Origin: Myxococcota bacterium
Lineage (GTDB): Bacteria; Myxococcota; Kuafuiibacteriia; Kuafuiibacteriales; Kuafuiibacteriaceae
Reading direction: 5' to 3'
DNA length: 64,000 nucleotides
NCBI GenBank assembly: GCA_036337945.1
Contig: JAYZDF010000062.1
Span: 29,998 to 93,997, forward strand
Position numbers and translations under genes: made by a program. Under the pieces are notes generated by a model, which was not told the origin of the DNA, ran no database searches, and saw only the letters and a program-made list of their open reading frames with translations. This document shows positions 1-64,000 of this stretch, in pieces (the stretch's first letter is position 1; every line of letters begins with the position of its first letter).

Positions 1-2190
<2,190 letters not shown>

Positions 2191-2538
2191 TTATCGTTTA
2201 TTTTGAGCGCTTGATCTACATGATTGCAAGGGCTCAAAAATTACTGAAAATTGACTCTATCGAGGAGCAAAATCCGCGGCACCAAAGGATAGAAAAGTGA
2301 GCCAAAGAGAAGAAAAGAATGCAGCAAATTTTGACCAAAATTTTGGTGCCGAAACGGAATAGAAATAGCGCAAAAAAAGGAAAGGACATATGGTCCGGAA
2401 TAAACCCTTGCTCCGCTGAGCCTCGGGATGCGACGCATCGAGAATTTCGCTGGAAATGGGTTCAAAAATCCGCGTTGAATTCGAAATCGAGACGTTGAAG
2501 ATTTGACGCAGTAGTGATTCTCAGTCATCGCTTGAGTC

Positions 2539-4080
2539 GTGTGGTTTCGTGACCCACTTATCGCTCTTGGAGCCCTCGTAGGAGCTATCGTTACGGCACA
2601 GGTCCTTTTCGCGGGGCCATATCTTCCGTATATTGATTGGTCGAATCACTTAGCTTTGATTTCGGTCCTCGCTCATGGGGGAGAATCGGGAGCTCTCGAC
2701 TTCATGACAAGGTCTTGGGCACCGACACCCTATTTATTTTTTTATGGGTTAAGCGCGGGGTTTGCTCAATTTACGACCGTAGACGCAGCAGCCAAATTAT
2801 CACTGGTCGTTTCGGCCTTTGGATACACAATGAGTCTCAGCGCGCTGGCTGCTGCATTAGGCCGAGATCCTCGACAGGGACTCGTAGCACCCCTCGCCTT
2901 TTTTGGCGTGAGTATGGGTTACGGCTTCGCCAGTTTCGTATTTGCCACTCCTTTTTTGTTTTTCACTCTTGCAGCTGCTGAACCCATCTTTCGGGAAAAG
3001 GCCAAACCGCATCATAATTTCCTTTTGGGGCTTTGGCTGATTTGCGCCTACTTGGGACACGCACTCATTTTTTTGACCGCTGCCCTCTTGCTGCTTTCTC
3101 GAGGAATCTTAGGGGTCCTCGTTGAAAAGAGATTTAGGCCCTGGTTTCAAATAGGTCTGGCATCGCTGCCCGCAATTCTTTTGGCGATACCGGCGACATT
3201 TGAACACGTGTCACAACCTTGGACCGAGGCTGGGAGTGCGGCAGAAGGTCCCAAGCAATGGTTTTATTTCGTAAGTATTTCGCAGCATATCGCTGGTTTT
3301 TGGGGGCATTTGCTGGAGCGCGGTTCAAGCGCTCATATTTTGGTGATGAAAAGCGCCGCGGCATTGTGGCTCGTTTGGCTCGTCATTGGTTTTTTTAGGC
3401 CTCGAGCGCGCACAGGTGCGGCGCGCCTCAGCCTTTTGGTTTATGTCGGAGGAATCACTGCTTTATTTGTGGTTGGCCCGAACTCAATGGAATGGCCCTC
3501 TTCCCTTTGGATGATTTATCCCCGCTTTGGGGTGATCGCCGCGATGGCTTTATTTATTCTTCCTCGACCGGGCTTTCAAGGACGCTGGGGCGTCCTATTT
3601 GCTTCTTGCGGAATTGTCTTGGTGATGTGGAATGGCTCCATCAACCGGAGCCATATAGAGAGATTCAATCAATGGGCTAAAAAATACGAACCGGTTCGTA
3701 AACTCATTCCAAAAGGAGCAAGAGTACTCGCTCTCACGGTGCCTCAGGGAAGAGACTTGACTCACAATCATCCGGCACTTGGATCTCTGTATTTTTATCA
3801 CATGGTCGATGGGGCGAGTTATGTGTCTTTCATGTTTGACGCAGCCGCACTTCCTATTCGCCAAATCGATCGAAGAAAGCCAAGAGCACCTTTTTGGAAA
3901 ACGCCGCATGCATTCGATCCGAAGATTCATGGAATTGATTTTGATTACTTGGTGCTACGGGGGAAAGGGCTTGTAAGCCGAACCGATCGCGCGGCGTTAC
4001 ACACCAAGCTCGGCTCCCCCAATGGTTGGACCGTGTACAAAACAAAAAACCCGAGTCCAAGACCGGGAAAACAACGCTGA
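2539..4080 (+). CDS. polytopic integral membrane protein, GTG start, with a C-terminal soluble domain; function unknown
   Basis: 513-aa ORF with many hydrophobic helices (LIALGALVGAIVTAQVLFAG, WLICAYLGHALIFLTAALLLL and others); no recognisable catalytic motif. Confidence 0.5.
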   Translation: MWFRDPLIALGALVGAIVTAQVLFAGPYLPYIDWSNHLALISVLAHGGESGALDFMTRSWAPTPYLFFYGLSAGFAQFTTVDAAAKLSLVVSAFGYTMSLSALAAALGRDPRQGLVAPLAFFGVSMGYGFASFVFATPFLFFTLAAAEPIFREKAKPHHNFLLGLWLICAYLGHALIFLTAALLLLSRGILGVLVEKRFRPWFQIGLASLPAILLAIPATFEHVSQPWTEAGSAAEGPKQWFYFVSISQHIAGFWGHLLERGSSAHILVMKSAAALWLVWLVIGFFRPRARTGAARLSLLVYVGGITALFVVGPNSMEWPSSLWMIYPRFGVIAAMALFILPRPGFQGRWGVLFASCGIVLVMWNGSINRSHIERFNQWAKKYEPVRKLIPKGARVLALTVPQGRDLTHNHPALGSLYFYHMVDGASYVSFMFDAAALPIRQIDRRKPRAPFWKTPHAFDPKIHGIDFDYLVLRGKGLVSRTDRAALHTKLGSPNGWTVYKTKNPSPRPGKQR

Positions 4081-4145
4081 GCGAACAAGTTTTTATTATT
4101 TCGGAAAAAGCAGGAAGCCCTTTGGTAGCGCCAAAGCACTTTGAC

Positions 4146-7016
4146 CTAACGAGCCGCCTTTGCGGACTTCCCGACTTTTTTTGACCGACGAGCTTTTTTG
4201 GCTGGCAGCATCGGCTTGAGAAACTGGCCTGTATGACTTTTTTTGTACGACGCAATTTTCTCAGGTGTTCCTTCAACGAGTATGCGACCACCACCAGAGC
4301 CACCCTCAGGTCCGAGATCAATAATCCAATCCGCGGTTTTGATGACGTCTAAATTATGTTCGATGACGACAACGGTGTTCCCTTGTTCAACGAGACGGTG
4401 AAGAACCTGGAGAAGCTTGGCAACATCATCAAAATGCAAGCCTGTCGTAGGTTCGTCTAAAACAAACAACGTTCGTCCGGTCGACCGTTTTGAAAGTTCT
4501 TTTGCCAGCTTTACGCGTTGAGCTTCGCCGCCTGAGAGCGTCGTGGCTTGTTGTCCTAAGCGAATATAGCCAAGCCCCACATCGACAAGTGTTTTTAGCT
4601 TCTTCTGAATTGCAGGAACCTTAGAGAAGAACTCTAAAGCATCGGCAGCCGTCATTTCGAGAACGTCAGCAATCGAGGCGCCTTTGTATTGAATTTGCAA
4701 CGTCTCACGGTTGTATCGTCGCCCCTTGCAGACCTCGCAGGTTACATAAACGTCTGGTAAAAAGTGCATTTCAATACGCTTGACGCCGTCCCCTTCGCAA
4801 GACTCACAACGACCGCCTTTGACGTTGAAGCTAAACCTTCCGGGCTTATAACCTCGAATTTTTGATTCTGGGAGAGCCGAGAAGATATCGCGAATGTGAC
4901 CGAATACGCCGGTATAAGTGGCTGGATTTGATCGAGGAGTTCGTCCAATCGGTGATTGGTCGATGTCAATCACCTTATCAATGGCGTCCAGGCCTTCGAT
5001 CGACTTATGTTTAGCGGGTTCATCTCGACTTCCATAAATATTTTGGGCAACGGCTTTGTACAATGTCTCATTGACTAAGGTCGATTTACCGCTTCCGGAA
5101 ACGCCGGTGACACAAACCAGAACACCCAAGGGAAACTCAACATCGACGCCCTTCAAATTGTTTCCGCTTGCACCTCGTACCCATATAGACTCTGGTTTTG
5201 GTGTACGACGGACGGTAGGTACTTCAATCTTCTTTCGGCCCGAGAGGTATTGACCGGTTAGAGATTTCTTATCTTTTTCTACTTTTGACGGTTTTCCTGC
5301 GCAAACGACATCACCACCGTGGCGACCTGCTCCAGGACCCATATCGATCACCCAGTCAGACTGACGAATCGTGTCTTCGTCATGTTCGACAACCAACACT
5401 GTATTCCCGAGATCACGAAGTCGCTTCAAAGTAGCAAGTAATCGCTCGTTGTCACGTTGGTGTAAACCAATTGAAGGTTCGTCCAAGATATACAAAACGC
5501 CAACAAGAGAACTGCCTATCTGGGTTGCCAATCGTATTCGCTGGCTTTCACCGCCTGACAAGCTCCCTGCTTTTCGGTCCAAAGTGAGATAGTTGAGACC
5601 CACCGCGCTCAAGAAACCGAGTCTTTCGTTAATTTCTTTGAGGATTCTTTCACCGATTTGTTGTTCCGTCTCGTCTAACGAAAGATTGGCGAAAAACTCG
5701 AGCGCTTTTTCAATCGGAAGTGCGGTGAGTACGTGAATAGGAATGTCGTCGATGGTAACAACTCGAGCCTCAGGCCGAAGTCGTGCGCCATCGCACGAGG
5801 GACAGGTATGAAGTCGCTGATAATCGAGCAATCGTTCACGCACACGATCGCGTTCAGCATCACGCAAACGCCGTTCAAGACTCGGGATCACACCCTCGAA
5901 AGGTTTCTTAAAAGAATATCGACTATCCGCGCCACGATAGGTCACCTTGATTTCTTCTTCACCTGACCCATACATGACAATGTCTCGAAACTTCTTCGGT
6001 AGTTTCTTCCAGGGCTTTGCATAGGATTGTTTGTAGTGATTACATAGAGCGGATAGCACCGGGTTGTACCAGGCCGCTTTTCTCGCCCAAGGGGCAATCA
6101 CACCTTCCGCAAGAGATTTATCAGGGTCAGAAATAATAAGTTTTTCGTCAAAACTGGAAACTTGACCGAGACCACTGCACGTCTGGCAGGCACCTTGGGG
6201 ACTATTGAAAGAGAATGTACGCGGTTCAATTTCCGGCAACGAGATTCCACACTCCAAGCAGGTAAGCTTTTCAGACCAAAGGGCTTCATCCTGAGTATCA
6301 TGGTTAACAATGCGTAGAAGGCCCTCGGATTTTTTTAACGCCAGCTCTACAGAGTCAGCGATTCGCTGACGCGCGGAAGGTTTCACTACGACGCGATCTA
6401 CGACCACGTCGATATCGTGTTTTCGTCGCTTATCGAGTTCGATATTTTCACTGAGCTCCCGCATTTTTCCGTCGACACGGACGCGAGCAAACCCGTCTTT
6501 TCGAAGCTGTAAAAACATTTGTCGATACTCGCCTTTGCGGCCTCTGACCAAAGGCGCCATCAATACGAGTCGGGTTCCTTCCGCCTTAAGCATGAGACGA
6601 TCAATCATTTGTTCTGCAGTTTGTCGGGACACTGGTTTGCCGCATCCCGGGCAGGCAGGACGGCCTACGCGTGCGTAAAGCAAACGCAGGTAGTCATAGA
6701 CTTCGGTCACGGTCGCGACGGTGGATCTTGGGTTTTGGGAGGTTGTTTTTTGTTCGATCGCAATCGCCGGCGACAAACCTTCGATGGCATCAACATCTGG
6801 CTTACTCATTTGGTCGAGGAATTGACGAGCATAGGCGCTGAGCGACTCCACGTATCTGCGCTGTCCTTCAGCGTAAATCGTGTCGAATGCGAGAGTGCTT
6901 TTCCCTGAGCCAGACACGCCGGTCACCACAACTAACTGGTCCCGAGGAATGTCGAGACTCAGGTCTTTGAGATTGTGTTCACGTGCGCCACGAATTTCGA
7001 TGCTTTCGGAGGCCAT
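4146..7016 (-). CDS. uvrA: excinuclease ABC subunit A
   Basis: 956 aa; two ABC ATPase modules with Walker [11 protein letters not shown] twice, zinc-finger Cys pairs, and an N-terminus [55 protein letters not shown] typical of UvrA. Confidence 0.95.
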
Positions 7017-7066
7017 AGACTAAAGCAAGGTGTAGTCACCAAAACCCTTAGTGAGCAACGAATACT

Positions 7067-7516
7067 TTAGGTTGTGGACAATCCTTGATCTCGAATTTTT
7101 CGAATTTCCTCGGGGGAGTACAAACGACCAGTGGGCGAATCCATTCCCGGGCAGTCTTGCCGCGCTTCATTCCAAGCATCCTCATCATCGAGGAGTTCGG
7201 ACCAAAACGGAAAAGTGCGGCATTGAGAAGGCTTGACAGCATGGACTCGACAACGAAGCTTATCGTCCAAAAGTGGACAGCCCTTCCCTTCTTTCGCAAG
7301 CAAAACAGGCTGCTCTGACGCGGGGTCATACTCCACCCGAAATGTCGTTCGAAAGACCTCCTGAGTCATTTTGAGATGAGCCGCCATTTGCGTAAGCTCC
7401 TCAGTATGCAGGTAAACGAGCCCGTCCTTGAGACAGCAATGACCGCATTGAGTACAGGAAAAACGGCGACCATTGAGGATGTGTAAGGCGGAACTCACGG
7501 GTGAAAAATAACACAT
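7067..7516 (-). CDS. YkgJ-family (UPF0153) Cys-cluster putative Fe-S/zinc protein
   Basis: CTQCGHCC motif followed by KGCPLL...LRCRVHAVKPSQC, characteristic of the CxxCxxCC YkgJ family. Confidence 0.6.
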   Translation of the reverse strand: MCYFSPVSSALHILNGRRFSCTQCGHCCLKDGLVYLHTEELTQMAAHLKMTQEVFRTTFRVEYDPASEQPVLLAKEGKGCPLLDDKLRCRVHAVKPSQCRTFPFWSELLDDEDAWNEARQDCPGMDSPTGRLYSPEEIRKIRDQGLSTT

Positions 7517-7575
7517 CCTGAGTTCAAACCGAGAAAGTCATAGCCTTTCGAACCGTAAATGCTACGGTCAGATAT

Positions 7576-8238
7576 ATGCCTTCAAGAGCGGAGAAAACCC
7601 TTAGGGAGCACGAGCGACTCCTAGAATGCGAACGGCGATTATGGTCGGGCGGGTATCAAAGAATTGCAGGACTTGATGAGGCTGGCGCTGGTCCCTGGGC
7701 TGGTCCAGTCAGTGCTGGCTGCGTCATACTCGACCGGAGCAAACTGGACACACTCGTTGGCGTCACTGATAGCAAAAAACTGAGCCACGAAAAACGAGTT
7801 CAATTTGCCAAACGGATTGAAGAAAGCGCTTTCGCGTATGGCGTGGGGATCGCTAGCCCCGAAGAAATAGACACAATAAATATTCGGCAGGCGAGCCTCC
7901 TTGCGATGCGCCGAGCGTTGGAGAATGCGGTCGCGCGATGTGCCGAGGTGGACTATTTATTGATTGATGCTCGAAAATTGGAGGGTGTAGAGGTTCCGCA
8001 AGAAAATATCATTCGAGGAGACTCAACCTCCCTTTCGATCGCAGCGGCATCTATCCTGGCCAAAGTACACAGAGACAAAATTATGTTTGAAGCTGCCAAA
8101 AACTTTCCTGGTTATGGGTTTGAGAAACACAAAGGATACGGAACCAAACAGCACCAAGAAGCCCTCGATGAGTTGGGCGTCACGCCGATTCATCGCAAGA
8201 GTTTTGCCCCTGTTAGGGTCCGTCTTGAAGCAGAATGA
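7576..8238 (+). CDS. rnhB: ribonuclease HII
   Basis: 220 aa; IAGLDEAGAGPWAGPV catalytic region and typical RNase HII length and C-terminus. Note DEAGAG instead of the usual DEAGRG. Confidence 0.85.
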   Translation: MPSRAEKTLREHERLLECERRLWSGGYQRIAGLDEAGAGPWAGPVSAGCVILDRSKLDTLVGVTDSKKLSHEKRVQFAKRIEESAFAYGVGIASPEEIDTINIRQASLLAMRRALENAVARCAEVDYLLIDARKLEGVEVPQENIIRGDSTSLSIAAASILAKVHRDKIMFEAAKNFPGYGFEKHKGYGTKQHQEALDELGVTPIHRKSFAPVRVRLEAE

Positions 8239-8309
8239 TGCCGAGCATCACAAAATATTGAGCTTGGGCTCTCGTCATCTGTTCTCAATCATGACACTCC
8301 TTAGGGGTC

Positions 8310-9542
8310 TTGGCTGAGAACATTCCATTCGCGGGCCGTATTGGAAAATACGACCTGGTCAAACGATTGGCAGCTGGCGGCATGGCCGACATTTGGCTAG
8401 CACAGGAATTTACGCAAAGAGGTTATGAACGAACAGCCGTAGTGAAAACGATTCGAGGCGACCTCGTCGATGAAGAAGATCTTATTCAAATGCTTTTTGA
8501 CGAAGCTCGAATAGCGAGATGTCTGAAACACGAAAATATTGTTGAGCTGTATGAGGTTGGGGAAGAGAACGACACCCACTATATGGCCATGGAATTTGTA
8601 TTCGGTCGAGATTTGCGTCAAATCCGTGATTTGTGTCTTGAACGCGGGATAAGGATTCCTAATGAACACGTTGTGACCATCTTGATATGCGTGCTGAACG
8701 CATTGCAATATGCCTACCACGAAGCGACTTACGACGGACGTCCACTCAATGTTATTCACAGAGATGTGTCGCCGCAAAACATCATTATTGGCTTTGATGG
8801 TCAGGTTAAACTTCTCGACTTCGGTATTGCCAAGGCTTCTGCACAACTTTCTCGAACACGAGCTGGGGTACTCAAAGGCAAATATGGTTACATGTCTCCC
8901 GAACAAGTCGATTTGAAGCCTCTTGATCAGCGGGCAGACCTCTTTTCCGCAGGGATTGTGTTGTGGGAAATGCTCACGCTCCAGCGCCTGTTTTATCGCA
9001 AGAACGAATATGAAACGGTTCGAGCAGTCTTAGACTGTCGGGTTCCCTTTGCGAGAACAATCAAAAAAGATATCGACTGGCGGTTAGCAATGGTCGCTTT
9101 TCGAGCTCTCCAAAAGCGGACGGGCTGGAGATACCGGAGTGCCGAACACATGGCGGAGACCTTGAAAAAATGGCAAGGGTACAATCCGAAAGGTGCACAT
9201 GCACGGCTAGCCAACTGGCTCTCTGACCTCTATAGCGACAACCTCAGAGCAAGAGACGCAAATTTATTACGAGTGACCGAAGAACCCACCATGCACCGAC
9301 GCATTCGAGACGCAGGTTTCGAACTCGTTGAGGAACCCACCTATCGGGGAGACCGACCCCTACCCCCAGCGAAACGTGCGCGAGCGACTACACAAGTTCA
9401 AGGACCGCGCGGGCGCGCGGGTTGGATGGGACTGATATCGTCCATTGTGGAAGAAGGAAAGGGTTTTTACTTGGTGCTTTTACTGATTATCGTGACCGCT
9501 TTGGCGGTCGGTGTTTTTCTTGCCAATATTCAGGCCCAGTAG
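8310..9542 (+). CDS. Ser/Thr protein kinase (Hanks type) with C-terminal membrane anchor; TTG start
   Basis: HRDVSPQNIII catalytic loop, DFGIAK, YMSPEQ, VVKTI lysine; the glycine loop reads LAAGGMADIWLA (AxGxxA variant). C-terminal TM LVLLLIIVTALAVGVFLANI. Confidence 0.8.
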   Translation: MAENIPFAGRIGKYDLVKRLAAGGMADIWLAQEFTQRGYERTAVVKTIRGDLVDEEDLIQMLFDEARIARCLKHENIVELYEVGEENDTHYMAMEFVFGRDLRQIRDLCLERGIRIPNEHVVTILICVLNALQYAYHEATYDGRPLNVIHRDVSPQNIIIGFDGQVKLLDFGIAKASAQLSRTRAGVLKGKYGYMSPEQVDLKPLDQRADLFSAGIVLWEMLTLQRLFYRKNEYETVRAVLDCRVPFARTIKKDIDWRLAMVAFRALQKRTGWRYRSAEHMAETLKKWQGYNPKGAHARLANWLSDLYSDNLRARDANLLRVTEEPTMHRRIRDAGFELVEEPTYRGDRPLPPAKRARATTQVQGPRGRAGWMGLISSIVEEGKGFYLVLLLIIVTALAVGVFLANIQAQ

Positions 9543-9609
9543 TCGGACACGTATTCAACTGTTTTAGACTTGCCAGCCGAAGTGCTTTTTTGTGTAGTCA
9601 GACCTCATT

Positions 9610-10059
9610 ATGACGACTGCACGCGAGTTACTGATTGAAATGCCGACGGAAAAATTTGCGGAGATCATCAACGCTTCACCGAGAAACTTCCGTGAAGAGC
9701 TGTTCCGTGCAGCCGGTGTAAAAGCAAAGTCCGGTATGTTCGCGGTCAAAAGTGCCAGCAAGAGCACGATCAAAGCAAAGAAACTTCATGAAAGCGTAAA
9801 GAAAGGCTTCGAAATAGAAAACGATGTGGGTGAAGAACTCATTCGAAACTACCTGTTTACCCGACGAGACATGCTTGGAGCTGCGTTGACAGCACTGGGC
9901 GTAGAACACGATCACGGTCTAACGGACGAAGACCTAGATACGATTGTAGAAGAACTCTCATCTGAGAAATCAAAAGCACTAAAAGCCGAACTAAGTGAGA
10001 GTCACAGCCCATTTGATGTAGACCTGTATATGCGGTTCATGAATTTTCCGGGAATCTAG
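9610..10059 (+). CDS. hypothetical acidic protein
   Basis: 149-aa ORF downstream of the kinase; no recognisable motifs. Confidence 0.4.
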   Translation: MTTARELLIEMPTEKFAEIINASPRNFREELFRAAGVKAKSGMFAVKSASKSTIKAKKLHESVKKGFEIENDVGEELIRNYLFTRRDMLGAALTALGVEHDHGLTDEDLDTIVEELSSEKSKALKAELSESHSPFDVDLYMRFMNFPGI

Positions 10060-10132
10060 ATTCTTCGGTAAATCTTTTTCACAAATCAATATGACCTATC
10101 AGCCTTCGTGAGCCTGTGCCATTAATAGGGTT

Positions 10133-12007
10133 GTGTCGAAGTTCCGCCAACGACCTGCTCTGGTTATTTCCGTTATTGGTACCGTCACGCTGCTGGCTAT
10201 CGGGATTTGGCTCCTTACTTCTTTTTTGGCTCACTTTTCCTCAGTTCCTAATGACGGATACTTAGGAACAACAAAAACTACGACAATCAGCGAGACCGCC
10301 CCTCCCCTTCGCCTCGCAAACCAAAAAGAAGAGACACGTCTAAAAAGGGAACAAAGTGAGTCGGGCAGTCCCTTTTCAAACATTAGAGTTTCAGGTCGTG
10401 TCTACGATGCAGCAACGAGTCGCGGAATAGCGAATGCGATCGTAACAATCAAAGTTTTGGATAACGCTATTTTTCCGGGCGCCGATCAAGACGCGAGAAA
10501 ACTCACTGTAGAAACTGACTCCGCTGGTTATTACGATGCGAAAGGAATTCCGCCGGGCCTATTTGAATTCAGAGCAGAGGCGACTGGATATTTTCCCAAC
10601 ACAGTTCAAATACGAAAATATGACGTGATTGAAAACGATGAGGGCATCGACCTCGCCTTACGAGAATCAATCGTCGTAGAAGGCCTTGTTCAAAATGAAG
10701 CGATGCAACCGGTAGAAAACGCCAAAATTATTGCGAGCTCAACGATAGAGAAAAGATACATCACCGCAGCTGACCCGAACGCGAGAAGTGATCGATTAGG
10801 ACGCTTCATCATCGACCCTGTTTCCAAACAAACGAGACAATTATTTGCCTTTCATCCTGACTATGAACCAACACTCGTTTCTATTCCCGCAGGAAAATCC
10901 GCGGTAAAATCCATGAAAATTACCTTGAAGAAAGGACACGAGCTTTTCGGGAAGGTCATTGGAAACTCCGGCCCTTTAGTTAACGCTACAGTGGGCTTCG
11001 AGTTTTTGAGTACAGAAAAACAGTCACTGTATGTTCAAGGAATGGAAGACCAGTTGAGCACAAAAACAAATACACTCGGTGAATACCAGATCCATGCATC
11101 GACGAAGAAAACGCAAGGGCTGTTCGCTGTCGCAGAAGGCTATCAAAAGCAGAGAAAGAGAATAAAATTTAGTCAGGCAAAAGAGCAAATTGATTTTAAT
11201 CTGAAGCCCGCCAAAACAGCTTCGGGGCAAGTTGTCTTGCAAAATGGGAGGCCTGTCGTCGGTGCGAGGATAGGTTTTCGTTCAGCGGTGACCAATGAGA
11301 ACCAACAGCAAAACAAAAGCGATACTGGGATCGCCAGCGCTGTTGGAACAACAGATCGCAAAGGGAATTTTTCAGTGAGTGGGATCGGCGGAGAGCCACC
11401 GTATAATGTTTATATTCGTGCGCCGGGCGCGCCTTCCCATTTTGACCTGGCTGACGACCTCGATCGCCCTCTTCTCTTTACGATCGCATCTGGCTCGAGC
11501 ATCAGCGGTCGAATCGAAGCCGCAGATACCGGAGACGCGATTACCCGCTTCGCCTACTACGTATCAGGTTCATGTGGAGCCAGAGGAGGAGGTCAAGCAA
11601 GTAGCCCGTCCGGCAAGTTCGTCATTGATGGTCTCAAAGCAGGAACGTGTACGATACGCTTTCGAGCAGAAGGCTATGCGGAATCTAAAATTGAAAATAT
11701 TGAGCTCCTCGCAAATGAGGAAAGAAATGATTTGGTCATAGGTATGCAACCCGGCGCGAGCATTTTTGGCCAAGTACAAGGGACAAAACAGGACAAGAAA
11801 ATCTATGTCTTCGCGCAGCATTACGAAAACGGAAAAAAATCGAGATTGTATTCAGCGCGCGTTGAGACAGATGGCAGCTTTCAATTTGAAAATCTGCCGG
11901 AAGGCAATTTTCAGCTTTATTTACAAGGCTTTAGCAGTACTACTCCTGTGACTCTACGGGCCGGAGAAGCAAAATTAGACATTTCTCTCATCGCTTCAGA
12001 TGAGTAA
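10133..12007 (+). CDS. membrane-anchored or secreted protein with repeated carboxypeptidase-regulatory-like (CarbopepD_reg) beta-sandwich domains; GTG start
   Basis: N-terminal TM LVISVIGTVTLLAIGIWLL; repeated motifs RVSGRVYDAATSRGIANAIVTIKV, SGQVVLQNGRPVVGARIGF, ISGRIEAADTGDAI and IFGQVQG. Confidence 0.5.
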   Translation: MSKFRQRPALVISVIGTVTLLAIGIWLLTSFLAHFSSVPNDGYLGTTKTTTISETAPPLRLANQKEETRLKREQSESGSPFSNIRVSGRVYDAATSRGIANAIVTIKVLDNAIFPGADQDARKLTVETDSAGYYDAKGIPPGLFEFRAEATGYFPNTVQIRKYDVIENDEGIDLALRESIVVEGLVQNEAMQPVENAKIIASSTIEKRYITAADPNARSDRLGRFIIDPVSKQTRQLFAFHPDYEPTLVSIPAGKSAVKSMKITLKKGHELFGKVIGNSGPLVNATVGFEFLSTEKQSLYVQGMEDQLSTKTNTLGEYQIHASTKKTQGLFAVAEGYQKQRKRIKFSQAKEQIDFNLKPAKTASGQVVLQNGRPVVGARIGFRSAVTNENQQQNKSDTGIASAVGTTDRKGNFSVSGIGGEPPYNVYIRAPGAPSHFDLADDLDRPLLFTIASGSSISGRIEAADTGDAITRFAYYVSGSCGARGGGQASSPSGKFVIDGLKAGTCTIRFRAEGYAESKIENIELLANEERNDLVIGMQPGASIFGQVQGTKQDKKIYVFAQHYENGKKSRLYSARVETDGSFQFENLPEGNFQLYLQGFSSTTPVTLRAGEAKLDISLIASDE

Positions 12008-12194
12008 ATTAACTTAAACCGGTCACAATCCAAAATACTTTTAGTGGTCTATAACACCTCTGGTAAAGCCCCTCTGCCGTTATTATGTTGCGCCGCAGTG
12101 CTTCGGATACCATTGTTTGTCTCTCAGAATTGGAAAATTAAATATATTAAATAATTAATTTCCTAAAACTCATTTATATAATATTTTATTACCA

Positions 12195-12533
12195 ATGGGT
12201 CGGCCTCGTAAAAATAAAACAAACCAATTTGCAGTCGCTCTTGCAGAGGAAATTGAGCTGCAAAATGAGTCTAGAATTAATTTCAGAATTAGGCAGGAAA
12301 GAGTATTTTTTATGGAAAAAATTTTAAGTCTGACAGAATATATAGAGAAACTTGAAGGTCGAATTGAGAAGCTAGAAAGTCTAATTCAGAAACAACAACG
12401 AAGACCACTTGGGCGATGGGTGCCAGGTGGGCCAGGGCGGCCCCCAAAAGATGCCGCAGAAAGAATCGCCGCTTTCACGAAAAAAAGTGAAATGAACGGA
12501 ACGGAAGTGGAGAACAAAGATGTTGGGGGTTGA
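12195..12533 (+). CDS. small coiled-coil protein with N- and C-terminal AT-hook-like motifs
   Basis: MGRPRKNK at the N-terminus and PGGPGRPPKD near the C-terminus (GRP cores flanked by basic residues), with a central heptad region EYIEKLEGRIEKLESLIQKQQ. Overlaps the next gene by 14 nt. Confidence 0.5.
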   Translation: MGRPRKNKTNQFAVALAEEIELQNESRINFRIRQERVFFMEKILSLTEYIEKLEGRIEKLESLIQKQQRRPLGRWVPGGPGRPPKDAAERIAAFTKKSEMNGTEVENKDVGG

Positions 12534-13647
12534 TGAGTTTGAAGCGTTCGTATTCAAGGCTTTGGAAATCGAACCATCTGAAGAGCTACTTGATTCCTGG
12601 GCGATAAGCTATGAGAAACTTCAGTCTCGGCTCACCCGCAATCGCAAGGAGAGCCTTCAAAAGAATTCAAGCGCGGCGGGCGAGCAGGGCGCGGGCGACA
12701 TTGTCCGCGGTATCGTTCATGCGGGACGAACCTTTCGTATTGCTCAACGTATCTTGAGTATATATCCACCAGCGGCAGGACGAATGCTAGAGGTAGGGGC
12801 AGGCATAGGGCCCTTTGCGTTCGCTGCCCACAGTATGTTCGGCGAGCCGGTTACTATTCTAGAGAAAAATCGACGGATGCTCAGAAATGCTCTGAATCTC
12901 TTCGAAGCGGCTGAAATGGACGTCCCGAAGAGTATTCATGGAGATGCAACCCAGCCCATTACCTACCGTCAGTACTCTGCGGTATTCGCTCCTTTCGTGC
13001 TCAACGAGATTCTTACAAGAGTAGAAAGCGAGGACGTGGTCGGAGCGGGGCGGAAACAGGTTAAGAGTTGGTTGACGGCTTGTCGGAGAGGAGGTCGCCT
13101 TTACATTCTTGAGCCAGGAACCAAGGAAGCGGCTCAAAACCTCCAACGTCTACGGGAGACACTGAAGGACGAATTTCAAATCATTGGGCCGTGTACACAT
13201 GATTCTGAATGCCCAATGCTGAATGGAGAGAAAGATTGGTGTCACGTCACTTGGCGTATAGAGTCGGGGAACTGGGCTCAAAAGATCGCGGAAAGAGCGA
13301 AGCGCAGATTTCAAGACCTTCATTTCTCTTGGCTCATACTAGAGAACAGAAGGCCACAGCAAAGAGAGCCGGACAGCTTGAGAGTCATGGACGTCCGAAG
13401 AAATGATAAGAACAAACTTAGAGTGGTGACCTGCGGGACGAGCGGGCTTGAAACATTGGTCGTTCAAAAGAAGAACCGAGCAACCTACGAGGCATTCGAT
13501 GATTATCAGTCGGGAGATGAGCTACGGGTGACACTCAGTCAGCTAGAGAGGAAAGGGGACGGGTTCAGAGTGACGAGTGAAGAACAGATAAAGCATCGAC
13601 GGTCAGTGATGCAAAGCGTGGCCACTCTTTTGGACAACCAGACCTAG
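12520..13647 (+). CDS. class I SAM-dependent methyltransferase with C-terminal Cys/His cluster (Rsm22-like)
   Basis: Motif I MLEVGAGIGPFAF with acidic residue after beta-2 (VTILEKN); cluster CTHDSECPMLNGEKDWCHV as in Rsm22/METTL17-type methyltransferases. Confidence 0.5.
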   Translation: MLGVDEFEAFVFKALEIEPSEELLDSWAISYEKLQSRLTRNRKESLQKNSSAAGEQGAGDIVRGIVHAGRTFRIAQRILSIYPPAAGRMLEVGAGIGPFAFAAHSMFGEPVTILEKNRRMLRNALNLFEAAEMDVPKSIHGDATQPITYRQYSAVFAPFVLNEILTRVESEDVVGAGRKQVKSWLTACRRGGRLYILEPGTKEAAQNLQRLRETLKDEFQIIGPCTHDSECPMLNGEKDWCHVTWRIESGNWAQKIAERAKRRFQDLHFSWLILENRRPQQREPDSLRVMDVRRNDKNKLRVVTCGTSGLETLVVQKKNRATYEAFDDYQSGDELRVTLSQLERKGDGFRVTSEEQIKHRRSVMQSVATLLDNQT

Positions 13648-13659
13648 GCTAGAGACAAA

Positions 13660-13675
13660 TGTTCCACGTGAAACA
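13660..13675. promoter_or_regulatory. parS: parS centromere-like site, perfect TGTTCCACGTGAAACA
   Basis: Exact match to the Bacillus-type parS consensus TGTTNCACGTGAAACA; the 5' flank AGAGA is shared with the other copies. Confidence 0.8.
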
Positions 13676-13769
13676 TTCACAGATTGATTCACAGGCTTGC
13701 AAAGGAACGCAAAGCGGCTTGTCAGAAGAAAAATCTATCATTTTCGGATCCTTATAATGCAGAGAACAG

Positions 13770-13785
13770 TGTTCCACGTGAAACA
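13770..13785. promoter_or_regulatory. parS: parS centromere-like site, perfect TGTTCCACGTGAAACA
   Basis: Identical 16-mer exactly 110 bp from the first copy. Confidence 0.8.
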
Positions 13786-13794
13786 TTACGTGAG

Positions 13795-13803
13795 TTATCC
13801 ACA
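13795..13803 (+). promoter_or_regulatory. perfect DnaA-box 9-mer TTATCCACA
   Basis: Exact consensus 9-mer 10 bp downstream of parS copy 2, inside a CGTGAG...CTCACG inverted repeat. Confidence 0.35.
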
Positions 13804-13879
13804 GCTCACGAAAACGTGAGCGCTTCAAAGACATGCTTTCTTGGACATATCGAAAGCCTGATCGAAGACGAGAGAAACG

Positions 13880-13895
13880 TATTTCACGTGAAACA
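13880..13895. promoter_or_regulatory. parS: parS-like site TATTTCACGTGAAACA (one mismatch)
   Basis: Third copy exactly 110 bp from the second; the 5' flank AGAGAAACGT is conserved. Confidence 0.6.
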
Positions 13896-14046
13896 TAAAA
13901 GTAAGAACGCCTGGAGATAGGGCAGTGTAGGGTTTGAAAACGCCCGAACCGGATGATTTTAACCTCTTCAGAGACTTATCTAGCAACATGAATGATTAGA
14001 CCGATTCTGATGAATAAAGAACCGAATCTTAGAGTTCTTCTATCTT

Positions 14047-14064
14047 AATGAGAGATCTCTCATT
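14047..14064. repeat. 18-bp perfect palindrome AATGAGAGATCTCTCATT
   Basis: Read directly from the sequence; lies within a 9-bp inverted-repeat-bounded segment (AGTGTAGGG at 13924-13932 / CCCTACACT at 14068-14076). Confidence 0.5.
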
Positions 14065-14561
14065 CTGCCCTACACTTCTCGAGATTTGTAAAATTAGAGA
14101 TGATACATAAGAATAGTCTTTTTACGCTCCTATCCAGCGGGCCTGTCGTGAAGCGATGGGGAGTTTTTTTCTATAAGATTCCACTCAGAAGCAAATCCGT
14201 TTTATTACTCTAGTCGCAACGCTATTTCGGTAATCCAGAATCCGGCTGGGAAACAAAATCATTCCGTGGACTAAGGTACGAAGGTTTCTTCACAGGCTTA
14301 TACGACTTGAAATTTTTAGGCATAACGTTTTTCGAAGTCTTCTGCGAGTCGCGGGCTTACAACTTTGACCATCGAGAAAAGTTATGCTCGGCTTCGGAGG
14401 AAAGGAGAAAATAAACGACTCAATACTTTTTTGGAACCCAACACCTCCTCTAACAGAGCATCTTACCACTCATGATAAGCAAGATTCTCTACTCCGTCGC
14501 CAAACCGCGTTCATATTTCGTTTCGAAGTTTTTTTTTTAATGAAGAAAAGATGACTCGTGA

Positions 14562-14594
14562 ATAAGAACTAAACATCTGTTTAGTTCTTATTCT
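14562..14594. terminator. perfect 15-bp-stem hairpin (AATAAGAACTAAACA tc TGTTTAGTTCTTATT) spanning the stop codon of the HTH gene
   Basis: Perfect inverted repeat with a 2-nt loop; no clear U-tract, so terminator function is uncertain. Confidence 0.3.
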
Positions 14595-15162
14595 TGCCGA
14601 TCCCCAGTATCTGTTCGAGCTCATCTAATTCTCGATGAAGAATTTCTGATTCAGGATCGACCTGTCGCTGTTCTTCAATCAAAGCGGGAAGACGGGAACT
14701 GTTTGGGAGGGGCGCCTCCAGCAGCATCGGCGCATCTGTAGAGCTTTGCAACTTGTCTTGCAAGCTTTCTACCGTTTGTTCAAGTTTCTCGATGTGACTT
14801 TCGAGAGCTTTGAATTCATAGCTGCGGGTTTCAGAAATTTCGCGGATTGCGTCGAGGAAAACTTGACGTTCCTCATGAACCGCCTGAAGAAATGTGGAAC
14901 TCAGCCATTCTAAGTCTTCTCGGCTCAGTGAGCTCCCTTTTTGAGTTCCACGGGCTTTTTCAGCAGAATAATACGAACCTGATTCACGATGCAGCGCTTC
15001 TTCAACGTCAATCGCATCAATGCGAGTCTCCCAGCCAGAGTTTGTCTGCTGAAGACGGCGCCTTGGAAACTCACCTTCCTTAATTCGGCGCTGAAGGGTT
15101 CGTCGAGAAATCCCGAGTCGCTCAGCGACCTCTTGTAAACTGTATGATTCTTTCGTCGTCAT
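14581..15162 (-). CDS. excisionase/MerR-type HTH DNA-binding protein with long C-terminal coiled coil (RacA-like architecture)
   Basis: N-terminus YSLQEVAERLGISRRTLQRRIKEGEFP...W matches HTH_17/MerR-like domains; the remainder is heptad-rich (EKLEQTVESLQDKLQ, ELDELEQIL). Last gene of the jag operon. Confidence 0.6.
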   Translation of the reverse strand: MTTKESYSLQEVAERLGISRRTLQRRIKEGEFPRRRLQQTNSGWETRIDAIDVEEALHRESGSYYSAEKARGTQKGSSLSREDLEWLSSTFLQAVHEERQVFLDAIREISETRSYEFKALESHIEKLEQTVESLQDKLQSSTDAPMLLEAPLPNSSRLPALIEEQRQVDPESEILHRELDELEQILGIGKNKN

Positions 15163-15165
15163 GCA

Positions 15166-16065
15166 CTACTGACGGCGAGCACGAACAACCAAAAGATGTC
15201 CCATTTGAGCCAATGGTGTTTGGTTCAAACGATGATCGATCTCGAATAGCCCACGCGCAACAAGCCGCTTAGGAAGCATCTTAGGTAAAGGAAGGAGGTC
15301 AAGTCCAGCCGCGAACAAAATTCCTAATGGATGCTCCGTGAAACATTCTTCAACAACGAATGATTTTGCGATCAGTGCCTGATACTCCTCAGGTGAATAG
15401 GCATGGTGATCATCGGAAAAAGAATCATCGTCGTGACGCAAACGGTCTTTGATCGGTTCAAGCCAGGCGAACTCTCGAGGATCCAGAAATAGGGCAGGGG
15501 CGCCAGGCTTGAGAACTCGAGCAGCCTCCTTCAAAGCGGCCTCCGGATCGTGCAGATGGTGAAGCGCTCCGCGAGCAACTAAACCGTCAAAAGAGTTATC
15601 CTTGAACGGTAGAGCAGCAGCATCCGTTCGAACCACCGCATCCAATCGGCGACGAGCAGCTAGTAAACAAGGCAACGAAAGGTCTGCACCTACGACCTGT
15701 GCACCTGCGCGACGAATTGCTCCACCGGCAGTCCCTGTCCCGCATCCTAAATCAAGAACAACACCTTTTGGATGAGACATGCGGGAAGGCAGATCATCCG
15801 CAGAAATTCGGTCCCAATGGCAGCAGAGTTTTTCTTCGTTTTCGTAATACTCTTCAACCGCATGACCCTGTGCACTCATCTCGATATGGTGTCCTTCGCT
15901 TAAGGTTGTTTCGTCTACATAGTCATAGACGCCTTCAACCTGCTTGGGCGGAGGAACCTTAACCAAGGTATCGATCAAAGAGCTCCACGTGGCAGCTCCA
16001 GCTTCTCCTTGGTTATCAAAGCTCGAATTAGTATTTTGTTCAGGTTTCATTGCAGTATCATCCAT
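15166..16065 (-). CDS. class I SAM-dependent methyltransferase (Methyltransf_11/25-like)
   Basis: VLDLGCGTGTAGGAI motif I, acidic residue at beta-2 end (VVGADLS), LKPGAPALF motif. Confidence 0.7.
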   Translation of the reverse strand: MDDTAMKPEQNTNSSFDNQGEAGAATWSSLIDTLVKVPPPKQVEGVYDYVDETTLSEGHHIEMSAQGHAVEEYYENEEKLCCHWDRISADDLPSRMSHPKGVVLDLGCGTGTAGGAIRRAGAQVVGADLSLPCLLAARRRLDAVVRTDAAALPFKDNSFDGLVARGALHHLHDPEAALKEAARVLKPGAPALFLDPREFAWLEPIKDRLRHDDDSFSDDHHAYSPEEYQALIAKSFVVEECFTEHPLGILFAAGLDLLPLPKMLPKRLVARGLFEIDHRLNQTPLAQMGHLLVVRARRQ

Positions 16066-16068
16066 TGA

Positions 16069-16287
16069 TTACAGTTCGTTTGTGGTCGGAGCGTCCTTAC
16101 GATGGTCTAGCGCTGCCTCGACTCGTCCGCGCTCTCGCGATAAGAACTCGACAACGTCTTCGTCCGTCAGCTCAAGATCGCAAAGCGCCCCATTGTAAAT
16201 TTCGGAGCGCGATATACCCGCCCTCTCGAGCTGAACCTTTAAGCAAGCCGCCCCAAACAGGCGCTGTTCGCGTGTCCGAGGCGGCAT
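16069..16287 (-). CDS. small hypothetical protein (72 aa) between jag and the methyltransferase
   Basis: The ORF fills the gap between two co-oriented genes with tight spacing; no motif recognised. Confidence 0.35.
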   Translation of the reverse strand: MPPRTREQRLFGAACLKVQLERAGISRSEIYNGALCDLELTDEDVVEFLSRERGRVEAALDHRKDAPTTNEL

Positions 16288-16295
16288 ATTTTTCC

Positions 16296-17393
16296 TTATG
16301 AATTAGGCTGTGCTTCGGTCTCAGTAGAGTGTTCTGATTCAACAGATGCAGCTGCCGCTACTTCTTCTACCGTCGCTGAAGCCTCTTCTGTCGCTGGGGT
16401 CTCTTCAGCCGCTACCGCTTCTTCTTGATGAGAGTCACGACCGCGACCACCACGACGTCGACGACGGTTATTCTTCTTCGTGCGAAGCGCGTCTGGCACA
16501 ACGTGGATCCGGCGGAATAAACCTTCACCTTCGGACATCGTATCAGCGTCTTCTATCGTCATCACGGTCTGGTGAATGGCGCGACGGTCTGCAGCTGTCA
16601 TGGGTAGAATCGTAATGACTTTACCGAGAGAATTTGCTTTCTCTACAAGCTGCTTCGCGATTGCGACCATTTCTTCGTCAATATTGTCTGGGAGTGACTT
16701 TTGAGGACTTTTCGCTGCTTGCTTTCTGCGCTCTGCTGCTTCAGCTTTCCGCGTTGCGATTCGTTCGGCGACAGATTCTGCTTCAACTACGATATGCTTT
16801 CGATTGTCCGGAAATCGATTTACGATCTTGTTCAACAGGAATTGAAGTGAAGGTAGAGCAGGAGGACGCGTTGACCCGAGGAGATCAGCAACGGCTGTGC
16901 TGTCTTCGGCTTCATTTAGAACCACAACGATTTGTTCTTCTTCATCGCGAACCTCAACAACGACAGGCATACCAAGTTGATTACATAGCTCCTCAGTCAC
17001 CTCTTTTGTTTGCGCCGCTTTCTCGGGAGCTGGCCCGGTAATTCCTGGGACTCGAACTCGTTCTTCTGCCGCTGGTGCGCTTGCTTCACTGGTTTCAGTG
17101 GCGTCATCTGATTCAGCCGCTTCCGCTTTTTTAGGTGCTGGCTTTTTCCTAGAAGTAGCTTTCTTTGGCTTTTTTTCTTTCTCGCCAGAAAGGGTTTCTT
17201 TCTTGGCTTTAGTTTCTTTGGCCGCAACGCTTGCGGAAATGATCACCGGTCGAGCGCCCATACCAAATAAGCCGGCTGACCCTTTATCAACAATGCTAAA
17301 GGAGAGCTCTTCTTTAGTCACTCCAAAATCGGAACACGCAAGTTCAATCGCCTCACGTTCAGTTTCTGCTTCAAATTGTTTTTCTGTTGCCAC
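16296..17393 (-). CDS. jag: RNA-binding protein Jag/KhpB (Jag_N + KH + R3H) with long Lys/Glu-rich linker
   Basis: N-terminal Jag_N (EAIELACSDFGVTKEELSFSIVDKGSAGLFGMGARP), KH-like core (VVVEVRDEEEQIVVVLNEAEDSTAVADLLG) and R3H (RRAIHQTVMTIEDADTMSEGEGLFRRIHV). Confidence 0.8.
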   Translation of the reverse strand: MATEKQFEAETEREAIELACSDFGVTKEELSFSIVDKGSAGLFGMGARPVIISASVAAKETKAKKETLSGEKEKKPKKATSRKKPAPKKAEAAESDDATETSEASAPAAEERVRVPGITGPAPEKAAQTKEVTEELCNQLGMPVVVEVRDEEEQIVVVLNEAEDSTAVADLLGSTRPPALPSLQFLLNKIVNRFPDNRKHIVVEAESVAERIATRKAEAAERRKQAAKSPQKSLPDNIDEEMVAIAKQLVEKANSLGKVITILPMTAADRRAIHQTVMTIEDADTMSEGEGLFRRIHVVPDALRTKKNNRRRRRGGRGRDSHQEEAVAAEETPATEEASATVEEVAAAASVESEHSTETEAQPNS

Positions 17394-17654
17394 TTGGCAC
17401 CTCGCTTCGGGAATCTTTTGAGACCTCTAAAATGTGAATGCTCGCGACAAAGCTGTTATTTTGCCTGGCTTTCAGCGCTCTTGAAGTATTGGTTCTCTTG
17501 TTCCCCTGATAGTGTAAACTCATCTAAGGATTCGGTTTTATGGATGACCGTTTCCCCAGCTTCAAACTCCGAAAAGTTTGCTGGGCAATTAGATAGTCAT
17601 CGCCTGCTCAATGGTCAATTGGCTTTCGCGAATTTATGAAAATACAGCGAGAAT

Positions 17655-19358
17655 TTAGGAAGACAGCGCGGCAGCGGCCGGGGGAGTACCAGCATCTTTG
17701 TTGATGAAGTGCTGCTGGACGATGGTCAGGACGGTGTTTACAAAAATGTAAAAGCACAGTCCGGCCGGTAAGGCGATCATCATGGCTCCGAACATGATCG
17801 GCATGAAATACATCATCATTTTCTGTTGCGCCGCATCCATAGTGGTAGGAGTCATCTTTTGCTGAAGGAACATGACAACCACCAAAATAGCGGGAAGAAT
17901 CCAGTAGGGGTCTCGAGAGGTAAGGTCTGGAATCCATAGAAACGACTCCTGGTACAGGTCAATCGATACCCAGAGAGCCCGGTATAGGGCAAACCAGATA
18001 GGCATCTGAATGAGCATCGGTACGCAGCCACTGGCTGGGCTTACATTATGATCCCGATACAATTTCATCATTTCTTCGCTCTGGCGCTGTCGATCGTCCG
18101 GAAACTTTTCCTTGAGAGCGTCGATCTGAGGCTTCAACTTCGACATCGCCCGCATCGAACGACCGCTGCGTTGGTTGAGCGGAAAGAGTGCAAGCTTCAC
18201 CAAAACGGTTAGGCCAAGGATAGCGATCCCCCAAGAACCACTCAGTCCATAGATAAGAGCCAAAATAGCGAGTAGCCCCTCACACAAAATCGCCAAATTG
18301 AGACCCATGATGGTGTAATCCACCGCAGATTCGAGCTGAGCTTCACTTCGAGTCAAAAGCTTCGGTTTTTTCACACCGAGATACGCGGTGAATTTATGTC
18401 GCTTCTCCTCGCCTGGCCGCAAGGTGCTTTCCGCCATCACTAATGCCGCGCGGGCTTGCTGGCCATTCGCAGTCAAACGGCACTCTGCGGGATCATCATC
18501 ACGATGAATAATCGCAGATAGAAAATACTGACGATCCATCCCGACCCACTTCACATTTTCTGAAAACTTCTCAGATTCGCTGACCAATTCTTTTTGGGCT
18601 TCTCGCTCGACAGAGCCATCAGTGAAGCACGCTCCGTTGAGATGATCGGGAGGAGGCATAAACATCATTCCGCCTTCTTCCATCACTTCGGTCAGTTTGG
18701 AGGAGGTTGAAATCTCCATCACGTGTCGCTGAGGTTGATCGCTATTGTTGCGCACTGTAACGGCCATTTCTATTTCGAACGAATCAGGAGAGATATCGTA
18801 GATCCGTTCAACCTCGATCCCTTCATCCGTCTTATATGAATAGATCACCTGGTTTTCGCGAGGGCGACGAACCTCGTAGACTGGTCGAAGAGGAAACCGG
18901 AAAGTCGTTCCTTCTAAAAATTGAATTCCAGCCATTTGATTTCTTAGATCCGGGGCATCCAAGTTCGGTTGCGCTAGTCGAATCGGATCTTCGGTTGGCT
19001 GATTGTCCGCATCTCGCTCCTTAAACGAAGGGAGCTCGAACAATTGAATTCCACCGCCTACATTCGTCAGCTGTAGCGAGTAAGGTATTTTTTCATCCCC
19101 CGAATCTACAGAACCCGAAAATTTTTCAATCGACTCAGGAATAACTTTTCGCGGCGCTTTCGCAACCGTTGTAGTCGTCACCTCGCCTGCCATTGTGGCG
19201 GTCGTTGCTGTTTGAACATTTTCAGATTTCTCCGTCGTAGCCACAGAAGCGTTTTTCTTCGGTGGCTTTTGGGGAAAGAGATATGTCCAAGTCGTTAGGA
19301 CGATCACCGATAGTATCGTCGCACGTAGAATCCGTTGATTGTTCTCTGATTCTTCCAT
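17655..19358 (-). CDS. yidC: membrane protein insertase YidC
   Basis: 567 aa; N-terminal TM, large periplasmic domain and conserved C-terminal five-TM core (PMLIQMPIWFALY, MMYFMPIMFGAMM). Confidence 0.9.
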   Translation of the reverse strand: MEESENNQRILRATILSVIVLTTWTYLFPQKPPKKNASVATTEKSENVQTATTATMAGEVTTTTVAKAPRKVIPESIEKFSGSVDSGDEKIPYSLQLTNVGGGIQLFELPSFKERDADNQPTEDPIRLAQPNLDAPDLRNQMAGIQFLEGTTFRFPLRPVYEVRRPRENQVIYSYKTDEGIEVERIYDISPDSFEIEMAVTVRNNSDQPQRHVMEISTSSKLTEVMEEGGMMFMPPPDHLNGACFTDGSVEREAQKELVSESEKFSENVKWVGMDRQYFLSAIIHRDDDPAECRLTANGQQARAALVMAESTLRPGEEKRHKFTAYLGVKKPKLLTRSEAQLESAVDYTIMGLNLAILCEGLLAILALIYGLSGSWGIAILGLTVLVKLALFPLNQRSGRSMRAMSKLKPQIDALKEKFPDDRQRQSEEMMKLYRDHNVSPASGCVPMLIQMPIWFALYRALWVSIDLYQESFLWIPDLTSRDPYWILPAILVVVMFLQQKMTPTTMDAAQQKMMMYFMPIMFGAMMIALPAGLCFYIFVNTVLTIVQQHFINKDAGTPPAAAALSS

Positions 19359-19373
19359 TAGCTTACTCTTCTT

Positions 19374-19637
19374 TTATGGATGATCAATGCCGCCCGGATG
19401 AAACGGATGACATTTCGAAATACGTTTCATGGCTTTGATTGTACCTGTCCATAATCCGTACTTTATAATTGATTGTTTCGCGTATTCGCTACACGTGGGA
19501 TGAAAACGACATGCTGGGCCAAAGGCATGCAGGAAAGGTGATAGAAGCTTTTGATACGTCATCACGACGAACAATAAGAACCGAGCAAGAATCGACAAGC
19601 TTGATTTCTCCTCGCGATTAGTTGTCACTGTGTTCAT
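19374..19637 (-). CDS. yidD: membrane protein insertion efficiency factor YidD
   Basis: CRFHPTCSEYA...KCHPFHPGGIDHP signature. Confidence 0.85.
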   Translation of the reverse strand: MNTVTTNREEKSSLSILARFLLFVVMTYQKLLSPFLHAFGPACRFHPTCSEYAKQSIIKYGLWTGTIKAMKRISKCHPFHPGGIDHP

Positions 19638-19641
19638 CGTA

Positions 19642-20070
19642 TTACGTTGTGCCTTTACGTTGCTTTTGGACTCGTTGCTCGGCCTTCAGGATCGCAGGGA
19701 TCAGATCGACTGCAACATCATCCAAGCCGTTCAATGCGCGCTGAGACGCGTGTGGCTTGGCTATCACTACAAAGTCAACTGTTGATAAGTGATGCTGCAA
19801 TCTGCGAAAACATTCTCGTAACATTCTACGAACACGGCTTCTTATCACAGCATTTCCAACTCGTTTGCTTACTACGCAACCAAGACGCGGTCTTGTTTGT
19901 TTTTCGGAAATAAACGCAACGACGGTAAAGCAGCCGGTGTGAACGCGAAGGCCTTTTTTTTGTATCGTTAGAAATTCGCGCCGTTGGCGAACTCGAGCCG
20001 CTTTTGGAAAAGCACCACTCTTAGACAATAGAGCGAGGGTCGACTTAGGAGCGTGATCTGATGGCGTCAT
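19642..20070 (-). CDS. rnpA: ribonuclease P protein component (true start likely internal to the ORF)
   Basis: FPKAARVRQRREFLTIQKKG...GCVVSKRVGNAVIRSRVRRMLRE resembles the RnpA basic RNR motif; position between rpmH and yidD. Confidence 0.8.
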   Translation of the reverse strand: MTPSDHAPKSTLALLSKSGAFPKAARVRQRREFLTIQKKGLRVHTGCFTVVAFISEKQTRPRLGCVVSKRVGNAVIRSRVRRMLRECFRRLQHHLSTVDFVVIAKPHASQRALNGLDDVAVDLIPAILKAEQRVQKQRKGTT

Positions 20071-20133
20071 AAGTCGCTCACGAAAAATTGATCCTCCGCA
20101 GATACTCTTTAGAGGATACAGTGAAGGCTGCTC

Positions 20134-20283
20134 TTATTTTTTGTAAGAAACTGATGCGAGTCGCTTACGCCCTTTTTGACGTCGAGCGTTGATCGTCTTT
20201 ACACCGTTTTTGGTGCTCATGCGCTTACGGAAACCGTGTTTTCGTTGGCGGCGGATTTTCGAAGGTTGAAAAGTACGTTTCAT
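20134..20283 (-). CDS. rpmH: 50S ribosomal protein L34
   Basis: Manual translation [49 protein letters not shown]; not in the ORF track because it is under 60 aa. Confidence 0.9.
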
Positions 20284-20464
20284 AACTATCTCCGTTCAGA
20301 GCTGGCTGTATCGCCATAGCGCGCTTAGCCTGTCAAGCGATCGCTTCACACTAATGTGTGAGAATCTGATCTTTTTTTTCATTTTTGGTTTGATTCATAT
20401 TCACAATTTCCGTAGTTGCGGCAGCTCCTGGCTCAGGCTACTTTGCCAGACTCCCGCATACGCT

Positions 20465-21892
20465 ATGAATGCAGATGCGGGAACAAAAAGGGGAATATAT
20501 CAGGTGGAATTGGCCGAAAATCAGCCCAATTGGATCCAACTTAAAGACGCTCTTGCTCGTCGACTTAGCCCACAGGTTTGGGCCACATGGATCAATCAAA
20601 TCAAGTGCCTGGAAGATAATGGAAAAACCCTCAGGATCGGGCTACCTGACACATTCAGTCTGAATTGGGTGAAAGATCACTATCGTCACGTCATTGAAGA
20701 AGAACTTCAAAGTATCGGAAGCATCGACCTTCTCTTCGACCTTCACGAAGTAGAAAAGGAGAAAGAACCCGAACCTTCTGAAGCCCCAAGCAAAGTCGAA
20801 GAAGCCTTACCTATTCCCGAACCAGTAGAAGAAGCACGACCGACATCTTTTCGAAGTAATATTCCAACGCCTTCTCGTCCCCAACTGAACCCTCGATACA
20901 TTTTTTCCAATTTTGTTGTCGGGTCCTCGAACGAACTCGCGTGGTCTGCGGCCCAGGCTATCGCCGAAAACGACCGCCCACCATACAATCCGCTGGTCAT
21001 CGTGGGTGGAGTAGGGTTGGGTAAGACCCATCTTTTGCACGCCATTGGGCACATTTTCCAAAAGAAACGCCCTCAGGCTAAAATTCAGCTCAAAACCAGT
21101 GAAGCCTTCATCAATGATGTCGTTACCGGAATCCAAGAGCATCGTATGCCGCAGGTCCGCTCTCGATATCGCAACTGTGACCTTCTTCTTATCGACGATA
21201 TTCAGTTTATTTCTGGAAAAGGACACTGTCAGGAAGAGTTCTTCCATACTTTCAACGCCCTCTACGACGCTCAGAAACAAATTGTCGTTACCTCGGATCG
21301 TATGCCGCATGAAATCGCAGACATAGAGCAGAGAGTCCGTTCGCGTTTCGCGTGGGGGCTCATTGCCGACCTAAAACTCCCTGAATTGGAAACACGAATC
21401 GCAATCATCCAACAAAAAGCCGCCAACGAAGGGCTTGAACTTGATGAAAGCGTAGCAAAATTCCTGGCGCAGTCCGTTCGGTCCAACACAAGAGAGCTGG
21501 AAGGCTGTATAAACCGCGTTCACGCCATCGCTTCTCTGCGAAAAACCCCTATTACTGTGAGTCTCACCAAAGAGGTCCTGCAGGGTATTATTAGTGACAA
21601 AAGCCAGGCCCTTACCTGCGACAGTATTGTTCGCGCCGTTGCTGCACACTTCGAGATCCGAATATCTGAACTGAAATCGACAAAACGCGCTCGAAATATA
21701 GCGTTTCCCCGGCAAATCGCGATGTATTTATGCCGAAATCATACCAGCGCGTCTTATCCAGACATTGGAAACGCCCTTGGCGGCAAAGATCACAGCACAG
21801 CCATCAACGCCGTGAAGAAGATTACTGAAAAAATTACCGAACCCGATGTGCGAAACCACATCGAAGAAATCGAAAGACAATTGCTCGATTAG
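20465..21892 (+). CDS. dnaA: chromosomal replication initiator DnaA (start taken at MNADAG rather than the upstream ORF start 20354)
   Basis: AAA+ Walker A GGVGLGKTHLLHAIG, sensor motifs, C-terminal DNA-binding domain (KRARNIAFPRQIAMYLCR...STAINAVKKI). Confidence 0.95.
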   Translation: MNADAGTKRGIYQVELAENQPNWIQLKDALARRLSPQVWATWINQIKCLEDNGKTLRIGLPDTFSLNWVKDHYRHVIEEELQSIGSIDLLFDLHEVEKEKEPEPSEAPSKVEEALPIPEPVEEARPTSFRSNIPTPSRPQLNPRYIFSNFVVGSSNELAWSAAQAIAENDRPPYNPLVIVGGVGLGKTHLLHAIGHIFQKKRPQAKIQLKTSEAFINDVVTGIQEHRMPQVRSRYRNCDLLLIDDIQFISGKGHCQEEFFHTFNALYDAQKQIVVTSDRMPHEIADIEQRVRSRFAWGLIADLKLPELETRIAIIQQKAANEGLELDESVAKFLAQSVRSNTRELEGCINRVHAIASLRKTPITVSLTKEVLQGIISDKSQALTCDSIVRAVAAHFEIRISELKSTKRARNIAFPRQIAMYLCRNHTSASYPDIGNALGGKDHSTAINAVKKITEKITEPDVRNHIEEIERQLLD

Positions 21893-22159
21893 AGCCACAG
21901 AGTATTGAAGAGAATTAACCACATGATGTTGTGTGTAACAGCCAAAAGAGCGTCTATAACTTGTGTACAGAGTTGTGATATGCGTGTGGAAAAGAAACGT
22001 GACGAGTTGTACACAATTTATCCAACTTTAATTCACAGTGAAGGGTTGTCTATGATCGAGAATCAAAACAAGGATTTACAAAAGTTATCCACAATTCACA
22101 GCCCCTACTACTACGATCAGTTTATTTAAAATACAGAACAGACTAGGACACAGAAAAAT
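21893..22159. other. oriC: putative oriC: dnaA-dnaN spacer with DnaA boxes and an AT-rich unwinding region
   Basis: Perfect TTATCCACA at 22083-22091; one- or two-mismatch boxes TTAACCACA, TGTGGAAAA and TTATCCAAC; AATTCACAG repeated twice; inverted repeat TTGTGTACA...TGTACACAA; AT-rich tract just upstream of dnaN. Confidence 0.6.
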
Positions 22160-23269
22160 ATGGAATTTAGCATCCCAGTCCAAGAACTCGCAAAGGCTCT
22201 CCAACGCGTTCAAGGAATCATCGAAAAGAAAACCACCATGCCAATTTTGGCAAACGTACTTCTTGAAGCATCGAAGGATGGTTTTTTAAGTGTAGCAGCT
22301 ACCAATCTTGAGATTGGCCTCACTGGAAAATACGCCTGTGACGTTGCTCAAGAAGGTTCGATTACTCTTTCGGGTCGTTCACTGTTCGATATTGTCCGTG
22401 CGCTTCCTAAGAAAATCGCAACACTAAAAAAAGTGAATAATGATTGGGTAGAAATTAGTTGTGGGAAAGTAAACTATCGTGTGGTCGGGATGTCTGCAGA
22501 GGGATATCCAACCTTACCAAGCTTTAGTGATGTTGAATATTTTTCACTGAGCAGTGATGCGTTCAAAGCGATGATTGATAAAACGCTCTACTCAGTTTGT
22601 ACGGACGAAACACGATACAATCTAACCGGAATTTACTGTGAAGCCTTGGCGGATGGAGATGGCATTCGTATGGTCTCAACGGATGGTCATAGACTATCGA
22701 TTGTCGAACAAAATACAAAAGATCAACCGCTTATAAAGAAAGGTATTATCATCCCTAGAAAAGGGATGATCGAATTAAGACGTCTTTTGGATGATGGTGA
22801 AAGTACCGGACAACTAGGCTTCAAAGACAATAGTGCTATCTTCGAAAAAGATGGACTCACACTCACTATGCAGCTCATTGAAGGCGAGTTTCCAGATTAT
22901 AAGCAGGTTATTCCTCAATCTTGCACTAAGAAAGTTATCGTCAATCGTGAGCTCTTCCAGTCTGCTCTCAAGAGAACTTCACTACTTTCACCAGATAAAG
23001 CCCAAGGAGTTCGACTTGACCTCTCAAATGGCAATTTAGCGCTCTCTGCTCATAATCCCGACGTTGGTGAAGCAAAAGAAGATATCGAAATTTCTTATGA
23101 TGGTGAAGAACTAAAAATTGGGTTCAACTACCGCTATATTTCTGATGTTTTACATGCACTCAACCACGAAGAAGTTGAATTACAACTCTCCGACTCTCTT
23201 TCTCCAGGTGTCATCATTGGCGCTGGTACTGAAGACTATCGCGCCATAATTATGCCGATGCGATTATAA
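22160..23269 (+). CDS. dnaN: DNA polymerase III beta sliding clamp
   Basis: 369 aa; MEFSIPVQELAKALQRVQGIIEKKTTMPILANVLLEA N-terminus; three-domain clamp length; C-terminal IIMPMRL. Confidence 0.95.
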   Translation: MEFSIPVQELAKALQRVQGIIEKKTTMPILANVLLEASKDGFLSVAATNLEIGLTGKYACDVAQEGSITLSGRSLFDIVRALPKKIATLKKVNNDWVEISCGKVNYRVVGMSAEGYPTLPSFSDVEYFSLSSDAFKAMIDKTLYSVCTDETRYNLTGIYCEALADGDGIRMVSTDGHRLSIVEQNTKDQPLIKKGIIIPRKGMIELRRLLDDGESTGQLGFKDNSAIFEKDGLTLTMQLIEGEFPDYKQVIPQSCTKKVIVNRELFQSALKRTSLLSPDKAQGVRLDLSNGNLALSAHNPDVGEAKEDIEISYDGEELKIGFNYRYISDVLHALNHEEVELQLSDSLSPGVIIGAGTEDYRAIIMPMRL

Positions 23270-23289
23270 TCTTTTTCTAAGTAATCACG

Positions 23290-24411
23290 ATGCGCATCTT
23301 GTCCGCGCAGATCTCTAATTTTCGAAATATAGAATCTGCAAAGCTAGAATTTTCCCCCGGCGTCAACGCTTTGATAGGCCCCAATGGTCAAGGGAAGACC
23401 AACGCTTTGGAGGCGCTTTATTGCATTGCTGCCTTGAGACCATTGAGAAATGTAACTCGTGCCAATCTTGTCCAGACCGGACACAAGGTCGCAAATATAA
23501 AGGTAGACGTCTCCGTCAAAGCCACAGGCCTAGAGCATGAATTGCAGCAAACTCTTACCTCAAGTAGTCGTAAACTTAGAAAAGACGGAAAGACGACCGA
23601 TGCAAATAATATCCTAGGCACGCTCACCGCTGTTGCCTTCACGCCTGATGACCTTGAAATATCGAAAGGCAGTCCGGACTTACGAAGAAAATTTATAGAC
23701 CGTGCTATCCTCAACACTCGGCCGGCCTATCTCGAGACCGCGCTCACCTATAGTCGAGCAGTTAAATCGCGAAACAAACTCTTATCAGACGATGGTGACG
23801 AGATACTCTTGGATGCCTATGATGAAACCGTGGCTAAAGCTGGCGCTGAAATCGTTCATGCCCGGAAAAATTACTGTTTAGAATTCACTCCCGACGTTGT
23901 CAGATTTTTTGAGGAAATCGCCCGACCTTGCCCAGAAATAACAATTAATTATTCTTCAACGATTGACGAGATCATCGAACTTGAGTCCCTTGATAAAACG
24001 ACCGAAAATTTCATTGAGCTTTTGTATAATCGTCGTCAAAAAGACCGGTGGCGAAAATCAACCACGCGCGGTCCGCATCTAGACGACCTAAAGATTCAAT
24101 TCGATGGTGTTGCTGCCAAAACTCGTGCCTCTCAGGGCCAACACCGAGCGTTGGTTTTGGCGATAAAGCTCGCTGAAATTGTTCATCTAGAGAGGAGTCT
24201 TGAGGAGCCACCTGTTTTATTACTCGATGATATTTCCTCGGAGCTTGATGCTATTCGCTCTGAACAGCTTTTTGCCCAATTGAGTGATATAGATGCTCAA
24301 GTGATCTTGACGACCACCCACGAATCCCAAATTCCAAAGTCGCTCCGTGATTCACTCGAGCCCACAAGAATTTATGATGTTCATTCTGGGAAGTTGTCTC
24401 CTCGAGCTTGA
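23290..24411 (+). CDS. recF: DNA replication and repair protein RecF
   Basis: Walker A GPNGQGKTN; signature/Walker B LLLDDISSELD; 373 aa. Confidence 0.9.
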   Translation: MRILSAQISNFRNIESAKLEFSPGVNALIGPNGQGKTNALEALYCIAALRPLRNVTRANLVQTGHKVANIKVDVSVKATGLEHELQQTLTSSSRKLRKDGKTTDANNILGTLTAVAFTPDDLEISKGSPDLRRKFIDRAILNTRPAYLETALTYSRAVKSRNKLLSDDGDEILLDAYDETVAKAGAEIVHARKNYCLEFTPDVVRFFEEIARPCPEITINYSSTIDEIIELESLDKTTENFIELLYNRRQKDRWRKSTTRGPHLDDLKIQFDGVAAKTRASQGQHRALVLAIKLAEIVHLERSLEEPPVLLLDDISSELDAIRSEQLFAQLSDIDAQVILTTTHESQIPKSLRDSLEPTRIYDVHSGKLSPRA

Positions 24412-24443
24412 CCATCCAAAGTGAGCATTGTTAGCGAGTCATT

Positions 24444-25418
24444 ATGGCGATCGATCGCGATAAAATTAGTGCCTTTGCTAGTCAAAAAGGTTTTTTTGGT
24501 TTTGAAGCTTCTGACTTTGACGCGTACGAGCCAAAAAAATGGTCATCAAACGCGTATACCTTGGCTCGTCGGACGGCGAAGGATAAGGTTCTTTCTGTAG
24601 CCGCGACAGTTCTGTCTGAACTTGCAAGTCATCTTGAAGGGCTCGAACTTTTCGGATCGGATGAAGCCCCAACTATTTCTAATGGACGAAAGGTTGAAGC
24701 TCAGTGGGCGTTCTTTATTCGTACATCAAACGATCGCAATATTTTGAAACCTAGATTGCAAAAAACTGATTTAGGAGCGGCTTCTCTTTTTGATATTGCA
24801 TTACAAAACCAACACATCTCTGTAAGTATCAAACTCGATCATGGTGGTGTTACCATCGGAGTAGATATACCTTCTAAAGCCACCGTCGATCGCGAGAACT
24901 TTCAGCTCGCACTCGAAGATGAATCTTTTCAAGAAGCTTTTTTGGCTTCTCTTCAACTTTTACCTGGGGGCTCAACCATAGGCTTTGAAGAAGACAGAAT
25001 AGACTGTTTATCCCTGGATACAAGCCATTTGGCCAAATTTGGTGAAATGCTCAATACGAGCGAAACGCCATTTTCAATTCAAAATCATATAAACGTTGAT
25101 GAGGCGATAGAAGTTAAAGAAGCTCTCTCCTTCAGTATCGCTGACGCTGTCGAAAAGCTTATTCCTTTGTATCGACAAATGGCTTGGTCGCCAGAACACG
25201 ATCGTATTCAACTTCAAAAACAGATCAAAAAAGTTGAGAAGACAAAAGAGAAAGAACACGTTGCTTCTTTTCAGGTAGGTGAACGAGTAACAATTATGTC
25301 TGGATTGTTCGCTGGCCGGGTTGGATATCTTCACGAGATTAACGATTCAGGAAAAGCAAAAGTGATGGTCGGACCCATTGCTGTAAACGTTGATGCCAAA
25401 GATCTCAAAGGCAATTGA
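24444..25418 (+). CDS. hypothetical protein with C-terminal KOW-like motif
   Basis: C-terminus FQVGERVTIMSGLFAGRVGYLHEINDSGKAKVMVGPIAVNVDAKDLK resembles a NusG-type KOW; the rest is unrecognised. It sits where gyrB usually follows recF. Confidence 0.5.
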   Translation: MAIDRDKISAFASQKGFFGFEASDFDAYEPKKWSSNAYTLARRTAKDKVLSVAATVLSELASHLEGLELFGSDEAPTISNGRKVEAQWAFFIRTSNDRNILKPRLQKTDLGAASLFDIALQNQHISVSIKLDHGGVTIGVDIPSKATVDRENFQLALEDESFQEAFLASLQLLPGGSTIGFEEDRIDCLSLDTSHLAKFGEMLNTSETPFSIQNHINVDEAIEVKEALSFSIADAVEKLIPLYRQMAWSPEHDRIQLQKQIKKVEKTKEKEHVASFQVGERVTIMSGLFAGRVGYLHEINDSGKAKVMVGPIAVNVDAKDLKGN

Positions 25419-25436
25419 TGCTCTCGGTAGTGTAAT

Positions 25437-25682
25437 ATGAGCGACAAAACTTCTTTCTCTAGCAGGTTTCAAACCTTACTGACTCAGTCGGCTTTATCCG
25501 CCTCCGTCGGTGCGGCTTTAGGATTTCTTTATGTCCAATTTAATCTCCCGCCAGAATTGATTGCGACGAAGAAGCTTATTACCGGGGGTTACGCACTCGC
25601 CGGGGCTGCTGCAGGGGTAGTAACCCTTAGGTTGGCATTGATTGGCCGTGAAATCCTGAACGATTATCGTCAAGGTTCCTAA
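25437..25682 (+). CDS. small membrane protein (81 aa)
   Basis: Two hydrophobic segments (ALSASVGAALGFLYV, GGYALAGAAAGVVTLRLALIG). Confidence 0.35.
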   Translation: MSDKTSFSSRFQTLLTQSALSASVGAALGFLYVQFNLPPELIATKKLITGGYALAGAAAGVVTLRLALIGREILNDYRQGS

Positions 25683-25740
25683 TTGTTATCTTACATGGAC
25701 AGTTTTTTGACTACAGTGTCATACATGTCACACTAGGAGC

Positions 25741-26172
25741 ATGAGCAAAGAGCAAAGTGGAGATCAATTTTCTCCAGAAAGCCTAAATCATAGTTCAATT
25801 CCACCGACCAAAGATAGCCGAAACGAAAGACGTTCGGAGCGAAGAATTAATCTTGATTTTGAGACCGCGGTGCCTGTGCTTGTTCGAAATGACGAGCAGA
25901 TGTACTGGGGTCTCGCCCGCAATATATCTGAACACGGGATGCTTATTCAGATGCAAAATCCACCGCCGATGGGTACGCAGGTCGACGTCACTTTGACTGG
26001 AATTAGAGGGATAGGTCACGACGATGACGCTTTTGAACTTACGGGCGAAGTTCGTCACCATCTCGCGTGGAATTACCACGCTAAGGGTGTCAAAAAAGCT
26101 GTCACCGCCGTGGGTGTCCGATTTTGTCGTCGGATGAATCCATTCAACCCTGAACGGGGATGGATTCACTAG
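25741..26172 (+). CDS. PilZ domain protein (putative c-di-GMP binding)
   Basis: RRSERRINLDF (RxxxR) and GLARNISEHGMLIQ (DxSxxG-like) motifs with the correct spacing. Confidence 0.65.
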   Translation: MSKEQSGDQFSPESLNHSSIPPTKDSRNERRSERRINLDFETAVPVLVRNDEQMYWGLARNISEHGMLIQMQNPPPMGTQVDVTLTGIRGIGHDDDAFELTGEVRHHLAWNYHAKGVKKAVTAVGVRFCRRMNPFNPERGWIH

Positions 26173-26187
26173 TTCAGTGTTCGCGTT

Positions 26188-26667
26188 TTAGACTCGAATT
26201 GCCGCAGCGAATCGATTTGGGTCAGCTTTGAATGCTGCCAGTTCTATGCCCGGCCGAGCCTGAATATGCGCACTCATTAGAGCTGTTTTAATCTGCTGAT
26301 TGAAATCCTGAGGGATACCAATCGCGCGTATTGGTTTTTGCGTAACCTGCGACGAACCGATGAGCGCTTGTGTCTGAGGATTCAAGCGCATGGAACCATT
26401 TCTAAAGGTATTTACGCCTTGAATATTGGCGATATGACTCTCGCCTCCAAGCTGCACCGGGAATGGAAAATCTCGCGAAGAATATCCGCGTTGTCCATTT
26501 TCGTTACTTTGCCCACGGGAACCGTGGACGATTTGATCGTGATTGAGACCTGCGACTTTCACCTGACTACCATGCCCCGCGTGAATGGCAGAGACTTCTT
26601 GCTCTGCCGGCGACGGCTTGGCTGGTTGAATCGGTCGAAAGGCAGGAATTTTATTCGCTGTGCCCAT
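26188..26667 (-). CDS. hypothetical Gln/Gly/Ser-rich protein
   Basis: 159-aa ORF with low-complexity composition and no clear motif. Confidence 0.4.
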   Translation of the reverse strand: MGTANKIPAFRPIQPAKPSPAEQEVSAIHAGHGSQVKVAGLNHDQIVHGSRGQSNENGQRGYSSRDFPFPVQLGGESHIANIQGVNTFRNGSMRLNPQTQALIGSSQVTQKPIRAIGIPQDFNQQIKTALMSAHIQARPGIELAAFKADPNRFAAAIRV

Positions 26668-26936
26668 GACCGTGTATGAAGCACAAGCTATGCCAACTCA
26701 GATCTCAGCGTATAACTCTACGACAACCACCGATCAGTGTGCACTCTTGCACCGAAACCGTTGCAATAAACCCGAAAATTGATTCGGGAAAGCACTAGTA
26801 TTGTGCACTCGTTTCACCGATGAACCATGTGACATTCCACAGAACGTCTTGACACGAGAAGACGTGCGTCTCAACCTGCCCAAAGTGCAGTCCGATAAAG
26901 ACCGCAACAACTAAGAAGGAATAAAAAGGACACTTT

Positions 26937-27155
26937 ATGCCAAAAGACGATCAAATAGAATGCGAAGGCACCATTAAGGAAGTTTTGCCAAACGGGATGT
27001 TTCGAGTGGAAATAGCGCCTGGTCAAAATGTACTCGCTTATGTTTCCGGAAAAATGCGAAAATTTTTCATCCGCATTGTTCTTGGAGACAAAGTAACTGT
27101 TGCCTTGTCTCCCTATGATCTGACTAAAGGCCGCATCGTTTATCGCGCGCGATAA
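26937..27155 (+). CDS. infA: translation initiation factor IF-1
   Basis: [72 protein letters not shown], near-identical in pattern to E. coli InfA. Confidence 0.95.
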
Positions 27156-27159
27156 CCTT

Positions 27160-28347
27160 ATGTTCCTGCGCCAACCTGTGGCGCTCAAAAATAGCGCAAC
27201 TAAACTTGCAGCAATTTTTTTCGGACTCGTTAGCGTACATCTATCCTGCGCACACGGCACTTCAGCTGTTACCTCTGAGATATCAAAAAAAGCCCAAACT
27301 CGAACCAAATCGACTTCGCCGGTAGTCCTTTTATCCAAAGAGTTACCGAATTCGAGTAAAACTGAACTTATCCCTGACGTAATAAAGAAAGCCCAAACTG
27401 CTGAAGAGTGTTTTGCGCTCGGTCTCCAATTTGAGCGAAACCGAAACTACCGTTCGGCTACTCACGCTTATCGTTCCTCCCTAAATTTCGAACAAGATTT
27501 TCATCGCGCCCGAATAAATCTTGGACTTGTACTCGTCAGGCTTCAGTCTGCAGAGGAGGCCAAAAAACAGTGTCAGCGTGTAATTGATGCTGTTCCCGAT
27601 TCCGCTCTCGCTTGGTATTGTTTGGGACTCAGCCACTTTCATAAAAAAGAGTTTTCTGCAGCTCAAAAATCGTTTTCTCATTCTCTTGAACTTAGGACTC
27701 CCGCACCTGTTGTAAGGTTGCAGTTGGCTCGGTCTCATCTTGAACTTGGCCAAATTCAAAAAGGAATACAAGAGCTCTCGCTAACCTCAAGCGCGGCAAG
27801 AAATCGCCCCGAAATATTACTTCATATCGCAAAAGAATTTGAAGGTCTCAGCCGGATAGAGGACGCAGAAGCAACTTATCTTCTTACTCTCAAGCAATCC
27901 CCGAAAAATTATTTAGCCGCAATTAAACTCGCAAAACTATATAAAAAGTCGTCAAGTCCTCAGCGGGCTGAACCTTATTTTAAAAGAGCCATTGAGGTGC
28001 GACCAACTAGTGTTTCAGCCATTCTTGCTTACTTAGATTGGAGATTACGAAGCGCAATGGACCTAAAACCGGCCTTATTGCAAATCGACAAGATCACTAA
28101 GATCGACTTAAGGTACAAAGTAAAAGTAGCCTATTACTTTTGGGTCGATGGTCAGCACGACAAGGCGCTCACATTTGTCCGCTCAGCACTTGCTCAAAAA
28201 CCGAGCACCGGCCAGCAGATTGCTCTTGAAAATCTTAGACAAAGAATAATCCGTAAGGATGATCCGAAACTTTCAATTCCCTATTACTCACCTAAGCCCG
28301 TAACGCCCAAAAAGCGTTTGCCAAAGTCCCAAATTCCTGAAGAGTGA
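27160..28347 (+). CDS. secreted tetratricopeptide-repeat protein
   Basis: Signal-peptide-like N-terminus (LAAIFFGLVSVHLSCAHG) followed by multiple TPR-like helical repeats. Confidence 0.6.
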   Translation: MFLRQPVALKNSATKLAAIFFGLVSVHLSCAHGTSAVTSEISKKAQTRTKSTSPVVLLSKELPNSSKTELIPDVIKKAQTAEECFALGLQFERNRNYRSATHAYRSSLNFEQDFHRARINLGLVLVRLQSAEEAKKQCQRVIDAVPDSALAWYCLGLSHFHKKEFSAAQKSFSHSLELRTPAPVVRLQLARSHLELGQIQKGIQELSLTSSAARNRPEILLHIAKEFEGLSRIEDAEATYLLTLKQSPKNYLAAIKLAKLYKKSSSPQRAEPYFKRAIEVRPTSVSAILAYLDWRLRSAMDLKPALLQIDKITKIDLRYKVKVAYYFWVDGQHDKALTFVRSALAQKPSTGQQIALENLRQRIIRKDDPKLSIPYYSPKPVTPKKRLPKSQIPEE

Positions 28348-29164
28348 GCGTCTCGGCTCGCCGGCTAAGTTCTATTGGGCACGTATCCGCGACTCGTTGA
28401 ACTTGTTCTTTGTCAAAGGATGAAAGTAACGAATTTCTGAGCGTTTTTCTTCGCTGAGAAAAGGCTGCGCGAACGACCTTTTCAAAAAAGGGTTGATCTT
28501 CTACCGCAATCGGAAGGCTTTTGTTCCAATCAATATGAATGACGGAAGACCAAACTTTAGGTTTTGGCCAAAAGCAATCCGGAGGAACGTCGATAACTCG
28601 ATCTATCTCAGCATGCAGTTGAAAGAGAACGGTGAGCGACCCATACGTTTTCTGTTTTGGCTTCGCAAGTAGACGGTCAGCCACCTCTTTTTGAATCATC
28701 ACTGTTGTTCGGCCCAAAAAGTTTTTCTGCCGAAGAAAATTAAGAAGTAGAGGCGTTGTCACGCTGTAGGGAAGATTGCCAACCAATGCAAAGGGTCCTT
28801 GACCAATTCCGGCAAAAGAAAACTCTGTGGCATCCGCATGAATAATTTTCACCTTCTCAGCAAACTCTTTCTCGAGAATATTAACCAGGCCTCTATCAAT
28901 TTCGACAGCAACTATTTTTCGTTCGGAGGATGGGCCAGCGCTACTGAGTAGAGTTGCAGTGAGAGGGCCTAGACCAGGACCAATCTCAATAATTTGTTCT
29001 TCTCCACCAGCCAACGCAAACGACGCTATTTTCTGGATGACATTTTCATCGATCAAGAAACATTGCCCGAGTTGCTTCTGAGTCCGTAGCTCATGCTTTT
29101 CCATAAGCTCTTTCAGTCGACTCTTGATTGACATTAGTCGGCGACCTTCTGAGCCAGTGGCCAA
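28292..29164 (-). CDS. rsmA: 16S rRNA (adenine1518/1519-N6)-dimethyltransferase
   Basis: LGQCFLIDENVIQKI, EIGPGLGPLT and NLPY motifs. Confidence 0.9.
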   Translation of the reverse strand: MATGSEGRRLMSIKSRLKELMEKHELRTQKQLGQCFLIDENVIQKIASFALAGGEEQIIEIGPGLGPLTATLLSSAGPSSERKIVAVEIDRGLVNILEKEFAEKVKIIHADATEFSFAGIGQGPFALVGNLPYSVTTPLLLNFLRQKNFLGRTTVMIQKEVADRLLAKPKQKTYGSLTVLFQLHAEIDRVIDVPPDCFWPKPKVWSSVIHIDWNKSLPIAVEDQPFFEKVVRAAFSQRRKTLRNSLLSSFDKEQVQRVADTCPIELSRRAETLTLQEFGTLANAFWALRA

Positions 29165-30159
29165 TGAGAACGACAGCTCAAGGTCAAATCGACAAAATCA
29201 CCCTGCTTGAATCGCTGAAAACCAGCCCGCGCAATCATCGCTGCATTATCCGTGCAGTTTTTCTTTGAAGGAAGATAAAGATTATACTTCTCTCTTCGCG
29301 CTCTTTCCATCGCACGCTCGCGGAGTCGTGAATTGGCTGCTACGCCACCTACGAAGGCAAGTTCTTTAGTGTTCATTTTTACGCAGGCTCGGAAGGCCTT
29401 CCTGACCAAGTTTTCAACAATGGCGTTTTGAAAAGAAGCACAAAAGTCGCGGATTCCTTGTTCGTCTAGCTCGGATTCGTGTTCTTTGAGCACTCGAGCC
29501 GCTGCCGTCTTTAGTCCTGAAAATGAAAATTCTAAGTTATCTTTGCCAGGCATTGCCTGCGGAAAACTAAAGCGCTTCCGATCTCCTGAAGCAGAGAGCT
29601 GATCAATCTTTACGCCGCCTGGATATCCAAGGCCCAGAAGCTTTGCTGTTTTATCGAAAGCTTCGCCGGCCGCGTCATCTCGAGTAGCACCAAGTAATGT
29701 GTATTTCTCGCCTAAGGCGGGCACGTGAACCAAGCTTGTGTGACCGCCCGAAACAATGAGACTCACAAATGGTCCTTGAGGCGTTTTCTCTTCTAAAAAG
29801 GTAGCAGCGATGTGTCCTTCCAAATGGTGAATACCAATGAGCGGCTTTTTCGATGCGAGCGCTAATCCTTTTGCTGCTTCAACTCCGCACAAGAGTGAAC
29901 CGACCAAACCTGGTCCTGCGGTAACTGCTATAGCATCAATTTCAGAAAGTTCAGTACTTGCGGATTCGAGAGCATGTTTTATGACTTGAGAAACAATACG
30001 AACATGATCTCGCGATGCGAGCTCAGGAACTACACCTCCGTATTTTGAATGCAGATCAGCCTGTGAATGAACGATATTCGATCGCAGGGTCTTCCCATCA
30101 TGGTCGAGAACCGCTGCAGCCATTTCATCGCAAGACGATTCGATTCCGAGGATGAGCAC
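29134..30159 (-). CDS. tsaD: tRNA N6-adenosine threonylcarbamoyltransferase
   Basis: MLILGIESSCDE, HHLEGH metal-binding motif, 341 aa. Confidence 0.9.
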   Translation of the reverse strand: MLILGIESSCDEMAAAVLDHDGKTLRSNIVHSQADLHSKYGGVVPELASRDHVRIVSQVIKHALESASTELSEIDAIAVTAGPGLVGSLLCGVEAAKGLALASKKPLIGIHHLEGHIAATFLEEKTPQGPFVSLIVSGGHTSLVHVPALGEKYTLLGATRDDAAGEAFDKTAKLLGLGYPGGVKIDQLSASGDRKRFSFPQAMPGKDNLEFSFSGLKTAAARVLKEHESELDEQGIRDFCASFQNAIVENLVRKAFRACVKMNTKELAFVGGVAANSRLRERAMERARREKYNLYLPSKKNCTDNAAMIARAGFQRFKQGDFVDLTLSCRSHWPLAQKVAD

Positions 30160-32679
30160 TTATTCTTCTTCGCTGAGGGCTTCAATGAAGCTCTCAATTT
30201 CATCTGCTCGCGGGTGATTAGGCGCGAGCTTGAGAAAACGAGAAAGCGCCTTAACCGCTTTTTTGTCTTGCTCTAATTCACCGTAGCCAAGCCCAAGCGC
30301 CATATATGCTCGTGCATCGCGATATTTACTCAGCTTAATCGCCCTTCGTGCCGAAGCCATACCCGCCTTTGTTTTCCCTCGACTGACTAAGGTAAGCGAA
30401 AGTCCTGAATGCGCCTTTGCGTTTCTCGGACTAAGCTTTACCACTTTCCTAAATGCGGCTTCCGCTGCATTTAAATCTTTGCTTTCGAGAGCACTCTCAG
30501 CTTGCGAGAGTCGATCTAGGACCTCAGGGTCATTTGCTTTCTTTTTCTCCTTCCGCGGGAGAGTCTTTTTTGCTGGCGGAGGTGGTACGGCGTTTGCCGT
30601 TTGAGTAGCTTTCTTTACCGGCTTTGATTTTTCTGGAGCGACTGTTTTCGGAGTCGGTTTCGTCTCTATCTTTTGAACCGCCTTCTCAGCAACGACCTTC
30701 ACAGCTGGTTTATCCGTTTTTACACTTTCGGTTTGTGCTTCTGGTTTCGTTGTAGTCTGCGGAGTCTCAGCAGCCATGGTCGTAGATTTTGTTGCCGTTG
30801 CTTCATTTGCAGGCGGCTTAGAATCTACTTTCGCAATGTTGCTTGCCGAACTCTTCTTTGCAGCGATAGAGTCGCTTGTCGGTTCGCTCGATTTCGATAA
30901 CTGCAAAGCCACGAGACCGACTACCAAAAGGCCGGCCACTGCAATCATTGCCTGATTGCCGCGATTGGGAACTCCAGCAGCTTCCTCGATTGCATTTTCG
31001 TCGTACATCGTGAAGAAGCGATCTGCTGTGTCTTCTCGGTTATGCGCTTCACTTGCTGGTGCGTCCGGTTCAAGCATTCTTGGTTGTCTCGCGAGAGCCG
31101 ATTCAACTTCTTCTCTCGCTGAGGGTTGAACCATTCTTGGTGAGGCAAATTCGTCACTTGGTGGCGCGATAGGTGCCGGAGAGGCTAAAGCTGGTCGTTC
31201 TTCTGGCGCGTTTTCTATTTGAGGTGTTGGTACAGCTGGTAATTGTACTGTTTCCGCTTCGCTATTGGCAGGCACAAGTGGAACATTGCCGGTTGTGACA
31301 GTGCGAACAGGTGCTGGCGGTGGAGCTGCGATGTGCCTCACTTCAACAGCAGGTGGCGCAGTCAGGGTACGAGGACGAGGAACTTGTCTCGCGGACGACT
31401 GACTCATCGGTCTCCCCTCTGCATCACTCGATACTCGTTTACGAGACGAATCAGTCAGAAGAATCGGCTCATCTTCACCGGGAATAGGGAGACTCGGCGA
31501 TGAAAAGCCACTGTCTATAGTCATTGGTCGCAAGATTTGTGAAGGTGTATCAGCTGCCGGGATCATCGCTCGACCTAATACGGAAGGTAACCCTGGAATC
31601 GCTGTACTTGGTCGTACGGAGGCGAGACTTTTACGTGGTTCTGGCGCTGAGCTGAGCCATGCATTGAGTGATACCGACGAACCTCTAGCAGGCGGAAGTG
31701 ATGGTCTTGTTCTTCGGTCGAAAAGAACTCCATCAACGTAGAGCCGACTAATTGATTCTAACGCAGGTAAATCCAAGATTGATGTTTCGTTAAGGACATC
31801 TCGGGTATTTCGTTTACCGTCGAACAATCGGATGAGCGACTCGACCTCTTCTGGTAGTGCATCGACGGTTTCGCTGAGCGCAGTATAATCAACATCTAAT
31901 GGAATGCTCAATGATGGCAGCAAGTCGCGAATTTTCGTCCATTGGTCGACTTGTTTCATTCCTTCAACAATGACTTCCTTTAGGCTCACTCTGATGATGT
32001 TCTCTCGGCCAAGTGGAGTTGATTCGATTTCGAAAACACCATTGTCCCAAAGCATGAATCGGTAAATGGCTTCTGCCCCGCTGAGTCGTTTGAGTTCGGC
32101 ATCGATGATGTCTCCATCTCTGCAGTAAATGCGTCCGCTTTCATTTGCCTCAGCAAAACCACCACTTTGTTTTGGGTCAGAAGCGAGGTGAATAATGCAG
32201 GTTTTCTTTCCCGACTCTACGAGCTGAAGAAGGTCAACAAGACCTATGTCCTCGAGTGTCCCGCTGAAATTCCGAGATGAATCTAACTCAGTGAGTTGAT
32301 TGTATGCCTGTCGATCAATGAGAGCTGTTGCGCGACTCACGATCTCTTTGACCCGGATGGGCTTTCGCATGAATTCATCTGCGCCGGCAGAAATAGCTGC
32401 AATACGAGCTTGAGGGTCTGTATCCTCGCTCATGATAATCACGCCACATTTGTTGAGGGTCGCGGACGCTCGAATATGACTGCAAAGGTCATAACCGTTG
32501 CCATCCGGAAGATCAGCATTGGACAAGATGAGCTGTGGTTGCAGTGCCTCGGATGTGGATATTGCTTCTTGTAGGGTTGCGGAGGAATGTACGGTGAAGC
32601 CAACTTTCTTCAGGCTCACCTCCATTACACGCTGACTAGCAAGGTCGGGTTCAACGAGAAGTACGATACTTTCAGTCAC
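30160..32679 (-). CDS. multidomain signalling protein: pseudo-receiver (REC with D-to-N at the phospho-acceptor) + DUF4388 + Pro/Ala-rich linker + TM + C-terminal TPR
   Basis: REC fold VLLVEPD...QLILSNADLPDGNG (Asn where CheY has D57) with conserved K (FMRKPI); DUF4388-like TLEDIGLVDLLQLVESGKKT; TM MIAVAGLLVVGLVAL; C-terminal TPR. Confidence 0.7.
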   Translation of the reverse strand: MTESIVLLVEPDLASQRVMEVSLKKVGFTVHSSATLQEAISTSEALQPQLILSNADLPDGNGYDLCSHIRASATLNKCGVIIMSEDTDPQARIAAISAGADEFMRKPIRVKEIVSRATALIDRQAYNQLTELDSSRNFSGTLEDIGLVDLLQLVESGKKTCIIHLASDPKQSGGFAEANESGRIYCRDGDIIDAELKRLSGAEAIYRFMLWDNGVFEIESTPLGRENIIRVSLKEVIVEGMKQVDQWTKIRDLLPSLSIPLDVDYTALSETVDALPEEVESLIRLFDGKRNTRDVLNETSILDLPALESISRLYVDGVLFDRRTRPSLPPARGSSVSLNAWLSSAPEPRKSLASVRPSTAIPGLPSVLGRAMIPAADTPSQILRPMTIDSGFSSPSLPIPGEDEPILLTDSSRKRVSSDAEGRPMSQSSARQVPRPRTLTAPPAVEVRHIAAPPPAPVRTVTTGNVPLVPANSEAETVQLPAVPTPQIENAPEERPALASPAPIAPPSDEFASPRMVQPSAREEVESALARQPRMLEPDAPASEAHNREDTADRFFTMYDENAIEEAAGVPNRGNQAMIAVAGLLVVGLVALQLSKSSEPTSDSIAAKKSSASNIAKVDSKPPANEATATKSTTMAAETPQTTTKPEAQTESVKTDKPAVKVVAEKAVQKIETKPTPKTVAPEKSKPVKKATQTANAVPPPPAKKTLPRKEKKKANDPEVLDRLSQAESALESKDLNAAEAAFRKVVKLSPRNAKAHSGLSLTLVSRGKTKAGMASARRAIKLSKYRDARAYMALGLGYGELEQDKKAVKALSRFLKLAPNHPRADEIESFIEALSEEE

Positions 32680-32797
32680 AAGTGCCTAGACTCTTTCACG
32701 CACCCGAAACCTGGGTCAAGTCGGGCAATCGTCCTGAATCCGAATTCCGTATCTTGACGGGAGGGCTTTTCTGCATGTTACGAATATAATTGTCGAA

Positions 32798-34165
32798 ATG
32801 AGTGACCACGAGAAATTGCAGAAGACGAAGCTACTCACCGAATTATCGGCGGGACACGGGGTCACAACTCGAATTAATCCGAGTCGAGCTAAGCTGTTTG
32901 TTGCCAATGGGCCAGATAAAGGGAAAACCGTTGAATTGAGCCATGAAAAACTCGTCCTCGGAAGCGGAAGCGACTCAGACATCCAAGTGGTCGACCGAAG
33001 TATCTCTCGCCGCCACGCGAGCCTTTCTCGACAGGGTAATCTGGTGATGATCGAGGATTTGAACTCAACGAACGGTACCTACTTTCGAGATGTCCGGGTA
33101 GGAGCCATCCACCTACCACTGGGGCAAGAAATTCGTTTTGGGCAGATTCGGGTCAAATTTCTGCCAGAAGAGGAGATTTTGGAAATCGCTCCTTCTTCTC
33201 TGCAGAGACTGGGCCCTCTGATTGGTTCAGATCAACGGATGCGAGAAATCTTCACACTCATTGAAGATGTCGGGCCTTCAGACGTGACCGTAGTCATCGA
33301 AGGAGAAACAGGCACCGGTAAAGAATTGGTGGCGCAGGCTATCCATGAGTTCTCGAAACGCAAAAATCAGCCATTTGTCGTTTTTGACTGTAGCAATCAA
33401 CCCCGCGACCTTATCGAGAGCGCTTTGTTTGGTCACATTCGTGGCGCATATACCGGCGCTACCAGTCAGCGGGCCGGAGCGTTTAGTCGCGCAGACAAAG
33501 GGACCATCTTTCTTGATGAGCTCGGGGAGTTCGGAAAAGATTTGCAGCCAAAGCTTCTTCGAGTGCTTGAGGCGAGGCAGGTTCAAAAGGTTGGGGCTGA
33601 TGGTTACGACCCAGTCAATGTACGAGTCATTGCTGCCACCAACCGAAATTTAAAAGCTGAAGTTCGAGCTGAACGCTTCCGAGAAGACCTTTATTATCGT
33701 CTCGCTGTTGTAAAGATGGTCCTACCACCCCTTCGTGAACGGCCGAATGATATTCCGCTGCTTGTCGAACACTTTCTTTCGCTTCACGACGAGCCTTGTA
33801 CGATTGCACCAAAATCTCTTACGACCTTGAAGTCGTACCACTGGCCGGGGAATGTTCGAGAACTGAAAAATATCGTCGACCGGGCTTGTGCTCTCAATCG
33901 TGGACGAAGCGATGTCGATATTTCAGCCTATCTCACCGACCTTGATGAGGTTCGTTCAACCAATCATCTTCAAGTCGATGAGTTTGTATCCTTCAAAGAA
34001 GCTAAGGGTAAAGTCGTAGCTGAATTTGAAACGCGCTACATTGAAACTTTGCTGCGTCAGCACGGAAACAATATCTCTATGGCTTCACGCGAAGCGGGTA
34101 TAGACCGCAAGCACTTCAAAGAGCTTATGAAAAAACATGGAATTCAAGCGAATCCTGATGAGTAA
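32798..34165 (+). CDS. sigma-54-dependent transcriptional activator with N-terminal FHA domain
   Basis: FHA (LVLGSGSDSDIQVVDRSISRRHASL...STNGTY), AAA+ GETGTGKELVAQAIH, GAYTGA (GAFTGA variant), arginine finger region, C-terminal HTH. Confidence 0.85.
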   Translation: MSDHEKLQKTKLLTELSAGHGVTTRINPSRAKLFVANGPDKGKTVELSHEKLVLGSGSDSDIQVVDRSISRRHASLSRQGNLVMIEDLNSTNGTYFRDVRVGAIHLPLGQEIRFGQIRVKFLPEEEILEIAPSSLQRLGPLIGSDQRMREIFTLIEDVGPSDVTVVIEGETGTGKELVAQAIHEFSKRKNQPFVVFDCSNQPRDLIESALFGHIRGAYTGATSQRAGAFSRADKGTIFLDELGEFGKDLQPKLLRVLEARQVQKVGADGYDPVNVRVIAATNRNLKAEVRAERFREDLYYRLAVVKMVLPPLRERPNDIPLLVEHFLSLHDEPCTIAPKSLTTLKSYHWPGNVRELKNIVDRACALNRGRSDVDISAYLTDLDEVRSTNHLQVDEFVSFKEAKGKVVAEFETRYIETLLRQHGNNISMASREAGIDRKHFKELMKKHGIQANPDE

Positions 34166-34172
34166 ATAAGAC

Positions 34173-34616
34173 CTACTCGATGGTTGGCAGATGCATCAGG
34201 CTCTCCACAAAATCTCTCGGCAGACTGTTCTCTTCCGCGCCCTGTATGCATAAAGCTCGTATCTGCGGACTGGGCTTTAGAGATGCTTTCGTTCGTCGAG
34301 CGAAATATGAAAAAACCTCAATATCTTCATGGGTTTTTCGAAGGTATACTTTGATATTTTGCTTTTGATACCCGCCGAAATAGCCATCGAGATTTTCCAC
34401 TTGTTTTTCCTCGAGTTCAAAGACAACGCCATGGGTGATCGCGCCTTCTTCTGCCATCAAATTCGGCAGCCCCTCCTGTCTATTCTTCATATTTGGTTTA
34501 TTGAAGGTGAGTGCGAATCCGTCTAACTTTGCTGCGCCCAATATGGGGCAGCCTCCAATACGATCGAAGGTTCGTTTTCGAAAAGTGTCTGGCCCATAAA
34601 GAAAAACGTTCGGCAT
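34173..34616 (-). CDS. gamma-glutamyl cyclotransferase-like (AIG2/GGCT fold) protein
   Basis: N-terminal VFLYGPDTFRKRTFDRIGG resembles the YGS/TL GGCT motif. Confidence 0.45.
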   Translation of the reverse strand: MPNVFLYGPDTFRKRTFDRIGGCPILGAAKLDGFALTFNKPNMKNRQEGLPNLMAEEGAITHGVVFELEEKQVENLDGYFGGYQKQNIKVYLRKTHEDIEVFSYFARRTKASLKPSPQIRALCIQGAEENSLPRDFVESLMHLPTIE

Positions 34617-34685
34617 GCAATTGAGATGGTGGCAGAGATTCAGTGGACTATCCAGCGTTTTGATCGCTAGAAAGGAAAGTATATT

Positions 34686-35732
34686 ATGAGTAACTTTATT
34701 AAAGCATGTCGTGGTGAGCCTGTAGACCGCACTCCAATGTGGGTTATGCGTCAGGCCGGTCGATATTTACCTGAATATCAGCAAGTTCGATCGCAAACGA
34801 CTTTCCTTGGACTCTGTAAAAACCCCGATTGGGCAGCGGAAGTGACGCTACAGCCTCTTCGTCGCTACGGAATGGATGCGGGGATCATTTTCAGCGATAT
34901 CTTGGTTCCTGTGGAAGCCATGGGGATGGCTCTTCGCTTTGACGAAGGAATCGGCCCGCTTCTCCCCGAACCAATAACCGGTTCGTCGGATGTGGAAAAG
35001 CTCATTGTCCCAGACCCCTCCGATACGATGGGTTTCGTCGGCGAAGCGATAAAGCGAGTCTGCGCAGCTGTTCCTGAAACGCCTCTTATTGGTTTTGCTG
35101 GAGCACCCTTTACGCTCGCCAGTTACATGATTGAAGGAAGAGGCTCGCGCGTCTTTGATAAAGCGAAAAAGTTCATGTTTGAACAGCCTGAGCTGTGGAA
35201 ACAAATGAGTGAAAAGTTGGTTCAAACGATCACCGCTCATTTACTCATGCAGGTGGAGTCTGGCTGCCAAGCCGTTCAGATCTTCGATTCTTGGGCTGGC
35301 CATCTCAGCCCAGTTGATTACCTGAACTTTGCTTTTCCTTACACGGCGGAGATTATCGACCAAATAAAATCTAAGACCGATGTTCCAGTGATCCTGTTCG
35401 CAAAAGGCGTTCATGCTTGCTACGAAGAACTCTCGACCAGTGGTGCAGACGTCCTCGGTGTGGATTGGACGATGCCTTTGGACCGAGCCCGTGAACTGAC
35501 CAAGAATCGTGTTTCACTTCAAGGCAACCTTGATCCAATAACACTGCTTGGGCCCGCAGACCGGATTGAACAGCAGGCTCAAAGGGTACTCAAAGAAGCA
35601 AAAGGGTGCCGAGGACACATTTTTAACCTCGGCCATGGAATTCATAAAACGACGCCTCCGGAACATCTAAAAGTCTTAGTTGACCTTGTAAGACGTGAAG
35701 GTAGTGGCTCGACATCGCCCGAGTCTGAATGA
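34686..35732 (+). CDS. hemE: uroporphyrinogen decarboxylase
   Basis: CRGEPVDRTPMWVMRQAGRYLPEYQ N-terminal signature; 348 aa. Confidence 0.95.
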   Translation: MSNFIKACRGEPVDRTPMWVMRQAGRYLPEYQQVRSQTTFLGLCKNPDWAAEVTLQPLRRYGMDAGIIFSDILVPVEAMGMALRFDEGIGPLLPEPITGSSDVEKLIVPDPSDTMGFVGEAIKRVCAAVPETPLIGFAGAPFTLASYMIEGRGSRVFDKAKKFMFEQPELWKQMSEKLVQTITAHLLMQVESGCQAVQIFDSWAGHLSPVDYLNFAFPYTAEIIDQIKSKTDVPVILFAKGVHACYEELSTSGADVLGVDWTMPLDRARELTKNRVSLQGNLDPITLLGPADRIEQQAQRVLKEAKGCRGHIFNLGHGIHKTTPPEHLKVLVDLVRREGSGSTSPESE

Positions 35733-37078
35733 AGAAAATAGGCATCATTGGCGGCGGAATTGCCGGACTAAGCATTGCGGAGGCTCTCTGCGAATTCGCG
35801 CCGAATCTTCACCCCATTGTTTTTGAGTCCTCCGAGCAGGCGGGAGGAAAAATCCAAACATTCACAAAAGAAGGGTTTGTTATCGAAACCGGCCCTCATG
35901 GGTTTTTGGATAAAGAACCAAGAGTCGACGAATTGATCGACCGACTTGGTTTGCGAAGTGAAGTAGTTGTCGCGAATGAAGACGCAAATAACCGATACTT
36001 GGTTCGTAATGGTACGCTGAAAAAACTCCCGCTCAAACCACAAGGATTTTTGTTTTCGGGCATCTTGCCTCTATCACAACGGCTACGTGTTTTATTCGAG
36101 CCGTGGGTGGCCGCGAATCAAAGTTCGGAAGATGAGTCCGTTTATGATTTTGCAGCGAGACGTCTTGGACCAGGGGTTGCGGATGTGCTCATAGACGCAT
36201 TCGTCACTGGTATTTTTGCGGGAGACCCAAAAAAACTCTCTGTTCAGTCTGCTTTTCCTATGCTTCGAACGATGGAGAGAGACTATGGAAGCCTAATCAA
36301 AGCCCAAAAAGATATGAAGGCGAGGGCGCTCACAAAGCCTAAGCTTCTCAGTTTTAAAAATGGTTTGGGAACTTTGACTCAAGCTCTAGCAAAGAAAGTC
36401 GAGGTACGTTGTCAACAAGCCGTCCAGAAGATCCAGAAAAAAGGAACCCGCTATCTTCTCCACACGGCAGATGCCTCCGAGTATGTAGACGCCATTGTTC
36501 TTGCTGCGCCTGCTCACGTTTCAGGAAAACTCACGCAGTCGCTCAATAAGAGATACGCCAAACAAATTGCCTCGATACCTTTTGTGCCCGTCAATGTCGC
36601 GGTTCAATGTTTTCATCGCCAAGACATCAAACGCGAACTCGACGGATTTGGCTTTTTGGTTCCTCACCTCGAAGACCGGCCTGTTTTGGGTTCAATTTGG
36701 GCGTCGACCGTGTTCACTGACCATGCACCAGACGCTACCGTAATGTTCCGAACCCTGGTTGGCGGAAAGCGCCTCCCCGAAAATGCGGAGGGATCAGATG
36801 AAGAGATTCTGCAGCGGGTCCGAAAGCAGATTGAGCATTTTTGCGGGCTGAGCGCACAAGCCCGACCGATCGTTCAAGAGGTGATTCGATGGCCAAGGGG
36901 TATCCCGCAGTATGAAATTGGACATTCTGAACGTGTCGCCGCGATCGACGCCTTCGAACGGGAAGTTCCCGGCCTATTTTTTGCGGGTAACTCATATAGA
37001 GGCGTCTCGATGATTCAATGCATTTCAGAAGCGATCGATGTATCTGACAAACTTCAAAAGTTTTTTGCCGCCGAATAG
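35729..37078 (+). CDS. hemY: protoporphyrinogen/coproporphyrinogen oxidase (HemY/PPOX-type FAD oxidase)
   Basis: MKKIGIIGGGIAGLSIA dinucleotide-binding motif; 449 aa; 4-nt overlap with hemE (ATGA). Confidence 0.8.
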   Translation: MKKIGIIGGGIAGLSIAEALCEFAPNLHPIVFESSEQAGGKIQTFTKEGFVIETGPHGFLDKEPRVDELIDRLGLRSEVVVANEDANNRYLVRNGTLKKLPLKPQGFLFSGILPLSQRLRVLFEPWVAANQSSEDESVYDFAARRLGPGVADVLIDAFVTGIFAGDPKKLSVQSAFPMLRTMERDYGSLIKAQKDMKARALTKPKLLSFKNGLGTLTQALAKKVEVRCQQAVQKIQKKGTRYLLHTADASEYVDAIVLAAPAHVSGKLTQSLNKRYAKQIASIPFVPVNVAVQCFHRQDIKRELDGFGFLVPHLEDRPVLGSIWASTVFTDHAPDATVMFRTLVGGKRLPENAEGSDEEILQRVRKQIEHFCGLSAQARPIVQEVIRWPRGIPQYEIGHSERVAAIDAFEREVPGLFFAGNSYRGVSMIQCISEAIDVSDKLQKFFAAE

Positions 37079-37240
37079 TTCCTTCTTTTACAGTAAAACG
37101 ATCTGCTAAATGTAGGATAATGTAGTATGTGTTTGATTTAATTGGGATTTTGAGGCAACAAAGTCACATGTGCTACCGAAGATACAATTGGTCTAAGACC
37201 ATTGGTCTAGGCATTATACTTTTGAGAGGAGCAAATAGTA

Positions 37241-38305
37241 ATGATCGGATTTAATCCCTACTCACTTAATTCTCATCAGCTGCAGCAAAGCCTCGCCTTT
37301 GCGCATATCCAGGCGGGCAACGCCCACTTTCAACAAGCGGGTGCTTTACTGAATGCATTTCAGCCTCAGATTCCTTGTCATCCTTTTTCGGCAAACCAGA
37401 TGCCTCCGCATGTGGGTTGTATGCCTCCACCAGGACCGGAGTTTTCAAATGCACCCGCTGGTAAAGGTCTTACGAAAAATAAAGATGGCTCAATTACGAC
37501 GGCGGGCGGCTACACGATTAAGCCGGAAGGCCGGAGCAATGCGTGGAACATCACTGGGCCTGACGGCAAGCAGCTGACTCGAGTTTGGGGTGACCCACAT
37601 GTTGATGAAGCCGATGGCACTCGTTGGGATTTCACGAAAACCAGTGATTTTGTTCTTCCTGATGGTACTCGAATCCACTGTAAGACGACCTCTGAAACAG
37701 GAAAAAGTGTATCAAAAGCGCTGACGATCAATAACGGTAATGATGTCGTAAACATCACCGGAATTGATAAAAACAAGCCACAAACCGGCGAGATAAAGAA
37801 TAACGGCTACGAATGGAGAGCGAATCATTTCTCAAAGAATCCAGCTCTCGACGAGTTCAAGCTTGGTGGAAATGGTCCTGGCAATGTTCAATGGTACAAG
37901 TCCACGAGTGGAATCGAAAAAGGTCTCATCACCGGCGCTCACTACGACAAGAAGTCGAAGCAGTATCAGCAGAAAGTTGATGAATCAAAGAAGTACTGCG
38001 TAGACCCAAGTATGACCCCACAAGTTGGATCGCCAGCTTGGGGTAATCAAATGCGCATGGAGATGGCTGATTTGGTGAGTTCGATGTGGATTCATCCTGG
38101 TATTAAGCATTATATTGGCCAATTCCTTGCAGCCGACCACCTGACCAATCAATTGGGCGGAGGAGCCATGGGCGGTCTAGGGACCCACTTTGGCGGGTTC
38201 GGACAAGCGAACCAGGCCCTTGGTAACCTCGGAAATTATCACCAAGCCAATTCTGCAGCGAACCAGTCTTTGATGGCTCTTCGCTCTTCACAATTCTTCG
38301 CGTAG
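37241..38305 (+). CDS. Gln/Gly-rich protein without signal peptide carrying a GDPH autocleavage-type motif (DUF1521/MIIA- or VWD-like)
   Basis: WGDPHVDEADGTRWDFTKTSDFVLPDG fits GDPH-x3-DG-x3-DF-x4-DFVL of metal-ion-inducible autocleavage domains; N-terminus MIGFNPYSLNSHQLQQSLAFAHIQAGNAHFQQ lacks a hydrophobic signal; Gly/Asn/Gln-rich C-terminus. Confidence 0.5.
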   Translation: MIGFNPYSLNSHQLQQSLAFAHIQAGNAHFQQAGALLNAFQPQIPCHPFSANQMPPHVGCMPPPGPEFSNAPAGKGLTKNKDGSITTAGGYTIKPEGRSNAWNITGPDGKQLTRVWGDPHVDEADGTRWDFTKTSDFVLPDGTRIHCKTTSETGKSVSKALTINNGNDVVNITGIDKNKPQTGEIKNNGYEWRANHFSKNPALDEFKLGGNGPGNVQWYKSTSGIEKGLITGAHYDKKSKQYQQKVDESKKYCVDPSMTPQVGSPAWGNQMRMEMADLVSSMWIHPGIKHYIGQFLAADHLTNQLGGGAMGGLGTHFGGFGQANQALGNLGNYHQANSAANQSLMALRSSQFFA

Positions 38306-38316
38306 ATACAATTCTC

Positions 38317-38342
38317 GGTGCTCATTCTAATCGGTGAGCACC
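38317..38342 (+). terminator. hairpin (8-bp stem GGTGCTCA/TGAGCACC, 10-nt loop) between the GDPH gene and the chaperone gene
   Basis: Inverted repeat read from the sequence; no U-tract, so this may be an attenuator or processing site rather than an intrinsic terminator. Confidence 0.25.
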
Positions 38343-38411
38343 ACAAACGCGCCTTCCCCCTTATCAGTCTGTCCAAAACGCATTATGTTCTAATCGTCCA
38401 CGAGGCGAACT

Positions 38412-39023
38412 TTGAAAAAGAAAATTACTGAAATTACAGAAATTCCAGAGATTGATCCCGAACTAAAAAAACTGGCAGAGGCCGACGGCGTAAAAATCGT
38501 CGCTCGCTCTCCTCAACGGCTCAAGCAATTTTTAGAAGGCGCGATCACTTTGGGCGAACTCGAAGGCATTGATAAAGACGTTCAGATGAATATCGCTAAG
38601 AATGGCTTCACGTTGCTCAATCAGGGTAAGTTAGCCAAAGCCAAGACCATTTTTGAAGGCCTGCTAGCGCTGGATCCGTTTGATGCATACTTTCATACCG
38701 CGCTTGGCTCGATCGCTTTTCGAGATAAGGACATGGAAACTGCGTTGAACCATTTTGACAAAGCGCTAAGCATCAATCCTTTTTTCTCTACCGCTCGTGC
38801 GCACCGAGGAGAGATTCGTCTCGCGCGAAATGATTTTACTGGAGCGATCGAAGACCTCATAGAGGCGATCAATGCCGACCCGGAAAATGAACAACCAGCT
38901 ACTCAGCGAGCTCGTGCACTCATCGGTACGATCAAGGAAATCATGGCCAAAATTGAAAAAAATCCCGAGGCAGCCAAATCAGAAGCAGAGAGGGCCTTGA
39001 AGAATCAACAATCAAAAGAATAA
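38412..39023 (+). CDS. TPR chaperone resembling type III secretion class II chaperones (SycD/LcrH/CesD family); TTG start
   Basis: FLEGAITLGEL...IAKNGFTLLNQGKLAKAKTIFEGLLALDPFDAYFHTALGSIAF...NPFFSTARAHRGEIRLARNDFTGAIEDL aligns position by position with LcrH (FLKGGGTIAMLNEI...GKYEDAHKVFQALCVLDHYDSRFFLGLGAC...PRFPFHAAECLLQKGELAEA). RBS GAGG upstream; 9-bp tandem repeat ATTACTGAA x3 at codons 5-14. Confidence 0.55.
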   Translation: MKKKITEITEIPEIDPELKKLAEADGVKIVARSPQRLKQFLEGAITLGELEGIDKDVQMNIAKNGFTLLNQGKLAKAKTIFEGLLALDPFDAYFHTALGSIAFRDKDMETALNHFDKALSINPFFSTARAHRGEIRLARNDFTGAIEDLIEAINADPENEQPATQRARALIGTIKEIMAKIEKNPEAAKSEAERALKNQQSKE

Positions 39024-39093
39024 ATGATGCGCCGCCAGATGTTTAGACAGTCGGCAATGGCTCCGAACGACGTCCCCCACAGGAAATAAAACC

Positions 39094-40485
39094 ATGACTA
39101 GAAAAAACCGAGTGCTGATTCTCGACGATGAGGCCAATACTCTTGTTACGCTAAAGCGAGCGCTTGAAATGGAGTCCTATGAGGTTCTCACTGCATCTAC
39201 TATCGCTGAAGCACGAACAAGATTAGCCGAAACGAACCCCGATATATGTCTCTTTGATGTTCGGCTCCCTGATGGTGATGGTATTGATTTGCTTGCATCG
39301 CTGATTCAATCTTCTGATGATGATACCCACGCGTTACCGCCCGTGGTTATGATGTCGGGACACGCCGCCATAGAAGACGCAGTCCGAGCGTTACATTTAG
39401 GTGCTCGAGATTTTCTTGAAAAACCGATTGGTCAAGAACGACTACTCGTAACGCTAAAAAATACTCTCGAGCTGAAGTCTTTGGAGCGAGAAAACCGAGA
39501 CCTCCGAGAAAAAACAGGCGCCAACACAACCAGTATTGAAAAGCTTATTGGGCGCTCAGAAGCTATGACCACCCTGAAGGAACATATTGAACGAGTCGCA
39601 AAAAGCGAAGGCCGAGTTCTCATTACTGGAGAGAATGGTTCCGGTAAGGATCTCATTGCCCGTGCGATTCACGAGTATTCTCTTCGAGCGAAAGAGCCTT
39701 TTATTTCATTGAACTGTGCAGCTGTTCCTAAAGACCTCATCGAATCCGAATTGTTTGGTCATGAAAAAGGTGCGTTTACCGGTGCCGTGTCACGAAAAAT
39801 CGGAAAGTTCGAACGTGCTGATGGCGGAACACTATTTCTTGATGAAGTCGGCGATATGCCGATGGACATGCAGGTTAAATTGCTCCGATTATTGCAAAAT
39901 CATGAGCTGGAGCGAGTTGGAGGCACTTCTCTTATCAAAATTGATGTCCGAGTGATCGCAGCCACGAACAAGGACCTTGAAAAAGAAATCGAAGAAGGAC
40001 GTTTTCGAGAGGATTTGTACTATAGGCTAAACGTTGTTCCTTTGGTTTCTCCGCCCCTTCGTGACCGTAAGACCGACATACCTTTGTTGATCAATCAATT
40101 TCTCAGTGAAGCAAGTGCTAGAAACCATCGAAGACCACCAGAACTTTCTCCCGGAGCGATAGCTTTGTTAAGTAGCTATCATTTTCCGGGCAATGTTCGA
40201 GAACTGAATAATCTCATCGAGCGTATCGTCATCCTCGTTCCCCGCGATAAAGATATGATTTCCGAAGAAGATATTTCCACTTTTATCCCAACGAAAAAGT
40301 ATTCAACAAAGAAGAATTATCGCTCTGGCGTAAAACTATCTGAGCTTGTCCAGGATGCTGAGAGGAGTATCGTCGCGCAAGCTCTTGAGGCCCACAATAA
40401 CGTTGTTGCTGAAACGGCACGCTCTCTCGGTGTCGAGCGCTCCAACTTCCATAAAAAACTCAAGTCTCTTGGTCTGCGTTCTTGA
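39094..40485 (+). CDS. sigma-54-dependent response regulator (NtrC family: REC + AAA+ + HTH)
   Basis: REC with [14 protein letters not shown]+ [22 protein letters not shown]-terminal HTH. Confidence 0.85.
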
Positions 40486-40487
40486 TT

Positions 40488-42200
40488 CTATTTCCTAAGA
40501 GCAGCTTTTACTTTTCGCCGGAGACTTTGCAGCTTTTCCTGCTTTCCGCCTGATTCAATGAGTGTGGTTCGATAGCGTGCCGCGAGTTCGGGGTTATGAG
40601 CTTCGAGCTTCTTAATAAGTCGAAAAACTTCCTGTTTCGTCGCGGCTTTCTGTTGAACCGGCTTGGCCATAGCCTTGTTTTCAAGTGCTTCTGGCGGTGC
40701 TCGCTTTGTCGTCTTTAATGCGTTTTTCTGTGTTTTTTGCTGAGGTTTCTGCACGTCCTTGTTGTCGGCCGTCGGTTTTAAGCTCTCTGTTTTCTTTTTT
40801 TCAACCTTCGGCGAAGCCACCGTGTTGATGTCGTCAGGTTGTTCCGTTTTTGCTCTTTGTCCAGTGACGGCTTTCAGCGACGGACTCGTTTGTTGAACCG
40901 GTTGAGTCGACCGAAGATTTGTTTCTTGGTTTCTCTTCCTTACGCCAAGAACTAAGACTGCACTTACGACAAACGCAGTGAGTAACAAAATCAATGGTAG
41001 TTTTGAGGATGGAGTTGGAGCGACAATGACACTTGAGTCCCGCATGTAAAGTGCATTCATGTGGGCCGGCTGAACATTCGAAGGTCCGGTTTCAGAGCTT
41101 GGCCAGTACACGCGGGTAGCAATCGCCTCATAGAATGCCGCGTCCGGCTCTCTTGGAGCAACTTTATCTACGCGAGTTTGTAGCTCGACGTCTTCTCCTA
41201 TTGAAGAAGGTGTGAGGCGTATTTCTGCCATTGTCGATTCAAGAAGGTGTGGGTCAATTTCGAAAGCTTCTTCTCCGAAGCACTGAACGATCATTTGGCT
41301 CAGATCTCGCTCAATTGCAGTCGAGTTAGGTAGATTTCGAAGGACTTCCGAAAGTTGGCGATAAAGCTCGCCCGAGTCTGCATGTCGTCGCTCAGGTTTT
41401 TTCTCTAGAGCCTTTTCGATGACGAGAGACAAAGATTTTGGAAATTCAGGTAAGGCTTCGCTCAGCGGGACCGGTTTATGATCAAGTACTGCTCGCATTG
41501 ACTTCGTCGGTTCTCCGCGCCCAAAAAGTCGACGAAGGCAGGCCATCTCATACATAACGGTTCCTAAAGCGAAGACATCTGTACGTGCTGTCAACGTTCC
41601 ACCAACGACCTGTTCTGGAGCCATATAGCTCGGTTTGCCGCGAACTGTTCCGACTTGTGAAAGATGATCCTGGACATTGGTTCGAGCTACGCCGAAATCC
41701 ATAAGTCGTACTACTCCACTGGTATCGACAAGGATATTGTGTGGGGAGATATCTCGGTGAATCAGCTGAAGTTTTTCTCCATTCAGCTCTGCTCGACTAT
41801 ATGCATAGTCCAATGCGTTCGCCATCTTGAGTCCTACGTGAGCGACGATCGATGGTGGCACAGTGATCTTTTGTTTCGCACATTGTTGAAGGAGACTGCG
41901 AAGAGAAGGTCCTTGGACCAAATCCATAGCAATGAACATCATTCCGTTGTGGTCTCCTAAATCGATCGTTGGAACGATGGACGGGTGTTGTAATGCTGCT
42001 GCGGTCTTCGCTTCATCGAGAAACATAACCTTAGAGTTCTCGTTACTTACCTTACTTTTCAGAACTTTAAGAGCGATTAGTTTTTGGAAGCCTTGAAGCC
42101 CAACTTGCTGGCACGCCCAAACCTCGCCCATACCCCCTTTGCCTAACGGAAAAAGGAGTCGGTAAGGTCCGATAATTTGTCCAGCTTGAAGACCTGGCAC
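40488..42200 (-). CDS. Ser/Thr protein kinase with TM segment and Lys/Gln-rich C-terminal domain
   Basis: LGKGGMGEVWAC, ALKVLK, HRDISPHNILV, DFGVAR, YMAPE; TM LPLILLLTAFVVSAVLVLGV. Confidence 0.85.
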   Translation of the reverse strand: MPGLQAGQIIGPYRLLFPLGKGGMGEVWACQQVGLQGFQKLIALKVLKSKVSNENSKVMFLDEAKTAAALQHPSIVPTIDLGDHNGMMFIAMDLVQGPSLRSLLQQCAKQKITVPPSIVAHVGLKMANALDYAYSRAELNGEKLQLIHRDISPHNILVDTSGVVRLMDFGVARTNVQDHLSQVGTVRGKPSYMAPEQVVGGTLTARTDVFALGTVMYEMACLRRLFGRGEPTKSMRAVLDHKPVPLSEALPEFPKSLSLVIEKALEKKPERRHADSGELYRQLSEVLRNLPNSTAIERDLSQMIVQCFGEEAFEIDPHLLESTMAEIRLTPSSIGEDVELQTRVDKVAPREPDAAFYEAIATRVYWPSSETGPSNVQPAHMNALYMRDSSVIVAPTPSSKLPLILLLTAFVVSAVLVLGVRKRNQETNLRSTQPVQQTSPSLKAVTGQRAKTEQPDDINTVASPKVEKKKTESLKPTADNKDVQKPQQKTQKNALKTTKRAPPEALENKAMAKPVQQKAATKQEVFRLIKKLEAHNPELAARYRTTLIESGGKQEKLQSLRRKVKAALRK

Positions 42201-42262
42201 AACTCTTCTTTACACTGCCTCGAATCGAGGTGCGAGTATCAACCACGACCTAGAAGCCGAAA

Positions 42263-43168
42263 TCAGGCCTTTTTGTGGTCTTTTGCTCGAAGGAGCAGCA
42301 CCGTAAGGTTGTCAGGTTTTGCTCGAAGGGTACCCATCCGCCGCAGAATAAGGGTGCATATTTTGTTCACCACATCGATCGCGCTATCGGTCTCGCTCAG
42401 TATCTTAGCTAACTCATCGGACTCAACCATTCCCGAATCCAAAAGGCCGTCCGACCCCATGAGCAACCAGTCTCCAGGCTGCAAATCCCAAGCATAGGGT
42501 GTGGGTTCGCAACCTTCAGGCTCTAAGCCTATGGCGTGTTTAAGACATGCCTGGTCAGGAGGAGGATATTCGTGCATCTCGCTTCTCGTACGCATCTGAC
42601 CATCTCGATCAAATAATACGGCGCCCGAGTCCCCTGAATTTACAAGGTAAACTGCGTTTGGCTCCAGGTACGCAGCCACTGCAGTAGTGACTTCTCCCTC
42701 TTTTCTATCCAGCAAAAGTTTGTGGGCAGAGAGAAAAGTGCCGAGCATGACATCGATAGGATCTACTTCTTCACTCCCATTTGAGGAGTCATTCCGCGCC
42801 AGGTTCTGAAAGCCTCGCAACATTGCTTCAGCTGCAAGGGCTGAGGCACGTCCCCTAACTCGTCCTCCGAGTCCTCCTGCTTGATCCAGCGCGACCGCAT
42901 ATACGCGTCCTTGTTGGTCTCGAAAGAGTGCACCCGCATCTTCATTATATCGAGCGTATCCGCGCCCTCTTGATGAATAGATAGCACCCTGAAAATATTC
43001 ACTTTCTAGCGGAAGCGCTGACTTGCTCTGCCTCCCATCGGCAATACAGGTCAAAGCAACTGAGAAATCTTCGATCTCCTCAATACACGGGGTTTTCAGC
43101 GCTTTCTCGCGCTGAGACGCGGAGGTCTCCAAAAATCCGAACGGTAACCAAGTGGTCCAAAAGGACAT
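42263..43168 (-). CDS. PP2C-family Ser/Thr phosphatase
   Basis: SSRGRGYARYNEDAG, ALDQAGGLGG (DGMGG-like) and LMGSDGL motifs. Confidence 0.8.
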   Translation of the reverse strand: MSFWTTWLPFGFLETSASQREKALKTPCIEEIEDFSVALTCIADGRQSKSALPLESEYFQGAIYSSRGRGYARYNEDAGALFRDQQGRVYAVALDQAGGLGGRVRGRASALAAEAMLRGFQNLARNDSSNGSEEVDPIDVMLGTFLSAHKLLLDRKEGEVTTAVAAYLEPNAVYLVNSGDSGAVLFDRDGQMRTRSEMHEYPPPDQACLKHAIGLEPEGCEPTPYAWDLQPGDWLLMGSDGLLDSGMVESDELAKILSETDSAIDVVNKICTLILRRMGTLRAKPDNLTVLLLRAKDHKKA

Positions 43169-43281
43169 ACTCCCTTGTACCCGTTCTCACTTGCTGCTGT
43201 AAATCGAAGAACTACCGACATCTCGAAAATCTCTCGAGTAGAGCGATTGACTACGCGCCCACTAGGCCCTAGCTCCTAGCC

Positions 43282-46038
43282 ATGACTGTAATTGCCGAAG
43301 TAACAGCCCATGGGCAAAGTATCTGGTTCGACTATATTCAGCGGAATATGATTTGGGACGGAACACTTCATCGAATGGTTATTGAAGACAGCGTTCGAGG
43401 AGTCACGAGTAATCCTTCGATCTTCAATAAGGCCATTGGTGGTTCAAAAGACTACGCCCCAGCGATGAGAGCCTCTGTAGCCAGCGGAGGAACTCCCAAG
43501 GATGTTTTTGAGCGTATTGCGATCACCGACATTCAAATGGCCGCCGACGTTTTGTTTGGGGTCTACAATGAAACTAACGGATTAGATGGTTACGTCAGTT
43601 TAGAAGTTTCTCCGTATCTTGCGTACGACAGTCAAGGAACGATTGAAGAAGCCGAACGGCTTTGGACTGAAGTTGCACGCGAAAATGTGATGATCAAGAT
43701 ACCCGCGACTGAAGAAGGACTTGTGGCGATCGAACATTGCATTGCTTCAGGCATCAATGTGAATGTCACTCTTTTGTTTTCGGTTGAAACGTACGAAGCG
43801 GTCGCTTGGGCATACATAAGAGGACTCGAAGCTCGTGCAGAACACGGCGGAGACTTAACTCACGTAGCCAGCGTAGCAAGCTTTTTCATTAGTCGCATCG
43901 ACGCGTTGATCGAAAAACGGTTTGCTGCCCTCGAATCTGATGCTGATGAAGAAACAAAAAAACTTATGCAAGATTTGAGCGGTAAGATTGCTATCGCAAA
44001 TGCGAAGGTTGCTTACCAGTCGTATAAAAATATTTGTGAGCATGAGCGATTCAAAAAACTTGTCGAACAAGGTGCTCAGCCTCAACGTCTTCTCTGGGCG
44101 AGCACTGGAACTAAGAATCCAGAATATTCTGACGTTCTTTACGTCGAAGAACTAATTGGTCCTGAAACAGTCAACACCGTTCCAGAAAAGACCTTTCACG
44201 CTTTCAAGGATCATGGAAAAAGTGATGCAAAACTACTTGAAGGAATTGATGAAGCTTCTGCTTTAGTAGAGAGCCTTAAAAAAACAGGAGTCGACCTCAA
44301 CGAAGTGACATCAGAACTTCTCGATAAAGGCGTAATTGCATTTGCCGATGCTTTCGATGAACTCCTGGGAACGGTCGAATCACGACGGAGCGACCTTCTT
44401 GATGCTGAACTCAGTTCTGTTTTAGTCAAAGCACCAAATCACATTGAAGAAATTGACCAGACCATCGAGTCACTGCGTAAGAGCGCTTTTGTTCGTCGCT
44501 TGTGGCAGCGCGACTCACGTCTTTACGCCGGAAGTGAAAAAGAAGATCGATGGGGCTGGATGATGCATGCAGATGAGTTAGCGGATCAATTGCTAGGTCT
44601 CTCTGCTTTCGCCGAAGATTTGGAAGATAGTGGTGTTGAGTACGTTGTTTGGCTCGGAACCGGTGGTTCATCTCGATCAGCTCGAGTATTTTCTTCACTT
44701 CTTCCACGCGGCGAGGATGCACCACATTTATTCTTTTTGGAGTCCACGCATCCAGAATCGATTCAGCGGATCGAGAGTCAGATTGAACTTGATAACACGG
44801 CATTCATCGTAGCGAGCAAGAGTGGCACGACAGCAGAAACGCGAACGCTTGCAGACTATTTTTGGGATAAAGTCGGTGAAGAGGCCGTCTGGTATGCCAT
44901 TACCGACCCTGATACAGCGCTGGAAACCTTAGCGGAAGAGCGAAATTTTGCCGGCGTGCTGCACGCAGAACCAGACGTTGGTGGTCGTTTTGCTTCTCTG
45001 ATCGGCTTTGGTCTGGGTGCTCCGGCCCTGCTCGACCAAGATTTAGGTTCTGTTTTATTTCATACAGAAGCAATGATCGGAAGCTGTCACGGTAGCTCTC
45101 CAGCTCCGCAAAACCCAGGTGTTCAGTTAGGTGCGGCGCTGGGTGTTTTTGCTAAAGCTGGTTACAATAAGCTAACTCTTTCTTTATCGCGTGAGTTGAG
45201 TGGTTTTGGTCCATATCTTCAACAACTCGTCGATGAGAGTCTCGGTAAAGATGGAAAAGGCTTAGTGGTCATTGATGGCGAATCAATCACTAGTCCCGAA
45301 AAGTATGGCAACGATCGATTGTTTGTGTCGCTACTGTTGGGTGGAGAGAAGGTCAGCTCCCGCTTGGCTGCTTTAGAGGCTGAAGGTCATCCACATATCG
45401 AAATTCGAATGGACTCCTGTGATATGATTGGTCAGCAATTTTTCTTGTGGCACATAGCTGTCTCTACTGCCGCTCATGTCCTAGAGATCAATCCATTTGA
45501 CCAACCTAATGTGGAATTGAGTAAGAAGCTGAGTCGTGAATTTCTAAGTTCAGAAACGACGCTCGATTTGAATCTTCCTTTATCGGGTGAAGAAGTTCTT
45601 CATGACGATGAAAATGTCACTATTTTCGGAACAAGTACTCTAGGGAGTGTTTCTCGACTTGACGAGACAATCGTAGAATTTGCGAAAGGCGCAGGTACGG
45701 GCGCTTATGCAGCTTTACTTGCTTACGTTGATGAAACCAATGAGACTGAAGAACTCCTACAAGCATTGCGCTTGAAGATTCGAAATCAAACGCACTTGGC
45801 AACAACTCTTGGTTTCGGTCCGTCGTACCTTCATGCGTCTGGCCAACTTCATAAAGGAGGTCCAGACAAGGCACGCTTTGTCGTCTTTACACCGTCTCTT
45901 GAAGATTCAACAACGGAATGTGCCCAATTACTCTGTGCGCAAGCAGCCGGCGACGTTCACGCTCTTCGCCAATCTGGTCGCGACGTTCTTCGCGTTCAAC
46001 TCAAGAGCACGCTGCGTTCTGCCCTCGGTTCGTCGTAG
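43282..46038 (+). CDS. bifunctional transaldolase / glucose-6-phosphate isomerase
   Basis: N-terminal transaldolase (SIWFDYIQRNMI...VTSNPSIFNKAI...IKIPATEEG) fused to C-terminal PGI (GTGGSSRSARVF...). Confidence 0.85.
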   Translation: MTVIAEVTAHGQSIWFDYIQRNMIWDGTLHRMVIEDSVRGVTSNPSIFNKAIGGSKDYAPAMRASVASGGTPKDVFERIAITDIQMAADVLFGVYNETNGLDGYVSLEVSPYLAYDSQGTIEEAERLWTEVARENVMIKIPATEEGLVAIEHCIASGINVNVTLLFSVETYEAVAWAYIRGLEARAEHGGDLTHVASVASFFISRIDALIEKRFAALESDADEETKKLMQDLSGKIAIANAKVAYQSYKNICEHERFKKLVEQGAQPQRLLWASTGTKNPEYSDVLYVEELIGPETVNTVPEKTFHAFKDHGKSDAKLLEGIDEASALVESLKKTGVDLNEVTSELLDKGVIAFADAFDELLGTVESRRSDLLDAELSSVLVKAPNHIEEIDQTIESLRKSAFVRRLWQRDSRLYAGSEKEDRWGWMMHADELADQLLGLSAFAEDLEDSGVEYVVWLGTGGSSRSARVFSSLLPRGEDAPHLFFLESTHPESIQRIESQIELDNTAFIVASKSGTTAETRTLADYFWDKVGEEAVWYAITDPDTALETLAEERNFAGVLHAEPDVGGRFASLIGFGLGAPALLDQDLGSVLFHTEAMIGSCHGSSPAPQNPGVQLGAALGVFAKAGYNKLTLSLSRELSGFGPYLQQLVDESLGKDGKGLVVIDGESITSPEKYGNDRLFVSLLLGGEKVSSRLAALEAEGHPHIEIRMDSCDMIGQQFFLWHIAVSTAAHVLEINPFDQPNVELSKKLSREFLSSETTLDLNLPLSGEEVLHDDENVTIFGTSTLGSVSRLDETIVEFAKGAGTGAYAALLAYVDETNETEELLQALRLKIRNQTHLATTLGFGPSYLHASGQLHKGGPDKARFVVFTPSLEDSTTECAQLLCAQAAGDVHALRQSGRDVLRVQLKSTLRSALGSS

Positions 46039-46078
46039 AGTGTAGCGCCATTGCTTATTGTTTCCTCACTCATAGGAG

Positions 46079-46105
46079 TTGCTGGTTATATTGACCAACC
46101 AGCAA
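46079..46105 (+). terminator. stem-loop between convergent tal-pgi and SGNH hydrolase genes
   Basis: 9-bp stem TTGCTGGTT/AACCAGCAA with a 9-nt loop, followed by TCTCGAATTT. Confidence 0.4.
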
Positions 46106-46113
46106 TCTCGAAT

Positions 46114-47535
46114 TTACTCTGCTTGATCGTAGGCTCTTAGAAAGCTTTCAGCGAAGAGATACCCAAGCAGCTCTCCCGCCTTTCGTCTGGGGTGAATAAG
46201 GTCTTTATTCATTATTCTTCTCTTTGACCAACGAGCGACAGAGCCTTCCTCACCCATTGCTTGATACATGTCCCAAAAAGCACAGCCTTTCTCGACCGCG
46301 ACCTTTTGTTGAATGTATCTAATTTCGCTGATGAAAGTTTTGCTTACAATCTGGCCGCCTTTCATTTTTCCCGCGTCCATAGGCGACCACAACATGCAAT
46401 CAGAGTTTGGTAGTGCGTATTGCACGACTTCAATTAGCTTTTTATGTTCTTCTCCGATCTTCTGAATTGTAGCGGTTTTTTTTCTTACTCGCATAGCGTC
46501 ATTACCGCCGAGCATAATGATTACAAGGTCCGGTTTGAGTTCTTGCAATTGCTCGACGAAGCTTCTTCGACCCATTGAAAGATAAACTTTAGCATCGGCG
46601 CCGACAGGACCGATCGAATCATAGAAAAGTCCTTTGTCTTTCCGCTCATAGCTGATTCCGAAGATACGGCTTCCTGGACCTTCTGAACGGATCGTAAGTA
46701 CCTTCTTTTCCGAACTCGAACTTGATGACGCCTTAGGAACGGTAAAGCCTCGACTCTTTGTTTTCTTTGTTTCCGAATAGGTATCCAAAGTTCCAATGTT
46801 TTTTCCGTTGATGCTCAGTTTGAGAACGGAACCTTTTGGATTTGCTAAATAATGAACATAGATCCGCGCTTCATCACTGAGTTTGTATTCGATACTCGCA
46901 TTATTACCGACAGACTCATAACTCATGCCAGAAAATCCGAAATCGTTTCCGGCTTGTCCTTGATCGACGATGCGTGCTCGTCTCCACGGTCCAGTTCTTT
47001 TTAGTCGGCGGCCACCGTAAGGGGCTTTCTGTTCGACGTGAACAAAACCACGTCCTGCATTGCCAAAACGCTCTTGCAATCGTTGCCTAGCAGTGCCCGT
47101 GATGTAGTCGCCTGCTATATGCGAGTCGCCCAACTGAAGTATGCGGACGTTGCGTTCGGGTCGTTCTGATAACGAGTCGAGTTGTAGAAAGGTTCGATCT
47201 AATGCCTGCCGGTAGCAGCTTCGTGCACTACCCTCTACACAGGTATTTTGAATTCGAATATGAGAGGCTCGCACCGACTTGGCCAAGGATTCTAAGACCC
47301 GCATAGGGGTACGAGCTTTTGGTATCAGAGCTGGATCGCTTGGTTCTTCCAGGTTTTCTCGCTGTGCAGCTCTTTTTTCAGCTCGAAACTGAGAAATGCT
47401 CCGTTTTGGGCCTTTCCCGTATCGGTTTGCACAACCCAACACTTGTCCGACGACAAACGCACTACAAACGATATAAAAAACACACCGAGTGGTGAGAAGG
47501 AAAACACAGCGACGAAGTTTCATTCTGGCTTCCAT
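46114..47535 (-). CDS. secreted SGNH/GDSL-family hydrolase (start likely at MEARMKLRR, not ORF start 47637)
   Basis: LQLGDSHIAGDY (GDSx block I), MLGGNDA (block III), DLIHP (block V DxxH); signal-peptide-like LLTTRCVFYIVCSAFVVG. Confidence 0.7.
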   Translation of the reverse strand: MEARMKLRRCVFLLTTRCVFYIVCSAFVVGQVLGCANRYGKGPKRSISQFRAEKRAAQRENLEEPSDPALIPKARTPMRVLESLAKSVRASHIRIQNTCVEGSARSCYRQALDRTFLQLDSLSERPERNVRILQLGDSHIAGDYITGTARQRLQERFGNAGRGFVHVEQKAPYGGRRLKRTGPWRRARIVDQGQAGNDFGFSGMSYESVGNNASIEYKLSDEARIYVHYLANPKGSVLKLSINGKNIGTLDTYSETKKTKSRGFTVPKASSSSSSEKKVLTIRSEGPGSRIFGISYERKDKGLFYDSIGPVGADAKVYLSMGRRSFVEQLQELKPDLVIIMLGGNDAMRVRKKTATIQKIGEEHKKLIEVVQYALPNSDCMLWSPMDAGKMKGGQIVSKTFISEIRYIQQKVAVEKGCAFWDMYQAMGEEGSVARWSKRRIMNKDLIHPRRKAGELLGYLFAESFLRAYDQAE

Positions 47536-48574
47536 TATGTGCCTGCTGCCAGGTATCGCTTCCGCTTCAACGAAGACGGAACGTGATTGGAAACAGGCAC
47601 TGGACGAAGAGATTGCAGGACTTGCACAACGTTTCAAGGGAAGAATTTCAATTTACGTATCTGATCCTAAGCTGGATTTGCACTACCGGCATGACGCCAG
47701 CGAACCTATCTACATCGCTTCGGGGGTAAAAGTTCCTTTCATGATCGAGGTTTACCGTCAGGCTTCTCAAGGTCTTATCTCGCTCAATGATAGAATACCC
47801 TATAAATCAGAAGCACAGCGTGATGGAGCACCTCGGCTTGGTCGAGTTCCTTTAGGCACGATGTTGAGCGTGAAGAAGCTTGTAACTCTCATGATTCAGG
47901 CGAGTGACAACGCCGCGAGCGATATGCTGGCGAATTACGTAGGCATAGAAAATATCAATCGAGGAATGAGAGCTGAAGGCTTTAATATGGTTAACCCTTT
48001 GGTTACTCTTCTCGACGTCCGAGAAGGCGTCTTTCGTGAGCTCGATTATCGAGCTGACGACCTCACTAATTTACAAGTTCGAAAAGTTCGGTGGACGTGG
48101 GGCTGGAAAAGTCACGTTCGACAACTTGAGAAATTTCTTGGCCGGCCTCGCGGAACCCATACCGTGGATCAACTTCATGCTGCTTATAACCGGTTTTATC
48201 AAACCAAGGTTAATCACGTGCCGGTAGAAACGCTTGGAAACATTATTGAAGCTTTGCTTGCGAAAACACTCGTGAGCGAAAAAGCCAGCAGAGAAATGCT
48301 CGAGATTATGAGTAATGCCAAGACGAGTCGGAATCGAATGATGGGCAAGTTACCGCGCGGAACCCGTGTGGCACATAAAACGGGCAGCCAGTGGGAGCGC
48401 ATTTGTGACTACGGAGCCATGTGGTTACCCAGTGGTGAACCCTTGGTTTTTGCAGGCTGTCTCGCGGGTGGTGAGGACCGTAAGCTCGCAGAAGCGACCA
48501 TGGCCTCAATCGCGAGAAAAGCCTATGACCTGGCGGTGCGCGCCCATGGTAAATCGAATAAATCCCGCCGCTAA
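47489..48574 (+). CDS. class A beta-lactamase-fold serine hydrolase, paralog 1
   Basis: Signal peptide; SGVK (SxxK), SDN and KTG motifs. Confidence 0.65.
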   Translation: MVRRKTQRRSFILASIMCLLPGIASASTKTERDWKQALDEEIAGLAQRFKGRISIYVSDPKLDLHYRHDASEPIYIASGVKVPFMIEVYRQASQGLISLNDRIPYKSEAQRDGAPRLGRVPLGTMLSVKKLVTLMIQASDNAASDMLANYVGIENINRGMRAEGFNMVNPLVTLLDVREGVFRELDYRADDLTNLQVRKVRWTWGWKSHVRQLEKFLGRPRGTHTVDQLHAAYNRFYQTKVNHVPVETLGNIIEALLAKTLVSEKASREMLEIMSNAKTSRNRMMGKLPRGTRVAHKTGSQWERICDYGAMWLPSGEPLVFAGCLAGGEDRKLAEATMASIARKAYDLAVRAHGKSNKSRR

Positions 48575-48582
48575 GAGTCTAA

Positions 48583-49776
48583 TTGTCTGCGAATACCTTC
48601 CATTTATGGGTTGAGTATGACCAGATAGGTCCGTCAGTGCGTCGATATCTGTTAAGCATAATGGCTGCGCTTTTTTTGTGCGGGGTGAACTCGGCAAGGG
48701 CCGAAAATGAAAAGGCCCAGTTCGCTTCATGGCCAGGACAACTTCAGGACGAAGTTCTTAAAATGTATCAGGCCGGCTTTAGTGGTCAGATTCATCTTTA
48801 CGTAAAAGACCTGAGCACTGGCATTCGTTACACGCACAACGCGGCCACTCCGACGTATATCGCCTCCGTCGTTAAGATTTTATTTATGGTTGAGTTATTC
48901 GATCAGGTTGAACGCGGTAAACTCAGCCTAGACGATTACGTCGAATTTACATCCGAAGACGTGCGTAGCGGTTCACCTCTTTTCAATTATTTACCGATAG
49001 GTGCTCGCCTTCCGGTGCGTGTCCTTGTCGAATCTATGATTCAGCAATCAGACAACGCCGCCAGTGACTTAGTCGCGAACTTGATAGGCTTAGAGCGCAT
49101 CAATGCTGGCAGTAAAGCACGCGGCTACCGTGGCATCGGGCAGATTACCCGTTTACTTGACGTACGCCATCTTGTGTTTGGACAACTTGATTCTAGAATC
49201 GCAGCTTTCACTCCGCGCCAATTTCGTTCCATTGACTTTTCAAAAGGTGGAGAGGCTAAAGCTAAAAAAATCCGCGAATACTTGGGCTCCGGTGGGTCAA
49301 ATATTACATCCCGTAGTATCGACCGAGCTTACCGCTCCTATTACAAAATGGGATACAACTCGGCGACCATGGAGTCCATAGGACAACTTCTTGAGGATCT
49401 CTATTTAGGGGATGTTGTCAGCTCGACCGCAAGTCAAATGATGATTGATATTCTCAAGGGTACTCAAACAGGCGCGGGCCGCATCTCTGCTTATTTGCCT
49501 CCAACTACGCCCATTGCCCATAAAACCGGCACACAATATCGAAGAACCTGCGATGTCGGCATTGTTGAAACACCTAATAAAAAGTCATTTGTTTTCTCCG
49601 CATGTATCAAGGGCAGTAAAGGCGTTAAGCGGGATGAAGTCATTGCTCGGCTCGCGTATGCGGCTTTTAGCCTATTGAGCCAAAATGAAGAGACGATTTC
49701 TAAAGCCGAAAATAGTGGCTCCAAAAAGAAACGAAAAAAGCGTCGTCGAGGTCGCCGTCGAAAGGCGAAGTTATAA
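48583..49776 (+). CDS. class A beta-lactamase-fold serine hydrolase, paralog 2, with Lys/Arg-rich C-terminal tail (start uncertain)
   Basis: SVVK, SDN and KTG motifs, collinear with paralog 1; C-terminal KKKRKKRRRGRRRKAKL. Confidence 0.65.
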   Translation: MSANTFHLWVEYDQIGPSVRRYLLSIMAALFLCGVNSARAENEKAQFASWPGQLQDEVLKMYQAGFSGQIHLYVKDLSTGIRYTHNAATPTYIASVVKILFMVELFDQVERGKLSLDDYVEFTSEDVRSGSPLFNYLPIGARLPVRVLVESMIQQSDNAASDLVANLIGLERINAGSKARGYRGIGQITRLLDVRHLVFGQLDSRIAAFTPRQFRSIDFSKGGEAKAKKIREYLGSGGSNITSRSIDRAYRSYYKMGYNSATMESIGQLLEDLYLGDVVSSTASQMMIDILKGTQTGAGRISAYLPPTTPIAHKTGTQYRRTCDVGIVETPNKKSFVFSACIKGSKGVKRDEVIARLAYAAFSLLSQNEETISKAENSGSKKKRKKRRRGRRRKAKL

Positions 49777-49779
49777 TCG

Positions 49780-52017
49780 CTATATTCTTCCGACGCTTTC
49801 GCGCGAGGTATTGCTTCGGTCTTCTTTTGATTTTCTCCGCTGCGCCGTCAAAAGGCTCTCCATCAAGAAAAAACAAAGCATCGCTATAAGTAGCCATTGA
49901 GAGAATCGATTTGGATCGCTGTTATTTCCCGTGTCCCACGTAAATGCAGATGCCTCCGCGATCTCATTTTGTTTTTTGATATCTTGCCCTCGAAGTGCTG
50001 CTATCGCTTCTTGCGCAGTGAGTGTCTCAAGGTTCGACTCTTGTCGATCCACATTCACTACAAAATCTTCTTTCGCGACCCTTTGCGACTCACCGCTTGT
50101 AACCGCTTTGACTTGGTAATATCCGGGCAATGCTGTTTTTGTGAACAACCAGTCTTTGTCTTCGAGTTGCGTAGATACTGAATGAATCTCTCCGTTTGGA
50201 TCAGTAATCTCTAACTCGGACACATTTTTCGGGACCCGGATTCTTCTCGCATCTCCTATCAGAGTGCGGCGGTTATCCGGAGGAGCCAGCGCATCACCGA
50301 GATATAAAACGAGTTGCCGAACGAGTGGGACAAAAGCTGGCCGTATCGCTAGGTCGGTCAAATCGCGATCAATAGAAGTTGTGAGGACGATAACTTTACC
50401 GCCGCCTATTTGACTTTCAATGAGTGCAGGCTGACCGTCTTCAAAAGTAGCCAGAACGTCCGCGGACCTGTTCCGATTAGGCTGCAGAAGAAAATAGCCT
50501 TGAGTTCGAGTTGACTTTAGGCCTTGTAAGGCGTCTCCCCGAAAAACAGACAGTACGGGGTGTGCTAGATTCAGTTCCCCGAGCAAAAGCGAATCATCAT
50601 TTTTTTTCCGCTCTCTCAATGCTTTGCGTTCCTTAAATCCGCGATACGTACGAGGAAGCAAGCGAGCAAAAACGCCGTTGAACTGCTCTATATCCATTGA
50701 TTGCGCTGACGAAATCAGTAGGCCTCCTCCCGACTCCACAAAGGTCTCAATCTTTTTTGCATCGCTAGTAGTAATACTATTTACTCCCGCCAAAACAACG
50801 ACGTCGAATAAATCTAGATTTTGGGCTTGCAGGTCATCTGAGAGGATAATTTTGGGTGCTGGTTGCTCGGATGCTCCTGCCGCAAACGCTCTTTCGAAAT
50901 AATAAATCTCGTCCTCTTTTGGTAGTCCGGACGGCTGACCATCGATAATTAGGGTTCGTACCCGCGACTCAATATTCACCATCGCAAAGCGTTGATTATC
51001 CTCTGTAAGCACATCGTCCTCGAGTACAACAGATACAGCAAACCTCTTTTGGTCCGTGAACGAATGTTCTAAAACCCTCTGGGTTTCATTACCTCCAACA
51101 ATACTCACACTCGCTTCAGCGACGGTACCGTCTGGTCCCACCCAATTAATGTTCTTCGAAGCGCTCGTTCCCTTTGAGCTTTCGTCGGAAACATACGAGC
51201 GAATCCGTACTCGTGCCTGCATAGCATTCACTTCCGAACCGGGAGCCGATAGTATTTCCAATTGCGAAATACCATAGTTATCGAACTCTTCTCTGTCTAT
51301 GCTTTCGAATACGTTAACGACGCTCGCATTTATCTCCGGCGTCAACGATGCTGCCTGCTGAAAACTGTGTGCAGCAAGATCAGATAAGATGATAATATGC
51401 TTAGATGTCTCTGTTGCCTCTTTTTGGCTTTCTTTTTGCGAAACGTCTCCGTCTACCGTGCTCAAGAGTTCCCCGGCTACATTGACTGCGTCAGAGATCT
51501 CGGCCGCCGCATACGTCGCTTCAAGGTTTGTGACCGCTTGAAGAAGAGATGCTTTCGCGTTGCTGAATTCTTCGACAATCAATCTGGGTTTGCGTTCAGC
51601 CAATACAATGAGCATCTGATCTGATGCTGTCATTTGCTCAATGATTTGACGAGCGATCGATTTAGCTTCTGCAAATCCTGAGCGCCCACCATCCGGCTTT
51701 GATCGCATTGATAAAGAGCCGTCTATAATCATAACAATTCTCTTTGGGCCCTTGTTTTTGGCCAAAGCGGAGGACTTGACTCCAGTCATAGGGTGAGCCG
51801 CCGCGAAGACAAGGGCTGCGATGAGCAGCATGCGGCATGCAAGCAACAAAAAACGTCTTAGTCGCCACTGGCGTTCAATCCTCTGAACACTACGAATCAC
51901 AAATTCAATTGCCGCAAATTCATGTTTGCGAGGTTTTCTTTTGTGAATGAGATGAATAATGATCGGAATCAAGGCTGCGAGCAATCCGAAGAGCATACCA
52001 GGTTTCAGAAAACTCAT
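49780..52017 (-). CDS. BatA-like N-terminal double-TM / von Willebrand factor A domain protein
   Basis: N-terminus MSFLKPGMLFGLLAALIPIIIHLIHKRKP (BatA-type motif); MIDAS-containing vWA (MIIDGSLSM). Confidence 0.7.
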   Translation of the reverse strand: MSFLKPGMLFGLLAALIPIIIHLIHKRKPRKHEFAAIEFVIRSVQRIERQWRLRRFLLLACRMLLIAALVFAAAHPMTGVKSSALAKNKGPKRIVMIIDGSLSMRSKPDGGRSGFAEAKSIARQIIEQMTASDQMLIVLAERKPRLIVEEFSNAKASLLQAVTNLEATYAAAEISDAVNVAGELLSTVDGDVSQKESQKEATETSKHIIILSDLAAHSFQQAASLTPEINASVVNVFESIDREEFDNYGISQLEILSAPGSEVNAMQARVRIRSYVSDESSKGTSASKNINWVGPDGTVAEASVSIVGGNETQRVLEHSFTDQKRFAVSVVLEDDVLTEDNQRFAMVNIESRVRTLIIDGQPSGLPKEDEIYYFERAFAAGASEQPAPKIILSDDLQAQNLDLFDVVVLAGVNSITTSDAKKIETFVESGGGLLISSAQSMDIEQFNGVFARLLPRTYRGFKERKALRERKKNDDSLLLGELNLAHPVLSVFRGDALQGLKSTRTQGYFLLQPNRNRSADVLATFEDGQPALIESQIGGGKVIVLTTSIDRDLTDLAIRPAFVPLVRQLVLYLGDALAPPDNRRTLIGDARRIRVPKNVSELEITDPNGEIHSVSTQLEDKDWLFTKTALPGYYQVKAVTSGESQRVAKEDFVVNVDRQESNLETLTAQEAIAALRGQDIKKQNEIAEASAFTWDTGNNSDPNRFSQWLLIAMLCFFLMESLLTAQRRKSKEDRSNTSRESVGRI

Positions 52018-52949
52018 GTGAGACTCCCTCGCCCCGATGCCCTAATCGTTAGGTAGCGACTAAGTAATCGAGTCGGAGACTGGTCAGTCCGCACGAGTTC
52101 ATAGTCGACTCGAGCACTACGCGCGCGAACCTTTACGTCATGAAGAAAAGAGTCCATCTCTTTTAGATATGCAGATTTTATCGCGTGGGCATCGATAGGC
52201 ACGCTGCGATCTCCCTCAAGATCGGTAAATAAAGTGCTGCCTTCAAATGGAAAGTCCAACTCATCAGGATCAAGCAAATGAAATAAGGTTACATCGTGTC
52301 GACGGGCCGCGACTCGCGAGAGAGCTTGAAGTGCTTCCGAATTTGTATCAAGCAAATCTGAAAAAACGATGAGAGACATTCGCTTTGATATTCCCTCTGC
52401 TAGTTGATTGAGAGCACTACCGAACCGAGTTGTTCCTGATGACTGTAGTGCTTCTAGTTTAGAAAAAATTTCTTGAAGTTGACCACGTCGGGCACGTGAA
52501 GGAACTTCTATGTTGAACTCATCTGCGAAGCTTGCCAGCCCCACTGCATCGCCTTGTCGAGCGAGAAGATAGGCGAGAGCACCAGCGCAAGTCATCGCGT
52601 AATCTTGTTTACTAAGCTGTTTTTCTGCACCCTCGCGTCGATACTTCATTGACCCCGAGACATCAACTACAAGCAAAGCACTGAGGTTTGCTTCGTCCTC
52701 AAACTGCTTGATGTAGTCCCGATCATGACGTGCATAGGCTCGCCAGTCCAAATGACGAATATCATCGCCCGGCGAGTATTTCTTATGTTCCGAAAATTCT
52801 ACACTGCTTCCGTGATGTTTAGAGCGATGCATACCATGCAAGACGCTGTCGGCGAGTGTTCGAGCGCGAAAACTCAGAGAGCCTATCTCTGCCAGTACCT
52901 CAACGTTCAACTGGCGCTGCTGGCCATTTGTTTTATTCGTTTCACCCAT
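52014..52949 (-). CDS. DUF58 (vWA-like) protein
   Basis: HHGSSVEFSEHKKYSPGDDIRHLDWRAYAR signature. Confidence 0.8.
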   Translation of the reverse strand: MGETNKTNGQQRQLNVEVLAEIGSLSFRARTLADSVLHGMHRSKHHGSSVEFSEHKKYSPGDDIRHLDWRAYARHDRDYIKQFEDEANLSALLVVDVSGSMKYRREGAEKQLSKQDYAMTCAGALAYLLARQGDAVGLASFADEFNIEVPSRARRGQLQEIFSKLEALQSSGTTRFGSALNQLAEGISKRMSLIVFSDLLDTNSEALQALSRVAARRHDVTLFHLLDPDELDFPFEGSTLFTDLEGDRSVPIDAHAIKSAYLKEMDSFLHDVKVRARSARVDYELVRTDQSPTRLLSRYLTIRASGRGSLT

Positions 52950-53973
52950 TCGGTTTGAAGCCTTGCACGACTTCTCTTACGAGGTCTGAAGACGAGACCC
53001 CTGACGCTTCCGCGTGGAAATTAGTGACTACGCGGTGCGCGAGGACAATAACCGCAATATGGCGAATATCTTCAACACTTGGGGTACTTCGTCCTTGAAG
53101 TGCAGCGCGTGCTTTCGCTCCCAAGACTAAGTACTGAGATGCTCTCGGACCAGCTCCAAAAGAAACAAATTCTCGTATTCTCCCGGCCAGTTCGTCCGAA
53201 AGATGTTCGCTACAAGATGCCGGGCGAGTTGCTCGGGTGAGGCCTACTGCATAATGAACAACATTTTCTGCCACCGGCACTCGCCGCACGAGCTCCTGAT
53301 ATTGAAGTATCTTTTCTGGTGTAAGTACCTTCTCGAGCTGAGGTCGCTCCTCACCAGTTGTCGACCGGACAATCTCGATTTCGTCCTGTTCGCTGGGATA
53401 ACCAACGTCGAGCATGAACATAAATCGATCCATTTGCGCCTCAGGAAGAGGATATGTTCCCTCTTGCTCGATTGGGTTTTGAGTTGCAAACACATGAAAC
53501 GGTTGTCCAATAGAATGTGTCGCCCCCGAAGCAGTCACTTGAAATTCCTGCATCGCCTGCAGAAGTGCTGCCTGCGTTTTCGGGGGGGTGCGATTGATTT
53601 CATCCGCGAGGAGAAGGTTTGTAAAAATAGGTCCTTTGACAAACCGAAAGGATCTACGCCCGTCATCGCCTTGCTCCAATACGTCTGTGCCAGTCACGTC
53701 CGAAGGCATAAGGTCAGGGGTAAACTGGATCCGATTAAAGTCCAAAGCCAAAACTTCAGCCAAGGTTTGGATAAGTAATGTCTTCGCTAGTCCTGGAACG
53801 CCTACAAATAATGCATGGCCCTTAGCCAGCAGAGCTATTAGAAGATTTTCGATGACGTCTTGTTGACCAATCACCCTTTGGCCCAGCGCTTTCTTTGTTA
53901 ATTCTGCGGCCTCACTCAACTCCCGAATGAGACTAACGTCGTTTGGCGTTTCATTTGAATTTTGGTCTGTCAT
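52942..53973 (-). CDS. MoxR-family AAA+ ATPase
   Basis: VIGQQDVIENLLIALLAKGHALFVGVPGLAKT, Walker B LLADEINR, 343 aa. Confidence 0.9.
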   Translation of the reverse strand: MTDQNSNETPNDVSLIRELSEAAELTKKALGQRVIGQQDVIENLLIALLAKGHALFVGVPGLAKTLLIQTLAEVLALDFNRIQFTPDLMPSDVTGTDVLEQGDDGRRSFRFVKGPIFTNLLLADEINRTPPKTQAALLQAMQEFQVTASGATHSIGQPFHVFATQNPIEQEGTYPLPEAQMDRFMFMLDVGYPSEQDEIEIVRSTTGEERPQLEKVLTPEKILQYQELVRRVPVAENVVHYAVGLTRATRPASCSEHLSDELAGRIREFVSFGAGPRASQYLVLGAKARAALQGRSTPSVEDIRHIAVIVLAHRVVTNFHAEASGVSSSDLVREVVQGFKPNG

Positions 53974-53981
53974 CAGTTTCC

Positions 53982-55829
53982 TTATTTTCCTAATCGTACT
54001 TTCGTCACATCTTCTGGTGTTGTGGACGCCTCAATCTCTACTTCATGAAGCGTAGGTTCGCCAACCGGTGGAACGAGTTTAATCGTGGTCGGACCTGGCC
54101 GTAAAGTGATTGGTGCTGAAGGTGTACTCATTCCGGTGGCTAAGTCACGGGCTCCATAGTCTCCCTTCTGGACAATAAAAATGCGAGAGAAGCCCGAAGA
54201 TGAAAACTGAACCCGTGCGCCAGACCCGAGGTCTGGTGCACGTGGCCGGAATGACTGTTGCAAAACACCCAGTGCGATTTGTGCTTGCTCAATTTTTTTA
54301 CGGTTCCCTTCTGGACCTAAAACAGCGAGAAGCAGACTATGGACTCGGGGGTCAAAGGGATTAATATCAATCGCTGTATCAAGAGGCTCCATAGCTTCAT
54401 CACTACGTTCTTGTCGCACAAGAGCCTCTGCGAGAGTGAGGTTGGGTCCTGGCAAATCTGGCACTCCATCGATAGCGCGCTTTGCCGCTTTCTCTGCACC
54501 CGGCAGATCATTCACAGCGAGTGCTATATTGGCAATCTTTGCACTGAGCAGTGGTGATTCAGTAATCGTGTACGCTTTTTCTAACTCTTTCTGAGCTGCC
54601 ACCATTCGCCCGCGAGCGTATAAAAGATCAGCGGCACGGGCGAACCGTCGAGCTTTTTTCGACAGCCCATGGAATTTGTCGTCAGGGGTGTTGCTTCGCT
54701 TTTTGATTACCAGCTCACGGTCTTGCCCTTTTTGTCGGCCTGCTGTGAGAATTTTACGCTTCGGAAGGGCAGCTTTCCATTTCTCTGTAAGCGCTCCAAA
54801 CGGCATCCCGTGAATTTTTTCAATAGCGACTTCCATGGGCACACCTTTCGATAGTGAAGCGAGAAGTTCTCGCATCCCTTTCCAGCCTTTGCGTTCACAG
54901 AGAAACTCGATGAATGTAAACACTTCCGAAAAAGCGAGCGAGGACTCTTCCTGGGTTTCCAGTTTCGCCATTGAAGGATGCATTTTTGCAAATGGAATCA
55001 GAGTTCCCTTCTTGGCCGCCTCTTTGAGTCGCTCTTGTGCTTCTACTGAAAGAGCTAAGCCAGGTTCTGCCCTCCATGCTGTTTCCGTGAATTTTGCGAT
55101 ACCTTCATGCAGCCAAATAGGGACGGAGTTTTTGGAGACACCACTGATCAACAAGTGAACAAGTTCATGGGAAAGAGTGTCGCGCCATCGATAGCCAAAC
55201 ACAATGGCGCGAGGTGTGGTCACCATTAGGCGATTCCATTTGCAAAGCGCAATCGTGCCCGAGTTGGCAATTTCTTCCTCCGTGAGCGTTGAGACCGCTG
55301 CGAGGGTAGCCGCGCTAGGATAGAACTCTACGATAATCCTTGAGCTTGGCTTCCACCCTAACAACTTGCCCACGCTATCCAAAGTCATCTCAAGCGTATC
55401 AATGGCGTAGGGAACAAGCACTGCGTCTTTCCCTGGTTCGTGTCTAACAATAAAGTTTTCGCTTACTGTCTCGACGTACCCTTTGGTTGCAACCTTTGCC
55501 GCTTCTGCGAGAGGAGCGTCAGACAATACGACATCTGGTGCTCCATTTTTCTTTGCCGCCTCGAAATAATGTACGGCGCCCGCATAATCAGACGTTTGTA
55601 ATTTAACTTGGGCCAACAGGGACAGTACGAGAGGGTCGTCGGGGTGCTCGTCGTATAGTTCTTCCGCGATTTCCCGAGCTTTATCGATTTGCCATTCTTG
55701 AATCGATTCGAAACCAGCTTTTAACGCGTCTAGAGATGGTTCTGCCTGCGCATTTTGGCTGCCGCCAAAACCAGTGATGAGTGCCATGGCAAAGACGGAG
55801 ACTAACTTGGCGAACCTTGCTTTGTTCAC
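53982..55829 (-). CDS. secreted TPR protein with HExxH zinc-peptidase-like (peptidase MA-type) motif
   Basis: Signal peptide; SHELVHLL HExxH; TPR-like repeats. Confidence 0.55.
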   Translation of the reverse strand: MNKARFAKLVSVFAMALITGFGGSQNAQAEPSLDALKAGFESIQEWQIDKAREIAEELYDEHPDDPLVLSLLAQVKLQTSDYAGAVHYFEAAKKNGAPDVVLSDAPLAEAAKVATKGYVETVSENFIVRHEPGKDAVLVPYAIDTLEMTLDSVGKLLGWKPSSRIIVEFYPSAATLAAVSTLTEEEIANSGTIALCKWNRLMVTTPRAIVFGYRWRDTLSHELVHLLISGVSKNSVPIWLHEGIAKFTETAWRAEPGLALSVEAQERLKEAAKKGTLIPFAKMHPSMAKLETQEESSLAFSEVFTFIEFLCERKGWKGMRELLASLSKGVPMEVAIEKIHGMPFGALTEKWKAALPKRKILTAGRQKGQDRELVIKKRSNTPDDKFHGLSKKARRFARAADLLYARGRMVAAQKELEKAYTITESPLLSAKIANIALAVNDLPGAEKAAKRAIDGVPDLPGPNLTLAEALVRQERSDEAMEPLDTAIDINPFDPRVHSLLLAVLGPEGNRKKIEQAQIALGVLQQSFRPRAPDLGSGARVQFSSSGFSRIFIVQKGDYGARDLATGMSTPSAPITLRPGPTTIKLVPPVGEPTLHEVEIEASTTPEDVTKVRLGK

Positions 55830-58800
55830 TTCACTATCTCCTCGTAGTACTCTCGAACAGCATCCTTATATTGTTCTACGGTTCCTTGTTTCGCTGCATC
55901 TAAAATTTCTTCTCTGAACTCCGCCGGGGCCTTGTATTGCTCTGGTTTTGGAATAGCTACCTTTTCGTTAGATCGTGGATCTCTTCCTCGAGAACCTTTA
56001 CCTCCTGGTTGCCCCATTCCTTGTTGTCCAAATGGCATCGGCATGCCGCCTCCCTGCCCGGAACCTTGTTGTCCCATTTGATCGAGGGCGTCTCTAAATT
56101 TGCCCAGTGCGTCGAGTGCTTGCTGTTGCTGCCCTCTTGACCCTGTTGCATCTGACTTCCCGAGTTGTTGAGAGGACCGGTTCATGGCTTGCCCTGCTTG
56201 ATCAAGCATTTGTGGCAACCCTTCTCCGACCATCGGTAGTTCTTGTGACAATTCTGAAAGCTGTTGCTTTAGCTGCTGCGCGCGCTGCTCTAGCTGCTGC
56301 TGACTCTTCGCCATTTCCTTCATTTGCTTTTGCTCTTTCTTTGAAAAGAGCTGTTCTTGGTTCGGCATGAGCTTGTTAATGTCGTCCCAGATTTTCTGCA
56401 TTTCTGGTTGAGTCTTTTTGATTTTTTCAATCGCCTCTTTAGCTTCATTGGCTCGCTTTCTTTCTGTTCCAAACCGATTAAGAGCTTCCGCACGATCTTG
56501 AGTGTCTCTTTGAAGTTGCCCTAGGAATTTCATAGCTTGTTCAGCCATTTCTTTTGCCGCGCCAAAGTCCTTTGCTTCAAGTGCCCGTTTAGTGTCATTG
56601 ACTCTTCTTTCGGACTGCTGAAAGAGGTCTCCTTCAGTGACGTGTGCCCCTGGTTTAGCGTCTTTCATATTTTTTTCAATTTTTTGGATCCGCTCGATTT
56701 GTTTCTTTACGAACTCATCTGGATTGCCCAGCCTTTCTTTCATCCGCTCTAGCACTTTCTTCGCTTTTTCTTCCGTTTTTTGGCTCAGCTCACGCTGTTT
56801 TTTTTCGATGTCCTTCAGGTCTTCGTACATCTTCTCTGCCTTTTTTGTTATTTCTGAGTACTCTCTTTCGCCGAGCTCTTCCCGTCCATCTCGCATCTCC
56901 GAAAGCATCTTCTCAGTACCGTTGAGCATTTTTTCTAGCTCGTTCATGGCATCATCAAGATTACCTTCCTGAATCATATTTTCGATTTGGCTCAGGTTGT
57001 CCATTGTGTCTTCGGTTTTCAAAGCGTCTTGGTTCACAAAGTCTTGTGGAATTGATCCACGAACTTTTGAGAGTTCTGCCAAGATTTCACTCATGCGCTT
57101 TTTGATATCTTGGATGGCTCTCATCAACGCTTGCTTTTTCTGTTCAGTTGGCGCGTTTTTGTATTCTTCGAGCGCGTTTCGGAGAGCTTCTTGTTGCTCT
57201 CGTAATGACTTGGTCAGCTCTTCAGCGTCGAGCATGAGCTGGTCGTTCAGTAAGTCAGCAAGATATACGACGTTTTTTTCTAAATTCCGAACCATCGTGT
57301 TTTGCGCCCGTTTATTGAGTCGAAGAGAAGAGGGCGCTCGCTTGCTCGAGGTCCCTGCCTCTCGCTCCGACTTTCTGAGGGCGGTGTCTTGTCGTCTTTG
57401 GTCGCGGTTTAGTTCGCGTCGAGTTTTTTCGAATGCGGTCGCCACCTCTTTACGTCCTAGGGGGTCTTTTTTTATCGCAGCAACTGTCTCAATGAGAAGA
57501 GTATTGGTTTCGGTTGCTTTACCAAGCATTGTTTGAAGAAATTTGAACAAGCCATTTAGGTCGTTGCCTTGCAGGCTTGTGTTTACTTCCGTCTCAAGGT
57601 TGTCACCCAATATGTGAATAAGTGAATCGAGCGCTTTTTGTTGCATCGCTACAACTTCACGGTGATGCTCACGCTCAGAATATATCCGGAGTTCCTGAGT
57701 TCGGCTTGCGCCGAACTTCGGGCCATTAACAGTGTCATTATCTTGTGCTTCGACGGAGTAGGCGATTCTGTCGCCCGGCTTGAGTTCAAGTTTAGACAGA
57801 TCAAAAACGCCTTGGTCTGCGTGTCTTTTCTTGCCAGAACTCGCGGCGCTCAGGAGTTGACGGCCTTCTTGGGCTGTCCCAAGAATACGCCAAACTACGA
57901 AGGTCTCGCCCAGCCCAAAATCATCATTGGCAGAAAAGTCTATATCGACGATATCTTTCGCATTTACTTCCAGAGATTCTTCGGTAGGTTTATGGAGCGT
58001 CACGCGCGGGGGGAGGTCTACCTCTAGTTCGATACGGTGGTCCGTTTTTTCCCGATAGGCCTGTTGGTCTGTACCTAGAGCTTCAAAACGATAGGCTCCG
58101 GCGCGGCTTACGATGAAGCTCGTGCTTACAATTGACCCAGTAGAGTTTTCGGTTACTTTTGCCGCGGTTCTGCTTTCGGTTTTGTCAGCGTCGGTCCCAT
58201 GAATGAGTACTAAGGTTGCGCTTTGGACTTTTTGCCGCGACGTCGTCTTAATCGTTATCTCTGTTCCGGGTAGCGCCCGAATTTTTCCTGACGAAATTCT
58301 TCGACTGTAACTTTTTCTCTTTGCATAAGAAGGCGGGCGATAGGTGATGTGGAATTCGTCGAGTCGTAAGCTGGGTACTGTGGGTGCCAGTCTCTGGAGT
58401 TCACTCAAAGAAGTAAGGGCACGCATACTTGCGTGAAGATCTTTTGGACAAATGACAGCGAGCAAAGAAATTGTAGCCAACGCGCTCATGAGGCTTAGGG
58501 CGAGTCGTTTAACTTTTGGCCAGTTTTCTGAGGCGACAAGCGATTTGGGATCTAAGGATTGCGATGCATTTGCAATGACTTCAACACTGTGTTGGGTGAG
58601 TCCTAAACTCTCTTGATATTTCCCTTCATCCCGAGCGAGCTCAAGTGCAGATTGAATGCTGGAGTATTTTGAGTTGGAGTCATATTTCTGGTCCAGCCAT
58701 CGAGCGTTTTTAATTTCATCTTTTGTCTCTTGATGAACTTGCCAGACGTATTGATAGAAGACCCAGCTTACGAGAGCAATCAGTCCGAGGATTTCGAATA

Positions 58801-58993
58801 TCGCCAAGTTCACAGCCACGACACCTAAGTGATGTAACAGCGTGCCGATAACCAAGACGACGCAGAATCCTAGTCCGAGAACGAGGCTTCCGTTAAAGTG
58901 GGTGGCTCTACGTCGATATCGCCGAACTTGTGCGATGATCTGAGTAAGTTTGTTCGGAAGGTTTGCCTGTGGCATTCGCGATAACGGTAACAT
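55826..58993 (-). CDS. large membrane-anchored protein with Ig-like region and about 500 aa of coiled coil (Bat-operon associated, BatD-like by position)
   Basis: N-terminal TMs, long Glu/Lys/Gln-rich heptad region, Gly/Gln-rich tail; first gene of the operon ending with the vWA protein. Confidence 0.5.
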   Translation of the reverse strand: MLPLSRMPQANLPNKLTQIIAQVRRYRRRATHFNGSLVLGLGFCVVLVIGTLLHHLGVVAVNLAIFEILGLIALVSWVFYQYVWQVHQETKDEIKNARWLDQKYDSNSKYSSIQSALELARDEGKYQESLGLTQHSVEVIANASQSLDPKSLVASENWPKVKRLALSLMSALATISLLAVICPKDLHASMRALTSLSELQRLAPTVPSLRLDEFHITYRPPSYAKRKSYSRRISSGKIRALPGTEITIKTTSRQKVQSATLVLIHGTDADKTESRTAAKVTENSTGSIVSTSFIVSRAGAYRFEALGTDQQAYREKTDHRIELEVDLPPRVTLHKPTEESLEVNAKDIVDIDFSANDDFGLGETFVVWRILGTAQEGRQLLSAASSGKKRHADQGVFDLSKLELKPGDRIAYSVEAQDNDTVNGPKFGASRTQELRIYSEREHHREVVAMQQKALDSLIHILGDNLETEVNTSLQGNDLNGLFKFLQTMLGKATETNTLLIETVAAIKKDPLGRKEVATAFEKTRRELNRDQRRQDTALRKSEREAGTSSKRAPSSLRLNKRAQNTMVRNLEKNVVYLADLLNDQLMLDAEELTKSLREQQEALRNALEEYKNAPTEQKKQALMRAIQDIKKRMSEILAELSKVRGSIPQDFVNQDALKTEDTMDNLSQIENMIQEGNLDDAMNELEKMLNGTEKMLSEMRDGREELGEREYSEITKKAEKMYEDLKDIEKKQRELSQKTEEKAKKVLERMKERLGNPDEFVKKQIERIQKIEKNMKDAKPGAHVTEGDLFQQSERRVNDTKRALEAKDFGAAKEMAEQAMKFLGQLQRDTQDRAEALNRFGTERKRANEAKEAIEKIKKTQPEMQKIWDDINKLMPNQEQLFSKKEQKQMKEMAKSQQQLEQRAQQLKQQLSELSQELPMVGEGLPQMLDQAGQAMNRSSQQLGKSDATGSRGQQQQALDALGKFRDALDQMGQQGSGQGGGMPMPFGQQGMGQPGGKGSRGRDPRSNEKVAIPKPEQYKAPAEFREEILDAAKQGTVEQYKDAVREYYEEIVK

Positions 58994-59034
58994 GGCTTGG
59001 ATTCACCCGAGCAAAGTGTTCATATACCATCTTG

Positions 59035-59050
59035 AGTGAGCGCGCTCACT
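59035..59050. promoter_or_regulatory. 16-bp perfect palindrome AGTGAGCGCGCTCACT in the divergent promoter region
   Basis: Located 29 bp upstream of the ECF sigma start and 42 bp from the start of the 1055-aa protein gene. Confidence 0.35.
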
Positions 59051-59078
59051 TTGAATGAAATTATGCGCGTGATCGTCT

Positions 59079-59768
59079 ATGTTGCGGGAGACCAAAACGA
59101 TGTCTGCAGAGAGTAAAACCATGGACCCAGATGAAAAAATCGAGAAAACCCGACAAAAAGCGCAAGAGAAGACCTGGGTCGAACGTGCGCAGTCCGGTGA
59201 TCAAGAAGCTTTCCGATGCTTGGTAGAACGTTATCAGCGGCGTGTTTATGCCGTCGCTTATGGAATAGTTCGTAATCACGATGATGCTTGGGATATTGCA
59301 CAAGAATCATTCGTGAAAGCCTATAGAAATTTGGGCAGATTCCAAGGAAAATCAGGGTTTTATACCTGGATTTATCGCATTACTTACAACTTATGTATCG
59401 ATTCTATGCGGTCGAAGGGTCGCAGAAGTTTCGTAGAAATAGACTCAAATCGGATGCTCGAAGCGGCTGTAGCCGAAGAGGCACCAAGACAGAGCCATCC
59501 GAGTCGAGTAGCCGATCAAAAAGAGCTAGGGGAAATCATCCAAACTGCTCTCAGTCAGCTTTCTGAAAAGCATCGTGCCATCATCGTTTTAAGAGAAATA
59601 GAAGAGTTGAGTTACGACGAGATCGCTGAAGTACTGAAGGTTTCAAAAGGAACCGTCATGAGTCGTCTTTTTCACGCTCGAAGAAAGCTTCAGGAGCTTC
59701 TCGCTCCCTATGTAGAGGACGGTACCAGTCCAGCTGCTTCCTTTCAGTTGAGCCCTCAAAGGAGCTAA
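59079..59768 (+). CDS. ECF-subfamily RNA polymerase sigma-70 factor
   Basis: Region 2 (YQRRVYAVAYGIVRNHDDAWDIAQESFVKAY) and region 4 (SYDEIAEVLKVSKGTVMSRLFHARRKL). Confidence 0.85.
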   Translation: MLRETKTMSAESKTMDPDEKIEKTRQKAQEKTWVERAQSGDQEAFRCLVERYQRRVYAVAYGIVRNHDDAWDIAQESFVKAYRNLGRFQGKSGFYTWIYRITYNLCIDSMRSKGRRSFVEIDSNRMLEAAVAEEAPRQSHPSRVADQKELGEIIQTALSQLSEKHRAIIVLREIEELSYDEIAEVLKVSKGTVMSRLFHARRKLQELLAPYVEDGTSPAASFQLSPQRS

Positions 59769-59776
59769 ATCTGTCT

Positions 59777-60613
59777 ATGACGAAGAAAGATTCCAATGAA
59801 CCGGAAGGTGTAGTCAGTACCTCCCAACTGGCTTCGCAGAGTGCCTCGATGTCTCTCATCCTTCAGAGATTGAGAGCTGACGCTCGCGAGCAACTGGAAT
59901 CTGTTGATTGGTCTTTGTTTCAAGCTGAGGTCGAAGACCGAGTTGAGCGAGAAACAGAGGATTATCTCCGCGCAAAAGATCCGTCGTGGAATACGGCTTC
60001 TTGCTTTTTGCGACAGGAATTTGAGAGCCAGGCTGAATCTATTGATTGGTCTTTGTTTCAAGCTGAGGTCGAAGACCGAGTCGAACGAGATGTTAATGCG
60101 ACGCTTGAACTAGAATTTGAGCCCGACCTCGCAGCTTGGAAGCACTCAGCACTTTCATCTCGCGAAGGACAATGGTCTGCATTTACTGAGCAAGTCATTG
60201 ATGCCGTTCATCGTGACCAAATCAAAAATGCCCGTTTGCCGCTGGCGGAACAAACAGTCGAATACCTGCGTGAGGATATTGAGGTTTCGGTTGACGCTCA
60301 GGAAGCTCGGTTTGAGCGTGATTTTTTCTCTGAATTACAGAACCGCATAGAGGATAATCGCAAAACCTTAGGCGAAAGAATCTTAGAGTTTTTTGGGGCT
60401 TTCCTCCGTCCTGTCCCTTTGGCCTGGGGATCTGCTGCTTTTGCCTTAGCGGTTGCTTTGTTTTTTGTTCGAGCGCCTCTGTCTCCCGAGGAATCTCTTC
60501 CTGTTGTCGAATCTGAGCATCGCGTGCTCGTAGAGGCTGTTCAGTTTGAGGGAACAGTCACTTTATCTCAATCGGAAGATCTCACGGTGATTTGGCTAGC
60601 AAGTGCCTCTTGA
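59777..60613 (+). CDS. putative membrane-anchored anti-sigma factor with internal tandem duplication
   Basis: Immediately downstream of the ECF sigma gene; C-terminal TM PVPLAWGSAAFALAVALFFV; duplicated segment IDWSLFQAEVEDRVER. Confidence 0.45.
   Translation: MTKKDSNEPEGVVSTSQLASQSASMSLILQRLRADAREQLESVDWSLFQAEVEDRVERETEDYLRAKDPSWNTASCFLRQEFESQAESIDWSLFQAEVEDRVERDVNATLELEFEPDLAAWKHSALSSREGQWSAFTEQVIDAVHRDQIKNARLPLAEQTVEYLREDIEVSVDAQEARFERDFFSELQNRIEDNRKTLGERILEFFGAFLRPVPLAWGSAAFALAVALFFVRAPLSPEESLPVVESEHRVLVEAVQFEGTVTLSQSEDLTVIWLASAS
59901..60090 (+). repeat. two about-52-bp direct repeats (about 96% identical) with 138-bp period inside the anti-sigma gene
   Basis: CTGTTGATTGGTCTTTGTTTCAAGCTGAGGTCGAAGACCGAGTTGAGCGAGA (59901-59952) versus TCTATTGATTGGTCTTTGTTTCAAGCTGAGGTCGAAGACCGAGTCGAACGAGA (60038-60090). 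Confidence 0.75.
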
Positions 60614-60657
60614 TTACACTTGCGCCTACTCATTATTCCGGGAATACATAAGGAAGT

Positions 60658-61095
60658 ATGCGAATGATTGAAACATTTGTACCCGTAGTTGCTGTCCTTT
60701 CTATGTATGCCCCATCGGTTGAGGCGCAACCTGAGGTGAAGATTGAAGTTCAGGTCATTGAGGCTTCAACGAAGCTGAAAAAGTTCGACCCAAAATTGGC
60801 GAAACTAAAGAAAGCTTTTCGAGGCTTTTCTGGAGCGACCATAGTCGATGAATTACAAGCCAGTGTTTCGCAGGGTTCGAGCATCTCTTTAGAGATACTT
60901 CGCAAGTCTCGTCTCTTGAAAGTAACTTTTCGAGAGCTCGCCAAAGACGGCAGCATCAAGCTGAAAGTTGCGATCGATGCGTTTAAGTTTTCTGCGGAAA
61001 CCATACACAAAAAGAAAAATGCAACAGTTGTTGTGGCTCACGAGACAAGCGAAACCAGTGCTATCTTTTTGGCTGTAACACCCAAGCTCGAATGA
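60658..61095 (+). CDS. hypothetical exported protein
   Basis: Signal-peptide-like N-terminus MRMIETFVPVVAVLSMYAPSVEA. Confidence 0.4.
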   Translation: MRMIETFVPVVAVLSMYAPSVEAQPEVKIEVQVIEASTKLKKFDPKLAKLKKAFRGFSGATIVDELQASVSQGSSISLEILRKSRLLKVTFRELAKDGSIKLKVAIDAFKFSAETIHKKKNATVVVAHETSETSAIFLAVTPKLE

Positions 61096-61097
61096 GC

Positions 61098-61628
61098 TTA
61101 CCGACCTCTTCGTCCGCCGCCTTTACCGCGCTCTAAATCGCGAACGTACTCTAAAAAGTTTGCTTGATCGTCAATATCTCGACGGGGCCCGTCCCTTCGT
61201 CCCCGCCGTCGCCCGCCAGATTTTCTTCGGGACGGACGCTCTTCTTGAGGTTCATTTGTTTCAGCGGTCTTCTTTTCTGCCTCAATTCGGCCTTCTAATT
61301 TACCAATACCGTGCGTGATAAATTGTGAAACAAGGTCATTCAGAGAAACGCCTGATCGACGAGCGTAGTAATTTAGATCTCTTACGAGGACGGGTGCCAA
61401 CTCGACTTCGAAGGTTGTATCTAGATCTTCTTCATCAATCGGATCAGGCAGTTTGTCGCCCTCTGCCGCAGCGATCATGCGGGCCTCAATCTGTTCTTCG
61501 AGTTCAGAGATTGCTTCACCCCGAGTTTCTCCTGAGGTTTCCAGGTCCAGTTCAGGAGCTTTAGCGAGAAAGCTTTCGCTCTCAGGAATAAAACTAATTT
61601 GTATCCGATACGCGCGATCGTCTGCCAT
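61098..61628 (-). CDS. HicB-like antitoxin-fold protein (UPF0150 N-domain + ribbon-helix-helix) with Arg/Gly-rich C-terminal tail
   Basis: YRIQISFIPESESFLAKAPELDLETSGETRGEAISELEEQIE (HicB N-domain pattern); ELAPVLVRDLNYYARRSGVSLNDLVSQFI (RHH); tail GGRRRGRRDGPRRD...GGGRRGR. Confidence 0.55.
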   Translation of the reverse strand: MADDRAYRIQISFIPESESFLAKAPELDLETSGETRGEAISELEEQIEARMIAAAEGDKLPDPIDEEDLDTTFEVELAPVLVRDLNYYARRSGVSLNDLVSQFITHGIGKLEGRIEAEKKTAETNEPQEERPSRRKSGGRRRGRRDGPRRDIDDQANFLEYVRDLERGKGGGRRGR

Positions 61629-61772
61629 ACGGCCTTCTAGCCAGAAATCTCATTATTCGTCATTAGAATTGATCGTCCATTTTTTGGCTTTTTTTAGCGA
61701 GCGACAACGCTCAAAGTTCTTTTTCCGGGATTCCACGTATTTTATGACGGTTTCGGACACTGAACGTCGTGT

Positions 61773-63689
61773 CTAAGACCTATCTTCGTCTAGGTGTGCC
61801 AAAAGCAGTAACTCAATTTGGAGGGATGGAAATACAGAAGGGGGCTCGATCTGCATAGCTCGGAATGTGAATTTCCCGGCTTTCCAGCCAACAACATCCT
61901 CGAGACATTGTTGAATTTGTTGCCCATGAATCTTGGCGAAACGCTCTGGAGTCACCTTCTTGGCTTGGACCATCTTTTCTCCGAGGATTGTGTCGCTCAT
62001 CGATCGACCCACAACCATTCGCTCGAGTTCAAACCGAGTGACAACTTTTTGCATGACCAGCATTTCGGATAGATCTTCCATTCCGACGTTTGAGCGTATG
62101 GCAACGCAACGCCCGGTTGAGATGAAAACTTCTTTACTGATGGAGCTGTGCTCGAAGTGAATAGAGCCGCTGACTTTTTTCCGGACCAGATGTTCAAGGG
62201 CCTCCGCGACGGAAACATTACGAATATTATCGGACCATTCTTTTGATAAATCGATGTGATCAAATTTTCCGCTAAGCTGTGGTTGTGGGTCCTCTGTTTG
62301 AGATGCTTGACCCACAGGAGTGAGGCGAATGGACAAGTTGTCTCCCTTTGTTGAGATGACAGGCAGCTGGGCTGAGTCGGTTTCGATGGCGGACTCGTCG
62401 AAATCTTCTTGGGTAAGCAATTCAATCGGTCCCGAGATATCTTCATCTAGAACATAATCGGCAAGTTGCTCGTCTGTTGAGTTGCGAACTTCGTCTATGG
62501 AAGCCCGAACCAATGAATCCTGCGACCCTTCTGTTTCCGTTTTTTCGATATTCCGAAGCTCTTCCGAACTACCATTCGTATCAGGGTGCACCATACTCTC
62601 GTCAGCGGCGCTTCCATCTCCTGAAGTAGGGACACTCGCAAAACGTGGTTCAACAAATAATTTATGCTGCACAAAAAATGCGCTCACGATTGATGCAGAA
62701 ACATGCCTTCCTGTCTTAACCAGCCACGTTTCAAGCTGGTCTGCCATGACTTTTGCATTAGGGAAGCGTTCTTCAGGGCTCTTTGCTGTGGCCTTCCGAA
62801 CAATAGCGACGAGTGGGTCGGGGATCTGTTGCTTTTCCAGGCGATGCAGGGGCAAGTCATGTTCAACAACTCGCTTCATCATTTCTTGTATCTCTAAGCG
62901 AGCAAAGCAAGGTTTACCTGTGAGCATCTCGAGTAAGACAATGCCCAATGCGTAGATATCCATTCTTCCATCACACGGTTGCCCGAGAATTTCCTCTCGA
63001 GCCATGTACGAGTATTTTCCTCTCACAAGTCCCGGTTGAGTTTGCTCTTGTAGTCGATTGCCCATCCGAACGACACCAAAGTCAGTTAATTTAACTCTTC
63101 CATGCCTGGAGATAAGAATGTTTGTCGGGTTGACGTCTCGATGCATGAGACTGAGTGATTCACCGTCGGCATCAACAGCGCTATGAGTATGCTGCAAAGC
63201 ACGCAAGACCTCGATAGAAACATAGCAAGCCAGTTCGAGAGGTAGCGCCTCTTTTCGAGTGTACATGGCCTCGTTGACTTGTTTTAGGTCTGATCCATCG
63301 ACGTATTCTAAAGCAAGGCAGGTGCCTTGCTCGTCCTCGGTGAGGTCGAGAAGAGAAACAATATTGGGATGGTCCAAAGCAGCAAGTGCCTTTGCTTCAT
63401 CCAGTAAAATTGCTCTTTTATACTCGAAGAGTTCATCTCCGCGATCGGCTCTTTTTACGATGGCTTTGCGTAGGAACCCGAACTGAGAAAACTTGTGGGC
63501 GAGATAAGCGTCGATCAGCTCGTTGCCGCGAAACTTCGACATGAGTCTATACGCACCGATTTCTTCTAAGGGCTTGCCGTTGGCGGAGGATATTGATGAA
63601 CTGACTGGGCTCTCATCAGTTTCCGAATCGGGGAACACCAGGTCGTCTGCCAAATGACTTAAGTCATCGGGTTGTGATTCGTCCGCCAT
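61773..63689 (-). CDS. Ser/Thr kinase-like protein with degenerate glycine loop and C-terminal DUF4388-like domain
   Basis: HRDVNPTNILI, DFGVVR, YMAREE (APE to ARE); the glycine-loop region MSKFRGNELIDAYLA lacks GxGxxG; C-terminus GRCVAIRSNVGMEDLSEMLV...GKFTFRAMQ is DUF4388-like. Confidence 0.75.
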   Translation of the reverse strand: MADESQPDDLSHLADDLVFPDSETDESPVSSSISSANGKPLEEIGAYRLMSKFRGNELIDAYLAHKFSQFGFLRKAIVKRADRGDELFEYKRAILLDEAKALAALDHPNIVSLLDLTEDEQGTCLALEYVDGSDLKQVNEAMYTRKEALPLELACYVSIEVLRALQHTHSAVDADGESLSLMHRDVNPTNILISRHGRVKLTDFGVVRMGNRLQEQTQPGLVRGKYSYMAREEILGQPCDGRMDIYALGIVLLEMLTGKPCFARLEIQEMMKRVVEHDLPLHRLEKQQIPDPLVAIVRKATAKSPEERFPNAKVMADQLETWLVKTGRHVSASIVSAFFVQHKLFVEPRFASVPTSGDGSAADESMVHPDTNGSSEELRNIEKTETEGSQDSLVRASIDEVRNSTDEQLADYVLDEDISGPIELLTQEDFDESAIETDSAQLPVISTKGDNLSIRLTPVGQASQTEDPQPQLSGKFDHIDLSKEWSDNIRNVSVAEALEHLVRKKVSGSIHFEHSSISKEVFISTGRCVAIRSNVGMEDLSEMLVMQKVVTRFELERMVVGRSMSDTILGEKMVQAKKVTPERFAKIHGQQIQQCLEDVVGWKAGKFTFRAMQIEPPSVFPSLQIELLLLAHLDEDRS

Positions 63690-63763
63690 GACATCATTAC
63701 GAAATCACGCGAACCCCTTGTTCGTCAATTTTGCGACCGGTGTATCTAGAAACCAGAGAGGTT

Positions 63764-64000
63764 CTAGCGAGCAGAGCTAATATTTCTGGCGTAGATTTCG
63801 CGGTCGATTCGCTGAAACCCCACGCTTCGATAAAATTCTCGGGCTGAAATATTTGTCATGGAAACCTCTAGGGTCATCGCGGGCATGCCTTCACTCGCTG
63901 CATATTCTTCGCAATGATTGATCATTTGTCTACCAAGACCACGCTCCCTTGCGCGGCCTCGAACGAAGATCTCGTCCAAAACAGCAACCTCAGAGGCATA
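63764..64000 (-). CDS. GNAT-family acetyltransferase, C-terminal part (N-terminus beyond window end)
   Basis: RGLGRQMINHCEEYA...TLEVSMTNISAREFYRSVGF matches GNAT motifs A and B. Confidence 0.5.
   Translation of the reverse strand, partial: YASEVAVLDEIFVRGRARERGLGRQMINHCEEYAASEGMPAMTLEVSMTNISAREFYRSVGFQRIDREIYARNISSAR

Follow-up and report, generated by a model that had tools for sequence, protein, structure and literature searches.

Does a protein that resembles the chaperones of type III secretion systems (T3SS) still serve such a system when it is encoded far from any apparatus gene? The question is raised by a 203-aa TPR protein and its upstream neighbor, a DUF1521 protein with a GDPH motif, which are encoded in a window of 64 kb (the whole stretch of DNA that was analyzed; G+C content 47.8%). 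We consider it rather likely, with a probability of roughly 0.6, that the two genes constitute a T3SS substrate–chaperone module, in which the client of the TPR protein is most likely the upstream DUF1521 protein and the apparatus genes are distant. The preliminary description of this DNA had already regarded the genes as such a pair, which could be a remnant, an unrecognized use of a T3SS-style module, or a substrate pair for a distantly encoded system, and the last of these options is now supported by the conserved pairing and by homologous pairs that reside in T3SS gene clusters.

The window contains a replication-origin neighborhood (rnpA-yidC-jag, followed by dnaA-dnaN-recF), together with housekeeping and signaling genes. 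The flanks of the pair are as originally described, with hemE and a gene for a hemY-like oxidase on the 5′ side, and an NtrC-like regulator with REC, sigma54, and HTH domains, a Ser/Thr kinase, and a PP2C/SpoIIE phosphatase on the 3′ side. Also confirmed was the absence of sct/ysc and flagellar export genes from the 64 kb, as neither BLASTP with SctV/U/T/R/N probes nor Pfam annotation of the remaining large open reading frames detected any. The features of the locus are compiled in Table 1.

Table 1. Positions of genes and sequence elements at the locus, in window coordinates.
Feature	Position	Strand	Remarks
DUF1521/MIIA gene	37241..38305	+	354 aa; probable secreted client
Codons G117-D118-P119-H120, predicted autocleavage site (D / P)	37589..37600	+	from family alignment
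Intercistronic RNA hairpin	38317..38342	+	10-bp stem, 6-nt loop; no U-tract on the 3′ side
Shine-Dalgarno GAGG	38402..38405	+	6 nt 5′ of TTG; read from sequence
TPR gene	38412..39023	+	203-aa SycD/LcrH-fold TPR protein; probable dedicated chaperone
Imperfect 9-bp tandem repeat	38422..38453	+	encodes ITEITEIPEI in the N-terminus of the TPR protein
REC-sigma54 AAA+-HTH_8 response regulator (NtrC-type enhancer-binding protein)	39094..40485	+	from Pfam domains

The TPR protein and class II chaperones

The open reading frame of the TPR gene exists as claimed, and its TTG start codon and Shine-Dalgarno sequence are both kept in the close relative L023. The protein is acidic (pI 5.8), its N-terminus MKKKITEITEIPEIDPELKK is hydrophilic, and neither a signal peptide nor a hydrophobic N-terminus nor a lipobox is present; an exact look-up returned no recorded identical protein. 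A variable N-terminus (residues 1–30) is followed by a pre-TPR helix with an invariant G43/T46/L47 motif, three TPRs at about residues 55–155, and capping helices. The 9-bp tandem repeat that had been noted near the start of the gene is present and encodes the proposed peptide, but it does not consist of three exact copies, as TRF finds 3.6 copies with 86% matches (period 9, score 43). The repeat-bearing N-terminal region is poorly conserved in the family alignment, and the repeat is probably incidental, with no function attached to it.

As judged by sequence comparisons, the TPR protein is a cytoplasmic chaperone-like protein of the SycD/LcrH (class II) fold, although it does not formally belong to the TIGR02552 equivalog family. 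TIGR02552 (LcrH_SycD) is its best NCBIfam profile (60.6 bits, E=1.3e-16), followed by PrsT as runner-up (47 bits), and the alignment is close to full length, with residues 42–169 covering profile positions 2–129 of 136; Pfam recognizes generic TPR repeats only. The profile search suggested in the preliminary description thus returned the expected family at the top and with nearly complete coverage, but the score remains below the curated cutoff of 104.8 bits. TPR proteins encoded in the T3SS cluster of L005 also miss this cutoff (79.6 and 85.3 bits), and the sub-cutoff score therefore reflects lineage divergence. Full-length phmmer and profile searches against the PDB were dominated by designed consensus and multi-repeat TPR proteins, and the comparison with solved structures is informative only via single-stretch coverage, the N-terminal fragment, and structure searches. 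With residues 33–103, the top PDB matches were exclusively class II chaperones, namely AcrH (E=3.5e-4), PcrH (1.8e-3), and SycD (0.04), and these alignments are ungapped, in register, and include the pre-TPR 'G-x-x-T-L' segment, which confirms the residue-by-residue alignment with LcrH/SycD that had been proposed at the outset. When the family profile was used, PcrH, SycD, and AcrH were each matched in a single stretch over nearly the whole chaperone. Structure searches gave AcrH, SycD, and IpgC as the closest structures, and the all-helical fold with three TPRs and flanking helices is nearest to the solved class II chaperones.

Among 5.8 billion proteins, 114 relatives were found, all of them annotated just as TPR or hypothetical proteins and all coming from MAGs of Myxococcota and 'Deltaproteobacteria', and the TPR protein belongs to an undescribed family of uncultured Myxococcota-type bacteria. 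In the 61-member alignment, G43, T46, L47, G48, and an 'LDPFDAYF' block are among the invariant or near-invariant positions, and TIGR02552 is matched by each of the 61 members, with a best E-value of 4.4e-25. As these matches are family-wide, and as the pairing described below recurs at many divergent loci, the likeness to LcrH/SycD is above chance. The median pI of the family is 9.1, as opposed to 5.8 in the window protein, because members that are linked to a regulator gene carry basic tails.

The DUF1521 partner and the conservation of the gene pair

The upstream protein matches PF07481 at residues 79–180 (57.2 bits, with a GA threshold of 23.6) and contains WGDPHV at residues 116–121. G117-D118-P119-H120-V121 is invariant in an alignment of 45 homologs, in which the conserved core spans about residues 60–280. 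[quoted passage not shown] By analogy, the window protein would be expected to cleave itself between D118 and P119. Its AF2 model (pLDDT 75) comprises a disordered N-terminus (residues 1–61), a beta-rich core (about 70–250), and C-terminal helices with a Gly-rich 'FGG' segment (265–353), and a Foldseek search of this model against the PDB gave no meaningful match, with TM scores all around 0.1. The N-terminus is depleted of acidic residues (3% D+E versus about 10% elsewhere), the first charged residue is E67, and these properties would be compatible with a T3S leader, which we take as a weak indication. In agreement with the initial view of the protein as signal-less, it has no signal peptide or TM-like segment (maximal 19-residue Kyte-Doolittle hydropathy 0.53). 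The canonical chaperone-binding motif of translocators, P/VxLxxP, was sought as P/V-x-[LIVMF]-x-x-P and is absent before GDPH in the window protein and in most family members. The DUF1521 protein P0115 is 99% identical to the window protein.

The 106 bp between the stop codon of the DUF1521 gene and the start codon of the TPR gene, a distance that was confirmed, harbor the intercistronic hairpin. The fold of this region (38306-38411) has an MFE of −22.7 kcal/mol (z=−2.56 versus shuffled sequences), and the hairpin is 100% identical in L023 although the flanking genes show a dS of about 0.5; a search for intrinsic terminators did not return it. A palindrome 5′ of the DUF1521 gene (TGGTCTAAGACCA, 37189-37201) was dropped from consideration, as it is not kept in L023.

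Starting from homologs of the TPR protein, a DUF1521 gene was found directly upstream in P0004, L023 and L024 (the lineage of the window), L002, L008-L010, L015, L020-L022, and P0013. Starting from DUF1521 proteins, the TPR gene of L025 was found 19 bp 3′ of the DUF1521 gene. Of 80 metagenomic loci anchored on DUF1521, 53 have a member of the TPR family directly 3′, 15 have none under a strict distance criterion, and 12 do not extend far enough for a decision. Among the 15, L063, L066, and L092 contain a TPR-family open reading frame that starts within about 200 bp of the DUF1521 end, and in L085 a family member is about 2 kb away. The TPR gene therefore follows immediately in at least 53 of the 68 informative loci, and about 12–15 of the 68 have no adjacent TPR gene. 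No TPR gene exists within 10 kb of the DUF1521 gene of L026, so the pairing is not obligatory, and no TPR chaperone is annotated beside the DUF1521 genes of Bosea or Bradyrhizobium. Both the loci without an adjacent TPR gene and the Bosea and Bradyrhizobium genes count against the main reading. An 'Lsa36-like' protein encoded 5′ of the TPR gene in L004, L006, and L007 was rejected as a candidate partner: it has a signal peptide, is outer-membrane-like, and is probably an unrelated neighbor.

Type III secretion, the sigma54 regulator, and alternative explanations

A connection to type III secretion emerged from the comparison of loci. T3SS core genes (SctN/R/T/U/V) are present in nine of the 80 DUF1521-anchored loci, each of which has the two genes side by side. 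The pair is embedded among SctN, SctR, SctT, SctU, and SctV in L075, L081, and L094, and in L083, L089, and L107, SctU and SctV are encoded within a few kb 3′ of it. The pairs in these clusters share the WGDPHV motif, with partners of about 340–390 aa and TPR proteins of 170–190 aa that are 28–38% identical to the window protein, and as many as three paralogous genes for chaperone-like TPR proteins are found in these clusters. Members of a sister subfamily of TPR proteins (P0103-P0109) adjoin SctV/U/T/S/R/P/O/N, their partners being Gly-rich proteins without a Pfam match, and on a Bosea plasmid a 369-aa DUF1521 gene flanks a T3SS cluster. The dispersed pairs occupy housekeeping neighborhoods, and no T3SS gene was found within 10 kb of about 20 related dispersed loci, nor was SctV seen on the contigs of dispersed pairs among the 120 matches listed of at least 8,000. 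SctV genes occur commonly in MAGs of Myxococcota, and the MAG GCA_002721815.1 has a dispersed pair on PBLQ01000034.1 (L009) and sctV on PBLQ01000053.1, where sctV is solitary amid housekeeping genes. As sctV itself is solitary, dispersal is normal in that genome, and a 64-kb view without apparatus genes is consequently weak evidence against a T3SS. The link between pair and sctV in the MAG SP234 is based on NCBI accession blocks and one contig look-up, and, as judged from accession blocks, there is probably a second MAG with both a dispersed pair and sctV. The sub-cutoff TIGR02552 score, a soluble client without P/VxLxxP, and the 64 kb without a T3SS gene nevertheless stand against the main reading.

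The gene that starts 70 bp 3′ of the TPR gene encodes a response regulator whose domains are clearly assigned (Response_reg 85.4, Sigma54_activat 249.9, and HTH_8 31.9 bits). Orthologous regulator genes, with 59–64% identity, come directly after the TPR gene or overlap it in L001, L002, L004, L006, L007, L013, L014, and L016-L019, and also in L043-L045; this adjacency is seen both at loci that have a DUF1521 gene and at loci that do not, in some cases with a histidine-kinase fragment upstream. Basic tails of 45–92 aa that are rich in Pro, Ala, Lys, and Arg are found in 11 of 13 regulator-linked TPR members, but in none of eight DUF1521-only and none of four T3SS-linked members, and the window protein has none either. 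In a rough NJ tree without support values, the DUF1521-linked contexts are basal and the regulator-linked ones derived. The frequent translational coupling of the TPR gene to the regulator gene in relatives suggests a regulatory link, the regulator being a possible regulatory partner of the TPR protein, and for the window protein such a connection is plausible but secondary. Matches to the sigma54 promoter are about as frequent as expected by chance in the window (30 observed versus 28 expected) and upstream of most DUF1521 genes, and an internal sigma54 site at 38116-38131 was discarded, as it is not kept in L023.

These data permit other explanations to be weighed. The TPR protein could instead be a generic TPR scaffold, or a pilotin or docking lipoprotein of the TadD/PilF/PilW/Tgl type without relation to T3SS chaperones. 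The preliminary description had named a placement in an unrelated family such as TadD by profile searches, together with a lack of interaction between the two proteins, as its own refutation, and the profile searches gave no such placement. The consensus and multi-repeat proteins that prevail in full-length PDB searches, weak NCBIfam matches to PilW, Tgl, and GltE, and a tblastn search against plasmids (pYV, pINV, and others) that yielded generic TPR matches only would fit this idea, and the latter result implies that BLAST does not pick up the weak resemblance of the single sequence to LcrH or IpgC. However, the pilotin matches are confined to the repeats and far below the cutoffs (PilW 29.8 versus 154, Tgl 27.3 versus 225 bits), the signal peptide or lipobox that is typical of such pilotins (PMC4311626) is missing, the alignment of the pre-TPR segment is specific to AcrH, PcrH, and SycD, the structural neighbors are class II chaperones, and there is the genomic association with DUF1521 and T3SS genes. 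We therefore regard this explanation as very improbable. Even less credible is the idea that the pair is left over from a lost T3SS and is decaying without a present function, for which the sole support is the window without apparatus genes. In comparison with L023 (dS about 0.5), dN/dS is 0.010 for the DUF1521 gene, with 82 synonymous and four non-synonymous differences, and 0.029 for the TPR gene, both of which are tighter than the 0.10 of the housekeeping gene hemY; the regulator gives 0.041. Such strong purifying selection on both genes means that the pair is not a remnant, and the open reading frames are intact, with start codon, Shine-Dalgarno sequence, and intercistronic hairpin all kept. 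The suggestion of a remnant is thus effectively refuted by the selection analysis.

Purifying selection indicates that both genes still serve some purpose, and two further explanations attribute to them a role other than type III secretion. The TPR protein might primarily be a cofactor or adaptor of the sigma54 regulator in a signaling module with the Ser/Thr kinase and PP2C, the DUF1521 protein being an intracellular ligand or Ca2+ sensor that is not secreted. The stop codon of the TPR gene abuts or overlaps the regulator start in L001 and L002 and is at most 16 bp away in L004, the two open reading frames are directly adjacent at several other loci, a histidine-kinase fragment directly precedes the TPR gene in L012 and L017, and in two MAGs the TPR and regulator genes share a locus and DUF1521 is encoded by itself elsewhere; in addition, classical chaperones have no long basic tails like those of the regulator-linked members, and regulator-linked loci have no T3SS genes nearby. 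We nevertheless consider this an unlikely main role, as the window protein is of the short, tail-less form typical of DUF1521- and T3SS-linked members and is encoded 70 bp from the regulator gene, a regulator ortholog occurs in only four of the 80 DUF1521-anchored loci and a TPR gene in at least 53, pairs exist in T3SS clusters without the regulator, and the rough tree places DUF1521+TPR contexts as basal and TPR+regulator contexts as derived. The tight coupling of many TPR members to the regulator does suggest an additional or alternative role, and it would also be in line with a secretion module as an added regulatory layer. Alternatively, a module that derives from a T3SS pair could now be independent of T3SS, with the TPR protein as a holdase over a cytoplasmic self-cleaving protein or with export by another route. 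The housekeeping surroundings of the dispersed pairs would agree with this, as would the finding that neither the 64 kb nor the 10-kb surroundings of the roughly 20 dispersed pairs contain apparatus genes. Yet one MAG with a dispersed pair encodes SctV, albeit solitary, a second one is a probable case by its accession blocks, SctV is widespread in Myxococcota MAGs, and every characterized DUF1521 protein is T3SS-associated (PMC6506597), which makes T3SS independence rather improbable.

Proposed mechanism and comparison with known systems

A substrate–chaperone module would imply that the two proteins bind physically, as their conserved gene adjacency suggests, that the client is secreted and cleaved, and that this genome encodes a T3SS. 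By analogy to characterized systems, the chaperone would bind its client in the low-Ca2+ cytoplasm, where the client would be largely unfolded without metal, and would keep it soluble, uncleaved, and export-competent. Candidate regions for contact with the concave TPR groove are the conserved P62-L77 segment ('P-x-P...APAGKGL') and the C-terminal helices. The chaperone could then deliver its cargo to a type III export gate that is encoded elsewhere, and outside of the cell Ca2+ would fold the MIIA core and thereby trigger self-cleavage at D118/P119 into two fragments. The downstream sigma54 regulator is probably tied to the module by co-expression or by a feedback of the free chaperone, although this part of the model is speculative.

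The proposed chaperone differs in several respects from the class II chaperones LcrH/SycD, PcrH, AcrH, IpgC, and SicA: its gene follows rather than precedes the substrate gene and is far from the apparatus genes, its partner is a soluble DUF1521 protein without TM segments or P/VxLxxP and not a pore-forming translocator, and many of its relatives are basic-tailed and coupled to a sigma54 regulator. Chaperone-dependent regulation of T3SS genes is exerted by IpgC–MxiE and SicA–InvF, in which the activators belong to the AraC family. As in these systems, genes for a class II-type chaperone, a substrate, and an activator are found together, and a free chaperone that acts as co-activator would explain the recurrent coupling of TPR and regulator genes. 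In contrast to them, the activator would be a sigma54 enhancer-binding response regulator, and sigma54 promoters are not enriched. One could even imagine a circuit that senses secretion and is composed of the DUF1521 protein, the SycD-like chaperone, and the sigma54 regulator, in which export of the client frees the chaperone to modulate the NtrC-type protein, but we regard this as a long shot. In such a circuit, export would proceed via a myxobacterial-type, possibly needle-less, T3SS.

The partner resembles NopE1, NopE2, and VIC_001052 in having a DUF1521 domain with a GDPH motif, and these proteins are T3SS-secreted or encoded in T3SS clusters and self-cleave with Ca2+ (PMC6506597). The homology is limited to a domain of about 100–130 residues with 33–38% identity, and, unlike NopE and VIC_001052, the Myxococcota-type proteins combine a single domain near the N-terminus with an extension that is conserved and a C-terminus that is helical and Gly-rich. 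A TPR chaperone for the DUF1521 proteins of Bosea and Bradyrhizobium is not described in the searchable literature. The T3SS* of Myxococcus xanthus is a non-flagellar T3SS from the same phylum; it is devoid of needle and translocon homologs, and in a review on predation no substrate is named for it and the word 'chaperone' is not mentioned (PMC10849154). In distinction from that system, all occurrences of the module that were found come from uncultured MAGs, with the genome of M. xanthus having been scanned with a single peptide pattern.

T3SS substrate–chaperone pairs as such are already well known. What appears to be new, in relation to the literature searched, is a class II-fold chaperone that is probably dedicated to a soluble, predicted self-cleaving DUF1521/MIIA client, a conserved mobile two-gene unit of uncultured Myxococcota-type bacteria that occurs in T3SS clusters as well as dispersed, and the repeated coupling of the chaperone family to a sigma54 response regulator. 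The module offers a concrete candidate cargo for the poorly understood myxobacterial T3SSs, and it may point to the missing chaperone logic of NopE-type effectors. Should the circuit exist, it would be a sigma54 counterpart of IpgC–MxiE and SicA–InvF. In that case, a class II-type chaperone would serve a soluble effector with Ca2+-triggered autoprocessing rather than a translocator, and the DUF1521 proteins would be the first identified substrates of myxobacterial-type T3SSs.

Possible control elements of the DUF1521–TPR module

Two elements were found that are strongly conserved between the window and L023, its close relative (dS ~0.5). The RNA hairpin that lies between the DUF1521 gene and the gene of the SycD/LcrH-fold TPR protein (Table) may work through processing or stability to set the stoichiometry of the two gene products. 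A block 5' of the DUF1521 gene (window ~37098-37175; AAACGATCTGCTAAATGTAGGATAATGTAGTAT...GGATTTTGAGGCAACAAAGTCACATGTGCT) is near-perfectly conserved in L023, and this block is probably the module's promoter or operator; our scan of the block for sigma70- and sigma54-type consensus sequences found neither.

At other DUF1521 loci, namely L053, L054, L055, L057 and L063, near-consensus sigma54 promoters such as TGGCACGCTCGCTGCT are predicted 83-127 nt 5' of the DUF1521 genes, with four sites at 10/11 where 0.05 are expected from shuffles. These five loci belong to one DUF1521 subclade, and none of them has an adjacent TPR gene according to the strict distance rule for a TPR gene directly downstream.

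Regulator-coupled and T3SS-linked relatives

TPR family members that are coupled to the sigma54 regulator carry C-terminal tails of 45-92 residues, which are basic, rich in Pro, Ala, Lys and Arg, and usually end with a short basic stretch (KKK, RKK, KKS or similar). This tail-bearing set comprises L001, L002, L004, L006, L007, L012, L014 and L016-L019, with the TPR genes near locus position 10000. The basic tail is absent from DUF1521-only members, from T3SS-linked members, and from the window's TPR protein. It may be an extension that binds nucleic acids or other polyanions. In some of the relatives (L012, L017), the gene order is histidine kinase–TPR–sigma54 response regulator.

Two more pairs of an 'unknown protein' and a SycD-like TPR protein adjoin a T3SS cluster (L005, L027). 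One partner looks harpin-like, being a Cys-poor protein of 432 aa with 21.5% glycine, GGAGGAGQAG repeats, and a helix at the C-terminus, and a search for a family match of the second partner (230 aa) gave none. In the MAG Myxococcales SP234, sctV is flanked by lexA and sugar-modification genes (L029 on PBLQ01000053.1, and L028), and no other sct genes were found within 10 kb. As this sctV is solitary, T3SS genes can be dispersed in this lineage.

Genomic setting of the module

The window includes a chromosomal replication-origin neighbourhood (16296-24411), and oriC is probably located in one of the intergenic regions flanking its genes. Around the module, synteny is kept in distant relatives (window 30160-34165 and 40488-43168). 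Among the genes retained are those for a large PatA_N-REC-TPR protein, an FHA-sigma54 activator, a Ser/Thr kinase, and a PP2C/SpoIIE phosphatase, a set that points to a larger signalling neighbourhood.

Table. Positions of features in the window and at related loci
Feature	Sequence	Position	Strand	Remark
jag/R3H, yidC, rnpA	window	within 16296-24411	minus	
dnaA	window	20354-21892	plus	
dnaN, recF	window	within 16296-24411	plus	after dnaA
Intercistronic RNA hairpin	window	38317-38342		100% identity in L023; without U-tract
Transaldolase (TAL_FSA)–glucose-6-phosphate isomerase (PGI) fusion, 918 aa	window	43282-46038		conserved in relatives
HATPase_c fragment of histidine kinase	L012	9153-9884		directly 5' of TPR gene
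HATPase_c fragment of histidine kinase	L017	9143-9847		directly 5' of TPR gene
'Unknown protein' + SycD-like TPR pairs	L005	1707-2853, 8687-10552		
'Unknown protein' + SycD-like TPR pairs	L027	3505-4652, 8714-10549		
sctV	L029	10001-12130
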